Source: Laetmonice hystrix (Eukaryota). From it: DNA of 64,000 bases. A program made the translations under genes and the position numbers. Positions 1 through 64,000 of the stretch are shown piece after piece; position 1 is the first letter of the stretch; every line of letters begins with the position of its first letter. The stretch is taken from contig OZ249436.1 of the NCBI GenBank assembly GCA_965235115.1, positions 18,230,001 through 18,294,000 on the forward strand. Reading direction: 5' to 3'. The notes below the pieces were generated by a model. The model was not told where the DNA came from. It ran no database searches and saw only the letters and a list, made by a program, of their open reading frames with translations.

Positions 1-389
1 GAAATTCTACTACAGAAACACCACTTTAAATTATGGAAAAGATATATCATCAACTTAGTAAGGAAAGCAAGAGCTCTTATTATGGAAGGGAAAAAGCTGA
101 AAATGTTTTATTTACATGTATAAGGAAATGTAATCTATCACAAGCCTTTTGTGCATTTTGTTTCCAGTATATCAGATACCGTCCAAAATATACCGATACA
201 ACCAACTTTAAGGTTGCAACACGACATAAGGACAAACAAAAACATACTGTTGACACGTTACATACATGTGACATCATAACCATTAAAAGCATTTTGAAAA
301 CCGAAGTAAAATGTATGCTACAAAAAAAGACAAAGAAAGCAGAACCAGGAATAGCGGTGTTGTTTGTAGCAAGACACAAATTCTAATAC

Positions 390-17139
<16,750 letters not shown>

Positions 17140-17344
17140 ATTCCTTTGCGTCTGGCCGTCAACACCGAAGTACTGTACACCTTTCAAAACACCCCTCGAT
17201 GAACACGAAACCAGCAGCGATGGCGACTGCGTCGTCAAGGATACGGTGCCTGCGCAATCCTTATTTCCGGTCCCATCATGCTGCAGCCATCATGGCGCGC
17301 TCCTGATGTCACATTGTATATTTTCCGTAAATGAGACTGTCTAA
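17140..17344. promoter_or_regulatory. Shared bidirectional promoter/5'UTR region of DNAI1 and FAM219
   Basis: 205 bp CpG-containing interval between the divergent ATGs at 17139(-) and 17345(+); degenerate RFX X-box-like GCAGCGATGGCGAC at 17214-17227. Confidence 0.7.
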
Positions 17345-20300
17345 ATGGAATCCTTTGAGAGTATGGAGGACAGCGGGTTTGATAGTGACCATAAACCATC
17401 GTCAACGGCGTTACAGGAAACACCAGCTAAGGTAAAAAGGCAGTGACATATAGCGCAGCGTGTGGTGTAGGCCCCAGCATAGAACTTAGAAATAGAAGTG
17501 ACTGTACTGGGAGGGAAGACCAACTCTCTCTTTTTTCCGCTTGGGGCGCTAGTAGTCTCATGTGTTTGCAGCGCCCCCCAGTGGTTATAAGACCCATAAC
17601 GTCATCTGCCTTGGCCCTAGTTCAGTTTCTAAACGGTGTCTTCCAGAACACCATTTAGTTGTCAAGTGACGCTGGCCTAGCGACTCTTGGACGCTCTGCG
17701 AAGAGGTCCGTTATCGCAACTTTGCAGCCTTCGTTTTGGTACTAAACTCCTTCCAAGGAGCATGAAATCGATTTCACACGGTCCGGTTGTTTATGAGCAA
17801 GTCGGGTCCGTAGCTCCATCAGCCATCTGCGGTGCACCGAGTGACCGGGAACTGATAAAAGTTAGATCACTACTACACTGGTGCAGGGGTCGAATTACAC
17901 GACGGCAACCACGGCAAATGCAGTGACTTCTTTAGCCTTTGCCGTGATGCCCCTTTAATTGTACCTCTAACGGCGGCAATAAAATGCCGTGCCCTTTTCA
18001 CCTCTTGCCTTGGTGCCCTTCTTTGCCTATCATTATCATTTTATCTGTCGTCAGCGGCCTTTTCTCTAAAAATATTGTTCGTAGCCTACTTGTCAGACCG
18101 CTGCCCTGGACCCTGTCTCCCAAGCAGTGGGTTCTCTCTCCCTCTTCCGATCTGACCTTGGCGCGGAATTACAAAAAAAGTAGGGGCCTATCGTAGGACG
18201 TAATACATAGTACATAATAAAAGAAAGATGTACAATAATCGAAAAGTCAATAGGCTACATTATTTTGTCCCTCTTCTTAGTACTGGTATTTCTCCTCAGA
18301 AATACTAATTGTTCAATATTTTCTTAAAGTATAGAGGGCACACTAAACCTACACCTTCTAACAGTTTTGACCCACCTAATATTTGAATTCATTGAAGAAT
18401 GTTATGTATACGGGCTTGTCAATAAGATTAATGTGTGATTTGCCTTGGTGCCCCTTCAAAAGTTTAAAATTGCCTTGGTGCCCCTCAACAGTCCTTGGAA
18501 TTGCCGCGGTGCCCTTACAAATCACAGGATGTCCAAGGCAACTATTGCCGTGCCCCCCGACCAACGTAATTCGACCCCTGCTGGTGGTACCCAAAACGGG
18601 TAGCTTCACTCTGTGCCGTCAGCGTCTGCTTGAACAGGTAGCGCGACCTACTTATGCTGTCCGTTCCGGATCAATTGTAGAAGTGGAAAATACGCACACC
18701 TGATAAACTGGGCCACCGCTCAGCACCCGCGCTGCGCTGTATTTGACCAAACAAACTGAGAATTTCACCTACTAAGATAATATCCAACAAAATACATTTA
18801 CGTATCTATTGAAGTAACCTCTTTTGTGTACTCATAGCAAGTTTCAGTGCCAAAAGTGGGCTGAAACATGACTTTGAGGCGATGATGCGCGATAGGACCA
18901 AGATAGAACCCCGGCAGGATAGCAGTCGCTGGCGCATTTGTACTCGACGGTCAGAGTCCGTATGGACGTAAGGACTAGGACTCTGACTTGTTGGAGTACC
19001 TTGGCCCAAGTGTAAACATGGGATTACCGATCGTCTAAATATTATGTCCCTGGATGCACAAATTATCAAAATAGAGCAGGACGAAGGGCAGGGAAGGTTA
19101 ATTACTGCAGTAAACTTATCTAGCCTGCACAGACAAACATGCATTTCAAACGACTGACACCGAATTATGCACTCGCGCCAGTTCAAACGGTTCTAGACGA
19201 TTGACGTTTGGCCTGGGTAAACCCAGGCCCCAATAAAAACGGCCCATTAGAAATACTAAATCACAACAATAATTTTAGAATCTATCCAGGCCTGATTTTA
19301 CAGTAATCCTCGATCTATAAAAGTATATGGCATTCACATCTGTTACTTAATCTTTTCAAAATTTACCAAAAAAACTGTCGATTACGAGGGTACGAAATTG
19401 TAACGTCGCAAACTTTGCCGATCTCCGGCTATGACATTGCTTGGATTGAGAAAGGAGGGACCTTGCTAAACCATTCTAAATTCATAATGCGCTGCGAACG
19501 ACCCTACATATTTGAGCGATAATTGGGGCAAGAAAGAGAGTTGGCCTTCCCTCCAGTACAGTTCTATGGCCCCAGCTAGCCGACGCCTAACGTTAGGGCT
19601 AACACAGTTACACTCCCTAATTTAAACCTGTTTTTAAAGCGCTAGGCTGAACGCTCATCATTAAAGGAAATCTGTCCGAAAATTGAAATAAACGCAGTCA
19701 ATTCAACAAAACTTGAGTAAAAACAATTATTTTAAAGGCCGCCATTCGTTACCACCCAGTAACGTTGACCCCGGCTGACCCTGCTCCACTAGTCCAGTCT
19801 AATGCGGCTCCCGTAGGGAGTGTAAGGTATGGGCAGCAGTGAGCGGGGCTGCACTGAGCAAGCATACACGCTGGCCCAGCTATATTTATGAGACAGCCTG
19901 CATACCCCTGTGTGACTGACGCATTGGACCAGTCCCGGTGCTCAAACTCGTCAGTTACAAATACTTTCAAAACTCAAATGACTCTTATCAATACAGTTCA
20001 TGCATTATGTTTCTTGAAAATTGCAGATAACCTGCTGCACATGTTCACAATTACTTGTGACAAATATCAATACTTTTGAAGAAATATCGGGTGGATAAAA
20101 AAAAACGCCCCGAACTTTAAACTTTAATATTTCAAAAACTATGCATTATAATTCAATAAAATTTCTCTTAGTATCACTTTATCATATTATCTCTGGTATG
20201 TTAAAGTTTCAGCTCAATAGTTTTGATATTAATTCCGTGGCGCTAAAAACAAAAATCAGTGTCTAAAAACGCAATGCCGGAATTAGGTCAAATATCATGC

Positions 20301-23300
20301 AGCTGCCAGGTGTCCAATTTGATACCTGTTTGATGCACCGTGTTGTACCTTGGGTAAAAACATTTTCAATATTTAGTTTTTGCATGTTTTACAATATGTA
20401 TCAGGGCTGGAAATATACGACGGCACTCGCGGCAATTGCCGCCGTAATAAACTGATTTGCCGCCGATGGTACCACTAAACCACGGCACACAATTGCCGTC
20501 GATAAAATCCTGATAGACTTTCTTCACATAGGCACAATGCCCCTGGCCCTGGTTTTTAGTTCGCAAACCGAGTCTTAAGATTCAAATCTTAAGACTGAAC
20601 TCTTGTTTCAGAGCTTCTAATTTGGTCCTTCAAATGAAGTCAGTCAATGAGAGACCATAACACAAGTCAGTTTTAAAATTCTAGTCTTAAGATTGGTAAA
20701 ATGACGAACTAAAAACCGGGCGCTGCAAGCGTGATTGTGAACTTAAGTCATTGAATCTTTACTTCAGAATAGATGCCCAGGGCCAAGCTCTGAGGCTGAG
20801 GAATTTAGCAATTTTTAATGGAACCAATACAACTCAAATATAAAAGAATTAACTATGACTTGAGCCGCTTCTTGAGCAGCATGTTCAGAAAAAGTGAATG
20901 AATGGATTGGGAGTTTCAGCTCTTTTGTGTTATTGGTTAATGGTGCCTTCACTCTGAGCCATCGTCAGCTTGAAAAAGTACAGTAATGCACAACTGAACT
21001 GGTAACAGAAACATAAGCAGTAATCACGAAAAGCTATGCAAGAAAATCAACACAAATTCCTAAAATTGAAAAATTAAAATTGCTGTGGTTGAACACAAAA
21101 TTGCCGGGGAGAGCTTCTGACACCACAGCATGTTTTTTAGAAAAATGCTGCGGTGAACAATTTGGGAATTTCCAGGCCTGATGTATAATGTTGTGGACCA
21201 CTAGATATAATAAATTATGTGCTATTCCTAGTACTTCTAGAGAAAAACAGATGTTTAATGTGCCACACCCTACAGAGAAACTGCAACATTAGGACGATAT
21301 GACTCAGCAGGGTTGGCAAGTTTACGGCAGGGTGGTTTTTACCAGGTGGTTTTTACCGGTAAAAACCGCCCTGCTGAAAACAGGTTTAAGGCAGTTTAAG
21401 GCATACAAAATGCCTTAAACCTATTTTTAGCACAAATAATTTCTAATAATTTGTAAATGATTGCCTTATAATTTGTAATGAGGGTCTTAAACCTATTTGC
21501 CAAATTCTAACAAATACAATATTTATAAATCCCTATAATTAAGTAGCTTGAATGCACATAGACTCAGTAACTGTTGACTCAAAAGCAATGGCGCCTACTA
21601 TCTACTGTGCACTTAGACTTAGTATGAAAGCTGAATAATGAACAGCTTATATTGTGTACTACAGATTTTTTTTCAAGCTGGAATATATAAAAATGCACCA
21701 AGCCACCAACAATACATGTATATAAAAGAAATATTTTTTCGAATGTCATTTCTACTACATTATTTTCTACTACATTATTTTATTTATTGAATATTAATAA
21801 ACTATTAAATAAAGTCATGAACAGTTTTAAAAACCTATAATGTGGCTTTCTGGTAATGTGTCTACTACAATGAAAGGCTGAACATATTTGGTTGGTATAG
21901 TTTTAAGGCAGTTTAAGGCAGTTTAGGGCGGTTTTAACCACTTTAAGGCAGTTTAGGGCAGTTTAGGGCAAGTGCCGTGCCTAAAACAGGTTTAAGGCTG
22001 CCTTAAACCCAACTCTGTATGACTGTAACCAGAAGTTCAAGGGAAATCGTATCATTATCACGTTTAGCAACACATTCGGAACGTTGCGTATTTCCCAATG
22101 TTGGGAAGATATTTTCCTATCAGGGATCGGGAAGTGCATTGGCTCATGGAAAAAGAGACCGAGAGCAGTATGAAGTGAAAACGGGGGACCGATTGACCAC
22201 CCACTCGAGTGTGAGGCCAGGCACTCTGGGTGCAACTACACCTCGCTTTAGCACGACATTGTGCTTTTGTACAATGATTTTTGTTTTTAGCGCCACGGAA
22301 ATATTATTCAAGCTATTGACTTGTAACATTAACAACTAAGAGACAACATCATGAAGTGATATGAAGAAAAATTTCATTGAATTACAATCATTACTTTTTG
22401 AAATATTGAAGTTTAAAGTTCGGGGCATTTTTTTTTTCCACCCGATATAACCAGTAAAAATTGAGACAAGAATGAGAGATGACGGTTTGTTGTTGATGGG
22501 TTCAAACGTGAGTGCTGACTGCCATGTTGCTGGGAGTAACGGCTTTTGTAGTCGCGGGCGGTCTTTAAGGGGTTTCTAGCAGTCTGGTACCATGGCGCAT
22601 CCATATCGACAATATTTTTAATTAATTAATTAAGCGTTTACCTATTTGGCTAGAGACGAGAGCACGCGAATCAAATCATGCCCTTATTTGGATTATGGGG
22701 GGCGGAGCAGTGCGAGGCAACGCATGCGCCCAATCCCGTTGCTTTCTAACGACCACCCTAACAATGCTAACGCGGTCATGGCGGTCGGTTCAGGTTCTCG
22801 GTCCATTGAGGTGAAAAATATGGGATGTATCGCCTCGTTATGGCTTATAATCAACAACAGACCTAGCACAACAATGTTATGGATGCAACAGAATGTTTTA
22901 TCAGTCCAGTGGGATAGATTCAAGATCAGGTAAGCTTGAAATACGCCGATTCGTAGGAGATGGGGACACCGCTTCGACAAAACTGGCGGCTGTAGGGTGA
23001 TCAATTACCTTTAACGTTAGTCAGAGACAGAGACTCAAGGGTGAGACTCTCTCAAATTTGATAATAAATTGCCAGTTGTGTTTGCAGGTATGACTTGAAC
23101 TTGATAAATTATGTTGGGAAGCTTTCTATTTTATGTTTTTTTTATTTCCAGATAGATGTAGATTCTGCCAGGCAAGAAACTGGGTTGCACAGACCATTGA
23201 GAAAAATGTCGGATCTGCAAAGAAAAATTGGTAAGAAAGAAAATACCCACCATCTTAAAAGAAACGTCCACTGCCAGTGTGTACAGGCAAGGCACACAGG

Positions 23301-26300
23301 CCGTGATATTCTAAGCCGTAATTCTGCGGGTCGCAGAAAGTTGAACTGTTCACACCCCGACTGTGACGTCAGTAGCATTGATACTTTGGCACTCTCGGTC
23401 AGCGTGAGACGAAAAGTGAGACTCACTCCATGTGGTTAGACAGGGGGATTCAACATGTGCTCAGTTGTAAAGTAAACAGACAGTCGTACATTCGTCTCAT
23501 TACTTCCTGCAACGGTTAAACGGCAACATGCCATGTATGGGACGTCCCTCATTTTCTGTGACAGCTTCAACTAAAAAATGCAGGAGTGGTCCATGGTCGG
23601 GACATGGATGTCGACCCGTTGTGGTCATTGGGATTGGGAGGGGGGTCGGAGTGGGACCGAAGGGCCAGGAGGGTGGCGGGCAGGCAGCCGCGGAGTGGGG
23701 CCGCGGGGCGGGCAGGCAGCCGCGCAGGGGAGATGTCAACACGTGTGCGTCACGTGGCACCGAGGAATTCCCCCCGTCCATTCTTAGTCCCAGTTCAAAT
23801 GGCATCTCAATGCGCAAGAACGGATAAACGTTGCACGGCTGACGAATTCATATCCAGATTATCGTTCTTTTCTCAGCTAAAAGGCAGGTATTACCTATGA
23901 TAGCGTTTCTGCTTGATGTTGAAAGCATTTGGGGGAAATATAGGAAAATTGTCAATATTGCCTGTAGGTTTAATACCTACAGGCAGACCAGAAAATGGTA
24001 ACGTAATTTACAAATAAAAATTGGACCCATGAATTAGTGGAGAATATAAGAAATATATATTAAAAATTACTCCAAAAAGATTACTTCCAAAGAATAGTAT
24101 CCTGGACTCATGGAACAAACATCAAATAATTGCAAATTAATACATTTTTACAAAGAACAAGTGGAGGTGAATAAGTGCACTCTGGCATTTGGACATGCAA
24201 TTTTGCTCATTTTTGCCACTTCCAAGCAATTCTGTAGAATGAAAAGGCAATTAAACTAATGTGTATTATATATGCTTGGAATCGTCTGATCATGAACTGT
24301 CAGCTGTAGTACACAATTTTAGGATTCTGCATCTATTCTATCAAGATTTGTGATAAAAAGACACACATTTGCACGTGTTGGTCCACTTGAGACAAATGGG
24401 CCCTGAGCTTTCACAGAAAAGCTGGGCCTGGGCTCGTTGTTACATTTGTATGGTTAAATAGGGCCTCAAAGAGGAAAATATTGTGTATCAAAGCAATCAA
24501 AGTATTCACAGCCCAATTCACATATTATGGGGCTAAACATTAAAACAGATGGACAAATTCTTTATTTCAATATTTCTCATCATTCCACTAACCTATCTAT
24601 ATTCTACAGAGCGTCAGCGGGAAGCAACAAGAAATAGTCAAGTTCCAAAAGAACATCAACCAAAAAGCAAAGGAATTCTAAGCAGAACAAGGTAATGTAT
24701 TGGCCTTCAATAGAACTGCTAAATGATGATGTTCTAAGATTGCTACTCCAAGAGTAGAAATGAGTGTGCCCATTCTTAGATAATAGTATTTTATACAGAA
24801 AAGTCCTTAGTTAAAAATGTTATAGGTTTCAGTTTCTCACCTTCATTTTTAATTCATCAATGTAACTGCTAGGGAAGGCATATTCAACTTCTTGATGTGG
24901 TTATCAGCAATAGTGGAAGAAATGTATCGGAGAGGGATTAATATTTGTACCAATTTAAAAATATCAAAGATGTAGCCAAAGTAACTTGGTAATCTGTGTG
25001 TGTCAGGCTGGTGGTACCAACACGAGGAGAAGCCTCCTTCATGTCTCCTGATCAACAACCCCTGGTCATGTTAGAAACAGATGACAGGTGAGTAGTAATG
25101 TTTATCCAATCAAAAGTTGCGTTATGTGAAGGATGCACTTGGAAACAACTGGGCGAATCATCCTCTTTGTGTGATACTCACTGTAATGTGCACCTGATCC
25201 CAGCGAGGGGCAGCGTCTTCCCCTTTACCTTAGTAAACCCCTTAGTACTGAGAACACCATTGCAGTTTACAGAAAGGCCCAAGTAAATCCCACTATAAGC
25301 TAGCAGGTAAAACAAGCCTGGCCCAAAAAAAACAGTCACATATTAAGATTTGTAAGGTAAAGAAAGTTTATGGTCATTCTATTTCTGAATCATAGATTCT
25401 GGTGCCCCTCCTGATTAACAGACGACTAATCCAAAATCTGGACAGTGTGACATTGCTAGGCACATAATTAAATTACTAGGTGCATGGGTTTTCAAGTGCC
25501 TTGAGGGCATTTAGGTGTGATCTGGGCCCGGTTTTTCAAAAATTCTCAAGCATTACTTAAGTAACTTTTACTCAAGTTGAGTAAAAAGCCGTTTTTCAAA
25601 ACTTTATGGTTTACTTAAGTGAATACTTATTTAGACGAAGTTGAGCAAACCCAAGGGGCTTGCTCAACTGTTTACTCAACTTGAGTAAGTCATAGTTTCA
25701 AGCAATGCACAGGATAAAACAAGAAACAAAAAGACTACATCTATATTTCGATTACCTACGTGTGTTTATGTCCATTTGACGTGTTGAAACAGTCTCTAGG
25801 CTTAGATTTCTGCCTAATCATATGCTAATGCATGACCTGGGCAGCACACTCGTGCAGATGCCTTCAAAACTGGCAGTGTAAACAAAAATGTCACGTCACT
25901 GCAGGGTCATCATCGTTTGTCAGCACCGTTTGTTATCAGTGACGTAACTTAAAGCGATCCGAAACCGCCACTAGCAATAGGGCCCATGGATAACCATGGT
26001 ATAGTGCCTTTTACCTGCCACCATCTAATTCCCACAAAGTCTGTGTGTTAAAAGTAATCCCCGATAGAAACTGACAGTTGCCCGTTTGCTCACGGCGTCC
26101 ATCTTGCCGAAATTCACTGCCGTGAGACCTTAAAACATGGCGTCCCTAGAGCCTACCCCATTCCCCCATCACTGTGTTGATCAACCATCTTCACGGACAC
26201 TATGTACAATAATGGTTACTGGTGAACTCGGACCATGGTTATCTCGGCCCATGTCGATTACATGACTTCATGTCCCATGCGTGCCCTGTCCCAGGCTCCA

Positions 26301-27544
26301 TGCCTCACCCGACACCCGAGTCAGGTGGTCAAGAGTCTCAAGTCAACAACGGGTAGCACTCCCTTGCTCCCGGCGGGCGTGCACTGGTGGTTGGACGGGG
26401 CCAGACATGCCAATTTGGTCGATCGACAACGTAGTGAAAAATCTCTTACCGGGCGCTTAAACGAACAGAAATTCGTCGCAATACCCTCCAACGCATGAAA
26501 TGGTGGCTGAAAGCTATTATTTATACGGAGAATTGTCAACTAGAGAATGAAATGTACACTGGTTGGGTCATGGATGGAGTCTGACAGTAGTGACAGACTA
26601 CGGCAGTCTACGGCCGGGGACATGGCGTGCACTGCCACTGTCAAAGCGTCGGGCTACCGTTCAGCTAGCACACCCAGGCATATCTTCACGAAGGATCAGC
26701 ACCAAGTCAGCGGTGTGGTTAGACCTGCTGATCGGTCTCCTAGTACTATGACACGGATAATCTTACTCGCAGCTCTCAGTCTAGACTCTCTGACTACCTT
26801 GTATCCTCACCCGATCTGACAGCTGGTCGAAACTCGCGGCTCTGGCGACGTCACACTTCCGGGTGACCTGACTGTTTTTGATTGGCTGAATCAATCTCCC
26901 ATGTGATAATGTGATGTAAAATGGCGCCGAGTTCATTTCTCGGCTAGAGGTACGGTACTCGTAGTTTAAGGTTGGCATTCTCGTTTATGTAAAACCTATT
27001 GACCTGCATTTATTGCTGATGTTATTCTTTATTGTATAAGGCATATGGGAAGGTATAAGGTAGCTGGATTGTTGCATTTGGCTTTAAACATGTGTTCTCA
27101 GGAATTAAGAAAGTTTGCTCAGCTTGAGAATTTTCAAAAAACGCTCCGGAGTTGTTGAGAACGAGTTGAGTAAGTATGTTGAGCAAATTACTTAAGTAAA
27201 GCTTGAGAATCTTTGAAAAACTGGGCCATGGACTTATATTATGAAAATGATGCACGTGAGATTGCACGCCTTTAATTTAAAGACAAGGCCTTGAAATTCT
27301 GAATCTGTGTAGATATATGAGGATTAACATAAAACACTGGTGACATTTCAGCGATGAGGAATTTGCAATAAATGGACTGTCGCTGTCTGCCCACAAGGCC
27401 ATCACTCAACAGCTTATCAAGGATGGCTACAACCTGGATCTGGAACCAGATGATGAAGACTTGGATCTTATTCCCCCACGACCACTGAATGAACGCTCCT
27501 GCTACTGTTGCCAAGTGGCTACAGCATTATGCTGTATCCAATAA
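17345..27544 (+). CDS. FAM219A: FAM219 family protein, 5 exons, 173 aa, C-terminal CAAX-like CCIQ
   Basis: Exons 17345-17431, 23152-23230, 24610-24691, 25007-25087 and 27352-27544 join in frame. Motifs LQRKIERQRE, SRTRLVVP, SPDQQPLVMLETDDSDEEF, QLIKDGYNLDLEPDDEDLDLIPP and CYCCQ...CCIQ* match FAM219A/B. Confidence 0.93.
17884..18580. mobile_element. hAT-like element with 6-bp TSD
   Basis: TIR CAGGGGTCGAATTAC / GTAATTCGACCCCTG; CTGGTG on both flanks. Confidence 0.8.
20402..21180. mobile_element. hAT-like element with 6-bp TSD, containing a Harbinger-like MITE (about 20545-20723)
   Basis: ATGTAT|CAGGGCTGGAAAT ... ATTTCCAGGCCTG|ATGTAT. Confidence 0.75.
21305..22017. mobile_element. hAT-like element with subterminal (GGCAGTTTAA)n repeats
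   Basis: CAGGGTTGG ... CCAACTCTG ends; TATGACT on both flanks if the left end is taken at 21305. Confidence 0.65.
25525..27227. mobile_element. PIF/Harbinger-like non-autonomous element in FAM219 intron 4
   Basis: GGCCCGGTTTTTCAAAAATTCTCAAGC ... GCTTGAGAATCTTTGAAAAACTGGGCC; flanks CTG / ATG. Confidence 0.75.
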
Positions 27545-28764
27545 TGTTCCATTTACGCTAACTTGACGATAATGATATATAATAGTATTTAAGAATGTAA
27601 CAAACAAAGAAAGGAATGATGATATAAGTTTTGTATGGTGCATGTTTGCAGGTGGGGCTAGGGGGATGTAAGGAGCCCTCAGTGCCTTGTAGATATAATA
27701 ACAAAACTGGTTCTTTTCATTTTTACGTTGACGTTAAAGGTTATCAGAGAGGCAGATATAGCAATTTTTCTAAGCACCAGAGCTTGTTGGAATGTGTAAT
27801 TGTACAGAGTAAACTGTGGATGGCTGTACCATTATGTACCAGTATATCCCTGGTAAAGCCAAGAAAAGGCAGTAAGTTGTGTCTTAACTTTCTTCACTGT
27901 TGGATAACAATCTCCAGTATAATGTATAATAGCTTTTTATAATTTTTCTCTTGATTTTAGCTTAATGCATTCATGTTTAACACGTGCAGAAATTGCAAAC
28001 TGGTAATAGCAACACTGGATGGAGAAAGTTGCAGGTAAAAGAAGCAAGGGGGCCACATTGCCAACAGGTTAAGGTATGTGTCGGGTCTGGTAATCCACAC
28101 AGTACATATCTCTGATATAAATTTTCTTTTGTAAAGAGTTTTTAAAATGGAAGAGGCAGCCTTGCAGCAGAGGTGTGGTGGCTGTCTTCAACACAACCAA
28201 AGTAAACCATACTGGAGTAATCAGTATATCATCAAAGTATGTATACGATGAAATTATGAGGTTGCGGGGGTTTATTTCCGTGCTTGAGGAGCATTTATGA
28301 AATAATCAGTCTTGCCCTCCTGCTGCAGTATTGCATCAGGAAACTGGTTTTTAGATTTGCCCAGTTGGTTTGCCTGGGCACCCATTTTGCTGATGTTTCT
28401 GTATTCATAGTTGCAGGGATTAGGTTGTTGTATGAATTATGTCATTCTGGAATTCCCCTCCACAATTATTATTTGTGGTCTCCATTTCTAAAGCGGTAAG
28501 TGCCTCATAGCAATCCAAACAGACAGTGATGAGACATAACGGAGGCATTTAGTAATATGTAGAGGTGTTTCATAAAAATGTTGTGATAAATATGCTGATG
28601 GACGGGGCATAAACACCATGACATTTTATTCTTATTCTTTTTATGATGCAGGACAGAAATATCTCATAATTATTTTAATCTTTGCGAGAGTTTGTCATTT
28701 AAAATCTTAAAAGCTCAGTGGCCCCTCAGGCTCATGACCACAGCCTATCTTACCTTTGGGTTGA

Positions 28765-28890
28765 TGTGATAAGGTTTGTCAGTTACCCGCTGTAAGGTCG
28801 GTGGTTTTCCCTGGGAGTCGCCAGTTTCCTCCACCGGTAAAACTGTCTTGGAATGACACTGCCTGTTGCAAGGCGTAACCCCCCAATCCA
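28765..28890 (+). mobile_element. SINE fragment (Meta-domain-like central/3' part)
   Basis: gataaggtttgtcagt...ggtcggtggttttccctgg...cagtttcctccacc...aaaactg resembles the conserved body of widespread molluscan SINEs (from memory). Confidence 0.6.
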
Positions 28891-30824
28891 AAATCCACTT
28901 TGAAATATTGGAAAAGTTTGGTATTCACTGTTCTGAGCAGACAGTTTTCAAACAAGTATGCTTAATTTGGGTACCATGAGAGCATAAATGGACTTACACT
29001 TGTGTCATCACGTTACCGTTTCTTATAGGTGAAAATTACAAACGTTCTTTCTAGTTAGAGCGTTATGATTGACAAACAGTTGGGGGGGGGGACATACCAA
29101 CACCTTTTGAAGATGACGTGATGCACCATATCTTACACAGTCATTTTGTATATGAAGTGCAGTAAAATGCAGCAAATTTACACTTTATTTAGTATAGAAA
29201 TGGTCTCGTCAGGCTTCAGTGGGTGTCTTTGAAGAACAGTCAATTGGCTTCCACACTTCTGTGATACTTAGGACTTACGTTATGTTGCTACTTCTCGCTT
29301 TACTGTGAAATTGTTGAATAATGATGAGCAAACATGTAGCGAATGTATTGATTACATTTCGATTGTCGATATGTTATTTGACTTGTAGAATAATCAGTAG
29401 TGGTGAAATCATCAGCTAGTCAGCTATTACCAGGAGTAATTCTTTCAACTATTTTGTAACATTCCAAAATTGGTAGTCCCAGGTCCTTCTGTTCTATAGT
29501 GTGTCGATTTGTTATTATTACTTTTGTGTTATAAGTATCATATATTTTGAATAATATTCCAGAAGGAATGGCAATATGTTTTAGGGTGTGTAGGATGCTA
29601 AATGTAAAATGCATTTGCTGAATGAAAAATTAGGCTGAAGAGTTGACTTTACTATCATCAAGCTGACCCAGAGCCTGAAATAGTTTGGAATGTTGCCACA
29701 TCTCTAGTACCTGAACTGGAATCAAAAGCCTTTATTGGGGACATGATCATCAGCTGGTATTTCTTGTTCCATATGTTACGTGAAATGAATACATGTATGT
29801 CTTAGGAAGCCACTTAGATCTGAAATTAAGGGATAAATAAAAAAGAACATAAAAAGAAGACTAGACTTAAAACCCACGTTTGTCTGAGCCCAATCGAGGG
29901 ACACAACATGACCATGAATATTCACAAGTTAGACCATGCAAATATCACAACTTTGCTTTCAAAGAAACACAGACCTATGAGGACTGGAAAACATATTCAA
30001 AAGGATTGAATGTGCATAATCAAAACCATGAAAACGTTCCAAAACTGGTGCGACTTTCATTTTTCCTCCAAGCTTATTTGTACTGAATGTGGGACAGAGG
30101 CTTCCAAGTACATGTACCTCTGATGTCATGTGTAATTCTCAAATTTGTTCTCTATGGTGACGTATGACTCCTTTTTGTCACCTAAAAGTGTCATATTTAT
30201 ACCCCTTCAGTTATCTGAATATGCCAGGAAGGAGCCTTTCTTGAGCATTATTTTTGTTTCAGATAGGCTACATTAATTTAAATGTGACAAGAAAAGCGAA
30301 GTAATTTGTTTGTACGCAAAAGTGTAATGGAACCCCTTTTTTGGACCCCTAAAAGGGCCCTTCTTTAATAATAATGGGAGACAATTACTTTTCTTGAATT
30401 CATTTATCACTGATGATTTATAGGCCTACTGGTAGGGCAAAGTTTCAGACGTAGATCTACGCAAAAGTGTAATTGAAAGTTAATTTTTTTTTTGGGGGGG
30501 GGGGGGGGCTCCCATCCCTTAACGCCACGCCTAACTCAAGAAATAGGTTTTTTTTGTAACATTACCCCCCCCCCCCCCCCCCCCCCGCTGGTACCGCCCG
30601 ATGTTGGTGTTGAGATTGAGTTTTGGTATGGTGCGATCTCCGCTAGGGGTCCAAACAAGTAAAGTGGTGCGATAGGTGGCGCCAGCATGGACCGGAAGCT
30701 TTCACTTGACAACGGACGGCATACTCTTGATCTCCAACTCGCAGTATCAATCGGTGTGTATCTTGGGCGTGGTGGTGCACCGAATGCCAGTAAGTTCCGG
30801 GTCAGTCAAACTAAACTCTGAACT

Positions 30825-33800
30825 ATGGAGGAAAGAGGGAAGCTAAACCATCCACATGGAATGGAACCGTACGATGTCGCCACAACTGGTGACAGAGGTC
30901 CGGAGGATTTAGGGGCACTCAGTGTTGAACAACAAGCAAAACTCAATCAGTTCAAGGTAGGCTGATGTTTGTGATTCATTTTTAACTCAGACAAAGAATT
31001 CTGTCCATTCCACTCTGCTCTGCCTGTCCATCCTTCGTACAACTGTAGATCTATGCCATGCTTTTTGGTCAGGGCATATTGGGCTAGAGTCTAGACGACT
31101 CCTAAAAATAACAATCTGCCCCAGTTTTAATGAAGTTGACTTGAGATGAGATCAGCCAATTAAATGGTGTAGAATCTAGTCCATTCTAATCTAGGTTTTC
31201 TCAGATAGAAAATTTATCTGATGTCCTATTAATTTTTCTAGGTAAAAACAAGAACAGAAAATGAACAATATCTACGACAGCACCCAGAAGTAGAATGCCT
31301 CGTTGCAGGTTTTCTGAGGTAAAGATCTCATATCATTAGTCTGGATTATGTTTTATTCATTTCTCGTGTTTATGGTAGCGCATACAGAGGCAGGGTCCGC
31401 CAAATCGAGGGACCGAACGCCCGGGACAACCAGAATTTCGGTCTGGACAACTGGATTAAATAGATTGGTTGCCCATCGGGCGACTAGGCCTACATCAGTA
31501 CATGTATGTCGCATGACATCATGTGTGCCTGGGACTGGGCTGAAGCCTAGGCTAGGTGATGCCGGTAGCCAGCATGAGAGTGATGTTGGTGCTGAGACTC
31601 GTGACAGTGCAGAGTTGGCCAACCAAACGTTTGCAGTTAGATGGGCCAAAGTTTGAGGATTTTGACCCAGACACTGCAATAGACCACTGGCTGACACTGG
31701 CCTTATTGATGGCCATGAAGTAGGGGGGGGTGAAAACGCATTTCAAGTTTTTGATGCAAATAAAATTATTTTTTTGTGAATTAAAGCTTTTCTTTACATT
31801 TTAGCCCAAAAATCCTGGGCAACCAGTTCTATTTGTCGGGCAACCACTTTTGAATTTGTGGTTGCCCACTGGGCAACCACATTTCTTGGGGATTTGGCAG
31901 ACCCTGAGAGGTCATGTAACTAACTCTTGATACTTGTAAGTGACACTAATTCCACGAAAACAGTACCTGCCAAGTTTTTACTTTTGTTTCTCATGATGCC
32001 ATTCCAGTACATTGGATTCATCCTTTGTCTGTATGTCCGTATACAATGGTCAAGGACGATCTAAGGATGATGCACGTCAAACAGATATCATTGAATCAAA
32101 ATGGCCGCTTGGCTGTCTTGGGCCGACTTCGATTGCAACTCGGGTCCAACCCGAGTTAGTTGAGTCGCAATTGAATTGTGCGTTTTCCGAGGGTAGTGAT
32201 CCCCGTGACGTCATATTTGACCTCGTTAGCTACTCTGGCTCAACCCTTGACGTGCTGCGGGCCTCCCGGTACCTGCTATTCTTGCCAGAAAACTACTGAT
32301 CTTAAGTAACTGCTTTTGTTACCGTAGGAAGCCCTTGCTTTAGACCTGTGTACTATCATTGAGAAACAACTAAACTCAATTCATCCTATGAGGTAGGGGT
32401 GAAAAGCTGATCTGAAATGTGACGATTTTTCATTTTCGTCAGAAAAATGCTTAAATGTAGCAGATAATTGCTTGACTCCTACTTGATTAAATTTTAATCT
32501 GATACCTGCCAACAAGAGAGTACATGATGAAGGATCTATGTTGAAAAAATCAAGTTGATATGATTGATAGTTCATGAGCTATGGTTTGTTAAAGATGGGA
32601 ATAAATCTGTCGGCAGCATTTTTGTCGCGATAAAAGGAGCCACGCCCACTTTTTTGAGCCCCTATTAAAAAAAACTATAACTGATAATGAGGTAAAACTT
32701 GGTATATTTTCATTTGGCACCACAGGCAACGTGTCAAAAAAATTTGAAGCAAATCTGAGACTATCACTATGGGAGCCCTGGGTGATTTCACATGGAATGA
32801 CCCCAAACCAGCCCAAAATGAAAAAAACGCAAAATTTTAATCACGCCAAATTAAAGTGATTTACAGTACCGGGTATCTCCGATTACTAAAACAGTTCAAA
32901 GATACCATCATTGACGTTATTGAAGATGGATAGGAAATCATAGAAGAACTTTCATTTTCCATGAATTTGAGTGGTCTGTCGAGGTCAATGGCCTGTACAG
33001 TGTACAGTCAGACCTCGCTTATCCGTGCTTCTTTAATCCATATATCTCACAATCCCAATGCACTTTCTGGTAGCCTATCATTTTCTATTTAAAATGATTC
33101 AGTAATCCATATTTTTCAAAATCTGAACACATTTTAGTGGGTGCCAAGCTGTCCGGATAAACAAGGTCTGACTGTATCTCCAAAACAGTTGAGGATAATG
33201 ATATCAGTGGGTCAGTTTTATTGGACACTATTTTCTTTGAGTTCTTTACAGTTGCCAGCCTGGGAACCATTCCTTCCAATTTCCAAAATCTGGAATTATC
33301 TCTGTGGCAACATCAGTTTTTAGAACTTATATTGCATGCTCACGGGTTGAATAAAATAAACGTTTGAGTCATTCAAGGTTGCATCCTTGGGCGGTTAGGT
33401 TGGCTCTATGCCTAAATGATTTTATTTTCTGCCCCAAAAGTGTTTGTTTCTTGTTGTGAATGCTTTAGTTTCATGCTATATATGTTTCAACAAAATTCCA
33501 GAGATGTCTTGATTGCACGGCCAGACAACATAAGAGAATTTGCTGCAGGTAGGTGCATGTGTTTTATTAGCCTGTGATTGGCTACATTTTTGGAAGTCAA
33601 CTTTTGCAAAAGGAAATTATGGATTTTGTGATGTGTATTTTTCTGAATTCAAACAAAAAAAATCGGGTAAAGCTGGATACATATCTTTGACACCGTTACC
33701 GGCAGTAATATGCAAGCATAAGCCTGCAGCCGGTGGCTGCTGGTGTGGTTTATAGTTTCCATACTCTGCAGACTCTGAATACCGGCACATGTCGGCGTAA

Positions 33801-35595
33801 CATTTGCTAGAGTTTAACTGTACATTGAACTTTCAAAATGTGCACTTGCATCCAATGGCAATTCAGCCAATCATAGCAGGGTTAGAGATTATGCCAAAAG
33901 ATCTGAGCGCCAGCTGGGCTCCCAGAATTTCAAATCCGGCAGCCCAGATTTTTACAGCTAGTGTAGCAATGCCAGCAAAGTGTAGCAAAACATGTAGCAG
34001 GTTGACAGACCTACCTATTTTAAGGCAGTTCAAACTGTTAACGGCCACATTTCCGCGGTAGCATCACAACGCTCATTTAGCCTCGTACAATACAAAACAT
34101 GTAGCAATGTTAACGTGTTTAAATTGTCACCTTTTATATGTATAGGACTTCCATTTAATTCTTCTCTAAATTTGCCACACCTGGTACTGACTAGCTGTTA
34201 ACCTGATGACTAGATTATTAAAACAGGCATGAAGATGGGGAATTTGGGAAAAGTATGAAAACCACAGCCTGGACGCTATACGTCAACTGGCATCTACAGA
34301 CATTGCCCCCCAATATAGGCACTTACTGACTAAGCAGAGATGAGAATCTTCTGTGTATCCACGATTTTCCCACTGGTTTTATTTTGAAATTGGTCATTCT
34401 TGAGATCAAATCAATGCAAATCCATTGAGAAAAAGAAATTGTTGGGGGGGGGGGGGGGGGGGGGTAGGCCTACCCGATATACAAGACAATCCTGACTGGG
34501 ATGTTGTTGACAGGGAAAGCTTTGCTGCCGCCACTGAGAAAAGATGTTACCGGTAACCCAGGGATTGAAATAACCCGGATTTCAAAGAAACCTTGGCCCC
34601 CCCTATTTCCAGCTAGTGTCCAGCGGTAAGCAAATATTGGTCACATTAAATGTCGCCTCGAGGGTAAATGATTTACCCTCTAGGCGACTTATGCTCCTCC
34701 AGGTTACATGTGGTTACACGACATGAAGTACCTCCTCGTCGGTTATGTCCACCATCTTCTTAACATCTGGTCAAATTACGATTTCACAGTGGAGCCTTGA
34801 GAATAGGTTGGTGCCTCTGGGGGTGTGCATGCCTGAGTTAACACTTGGGACAACGACGCTACATGTGTGGTCAGGTCTGCCCCGAGGGTAAATGATTTAC
34901 CCTCTAGGCAACTTATGCTCCTCCAGGTTACATTTGTGGTTACACCACATGAAGTGCCTCCTCGTCGGTTATGTCCACTATCTGGTCAAATTACGATTTC
35001 ACAGCGGAGCCTTGAGAATAGGTTGGTGCCTCTGGGCATACGTGAGTTAACACTTGGGACAAAGACGCTACATGTGTGGTCAGGTCTGCTGACACTGCCA
35101 ACCCGGTGACGGCATCAAACGTATAAACCCAGCTTTAAGCCGCTTTCACATGCATACGTTGTGCGGCATGCATTTTTGTTAATAATGTAACAAATGTAAA
35201 TTGCCGCACGCCGCAAACCGGAAACATGTGAATGGTTATATAGATCTATTTTCAGTTGTTCCATTTTTGCAAAAACGCACGCCGCACACCGCAAACCGTG
35301 TGCATGTGAAAGCGGCTTTAGAGTATCTAAATGAGGCTACGTTGGTCGTAGGTGTGAGGAAGTGAATGCTTGCTTAGTCATAATGACAATTATGGAATGT
35401 TTGGTTTCTCTCAGGGAAATCTCAGGGAAACATTCAGGTCAGGGTGTGGGAACCCTGCAGTACCCGTGATTGATAATGATTTTGTTGCTTTTTATAGAAC
35501 ACTTCACAAAACCAGACCTACCAGCCCAACTGGAGAGGGAATTAGAAGAACGTCAGCGGATTCTCAGACAGAATAAAGTGCTCCGTAAACTGTGA
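30825..35595 (+). CDS. RIIAD1: RIIa domain-containing protein 1, 4 exons, 117 aa
   Basis: Exons 30825-30956, 31242-31318, 33502-33548 and 35498-35595 give GALSVEQQAKLNQFKVKTRTENEQYLRQHPEVECLVAGFLRDVLIARPDNIREFAAEHFTKPDLP; AATAAA at about 35753. Confidence 0.93.
31391..31906. mobile_element. hAT-like element with 5-bp TSD
   Basis: AGAGG|CAGGGTCCGCCAAATC ... GATTTGGCAGACCCTG|AGAGG; subterminal GGGCAACCA repeats. Confidence 0.8.
33005..33174. mobile_element. pogo/Tigger-like MITE
   Basis: TA|CAGTCAGACCTCGCTTATCCG ... CGGATAAACAAGGTCTGACTG|TA. Confidence 0.8.
34659..35088. repeat. Tandem duplication of a ~215-bp unit
   Basis: Two near-identical copies starting cgagggtaaatgatttaccctc at 34659 and 34883. 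Confidence 0.85.
35138..35317. mobile_element. Harbinger-like MITE (AGCCGCTTTCACATG TIR)
   Basis: Terminal inverted repeats with TTA/TAA flanks; second copy at about 43516-43690. Confidence 0.8.
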
Positions 35596-38350
35596 TATGA
35601 AGTGTAAAGAACTGACAACATTTGTTATGGTCAGCACGAACGTTATTTATAGAGCCGGTTCATCATTTTAAAGTACGCATTATAATTTATACAGCCAAAG
35701 AAAGATCATATAGCCAGGTTTGTTCAGATCATTCCACAGAGGCTTAAATGAAAATAAAAGAAAACTTGTAGCGTGTCCTTGCTCTTTCTCTAACCTTAGT
35801 GTCCACTGTTAAACATGTTTAACACTTCGTCCCCTACATTATATGCTATGGAAGCCCGTGTTATAGCCAGTAACTTGAAATTCAGTGGATCCTTACATAC
35901 AGCTTCAGTAAATAGTTCAAATTAAAAATAATCTTATGTTGTACATGCATTGAAAAGTGTATTTTGCAGAGAGTGTCAATCATTTATGTTCATATAGCCT
36001 ACATGTTCTATACAATGCCAGTAGAGCACATTATCCTAGAGTTCAAACTGTAGGCCTAACGCTCAGTGCACAAATGACTATGGTGATTGAAATACGATTT
36101 CTGTGTTTTCTTTATTTGGGATACATGTATCCCTGAAATAAAATGTGTTATTTGCTGTCATCATATTTGTGGTGCATTCCAAAATTGGTTTTGACATATC
36201 ATCAGTGTTTCTCTGCCGTTTGATCATCGGCTTGAAGAATCTCTCCACCTATTGTTGCAATTGTCTTTCGAGGATTTAACTACGTTATGGCATAACTGAC
36301 ACTACCGACTGTAAGCTAAGGTCCCTTCATCCGCCGGTGGCGACCGGGACTCACAACCGGTTTGCAACTATTTGGGGGGTCGGACATGACCTCAGGAGAT
36401 AATGCAAACGTAGGCCCCTACGTTTTCAGAGAAGTAACTTTTTCCTGTTAAAGGGATCGTCTCACCCACCAGATCGACCAGACTCTTCAGATTTATGCTC
36501 ACCTCCTCACCACTGACGTAATATCTGGCACTGAATCTTTTCATCCCACGACGGGGGCTTCTAATTTACCTGCATCACAGCCTGTAAATATCTATCTGCC
36601 TGTCAGTCCGTATGTAGCGCTATCTCAAAGACCAGACCTGCCAAAACTCCCACTTTGGCGGGAGAAGTCTCGAATTTGGGGGTTATTTGCCCTTTTCTCC
36701 CGATCTCCCGCCTGCATTCATTTGCAGAAAAGAAAAACAGTTGATGGTGCTCACATGTGACCTTTCTGTCGTTCTTTGGCCTATCTTTGCATTCCTCCCC
36801 CCCCCCCCCCCCCCCATGAATTATGGATAAGAATATTAATACTTGTATTTACAAGACGTTTATCTCCCGCTTGAGAGAACTTGTTCGTACTGATTCTGTT
36901 AACACAATGACATTCTATGAGTAGAGAGCTGTGAAATTATTGGTGAAAAAGTTATAAAAACTAGCCTGAGTGCACGCAAACAAAATGAATGCCGGCGTGT
37001 TGGCATATCGCCAATTGTTTGAACGTGTTGATGTGTAGAGCACATCTTCAATAACAGTCTGCAACCAATATAGTTCCAGAATTCGTTAAAAAGGAAATCC
37101 GTGATTTTCTCGAGAATAATTCCGACAATATTTGAAATTTCCAAATCGAACATCTATATTACGAATACGGACAGAAAAACTTTCAATTTGCACAGACCAT
37201 AATTTGATCCGAGATTTGGATCATATCGGAGAACCGCAATGCCAACATATCGTTTGTGAGACTGATTTTGTTGTGTCAGAAATAGTGAAATACATACTAC
37301 TTTTACTTAAGTCGGAGACTATACTTCATATGCAAAAAGATCTACCGGGGGTATATAAGTAAAGTTCTCCATGTGAAAGGGGCTTTAGACGGGGTTGAAA
37401 AAATATTCTAATTGGTTCAGTATATTTATATGTGAAAGGAGCTTTAGAGGGGTCTGTAAAAATATTCTAATTGGTTTAGTTGGTTTATCTATGGTTTATT
37501 GTACAGCAGTAGTCGTGTTTACAGATGAAACGCAGTGCGCAATGTAGCCAGTAGATTTTGCCAACCAATCCATAACAGTTTATTCTTGAGAATTAACACT
37601 CACGGATTTCAGAAAGTGAGGTTTTCTATCTTGAACCCCATCTGAAGTAAAACCATAACACACCAGCAAAATTCATTCTTCACTACGATTTTATAGTGAT
37701 AAGGGCGATAAATACGACTTGCGAATTAGGTCTGGCTGGTTTCAAGCAGGAAGTGAATCATGGCCCTTACTCAAATTGACTTGATATTTGCTTAGAATTC
37801 TGCTTTTATCTTTTAATGCAACTGAGGAACAAAAACCTATACAGTGCAGATATTTTATAATTCGAAATCAGCCGAAGGATGTTGGAGAGCGACCATGGTA
37901 ATCTTCGTCCGGATGCTCACTGTGCCATGTAACGCATGTCGTCAGCACTTCGGGTACTCGTGGCTAACTTCATGTTCCTACTACCGACCTTGGTCTCCGA
38001 GACCCATTCAGGGTGGATGATGAAATGACTCCGATACGGCTGCATGGAGTTCTGAAACGGAACAGGGTAGGCCTATATATTGTAGAATTTAAATGAGATA
38101 GTGCCTACCTACCCTAACATATCAAGGCCAGTGCTGATTCATCGATAGTTAACTTGGAAATCATCAATGTATGATATGCATGGGTTCTCAAGAAGTCGAA
38201 AACTATTCTAGGCAACGCAAGCATAGACCGTATGTGTGGTTCCTTTGTTTTGGCGTCGAATTTTTATATATCCCGATATGGTCTGATGGATGTAGGCTAC
38301 TGTATTTACGTCTCCCCACGTTTTGTTTTGCACGCTGTTTCTGACCGCTC

Positions 38351-38398
<48 letters not shown>

Positions 38399-39378
38399 TG
38401 TTTCTTTTATTTTCTTCTTTTTGGAATAACTCGGCCACTGTTAGAGAGGAAGTTATCAAATTTGAAATGGCCCGACAGAACCTTCTGAAAAATCTTTGTT
38501 TCTACTTATAGTGCCATTTGACCTTTGACCTCTTCTGTGGCACGAATGTGCCAACTTGTGCTGTGATCACGATAACGCGAGAAAAATAGCCTGAATCGAT
38601 CCAAAATTGGTATGTCGGACTTCTTTCATCCGGGGCTTGGACAAGTTCGAAAACCAGTTTGGTTGACCCAGAACTTTCAAGATGGCGGCTGATCTAAAAA
38701 AATGGCACGTGCCATTTTTTTGCCAAAGCCATAACTCGGAAAATACTGGCTGGAATAACATCAAATTTGGTCAGCAGGGTCATCTATGTGCCAAATTTAG
38801 ATTTCCCGGAGGACACGTTCCTGTGACCCCAGATGACCTCTGTGTGACCTTCAACATTTTCGAAGTGGTTGGGCGCTTACTTGACGTCAGCTCAAAAACT
38901 ACCGGGGCTAGAAAGTCCTAATTTGGGGAAAAGACAACTGTAGATATTTTCTTGGGATTTTGCTATTTTTAGCACTTCATGACCTTTGACCTCAGTACCG
39001 TGCCAACCTTAGAGAAACCTTTTATATATCCCAAACCCCTGACCGTATCTTTATGAAACTTGGTGGAGAAGAATCTCCAGGTCTTTGCCTACAACCGCTA
39101 CATTAAGTGTTTTTCTCTACAGTTAATAGTTTCCGACTTATGCGGCTTACACAGCGCGTAAACAACTTGTTTCTGATTGGCTGTATGCTAATGAGTATCC
39201 AGAACTAGCGTGGGAAAAAAAATTCGCCAGAGGGCCCGCTCCCAGTCACTGGCCTGTGCGCCTGTTCTCAGCCGTTGTCCCTGGCAACCCCCGCCAATCC
39301 CCAGTCAGGCGTCCTTCTCAGCCGTGGTAACTCCCCCCCCAAACCCCTACACGGGCCGGCCGCCCGTCCTCCACCTAT

Positions 39379-39610
39379 GGAATACCGGCGACGACATGCG
39401 AGATGCGAGACAGTGTGTTTGGGTTAGGGTAAAGGTTAGGCCTACGGTTAGTGTTAGTTTTCACTTTAGCCCCAAAATTATTGTTAAATAGGCACTAATT
39501 GAGCAGTGGATCGTGATGTCGGTGTCAATAAGAAACATTCTATGTGCTAAATTGACACTGTTCGGTTCCATGTCGCTTCTCGCATCTCGCATGTCGTCGC
39601 CGGTATTTCC
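39379..39610. mobile_element. MITE with internal TTAGGG-like repeats, inserted in the HINE
   Basis: GGAATACCGGCGACGACATGCGAGATGCGAGA ... TCTCGCATCTCGCATGTCGTCGCCGGTATTTCC. Confidence 0.8.
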
Positions 39611-39759
39611 ATACCCCACCACCGCAGATCCCACAACTGAGTTACATAACACTTCCACGCTCCACCAACAACCACCAACTCCTTTACCACAGCCAGCACA
39701 TCGCACACACACACCCACACCCCTACCCACATACATACATGTATACCTTATCGTCATCG

Positions 39760-40785
39760 GTATTTTCAGCTAGCAGTAACTTGGCAATAGAGCCAGATAG
39801 GCCCATAGTTACTATTGAAGAGAGATAGGAGTCATATATGGCCTTTAAAATGACACCATTTTTAATTAGGTCACGTGACCCTACGTGACTCTATGACGTC
39901 ATCAGTATTTTCAATTAGCAGTAACTTGGAAATAGAGCCAGATAGGCCCATAGTTACTATTGAAGACAGATAGGAAGTCATTATGGCCTTTAAAATGACA
40001 CAATTTTTAATTAGGTCACGTGACCCTATGTGACTCTATGACATCATCGGTATTTTCAATTAGCAATAACTTGGAAACAGAGCCAGATAGGCCCATAGTT
40101 ACTATTGTAGACAGATAGGAAGTCATATATGGCCTTTAAAATGACACCATTTTTAATTAGGTCACGTGACCCTACGTGACTCTATGACGTCATCAGTATT
40201 TTCAATTAGCAGTAACTTGGAAATAGAGCCAGATAGGCCCATAGTTACTATTGAAGACAGATAGGAAGTCATTATGGCCTTTAAAATGGCACAATTTTTA
40301 ATTAGGTCACGTGACCCTACGTGACTCTATGACATCATCGGTATTTTCAATTAGCAATAACTTGGAAACAGAGCCAGATAGGCCCATAGTTACTATTGTA
40401 GACAGATAGGAAGTCATATATGGCCTTTCAAATGACACCATTTTTAATTAGGTCACGTGACCATATATGGCTGTATGACGTCATCAGTGTTTTCAGCTGG
40501 CAGTAACTTTGAAAAAGAGCCAGATAGGCCCATACGTACTAGTGAAGACCCATAGGAAGTCATATATGGCCTTTCAAATGACACCATTTTTAGTTAGGTC
40601 ACGTGACCCTACGTTGCCCTATGACGTCATTGGTATTTTAAGATGGCTGTAACTTAGAAACAGAGCCAGATGGGTCCATGGTTCCTATTAAACTCATATG
40701 GAAAATCATATATGAGTTTTCAATTTACGTCAATTTAAATGCTGTCACGTGACCCCATCTGGCTTAATGACCCTTTTTAGGTAAT
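39760..40785. repeat. Tandem satellite, ~146-bp unit, ~7 copies
   Basis: Units start at 39774, 39919, 40064, 40210, 40355, 40501 and about 40647. Confidence 0.95.
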
Positions 40786-41720
40786 TTTCAACCAAAGATC
40801 AGTGATATCTCGAAAACGGTTAAAGATATCAATGTCTGGGTTTCACCTTTGGGTTTAGCATAAAAAACTTGACCCATCCTCAGCGAATTTTAAAAATCCA
40901 AGATGGCGGCCAAGTTGACCTAATTTCCAATTTCAGCACCATTGGATTGGGTAATAGGTCCACTATCTCTGACACCGAGATGGCTCCCCTAAATTCGATA
41001 GTTTCCATCTTATGGCCCCTCAAAGTTGGCCCTTTTAGGTTATTTTCAACCAAACATCAGTGATACCTCGAAAACGGTTAAAGATATCAATGTCTGGTTT
41101 TGACCATTGGGTTTGGGATGAAAACCTTGAGCCATTTTCCCTGAATTTGAAAAATCCAAGATGGCGGCCAAGTTGACCTAATTTCCGATTTTAACACCAT
41201 TGGATTGGGTAATAGGTCAGCTGTCTCTGACACCGAGATGGCTCCCCTAAAATCAATAGTTTCCAAGTTATGGCTCTTCAAAGTTGGCCCTTTTAGGTCA
41301 TTTTCAACCAAAAATCAGTGATATCTCTAAAACGGTTAAAGATATCAACGTCTGGTTTTCACCATTGGGGTTAGGATGGAAAACTTGACCCATTTAAACT
41401 GAATTTGAAAAATCCAAGATGGCGGCCAAGTTGACCTAATTTCCGATTTTAAAACCATTGGATTGGGTAATGGGTCAGCTGTCTCTGACACCGAGATGGC
41501 TCCCCTAAAATCAATAGTTTCCAAATTATGGCTCTTCAAAGTTGGCCCTTTTAGGTCATTTTCAACCCAAAATCAGTGATATCTCTAAAACGGTTAAAGA
41601 TATCAACGTCTGGTTTTCACCATTGGGGTTAGGATGGAAAACTTGACCCATTTGAACAGAATTTGAAAAATCCAAGATGGCGGCCAAGTTGACCTAATTT
41701 CCGATTTTAACACCATTGAC
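40785..41720. repeat. Tandem satellite, 258-bp unit, ~3.6 copies
   Basis: ttttcaacc...gtgatatct recurs at 40785, 41043, 41301 and 41559. Confidence 0.95.
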
Positions 41721-42503
41721 TGGTGAATGGGATACCTGTACCCTGGGCACCTCGCAACTAGTTAATCTTTTCTTTCGCATAGAAAATCTGCCATAGCTAT
41801 ATCATTGCTTTTGCAACACACTACTTTCATACTAATTAGTCCTCTCTCAAAAATTATATGATGTCATTACTTTAAAAAAGGGGAGACGTCCTGTTCGGAC
41901 TGAACAATTTCTAGTTTTCTTTTGAAATGCACGGGCATCAGGGGTAACCCAATTACTTTAACAATGTCCTTAAAGAGAAAAGTTGTATAGTCCTCTACAG
42001 GAATCGAACCCCGGCCCCAAGATTACTGCACCCATTGTAAGTAGGCCTACACTTGCATACTTCTATTCTCCACACACTATTCTAATTCATGAGATGGCTG
42101 ACCACGGGGCCTCTTTTCATTGACCTTGATATAAAACAGGGGCACAGATTTTTATGATGGCAAAGACCATCATTCGGTGATGGTTTTAGAGATGTAGTAA
42201 TTTAATATTTCACACCCACCATGAAGAACGAATTTTCATGGGTGTACTCAATGGGCGGCGGAGGCTGGTTCGTGTAAGTAGACTGGGGACGTGGCGTCGT
42301 GTATTTTGGTGTGTACCTGTATTCACTGGGCTGGATTCTGAAGGTAAAAAACAAACCCAGTTTAGGGTCTGATGCAGCGCAGCGGAACACGTACATGTAC
42401 ATGGGTGTCAGTAACTGTTGTTGAAGGTTTATTCCAGAGATTTTCACTGGAAAGGGGATGAGAACCCCGTAAGTTTGTGAATCCCCATTGGTCTTTCACT
42501 TAA

Positions 42504-43155
42504 CCCTTGTAAGGGCACGTGGGGTATTTTTGGACCCCAAGCGGGTATTTTTGAAAATATTTTCATTAACACTGAAATTTGAATTCTGCACTTCTATGAT
42601 ATCGTTTCCTAGTTGATTTTTAACATATTCATTTAAAGATTTTATTGTCATGTCGACAGAGTCGGCTGGCATGCTTCTTAGTTTCATGAAAAGGCTGTTG
42701 CTGGGTACCTGGGGTCTTTTTGTACCCCAATCTTTGAAAACGCCCTTTAGCACTAGATGTCTCTTACTCAAGACGGTTAAATGCCACCTGCTGAATTTGG
42801 GCCAAAGTCTCCTCATCTTCCATGTATAACAGTATTCAGTAAATGCGTGTAACTATGAAGCATTTGATGAAGCTTCTTCTGGTATAGGTGCTTGTTAGGG
42901 CACGTGGGGTATTTTTGGACCCCAGTTTCTACTGTCCATCCAGATTTTGTCAAAGTCAAAGTTGTTAAGATGATTTTTGGTTAGGAGTTTTTAGTACAGG
43001 TAAGCCTTTAGAATGTTTAGTTCAAATAAAAAAATATGTTTTAAATTATTTGTCTGTTTAAATTTTGCAAGTTTTGATAACCTAAAATGTGGGGTCCAAA
43101 AAACCCCTTGTGCCCTACAAAGCAACTCCCTGCAATGGACGTGCCGTTACAAGGG
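42504..43155. mobile_element. piggyBac-like non-autonomous element
   Basis: TTAA|CCCTTGTAA(G/C)GGCACGT ... ACGTGCCGTTACAAGGG|TTAA, with internal repeats of the subterminal motif. Confidence 0.85.
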
Positions 43156-43254
43156 TTAAAGTTAAAGTGGCGTGATAGGCCCAAAATTAAAAATAATTAC
43201 AAAGTTCTAATTTTTTGTTTAGAGCACAGTCATAGTATAAGCATCAAAATAAAG

Positions 43255-44900
43255 CATTAACCAACTCACTCCATGCGGTACCAATTGACCGTCCTTTTTC
43301 GCCAAGAAAATAACCAACTCACTCCATGCGGTACCGATTGACCATCATTATGCGCTACGAAAGTAACCAACTCATTAATACGGTACGAATTGACCGTCCT
43401 TACACGCCAAGAAAGTAACCAACTCACTCTATGCGGTACATTGTACCAATTGACCGTCCTAACACGCCAAGAAAGTAACCAACTCACTCCATGCGGTACC
43501 AATTGACCGTGCTAAAGCTGCTTTCACATGCGTGCGGCGTGCGGCATGCGTTTTTGTTAATAATGTAGCTAATGTAAATCGCCGCAAACCGCAAACTGGG
43601 GGCATGTGAACGGTTATATCTATTTTGAGTTGTTTCATTTCTGCGAAAACGCACGCCGCACGCCGCAAACCGTGTGAATGTGAAAGCGGCTTTACACGCC
43701 AAGAAAGTAACCAACTCACTCCATGCGGTACCAATTGACCATCCTTACACGCCAAGAAAGTAACCGACTCACTCCATGCGGTATCAATTGACCGTCCTTA
43801 CGCCAAGAAAGTAACCAACTCACTCCATGCGGTACCAATTGACCATCCTATACACGCCAAGAAAGTAACCGACTCACTCCATGCGGTACCAATTGACCAT
43901 CCTTGCACACCAAGAAAGTAACCAACTCACTCCATGCGGTACCAATTGACCGTCCTTACACGCCAAGAAAGTAACCGACTCACTCCATGCGGTATCAATT
44001 GACCGTCCTTACGCCAAGAAAGTAACCAACTCATTCCATGTGGTACAAATTGACCATCCTTACACGCCAAGTAAGTAACCAACTCATTCCATGCGGTACC
44101 AATTGACCATCCTTACTTGCCAAGAAAGTAACCGACTCACTCCAGGCGGTATCAATTGACCGTCCTTACGCCAAGAAAGTAACCAACTCACTCCATGCGG
44201 TACCAATTGACCATCCTATACACGCCAAGAAAGTAACCGACTCACTCCATGCGGTACCAATTGACCATCCTTGCACACCAAGAAAGTAACCAACTCACTC
44301 CATGCGGTACCAATTGACCGTCCTTACACGCCAAGTAAGTAACCAACTCACTCCATGTGGTACAAATTGACCGTCCTTACACGCCAAGTAAGTAACCAAC
44401 TCATTTCATGTGGTACCATTTGACCGTCCTTACACGCTACGAAAGTAACCAACTCACTCCATGCGGTACCAATTGACCATCCTTACACGCCAAGAAAGTA
44501 ACCAACTCACTCCATGCGGTACCAATTGACCATCCTTACTTGCCAAGAAAGTAACCAACTCACTCCATGCGGTACCAATTGACCATCCTTACACGCCAAG
44601 AAAGTAACCAACTCACTCCATGCGGTACCAATTGACCATCCTTACTTGCCAAGAAAGTAACCAACTCACTCCATGCGGTACCAATTGACCATCCTTACAC
44701 GCCAAGAAAGTAACCAACTCACTCCATGCGGTACCAATTGACCATCCTTACACGCCAAGAAAGTAACCGACTCACTCCATGCGGTACCAATTGACCATCC
44801 TTATGAAAGTAAACAACTCACTCTATACGGTACCGATTGACCATCCTTACACGCTATGAAAGTAACCAACTCACTCTATACGGTACCGATTGACCATACT
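43255..44900. repeat. Minisatellite, 53-bp unit, roughly 27-28 copies, interrupted by a MITE
   Basis: Unit CCAAGAAAGTAACCAACTCACTCCATGCGGTACCAATTGACCATCCTTACACG. Confidence 0.97.
43516..43690. mobile_element. Harbinger-like MITE inserted in the minisatellite
   Basis: TAA|AGCTGCTTTCACATG ... ATGTGAAAGCGGCT|TTA; same family as 35138-35317. Confidence 0.85.
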
Positions 44901-46165
44901 TGGGGTGATCCCGTAGAGAGACGGATCGCTGTAATAAAGAATATGGTTCTGTTACAATACGCAGCGTTGGCCATTCAACACGAACATTTCAGCTTAGAGT
45001 AGATCAAAATTAATGTAGGTCGACCTAAGTGAACGAAATACTATAATGGTACAATAATAATAACGTTAGAAAAGATTTTAAAGAAAGGTCCTAGAAAGCA
45101 TTCAGATGCGACTTGCCATAATCCCGCCATTGTCGACGCTTCGAAATATTCTGCTGTCTGCAAGACTGCTTCTGGAAGGCCAATGATGCATTCATGGCGC
45201 AGGGTCACCTTGCCAACCGATGTGAAATCACCCTTGGCTCTTTTTGTTAGGTAATACCAACTCCAAGTCGGGTCTGCACAGCTCTGAATAATTGATGCCT
45301 AATTAATTAGTAGGAACGAAGTGGAGACCATATAGTTTATCCTTGAATAGACTAGGTATACGGTAGGCCTATACTTTATCTTAAGATAGGCCCTATTCCA
45401 CATTTTTCCACTGTCTGTTTCTGGAGAGTAACTAAGTCATTGGCAGGACGCCATTTCTAATGAGAAGATTACGTGAGGAAGAATCGTAACTGACTGGTGG
45501 GAGACGGAAGTAGTTGCAAACCTTTGAATGTGGTTGGAGCAGATTATAGTCTATTTCATTTCAAACATATTTCGTCACACTCGATCTGAATGTTTATAAC
45601 GTATTATAAGAGGGCTGAATCGAATGTAAGAATCTCTCATTGAAGATGTACATTATATTGAAATTATCATTGTCCAGTAGGAAGGGTGGCTATAGCTCCC
45701 CCAGCCCCCTGGTCCCCACAGCCTTGTGATATTTATCGGTCGTTGACCTGCAGTCTGCAGTCGGCTCTACCTCGACAGATGGCAGATCATGTCTCGGCCG
45801 TAATCGTCGGGTCGCCATTTTTGAAAGTAGTACACAACAAAACAAACCCATGTGGTTTCCACAACTGGCATCTTGGCCTTTGTCGCTATAAAAATATTCT
45901 CGTGGGTGTTTACGGAAGGAATCTGCCGACAGTGATCAGAGTTATGTGAAACACTCATCAACCGCTGCCATTACGCTGTAGGGATTACTTGGTCAGCGCG
46001 CATTGTGCCCCCCTGCCTGCTTACTCAGTATTCATTCGCGCCGCATCACAAAGTCACACAAATCTGTCCATTACACCCGAGGTGAAAATCCCAACCCACC
46101 GGAAGGTGGCGGACTTTCCCGAGGGTTCCCGAATGCTGCAGTCTGATGAGGCAGATCGAGACCAG

Positions 46166-46690
46166 GGCCCGGTTTTTTGTTTACTTTGCCACCGTGAGCA
46201 AGGGTGAGCTGAGCTGAGCAAGGGTGAGCATGAGCTCATTCTCAACGTTTTCATGTTTTTTGGGTTGCCTTTTTCCATGAGGCGTGCTCATGGTGAGCAA
46301 GCCCGCGGAAAAACACCCGAAAAACGAAAACAGTGAGCAAAACGGTGAGCATGAGCTTCTGGGGCCGGTTTTTTTGTTTACTTTTCCACCGTGAGCAAGC
46401 GTGAGCTGAGCTGCGCAAGGGTGAGCAGAAGCTCATGCTCACCGTTTTGCTCACTGTTTTCGTTTTTTGGGATGTTTTTCCGCGAGCTTGCTCACCATGA
46501 GCACGCCTCATGGAAAAAAGCAACCCCAAAATACACGAAAACGGTGAGAATGAAGTCATGCTCACCCTTGCTCAGCTCAGCTCACCCTTGCTCACGGTGG
46601 AAAAGTAAACAAAAAAACCGGGCCCTGATGACCCTTGCTCAGCTCAGCTCACCCTTGCTCACGGTGGAAAAGTAAACAAAAAAATCGGAG
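46166..46690. mobile_element. Harbinger-like MITE with a second copy of itself (46362-46624) inserted in reverse orientation
   Basis: GGCCCGGTTTTTTGTTTAC TIRs; inner copy flanked by CTG at 46359-46361 and 46625-46627. Confidence 0.8.
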
Positions 46691-49600
46691 CATGCACGGT
46701 GCACACTACACGATTTTCAGTCGCCGATAACTTGAGACTGACAGTTGGGTAGTAGGGCTAGGCCTATGCATGCAACTGGCGACTATAGTTACGACGAGTT
46801 TCGAGTCAGCGACCGGGAGTCGTACATAATTCAAAAAATGATTCGGGCCCAACAATTAACTGTCGTTTAGTGTGCGCCACTTTTAAGATCGTAGTTGTCA
46901 ATGTTCGCGCGTTGGTAATACTTGGTAGGCCTACAATCACAGCGCAGGTTTTTTGTCACGTGACATAGCCTCCACCAATGTGGCGGAGGGAATCATAATT
47001 CTTATGAGGCTTACCATTTTAGCCCTGTCACCAAAAAAAAAACTGCGTCACCGCACCACTTTTGAAATGTTCTTCGGACCAGAAACCGGGGATTTCTTTT
47101 TTTTTGCCTTACCATCACGTCGGGGATTTTATAGGAGAAAAACATTAAGTGTCTCGGTATGCCATTGCGACCTTCTTAATCAAAAATAAAAATCGTATTT
47201 CTTTCTGCACTAAATGTAGGCCCATAAGGAACGTCTAGATTAATTATGAAAACACATCAGCAATAAATCAATAAATAGACCTAGGTCTACCACGTGCGAT
47301 TATAACAGTTCGTATCATTTACTTAGAAAGCTTTCAAGCAATATCGTGAACAAAATATTGTTTCTCTCTGTCCCCTCCACGCCCTTTTTACCCTCTATGT
47401 CGTCCGAAAGGAAACGGCTTTTGATACTAGATAGCGCATCCTTGTTGAGGCACGACCAGCATAATTTATGTATATTCCAAAGCAGGTCAAATGCGGAGTC
47501 TCAGTTAGAGCGACTGGGATTGGTGCATTGTAATTATTTCTGGGCTGGTCAAACATAGTAAAATAGGGGTCCGTTTCTGTCAACTGCGCTTATACTTTCT
47601 TTTCTGACCTTTAACATTGTGTTGTATGGACCTGCCGACATTTTAATAACCCCATCATCCACCTCCAGCAGGGCCTACATTTTAACGCGTTTCGGACATA
47701 GATCTATACTATGCCTTCCCGGATATTTGCCCGTATTTCGGCGCCGGCAACAGAACGAAGCGGAATGGCTTCCATTAGGAAATAATCGATAAGCGTGCGC
47801 GCTGCGTTTCATATCTAGGCCATCGCCAGCGCGGATCGTGGAGCCTGGCGCGGATGAGGACGAAGCTAGTCTGTATGATAGCTATATAGGGGCATCACGG
47901 ACAACTTGTTGTGGGGGAGCGAGCTGAGGGGGAAATGAATGCATTTACATTGGTGGTTAGCAGTGGTATACAAACAGCTGCTCACTAGGGCATGGTGATC
48001 GTATGTAACGGCGTTAGACGGACTGTGCGTGTGGCCGAACGGGTGTCGGACAAGTCTCACAGGGATAGGGCGTCTCGTAGACCGCGCCTGGTGAGTATAC
48101 AAAGCATTCATCATATCATTATTATAAATGCCTGGCTTGTTGGCTCTTTCATGTATATTATTGTCCATGGAAGCACACGTCATGTCGTGACGAAAGTACT
48201 GAAGTGATATAAGAAGCGTGCGGCGTTCACAAGATGGAAAGTGGTTGGACCTTGAAGAAATCGTGGGACAAACTGCACCAGCGACATTGTCAGTGGGGCT
48301 GGTACATGTATGAGTATGGGGTGACATTCTGGTAGTAGGCTATGGGCCTTGGGGCTCTGTTAAAACATCTAGACCCCCTAGACCTAATATCTGAGTGAAT
48401 TAGGAAACCCGGCCACTGGACCGTCTTAAACCCTTCCACTCTTGATTCGCCTCCATGGCCCGAAGACTTGCGTATTGAACGGTCAAGTCAGTGGCGCTCC
48501 CTAACACAGGAGCGATGCAATGCTACATTAGGCCTATACTGACGACAGAAATATGGCGAAAACCTCCCAGATATGTCCAGAACGACCATTCCAGCCGTAT
48601 ACTGGCCACTGTTCCCACATTGTAGAATGTCTGTCAGTGTCAGCGTTGTAGGAAGAGCATGCAGGAGCGCCGCCATAGAAAAGACGCCCTATTGTACCTA
48701 CCAGACTCCCGGTCCATTATGCGCAGACATGAACGTAGTATACCTTGCTGACTCGGTTCCGTATACTGCCGAGTCAAACGGGCATAATAGATTCAGATTT
48801 AGTATAGGGAAGCACCCTTAGGACTATACATGGGTAGATTGCATTAGACATAGAGTACAGGTCTATAGTATAAGTTGAATGAAAGAAACATGCACTGCTG
48901 TCACAGTAGGACTACTTGTGTCAGTATTATTAGCATAGATCTACTGCCTGTGCACTATACCTGTGCGTTTAGTTTGTCTGACAACAATTTCAGAGACGCA
49001 TCAAATCTAATGATGGTCAACAGAAATTGGTACGGGGGGGGGGGGACGCAGATAACGAGATTTCGAGCAAACATGACTACGGTCTATTCTGTCTGAACAC
49101 AGCTTAGGTTAACAACAGCGATGTCCAATGGTTGACAGCCGTTGGGTTTCCATGCATGCACTCGCGCGACGGATGACCTATTTTTTTCTGATGATCGCGT
49201 GTGTAGACGCCACGGCGTCAATGACGCTGAACCTTTGCTTCGAACCGCCCGTGACCCACATAGTGACATGCCGAAAATAACTAATGGATTGCCAAATTAC
49301 TGTGGCGCCATTTCAAGGTCATTCTGTAGCTTCATCGTCCAATGCAATAGTTATTGAAGAGAGTGGAAATCGCGGGACACATTGCTGTATAATGTGACAG
49401 AAAGTGTTACCTGATAGAAATTCCCATTTCCATAAACTACTCAGTGGCTTGGTGATTTCGCAGTTTTTGTGATCCACGCCACGACGAAAAATCGTAGCGT
49501 GTATCACCCGCTTTAAAAGATTCATTGGTCATGTATATCAAATTCATTCTTATCATTAATTAAAATTGGAGTAGCTGCCCTACCTGTAATAAATTGTATT

Positions 49601-50324
49601 TACAACCTTTTTACAGTGAAAAGGTGTACCTCCATGGCCAGGACTATAATAGCCTGACATATTTACACTATAGGCCTATACCCTGTCGGGGCATGCGTTC
49701 GTACTTTATGTGATGCGGCAAGTCCCGTGTATTTATTATAGTATCAGTCCAGTAATAAATTCTACTTTCATGAATGCATTTTATTTTAAAGTGTAAATCA
49801 TGTATAAGATATTTATCTGCGAGGTACTGGTGCGAGTGCATCTGTTTGTATCTCACCTGTATATAAAGACTGCCGCCACACCTACACCCGATGGCCCCAT
49901 GAAACCATGCATAATTCATGACTTCCAGAGAACGTCATCTTTTTATAACCGTAACCCAGACGGTCTAGATAAAAGATCACAGGATGCACCAGACTCAGAC
50001 AGGCTCAGGAATCGGTCGATTCACGGCCGTATCGTATTCTAGCAGTTGGAATAGGGGTTGAGGATAATTATCTTCTATCAAATAAGAATGACATATTAAT
50101 GCAAAATAGTTAAAAATCAATTGGATTTCCCTTTTGGATATTTCGGTAAGAGGCATTTTGCCCAAAGCAGATAATCAAGCCCCCTTCCACTCCCTTCCCT
50201 TTCCTTCCCTTCCCTTCCCCTCCCATCCCTCTAACTCTCGTTCATAGCTGCATTTCTATAGGGAGAACTGGCCATCTGACAATTAAGCTGGCGGTAATCA
50301 TGTTATCTTTGATTACTTTAACAG

Positions 50325-50655
50325 GTTGCCGCAGCAAACGGTTTGGGTGACGCCCACAGCCATATTCGACATGTCGATGAAGAAGAAGAAATCCGAAGGC
50401 AAGCCTCCGACATCACAAAATAGCCCGCAAAAGTCCAAATCACGTAAAGATGAGTCGCGCAAGTATAACTTCGATGGCGCCTTTTTCTCCTCAATCCGCT
50501 CCCCCAAACGGCAGTACTTTACCATTCACCCCGAGTGGGTGTCAGAGTCAGTGTCGCAGATGACGCTACAGGAGAAGACACAAACGTATCCACCACGCAG
50601 GTGCAAAAGTGCGCCTCCTCCAAGGACCCGTAACCCAATCACCTGGGAGTATTAA
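50325..50655 (+). CDS. Uncharacterised basic small protein / terminal exon A (NFDGAFFS...YFTIHPEWVSE...RCKSAPPPRTRNPITWEY*)
   Basis: Acceptor tactttaacag|G; open frame to TAA; protein motifs are conserved with the paralogous segment at 51098-51383 despite diverged DNA. Confidence 0.75.
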
Positions 50656-51097
50656 GCGTTCCTATATGCCTTCGTCATCATCGACCTGCCAATCACCAAT
50701 CAGTTTACGTGCTTCCCTTTGGTTCAGCGTGCCTCGCGTTTTACATGTCCACAAACTGTTTGCGGTTCAATTAGTTGCTTTTTCATCTTGGCTGTATCTG
50801 AAATACTGCTTTTGGCATATTTTGTGAATACAGATATTTTTTTCCGAGTTTACACATGCTTTAATGCAGTGTTTCTTATTCTCGAACATATCATGCTGCG
50901 CTAATCTCTGTCATTTGGAGTGTTGCCGGTGCGTGTGTAAATGGTGGCATGCGAGATCTAGAATGCTGAAAACCAAATGGTGTGTGTGCAAGTTTATCAT
51001 CCAACTTTATCACTTACGCCTGAATGGCTTTCCGTAATAAGACTCAGGTGTCCTGTAAGTCCTATACTTACTACGTATGTCGATTCTTCCTGAACAG

Positions 51098-51383
51098 GTT
51101 GTCGCAGCCGAATCTGAGACCCGTTCAAGCCTCTACGACCAGCGCGCAACCACCGGATAAAACAAAGACCGGGTCTAAAGTCAACTTCGATGGTAGCTTT
51201 TTCTCCGGCGTGGGCACGCCAAGGAAGGAGTATTTCACTGTGCACCCTGAGTGGGTATCAGAAAGCTTTAATGGCGGTCGGCAAAGGCCTCACCAACGGA
51301 CTAACACATTTGAGAATATCTTTGGTAGGCGCTCCAGGAGTGCACCGCCACTACGAAGTAGAAACCCAATCACATGGGACTGA
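51098..51383 (+). CDS. Uncharacterised basic small protein / terminal exon B (NFDGSFFS...YFTVHPEWVSE...RSRSAPPLRSRNPITWD*)
   Basis: Acceptor ttcctgaacag|G in the same phase as exon A; paralogous motifs. The frame is also open back to an ATG at 51024. Confidence 0.75.
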
Positions 51384-54300
51384 CGTAAATTCATTCCTGT
51401 CGTCGCTATTATCATAATATTATCTAGTCTTTCGAAGCGTGGCCCCTGAAAGCCCAGTCTCTTTCTTCCAAATCTAATTTATTTGGCAACTTGAACTCGA
51501 CACCTGGATATGTTTTTGAATATATGACATCATGAAGGACCGACACTTTGAACTTTCAATATAACACTGAAAAATTCATATCTCATTTGATAAGTATAAA
51601 AAAAAAAGTTTATCGTTTCGTGTGACCCTACACACGCACACATGCGCGCTCGTCTTGCGTGGCGTAATAATTATAATGTAATTGTAACGACGGCTTTAAT
51701 GTAATATTTCGTGTTTTCCATGGCGATTTTTAAAAACCTTTGCATATCTGGTGCGTCTACTGGAGATAAAACGGCAGATAATCTGTTATTTATAATCGCC
51801 CTGTCAAGCAACATTAAATACACCTTAATACAAGATGGAATATCGACACAGGGTTTTTGTAGAGTTAATCCCATAGTGTTAACCGCCATTGATTGCTTGA
51901 ATTCCCACACTAAGGGACAAAGGATGTATCCTAAATGCTGATACAAGGTGTCTATGTAAGCTTAAAGTCTTGTAGCCAACCAGAGGTAAATGGTGGACCG
52001 CCACGATGTCTGGAATCAGTGAATGTTACATGTAGGCCTGCCGAGATGTTGTTTATGTCACCACAGACAGAACGTGATTGCATTGAACAGATATATAACT
52101 GCAGCAAATTTAGCACTGAGACGTGAACCTGTAAATCTAGATGATGTAAACAAACGCTCGGTCCACGTGACCTGTGTCATCAGGGCAGCAGCTTGACCTC
52201 TCCACGACGTTGGATTCGGCAGGTCGTAGGCCTTACGTTTGATATTCTGCGAAACTACATATGCAATGAAAACACTTGCAGCTTCTGCTAACTCGGCGTA
52301 TAGCGAGTGGAGCTTCTCATTTCGCCTGTCAGTGTTCGCTTGTACGTTGTGGTCAGAGCGGCGTTTCGATGAAGAATCCGTCGTCTCAACGGTCGGGTGC
52401 ATGTCTTGGTATCCGCTGGACACCAGCCTTTACGTTATATAACAGACAACTGTCTTACTCTTCAGGGATAACGATCGAGAGAAACAAAAACTGCCACACT
52501 GAAGCAATGATCACGGTCTCGTTCAAGAAGGGAACAGCTCTGTGAGTTTTCGTAATATAGTATGCCGGGTTTAAAGACAAAGACTGGGATCTGTGGTCAG
52601 AATAGGGACATAGCAAACAACGGTGATCGAGTAGCAGCAAGTCGGCACGACTCTTTCTGGTTAACTTACCCATAACCGTTTGTTCTAAATCATATATGAA
52701 ATACATTCGAGTGTCTGAGGGGCTTTGCTTCACTATACTTACTCTCTATGGTGGTTTTACTGCAACGGTCTACTTTGAATCGACGTCTGAAATAACGCTA
52801 TTTTGTTTACGTTGAACTCGTCAGTCACGGAGAACGAGATCTCGTACTAATTTTGGTAGCGAAAGTTGTGGATAACGCCAATTTTAATTAGAGTTACTGA
52901 AATTCAACAGGCTGTAGGTCTCATGATATCGTAAAAACAACCGAAATCAGCGTGTGATCTTGTGGGAAAATGCGTTACCTTGATGAATAATATTGGTGAG
53001 TCAAAACGGATAAAAATAGAAGGAAGTTACAAAAAAAAAGAGTACTGTGAACCTGCCACTACTCGGGTCGTGGTTGGGTTTAAAACTAAGGCGACTAACC
53101 CAGTCTGGCGACGAAAAAAAGTCAGATGGGGTAACTAGTGTAACTAGTCTTGGTTAGTGACGGCAGTCTGAAAATACTTTCGTTTGCGTTGAAGCCTTAA
53201 GCGTGGCTGTTGATGTTTCTTCTATATTGAGACCTTCCAGAGATCACAGGGATACTATTGGATTGAGTGTTATGTTGATTGGATTGCTACATGAGTAATG
53301 TGTACATGCATGTGTAAATACCTGAAGCCTTCTTCGATGTGTGGAATACATTGTATAGAAAAACGCATTCAGGAATGCAGCATAATTATATGTTTCTCCC
53401 ACGCTAGATACTCAGAATATACGGACAAGAAATAGCTTGCAAGCTGCATTGAGGTATCATTTTGTATTTAGCAAAGAAAGAATATTAAATATTGTATAAA
53501 AAAAGAATATAATTTGTTTGAGACATTCTTTTTTGAACCATCTAAATCGGAAATTTCTATTAAATTTGTAAGATTTATTTACCCCAAAATATATAACATG
53601 TAGTAGGGGGCCGTACAAGCTTGATGCATGTGTCAAAAAGGAAATAAGTCGCATTTTAAGAAGAATGATTTCACTGTCATTTTGTACCCATTAGGGCATG
53701 GTCCATCTTACGTTGGTGTTTCGTTTATTGAATAAATGACAGAGTAGTGTCGTTTCACGATTACGTCTATGCTATATATCAGCCTTCCTACAATAGTTAT
53801 TTCCTTTGGACATTTGAGTGGTGTAAGAAACATGCATGGGGATCTCACAGGCCTTCCCCTATATCTTTATCAGTAGCGTACCCAGGGGGTAGCCTACGTA
53901 GTAAGCCTCAGCCAGTGAGGCTTACGACCACTCAATGTTAAAAATTGGTGCGTCAGTGGCAGCGCAAATTCATGTATCGATCAACTCACCGGCATCCATT
54001 TATCAGAGGCAACGTCTTCTTTTAGTTGTTTGACAAGTATTTTAAGGATAAAACATCAAATTCCGAAGTGTCGTACAGCTGCGGCTTCCGTGGCCTGTTT
54101 ATTTCCCAGTATGCATCTCTCTGACCTAGCAAGGTCCCCTGCTCTACTTATGTCGTAACATAGCGGACGCGTCTGTTAGGCAGGGTGCAGGCTACTCCCT
54201 GACCCGGGAGGTCAAAATGGCCGCGATAGGCAGAGAGCGAAATTCGTCGATTCCAGACTTTGTGCTGCCCTTATTATGTGCCGTCGTGCTTTCCGATGAT

Positions 54301-55192
54301 GATTTGACCGGACACACCAGGAACTTGCACTACGTGGCGTCCGTCTCTGTATACGGTAGTACACCAGAGACGGATACTCTGTCTAACCCAGGGGGGTGCT
54401 TGGGGTGCTCAAGCACCCCCCTCAATTTACCTCCCACTACCACCTTGCTTTAGGCCTACGTGTCCGTTAGAGCCTAAATATTTGGTCAGTTAAGTTCAGT
54501 AGCTGATCCAACCCACAAAGAATTTGTAGTTTCTAGTCCATGTTCTACCTAATTGGCACCATTGAAGACACCCCGTGGATTTTTAGTTGGATTCATTATG
54601 AAGCCATATGACGGCAACGGTTCAGTGATAGCACCATCACCGACCACCACCAGACTTTTTGGTTCACAAGATCCTACCTGCGCGCGAACTGTGAACATTC
54701 TGGTTGAAAGTCCACACCGAAACCTACTGAGCTAACTCGGATTTCTTTTGTACTGGCCTGGAAATTGGTAGCCTTTTCCCTTAGGTTGCTATCTATAAAA
54801 ACCCTTCACTCTGCTCGGGCCTTTTAGACACCCCTCGGCCGAGCTTTGTTTGAAAATTTAAATTGGAAATTTTGACCGTGATGAATGACGTTACAACAAC
54901 ACGCTGCTTGGGCCACTTTTCTCAACACTGGCAAAGGTTCTCATTACCGTATCCCTACATTATTAATGACAAGATAATTCTGAAGACCTTTAAATTTCTT
55001 CTCAAATAGCATTTTTCTAATAGGACATGAACTGTAGTATAGCCAGCGATCTTTATAGACTGTAGTATTATAGTGCTCTCGACCAGTGGCGACCGTCCTA
55101 CGCGTCGATCATGACTGGGGAGACACCAGAGAGCGCAGGCTGTGGCAGTAGCTCATTGGGTGATGTGTAAAGTAGTTTCCAGTGTAACTTAA

Positions 55193-55709
55193 AGGTAATC
55201 GATCACCCTACAGCCGCCGAGTTTTGTCCCCATCTCCTACGAATCCGCGTATTTCAAGCTTAGAGTCTACCTGATCTTGAATCTATCCCACTGGACTGAT
55301 AAAACATTCTGTCGTATCCATAACATTGCTGTGCTCGGTCTCTTGTTGATTATGAGCCATAATGAGGCGATACATCTCTATTTTTCATCTCAATGGACTG
55401 AGAACCGAGAACGACCGCCATGACCGCCTTAGCATTGTTCGGGCTGTTGTTACTAAGCAACGGGATTGGGCGTATGCGTTGCCTCGCACTGCTCCATCCG
55501 TCCTTCCCCCATAATCCAAATAAGGGCATGATTTGATTCGCGTGCTCTCATCTCTAGCCAAATAGGTAAACGCTTAATTAATTAATTAAAAATATTGTCG
55601 ATATGGACGCGCCATGGTACCAGACTGCTAGAAACCCCTTAAAATAATTGTTTTTACTCAAGTTTTGTTGAATTGACTGCATTTATTTCATTTTTCGGAC
55701 AGATTTCCT
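55193..55709 (+). mobile_element. Intact ~517-bp TTAA-flanked Kolobok-like non-autonomous element
   Basis: TTAA|AGGTAATC ... GATTTCCT|TTAA; homologous to the split copy at 19665-23010. Confidence 0.85.
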
Positions 55710-55964
55710 TTAACCAAAAAAAGTTGATGATGTCATAAGGGACAAACTTATGAAATCAGGGTTGAGGAGTACAGCCAGTTGAGTATAGATATCTACGGGG
55801 AAAGCCATCTTTGATACATCAACGTAGGCCTAATGTTTAATTGGAACTGCCAGCATTCACCTCATCCCAGCTGAGTTAAAATGTGGATTTCGGCACATAG
55901 CGTCAAAGTTTTTAATAAATGAAATTATTTATATTTGTTAACAATAACATGTCTCTTGGGGCCA

Positions 55965-56387
55965 TGTCGTAGTTATCAAATATGCCACTAGGTGGCTGCG
56001 AGCATAGCCTAACGGACCACTCGGCGCACCGTTCGACTAACTGACGTCATGTCTCGGGTGTACGATGAAGGTCAACATGCACGCTCACATTCGCGCCCAT
56101 TTTCTGAAATGAACGCTCACATATCCTGCCACTCGGAACGACCGACGCTGCTTCTGATTGGCTGTTTCTAGGTCATATCCGGGGCGAAGCAGGCCTCGGA
56201 CAGTGAAAGTGTACAGATTTTACGTGGATTTAACGGGAATCCGCCGGATAGGCCATGTGCTCTCTGATCTGCTCTCGGTCTTGAGTTCAGAGGCAGACTC
56301 AGTCGCTCTGAGCTGCCAATAAACCTTCGTCAACATTTATCCTGGAGTGAAACTTGCTCTCAACCCTTTGTTAGAGCCATCACGACA
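55965..56387 (+). mobile_element. Probable solo LTR
   Basis: TGTCGT ... ACGACA termini and AATAAA at about 56318; no clear TSD and no PBS. Confidence 0.45.
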
Positions 56388-56669
56388 GAGCACAGCTCCC
56401 CGGAACTTATATGGTTGTAAGCAAGCGCCCAGCCATATAACAGCGTGACACCAGTCAAACCGGCGGCGGTTAAGCTCAAGACAGTCAACCATGCAGAGTA
56501 AGTTTAATTCAAGACCCGTTCAACAACATCAGCCATACTATACTAACATCAACGTTAGCGCCTGCCTGACTTCCGGAGGGGGGGGGGGGTTCATAGCAGC
56601 TGTGATTCTGACTGCTGGCAGCGGTTCCAAGATTCAACACTTCCATTAGCCTCTATAAGTGATTTTCTA

Positions 56670-59600
56670 TCAGCTTCCCTCTTCGTTGAAGATCTTTGGA
56701 TGTTTGTCCCAGCACTTCCGCTGTCCATCACATTTGGTGTATATAAACCCACAGTTGTTCGACATCCTAGGCCGACAACGGTACTGCACCACAAGCTCGT
56801 GCGAGTGTCCGTTCATTTCGTTCGTCGTCACCTTCAGCCGAGTTCTCTTGTCCGCTTTTAGATGCTTGACATCTTCTGCCTCGAGTTCAACTTCGTGAGT
56901 GTGGACGCCGACATCGGGTAGGGCTGAGGGAGCCATCATCAGGAAGAGTTTGGTCTCTCTGCCCCCCTGTCCGGACGTGACGTTCTCCCTGAACATGTGC
57001 CAGTATCTGGTTGGCTCCAACACGATATCCTTCAGTGCTTCCAGTTCCTTCCAGGCGGCGCTGCCCTCACCATAAATAGGCATGATGGGATAGCGCAGGC
57101 GAATCCTACCACTGATGCCAAGTATTTCAGGAAGAAAGATGCGAGGACCAGATGCTGTGACGTTTCTGCGGGCGTTGTTGCTGTCCAGGACCTGGACGAC
57201 GGCCCGACTGCCTGTGTCTGCCGCGTCCCGTTCCGACCGGCCCTTGGCGAAGAATTCGGCGGGCGTCCTGAAGTAAACCCGGCTGTTGGAGCCATTGAAT
57301 GCGGTAGACAGCCCTGCAGTACCGTCGCGGCCACCTTCCGTCACAGTTCGGCCTAGTGTGGACTTCGCCTCCCCCTTGTACGTGATATTGTACGGATTCC
57401 AGTTGAAGAGGGGCGTCATGTATATTATCTCCAGAGGTACGGCGTAAGTCCATCGCTGCTCTACCGAAGAGCAGACTCGTCTTTTGCATCTCTGGTGCCG
57501 TAGCGGCGCGATCTGCGGTTGGGATGTCATTGCCATGAAGATGGAGTCGTCTGAATACCCGCGCTGACGTAGCTGGGACCCCATGGCGCCCCTCCTCTTG
57601 ACCCGGAAATACCGGTGGTAGTACCCCGCGTTGATTGGGCCGCTCTGATCGACTTTGTACGCTGGCTCGCCAAACAGGTCGTCTGTGAGGTCGGCCCTAT
57701 AGTTGTCCTTGCCCGGGACCTGCTCCATGAGTTTGTCAAGTAGACCTCTTCTGCTGGTGCCCTCCGTGTAACGGCTCCTATCCTGCAGATTCAGCTGGAA
57801 CCTCGCAGCCCGGGACTTGGCATGCTCGGCAAGCGTCCGTCCATAAGCCATCCTCGATTTGACGTCATCGACCAGACGAAGCCGGTCTAGAGGCAAGTCG
57901 CCTTTAAGTGGGTGGCACATTATCCTGTAGTTCCACTGGGCCATGACAGGAACTCCATTAGTTATGTTTGTTATGCCAGTGGGGAGATATGCATAGTTCT
58001 CATTGTTGTCCTTGCGGCCAGAATAAGAAGTGAACCGAATGTTCTCTTGCAGTTCAAACCATGTCTGAGCATCGAGAAAATGGCGGTCACTATCAAATGA
58101 CTCGTCCAGTGAGTCCGTGGACGTCGTCCACCCGCCCTCAAGGTAACACAGTACTGGTTTGAAATACGGTTTATAATTTCGCGTCGAAGAGTCCTGATTC
58201 TGCCAAGCTTTGAACCACTGCCGCATCTCTATAATCTGTTCCTGGACGGAACGTTTCCGGTGTACCGCCGGTGGGACAGCGGGGAAGGGGATAAATTCGT
58301 CCGCGTTGTACTCCCGGGACGACCGACTTGGTCTCCTCAGCTGGTAATCGTTGTGGCGGGTGCGAAACTCGACGCCGTTAAGGACAGCGGAGAATTCTCC
58401 CATTCCTAACGTCCGAATATTGTTGGCGTGGTCGTGAATGGACGCCAGGCTGCTGCTGGCGTGGGACGGCGAGTGATACGGCCGACTGCCGTCATTGCTC
58501 ACCCGGACTTGTTTCAGGCCCGAGTGTCCATCGGAACGAGCCTGCTCCTCTCTGTACAGCTGTTGTTGAAGCAGCTGTCGTGACAGCTGCTCAATCACGG
58601 CTATCTGATTTTGGCAGAACCCCGCTGTCGCGAAGAGCAAGAAGATCAATCCAAATATCCTGCGAGAACAAAGAATTTTAATGATATTAGGCGACAAAAC
58701 TATTTCAAAGACAGCATGAAAAGCAGGAAAAGGGGCCGTTATTATTGGTAATCGCACAGTTTATAGACCTACTGTCATTTTGATCAGACTGAAGTCCTAC
58801 AATGACTTGGATAGGCCTATAGCTGAGCCAATCGAGAATTTCCACTAAGAATATAGCCTACCTGGCATTTTAAAGAGACAAACCGTAAATCGAAACAAAA
58901 TGGGCAACTATTGGCCATTGTTATAGAACGAGTCTTATTGTATAGTTAAACAAAATATAATTTTCGCGCGCTTGTGTTTGATACTAAATACTACTAACTA
59001 AAGCCACTCAGGCTGGATCACACATAGCCGACCAGCCGACCAATGGTTTCAGCCGACGCTGCACCCGTCGATGCACAGAAAATCTCAGCGGGCAAAAACT
59101 ACTCAAATATTCGTCAATCTGAGTAGTTTTGCCTACTCAATCTGAGTACCTCAAAAGGAGTAGTTTTGGGTACTCAAATCTTCCTGTCTGACGAAGGAAA
59201 ACTCGTCAATTCGTCAAAAATTCGTCAGAAACTCGTCATCATTTGTAAAGGTGTTATAATTTCTTTTCTTTTCTGAACCAAGAGAACGCAGTCCAGTACT
59301 CTAAAGGGGGACTTCTATACCTGAAACAGAGGGCGTCATTTTCATGGATTACGTGTAAATACAAAGGAATTAAGCAAAATCAACTTTGAAGAAAAAAAAG
59401 AAATACAAAACATGTCTTTTTCAGATAGATTTTAATGTAGGCCTATTACAAAGGTCACATTCATTCAGTATCCAGTCACGATACCCACGAACGTAACTGA
59501 TAAGAAGTGAAATGGCCATGATGTTGTCTGGCCATTAATTTTCTTGGACGAATAAACCTTTCGTCTCAAGCCACGACAGGCCTCCCAGCCCATTCAAAGC

Positions 59601-61955
59601 AAACTGGAATCAAAGAAAAAATTATCCCTTGGAGGAATAAACCTTTTTGTCTCCTACCATGACAGACCTCCCAGCACAATTAAAGGAAAAACTTGATTAC
59701 AAAAGTAGGTACACAATTATCCTGGTTTCATTTTGAGGCTGCCTCGAGTTCATTGCAACCGATATTTAATCAGATATTTTCTATTATTTTCTATAATTTT
59801 ATATTTATAATCTATATCTATAAATCTATATTTAATTTTATATTTAATTATATACTTAATTCTATACTTAAGGTTCATATAATTAATTCCATAATTAATC
59901 TATAATTCTATATTCTATATTTAATTAATATTATATCTATATTTATTATATCTATATTTATATTATATTTATATTTAATTAATAAATCTTCTATTTCTAT
60001 TTCTATTCTTATTCTAATTCTAATTTCTAATTAATTTGTTGATCATCGTAAGGATCACACCTGGCTCGAACAGTGAAAACCAGATAATCAGATGCCGCTT
60101 GACCTACCTACACCACATCATACACGTAATACATGGTCCTCATGGTCGTGAATCGTGATGGCTCACTGTCACAAGGTTGCCTCATCATGAACGGGTATAA
60201 ATCAAAAATATCATCATATGTGATACGGTATTTCATCTTTCGTTAATATATCTATAGTCTGTTCGCTCTAAGAAGATCTCGACCTCGGCCTCATTAAAGC
60301 TCTGACCTGCCCCCCCCCCCCCCTCCCGTCTACCCACAGCTGGCGTATCACAAGTCATCACCGCCTGTCATTCAACAATATGACCAAATTCCACGTGGTT
60401 CTGTATTACTCCAAATGAAGTAATAGCTTTAATGAGGCCGAGGTCGAGCTCTTCTTAGAGTGAACAGACTATAGAGAGGTTCAACTATTTACCTCTCATG
60501 TAGATCGGCCTCCGAAGTTCGATCTCTCGGGTTCGGCCTGCTCTTCGCGACCTTATCATGCACGCTTTTGAAAATGTTCAAACTTCCGGTTAAAAGCGTA
60601 TTCCTTGTAACCCTTAAAATTCGTCAAAACCCTTTATAACGCCGAATTTACTTGCCTACTCAAGATGAGTACCTTCTGAGTACCCAAAACTACTCCTTGG
60701 ATTGAGTAGGCAAAACTACTCAGATTGACGAATATTTGAGTAGTTTTTGCCCTCTGAGATTTTCTGTGTGGCTGTCGCCTGACTCTCCCGACCGACCGAT
60801 GGTCAACCGATCCTCATTTACACTAAAAATTGGATTACATATAGCCTATTTTTCATTCGATTCGTCATCGGCTGGCCGTCGCTGATGTGTAATCAGGGAT
60901 CGGCTGAGAGTCGGTTAAGGATCGGTTCAGTGGTGAGCAAACCACTCATCAATTACATACACATCCGATTGCCAACCGATCTTACCGCCAATTGCTAACC
61001 GATCCTATACACCCGATTGCTAACCGATCCTAAAACCGACCAGACCTGGGCGTCATCTCAACAGGCGTGTTTCGTATGGATTACAAAAGACGGCGAACAG
61101 GTGGCTGCTTTTGGTGCTATTCGAGCTGCTGCTACACCCTTGGCAATTCGGGGTAAAGATCTTCTGCCAAAACAGCAGCAACATCTGATATAATATTATG
61201 GCTATTCAGTTTATTTGTTGTCGTTGAAAATATAAGGAAAGGTTTTGACAACACGTGGATGTCTCCTAAATTAAATTAAAGAACACCAATTTCCATCGAG
61301 AGAACTATTGAATATACATTATTTTATGACTTCATGTTTTGTTAGGCTTAGCCATATAGATCTCCCTACCCACTCTAATGAAGGTGTTCCACCAGGCCAG
61401 ATTTTGTAGCCGATGCGGCCCGATGTCACTCTGGGCATCGTTTTCTCGGCCAGATGCCATCCGATGCGTCCGATTTTCCCGGTGGAATTCCAGCTTAAAC
61501 TGGCTATACGTGATCCTAACCGACCGACCGACCGACCGACAAAATCAAAATAAATCGGTTGGGCAGCCGATTAGTCGCCGTCGGCTGAGCCAGCCGACGG
61601 TCAGCCGCAATACCTGATTACACAGCAGCGACGTCGGCAGGAGAATCGGCTGGGGCAGCTGACAGTCCGCCGATGGCGAATCGGATGGACAATCGGCTGT
61701 GTGTGATCCAGCCGACAAGACGTTTAAAGGCTATATTCCGTCCTAAAAGTGTGCTGTGTTTCCCGTGGTAAACTTTAGGTTATCATCGAACGACAATTAT
61801 AATAATATGCGTATACGCCCTTCAAACTCTACCTATATCTTGACGTGGTAACCCTACATTTTGACCATTTATTTGTAAGTGGTCCTCAGAATGTAACCTA
61901 CCGTCTCACTGACCATGTAGGCCTATATAGTAAAGGTCTCAACTCACCTCTTCAT
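56670..61955 (-). CDS. Secreted protein of unknown function, 665 aa, two coding exons
   Basis: Exon 1 61955-61948 (ATGAAGAG|gtgagt) and exon 2 58659-56670 (acceptor ttgttctcgcag) give the signal peptide MKRIFGLIFLLFATAGFCQ, then a 2-kb uninterrupted ORF with C-terminal HTHE/GHSHE/Cys motifs. Confidence 0.88.
59074..60768. mobile_element. CACTA/EnSpm-like element with 2-bp TSD, nested in the previous element
   Basis: TG|CACAGAAAATCTCAG ... CTGAGATTTTCTGTG|TG; TIR similarity over about 100 bp; AT-rich low-complexity core at 59760-60040. Confidence 0.8.
60251..60475. mobile_element. MITE with ~50-bp TIRs (third nesting level)
   Basis: TCTATAGTCTGTTCGCTCTAAGAAGATCTCGACCTCGGCCTCATTAAAGC and its reverse complement at about 60426-60475. 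Confidence 0.7.
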
Positions 61956-62696
61956 GTTGCCACCTGTCGGGCTGTCCACACAGAAGGAATGGTGACCGGA
62001 GGTGTGTGGCGTGTGCAGATATAGTAAGTTCACGGTACGTTGGTCCTGCACGAACCGTCAAACGGACTTCACCGTCGCATTCTGAGAAATCGTATCACGA
62101 TCTCATGATCATCATGACATCGATTCTGCTCACATCAGGAAGTGTAGTGCACATGACGGGGGGGGGGGGGGGTCGGAAGAATTGAGACGTACTATACATC
62201 GGCCATACGTTTGGTTTCGACATCGCAAAGGTGGTATGACGATGTCTGATACGACAGTAATATTATAATTGTCATTCTGTGATTGGTCTAATTGATCCAA
62301 TTAATGATGGACTTATATTGACTCTGGTATTTAGTTTTTTTTCAGTATCCTCGTACGGAATGGCCCTAATGTCCCAGAACTAGGCTGATACACTGAAGCG
62401 CGACGCTCGGCTACTTCGTCACGCCGCCCTGAATCTGTTTAACTGTGAATAGCCGTCAACTGTGAATAGCCGTCAACACCCCGCACGGACAGGGAAGGTT
62501 CTCAGGTTAATCAAGGTATGACATATGGATGCAGTGCAGGCATACATTGTAGGCCTACGTGGATAGACCATTTATTTCAATTCACTATAGGCCTACGCTG
62601 ATAAAATACCTTTACATGGACAATCACACATATACTTGGCCCTTTTAAATTTTCTCTCGGCATCCAACCCCCGATATTCCGATAGTTAATTAAGAA

Positions 62697-63722
62697 TCAA
62701 TTTAAAAGTGTTCTTTTTCCGCTCTGCGTAAGCAGGTCGTTCCGCATCCACAACACGATGTTGGGCCACATGTGGCAGTTGGCCATTTCAAGTTCCGGGA
62801 TCTGATTAACATGACGCAGAGCAACGGGCAGTGAGTAAGGGCGATATCTCCTTCCTCGCAAGAAAGCAAACATCCTTCGTACCAACTGCTCATCGGGAGA
62901 AGGATTGGTTCCGTTTCCGGGGCACAGGTGCGTGCTATGTGCCATACAAACGACCGGTATAGAAACTGCATCGAACAGCTTGTGTGCTTTCACAAACGCT
63001 CTTGTGACGTAGGCCCCAATGTCTATCCTGAGAATAGCGCCCTGAGATTTTATCACACCAAGAAGATCGTCCATGAGAACCGCTTTAGCAGAATCGCAGA
63101 CCTTAAGCCTACATATATTAAAATGCTGGAAAGGTGAGTTAGAGTCGTCCATCAAGACGATTGTGTCCATGACAACGTCCGCGCGACGCTCCGAGATCAG
63201 GTTGTTGACGACAGTGATGCTGCCCTCAGTTCCCGCCAAAATGGCGGCCTTCTGGAGTCTCCATATATGACTGATGACGGGCTCCACAGCGATAACCCGG
63301 TGCCCGTTGGCTGCCATGAACAAACTGTTGTGGCCAATGTACGCACCGATATCAACAAAGGTACTGTTCACAAATTTCTCCATGCAGGACTTGAGGAAGA
63401 GTGTCTGCCCAAGGTGTTTACTCATGTACTTGTCAAGCTTCGGTTCCACGGGCATAATAGCGGTGTCCCTGTACGTACAGATAGGTGTGGTGGGTGACAT
63501 TATGTCCGCTATGCAAGTTATATTGATGCTGTCCGGCAGAGAGCCACTCATATTGTACACGATCAATGGACTGAAGGTGGATAATTTTGGACAACTAGCT
63601 GTCTTTTCTTCCAGAGGAGCACGACGCCAGAATCTGGGCGGGCCGAGGGTAACTATCATCAGGAACGGCACGTACAGAATCAAAGTCACCAAGGACAGCC
63701 TCTCCCAATGGTTTTCCAACAT
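62697..63722 (-). CDS. FkbM-family (Methyltransf_21) SAM-dependent methyltransferase-like protein, type II membrane anchor, intronless CDS
   Basis: N-terminal hydrophobic anchor LSLVTLILYVPFLMIVTL; motifs FVDIGAYIGHNSL, RVIAVEP, ILRIDIG. ATG at 63722 follows a splice acceptor at 63731 (the ORF track start at 63728 is a GTG). Confidence 0.82.
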   Translation of the reverse strand: MLENHWERLSLVTLILYVPFLMIVTLGPPRFWRRAPLEEKTASCPKLSTFSPLIVYNMSGSLPDSINITCIADIMSPTTPICTYRDTAIMPVEPKLDKYMSKHLGQTLFLKSCMEKFVNSTFVDIGAYIGHNSLFMAANGHRVIAVEPVISHIWRLQKAAILAGTEGSITVVNNLISERRADVVMDTIVLMDDSNSPFQHFNICRLKVCDSAKAVLMDDLLGVIKSQGAILRIDIGAYVTRAFVKAHKLFDAVSIPVVCMAHSTHLCPGNGTNPSPDEQLVRRMFAFLRGRRYRPYSLPVALRHVNQIPELEMANCHMWPNIVLWMRNDLLTQSGKRTLLN

Positions 63723-64000
63723 GGCCACCTCTGGAAATAGAGATCACAGATAAAGTAACAGTTGAGATACACCCCCCTATATCAGAATGTTCAATGGTTG
63801 CCACATTAGCAACCACGATGGTGCAAATAGTTAGTCTGAGAAGAAAAAGAACCCACCGTATCTTCCTCAAAACTGTCAAACGGAGACAACACACAAGGAA
63901 CCTGCACCTTTGGCCAACAGATGACAACGCTGGCCGAGGTGTAGGGCCGGGCCTATACTCGTTGGTAAATTTCCACTCTTGCAGTATTCAATTGTAACCT

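Follow-up and report, generated by a model that had tools for sequence, protein, structure and literature searches.

The locus carries two homologous coding segments, termed here exons A and B, in tandem on the forward strand of the window, by which we mean the whole 64-kb stretch of DNA analysed (Table 1). The acceptor AGs are located at 50323-24 for A and at 51096-97 for B, the exon starts are 773 nt apart and both are in phase 2, and the 17-mers at the two acceptors differ at 2 positions; a search for this 17-mer elsewhere in the 64-kb window, on either strand and with up to 3 mismatches allowed, gave no further copy. The stop of A (TAA, 50653-55) comes two codons past RNPITW and that of B (TGA, 51381-83) one codon past it, and the spacer between the exons is 442 nt long. 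A first-pass annotation of this DNA had reported near-identical acceptors of the same phase about 770 bp apart, with stops shortly after RNPITW, and both observations hold. The two peptides are identical at 40 of 85 residues (47%, E 2e-24 in a single comparison).

Table 1. Coordinates of the features discussed in the text (positions of the window).
Feature	Positions	Strand	Remarks
Frame with FAM219A C-terminus	27344..27544	+	Pfam PF15260, E 7.4e-18; synteny marker for SMRP1
Four-exon RIIa-domain gene	30825-35595	+	Weak PDB match, exon 2, E 0.021
Last exon of opposite-strand gene	37917..38051	-	Second half of motif 1; tblastn; probable SMRP1/SPMIP6 relative
Penultimate exon of opposite-strand gene	42220..42337	-	Ends with first half of motif 1; phase 0 junction
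Candidate first coding exon	47992..48090	+	33 codons, phase-0 end; top plus-strand candidate in 35.7-50.3 kb
Exon A	50325..50655	+	109 codons behind a phase-2 acceptor, closed by TAA; internal Met at 50371
Motif 1 in A (F-x7-YF-x-x-HPEWVSE)	50461..50550	+	Matches SMRP1/SPMIP6 C-terminal motif
Motif 2 in A (RRCKSAPP...RNPITW)	50596..50646	+	Characteristic of spiralian family
Exon B	51098..51383	+	94 codons behind a phase-2 acceptor, closed by TGA; Met-free from acceptor to domain
Motif 1 in B	51177..51266	+	Same motif as in A
Motif 2 in B	51327..51377	+	Ser in place of Cys, like the downstream copy in locus L004

The rest of the window contains a complex inverted-repeat element at 46165-46688, MITE- or foldback-like, with arms of up to 110 nt that are about 90% complementary, tandem repeat arrays at about 39740-41720 and 43270-44900, in introns or the upstream region of the minus-strand gene, and high-copy interspersed repeats, recognised by contig depth, at about 52630-53250, 53860-54470, 55090-56000 and 46800-47100. 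Two intronless frames are present on the minus strand, one of 696 codons (56670-58760) with a hydrophobic N-terminus and no Pfam match above cut-off, and one of 348 codons (62697-63743) that is membrane-anchored and methyltransferase-like (Pfam TehB, E 1.3e-4).

A and B are anciently duplicated, intact, homologous copies under purifying selection. Over 61 domain codons aligned by way of the proteins, on which the estimates are conditioned, pS is 0.76, which is saturated, and pN is 0.30; the resulting pN/pS is 0.40 (bootstrap 0.27-0.55), none of 2000 resamples reaches 1, and identity by codon position is 66, 70 and 41%. These values agree with the purifying selection and diverged third positions claimed by the first-pass annotation, and they supply the dN/dS comparison that it had proposed. 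Contigs from three DNA-like runs extend through both copies without a break (49489-52675 in X1 and X3), and the depth over A and B is that of the unique flanks, although the three runs come from one sample, possibly the assembly's own source, and are not independent of the assembly. Since contigs span both copies and their depth equals that of the unique flanks, the pair is neither a repeat nor a transposon, and the divergence of the copies argues against an assembly echo. The closest relatives of A are the proteins P0002 and P0111, and that of B is P0045, 68% identical from the acceptor onward. Both of the ATGs pointed out earlier, at 50371 inside A and at 51024 upstream of B, are present, but the second is unlikely to be the start of B, because the similarity of P0045 begins 3 residues ahead of the acceptor-encoded part and the first 22 residues from this ATG stay unaligned.

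The motifs of both exons recur in a protein family. The oyster protein CGI_10018120, which Wu et al. 2020 include among 37 uncharacterised 'spiralian-specific' genes (PMC7441323, Supplementary Data 1), carries the same C-terminal motifs as A and B, and a profile built from 20 full-length members gives 78.5 bits for A and 62.6 bits for B. With A as query all six short candidates were matched, plus 70 cluster representatives at E up to 0.001, and profile searches for longer proteins yielded 20 of 8000 scored candidates and then 6 of 625. The named relatives are from annelids (Paralvinella KAK2164438.1, Capitella ELU15331.1, Owenia CAH1797522.1), nemerteans, Lingula (XP_013378675.1) and molluscs, with the best named matches in annelids. 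Every named match having both motifs together comes from an annelid, mollusc, nemertean or brachiopod (26 looked up), and motif 1 by itself is seen as well in the jellyfish protein P0028 (E 0.66) and in bovine SMRP1. Judged by these likenesses, the gene holding A and B is related to the spiralian-specific CGI_10018120 family and the two exons are homologues of its C-terminal domain, full membership being unproven without the N-terminal motif. The first-pass annotation had called the family unnamed; it does have no Pfam model, but its oyster member is already in print as a spiralian-specific gene (PMC7441323). No Pfam match above the curated cut-off was obtained for A, B, 15 family or motif proteins or 41 aligned members, and the matches seen were all sub-threshold (e.g. 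DUF3408, E 0.03).

Full-length members are mostly 250-350 residues long and consist of an N-terminal helix motif, with the consensus D-x-E-Y-x-Y-I-M-x-K-A-L-x-S-Y, and the C-terminal domain. AlphaFold predicts a confident helix for the N-terminal motif of a family protein and disorder for the remainder, and gives no fold for exon A (pTM 0.19), each of the two models being of low confidence as a whole. The C-terminal domain is present as a single copy in the named molluscan, nemertean, brachiopod, Owenia and Capitella proteins and as two tandem copies in one metagenome contig (L004) and one Paralvinella gene model (P0010). A tree built on 48 rows and 75 columns groups A and B with annelid and unnamed rows; the Owenia, nemertean, brachiopod and mollusc rows fall outside this group, whose branch is weak (70/89). 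Since the best named matches are annelid as well, the window likely comes from an annelid. The B copy of the window pairs with P0045 (99/99) and not with that of L004, and a single B clade forced on the tree is not rejected (p-AU 0.31); either one old duplication or repeated duplications may fit this tree. A variant of the motif is also found at the end of CGI_10010915, a second gene of the spiralian-specific list (PMC7441323, Supplementary Data 1), and the protein P0081 holds two copies; given these two cases, the motif may be a wider module.

Motif 1 provides a plausible link between this family and a microtubule inner protein of sperm. Bovine SMRP1/SPMIP6 is the top PDB match of a profile made from the first eight sequences (E 0.058) and the sole match, among 177,635 PDB sequences at E up to 10, of a 30-column motif profile built from nine window and locus stretches (E 0.0018). 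Furthermore, a profile of P0027, P0029 and the jellyfish P0028, which are relatives of the minus-strand gene in Table 1, matches SMRP1 at two collinear places (E 0.015), making it the same chain on top in three profiles. The full-length family profile A2 gave no PDB match at E up to 10, and neither did the minus-strand-gene profile after P0028 was dropped (A6). SMRP1 repeats every 16 nm inside sperm doublets, where it packs against Tektin-4, and knockout mice are reported to be fertile (bioRxiv 10.1101/2022.09.29.510157); it is listed among the Mn-repeat inner proteins (PMC10973386) and among mouse sperm doublet proteins (PMC10663601). The main texts that were searched contained no mention of CGI_10018120, CGI_10010915, the Capitella identifiers or the motif strings, and at that level the link appears to be unpublished so far.

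By virtue of this common motif both tails would be predicted to act at ciliary or sperm-tail microtubules, a role for which we see about even odds. The ciliary or microtubule function that the first-pass annotation had guessed at gains modest support from the SMRP1 motif match and from the neighbourhood, but two profiles are without SMRP1. A match of this kind could arise by chance or reflect a generic short linear motif, the choice between the two exons being right and the protein unrelated to cilia. The modest E-values (0.058, 0.015 and 0.0018) and the two profiles without a match fit such an origin, but SMRP1 tops three profiles and alone answers the motif-only one, and both an SMRP1-like gene and FAM219A are found less than 25 kb away. 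Expression data on the spiralian-specific list point both ways: 18 of the 20 genes tested in Tritia are ubiquitous and 2 mark ciliary bands (PMC7441323), but ten list genes are seen in oyster ciliary clusters (PMC10396302). In the Atlas the Owenia protein is nearest to the CIMIP4/TEX33 clusters, at 0.81 and 0.79, which is under the 0.9 bar and counts as a lead only, also in keeping with an unrelated protein; no usable match was obtained there for A and no structural match for the Owenia protein. We thus rate a protein unrelated to cilia as a serious possibility that falls somewhat short of even. Piovani et al. 2023 place eight further list genes in oyster ciliary clusters, four of them newly named (PMC10396302), and a name and ciliary expression record for the CGI_10018120 family could already exist in the supplement of that paper.

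A third copy of motif 1 is found by tblastn on the minus strand, 12 kb from A and B and split over two exons; the 5' exons of this SMRP1-like gene were not found. Its relatives P0027, P0029 and P0028 have the motif in common with the A/B family at a profile-profile probability of 97%, a value which is not independent, since all three were found with the A profile. A RIIa-domain gene, which we take to resemble RIIAD1, sits between FAM219A and the SMRP1-like gene, and RIIAD1 is linked to cilia. The end of FAM219A is about 10 kb from the SMRP1-like gene, its likely small exons starting from about 23150, and the Pfam scan of neighbouring frames matched 1 of 41 frames. In the horse, C9orf24 and FAM219A are 3 kb apart (table in PMC8515666). 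The SMRP1 profile match, together with a linkage to FAM219A as in the horse, makes the minus-strand gene a plausible SMRP1 orthologue and a better candidate than the A/B gene itself. The A/B gene points away from it, 8-12 kb off, and from this single locus we infer that the spiralian gene may have been born by local inverted duplication. A fuller scenario would make HPE[WF]VSE an undescribed axonemal binding module of SPMIP6 and of a spiralian gene born by inverted local duplication and still standing head to head with it, annelids having then duplicated the tail exon and switched between its versions, for example in sperm flagellum versus ciliary band. We consider that scenario, taken as a whole, doubtful.

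As to the use of the two copies, the best-supported reading is that A and B are alternative last exons of one gene, to which we assign a probability of about 0.6. In this reading, drawn from DNA alone, a shared upstream exon likely picks acceptor A or acceptor B, its phase-2 donor being joined to either of them, and the outcome would be two proteins with different disordered tails. The A message might simply hold B in its 3' UTR, since no AATAAA or ATTAAA is present between the stop of A and B; variants of the signal occur at 50827 and 51036 and the first ATTAAA at 51813. Both tails would keep the two short motifs and differ in the linker, in the Cys of motif 2 and in the stretch after HPEWVSE, differences that would tune binding with the fold unchanged. 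One argument comes from B, which has no internal Met before the motif and thus needs an upstream coding exon with a phase-2 donor. B-type exons that are conserved from the acceptor and lack a Met ahead of the motif are found in the B copies of the window and of L004 and in P0045, P0050, P0056 and P0108. Alternative terminal exons had also been the proposal of the first-pass annotation, which stands as the best-supported one, but the searches of the window yielded no shared upstream exon, and the term 'mutually exclusive' has to be given up because 3' exons of this type are properly called tandem duplicated exon substitution (PMC9741552).

Several searches for the upstream part of the gene were made in the window. 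The N-terminal helix motif, sought in six frames of the 64 kb, reached 7.7 bits at best, versus at least 34 for the 41 best of 44 family matches, and may have been lost, have diverged or lie beyond the 64 kb; a profile of the middle region of the family had no match in the window, tblastn with 15 longer relatives placed no upstream plus-strand exon, and no shared upstream coding exon with a compatible donor was found in the window. The segment at 47992-48090 is likely a coding first exon, with a donor ranking 9 of 3754 and 3 of its 4 listed allelic differences synonymous (P about 0.06), its membership in the A/B gene being unproven. As it ends in phase 0 it cannot be spliced directly in frame to A or B, and an exon scan, for which two long ORFs of the window served as training set, gave no convincing middle exon going from phase 0 to phase 2 (best score 0.6); the same scan missed RIIAD1-like exons in a control range, so its misses are weak evidence. 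Nor was an RNA-pairing switch detected beyond shuffled sequences: around A in the window, 14 of 20 shuffles paired equally well, and upstream in L004, 18 of 20 did so; an intron-spacer pair in L004 is marginal (2 of 20), and no common RNA docking site for both acceptors was found.

A scan of metagenomes provided seven comparison loci, kept from 69 pattern matches, among which L004 alone exceeds 7 kb. In L004 an A-like copy is followed about 750 nt downstream by a B-like copy, each with a phase-2 acceptor and its own stop, and an upstream Met-bearing exon has a phase-2 donor (score 2.75) compatible with both acceptors. The other six loci, three of them near-identical, show one copy; only L002, L005 and L006 among them have longer flanks (2.2-3.2 kb downstream), and no second copy follows within 2.2 kb in L002 or 3.2 kb in L006. 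The N-terminal helix motif is absent from all seven. In L004 (8523-8959) and in L001 (1210-1651) the A-like exon is interrupted just ahead of the domain by an additional phase-2 intron, so that a Met-bearing exon remains whose phase-2 donor is good (2.75 and 4.17, respectively), while A in the window is unsplit and has a weak GT at the matching position (50463). In L002, at 1046-1053, an acceptor AG is directly followed by a donor-like GTAAG just ahead of the Met of the domain exon.

The same loci bear on the possibility of two tandem small genes, with translation of A starting at its internal Met, downstream of a non-coding first exon, and with a private first exon for B in the 442-nt spacer. 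An in-frame stop lies ahead of the internal Met in L002, L003 and L004, and certain copies may therefore be short coding units that stand on their own, but the window and L001 have an open frame starting at the acceptor, and the 15 residues ahead of Met 50371 in A resemble the equivalent stretch in relatives. That no in-phase upstream coding exon was found fits two genes, a non-coding exon could make use of the donor at 50146 (score 3.4) and of a TATA-like element at about 49861, and candidates combining an ATG with a phase-2 donor are present in the spacers of both the window, where the Met-bearing donors are at 50929 and 50980, and L004 (scores 1.8-3.0). These spacer candidates, however, look like intron sequence, and a promoter and first exon would need to fit into the 3' UTR of A in the window and in L004 alike. 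Two separate genes are, on balance, unlikely.

We regard as more improbable still a single protein with two tandem domains, in which A would be spliced to B via a donor just ahead of its own stop. A GT at 50649 is in phase 2 and matches B, and the same GA|GTA is found in L004 and L001, but this GT is a by-product of coding Glu-Tyr or Glu-stop, and the three donors all score below -2 with nothing in common at +4 to +6. Indeed, the candidate donors for an in-frame junction of A with B are weak, both in the window (50649, -5.1; 50463, -1.55) and at the A end of L004 (-2.3) and L001 (-5.3). The Paralvinella model P0010 does have two domains in one protein, but it is a hypothetical gene model. Finally, a dead duplicate, transposon piece or assembly artefact, which would account for the 5' part of the gene missing from the 64-kb window, is very improbable in view of two open frames, a pN/pS of 0.40 at saturated pS, a close relative elsewhere for each copy, single-copy depth and one contig spanning both.

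Duplicated last exons are a known design, and the alternative-exon reading is by itself of modest novelty. The main value of the locus lies in the fact that a gene for which the literature gives no detectable relative beyond Spiralia has a motif in common with a solved microtubule inner protein of sperm, and that the same spiralian gene adjoins a probable invertebrate orthologue of SMRP1. If true, this would give a traceable origin to one lineage-specific gene and define a new short ciliary motif, and A and B would offer a natural pair of tail variants for testing cell-type-specific cilia.

In comparison with known systems, lophotrochin and trochin are on the same spiralian-specific list, and the ciliary-band expression is theirs (PMC7441323). 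Their Capitella accessions, ELU14756.1 and ELT92671.1, differ from that of the CGI_10018120 family, ELU15331.1, which rules out that the A/B family is lophotrochin or trochin; DUF4476, the lophotrochin domain, has no match in the 15 family or motif proteins or the 41 aligned members. The likeness to SMRP1/SPMIP6 (C9orf24; PDB 8otz and 9fqr) is a 27-residue C-terminal motif ending in HPE[FW]VSE, whereas the match is confined to its residues 271-297 and motif 2 is not matched in SMRP1. With the CGI_10018120 family A and B have in common the C-terminal HP[ED]WVSE followed by RRCxSAPP and RNPITW, but the N-terminal helix motif of the family is not found in the window, and its proteins have one domain each, except for the Paralvinella model, whereas the domain is duplicated here. 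Human tandem duplicated exon events swap the C-terminus in 77 of 236 cases (PMC9741552); the pair in the window is read from genomic DNA, but it resembles this C-terminal tandem duplicated exon substitution in having homologous tandem terminal exons that are old, are under purifying selection and would encode a disordered tail.
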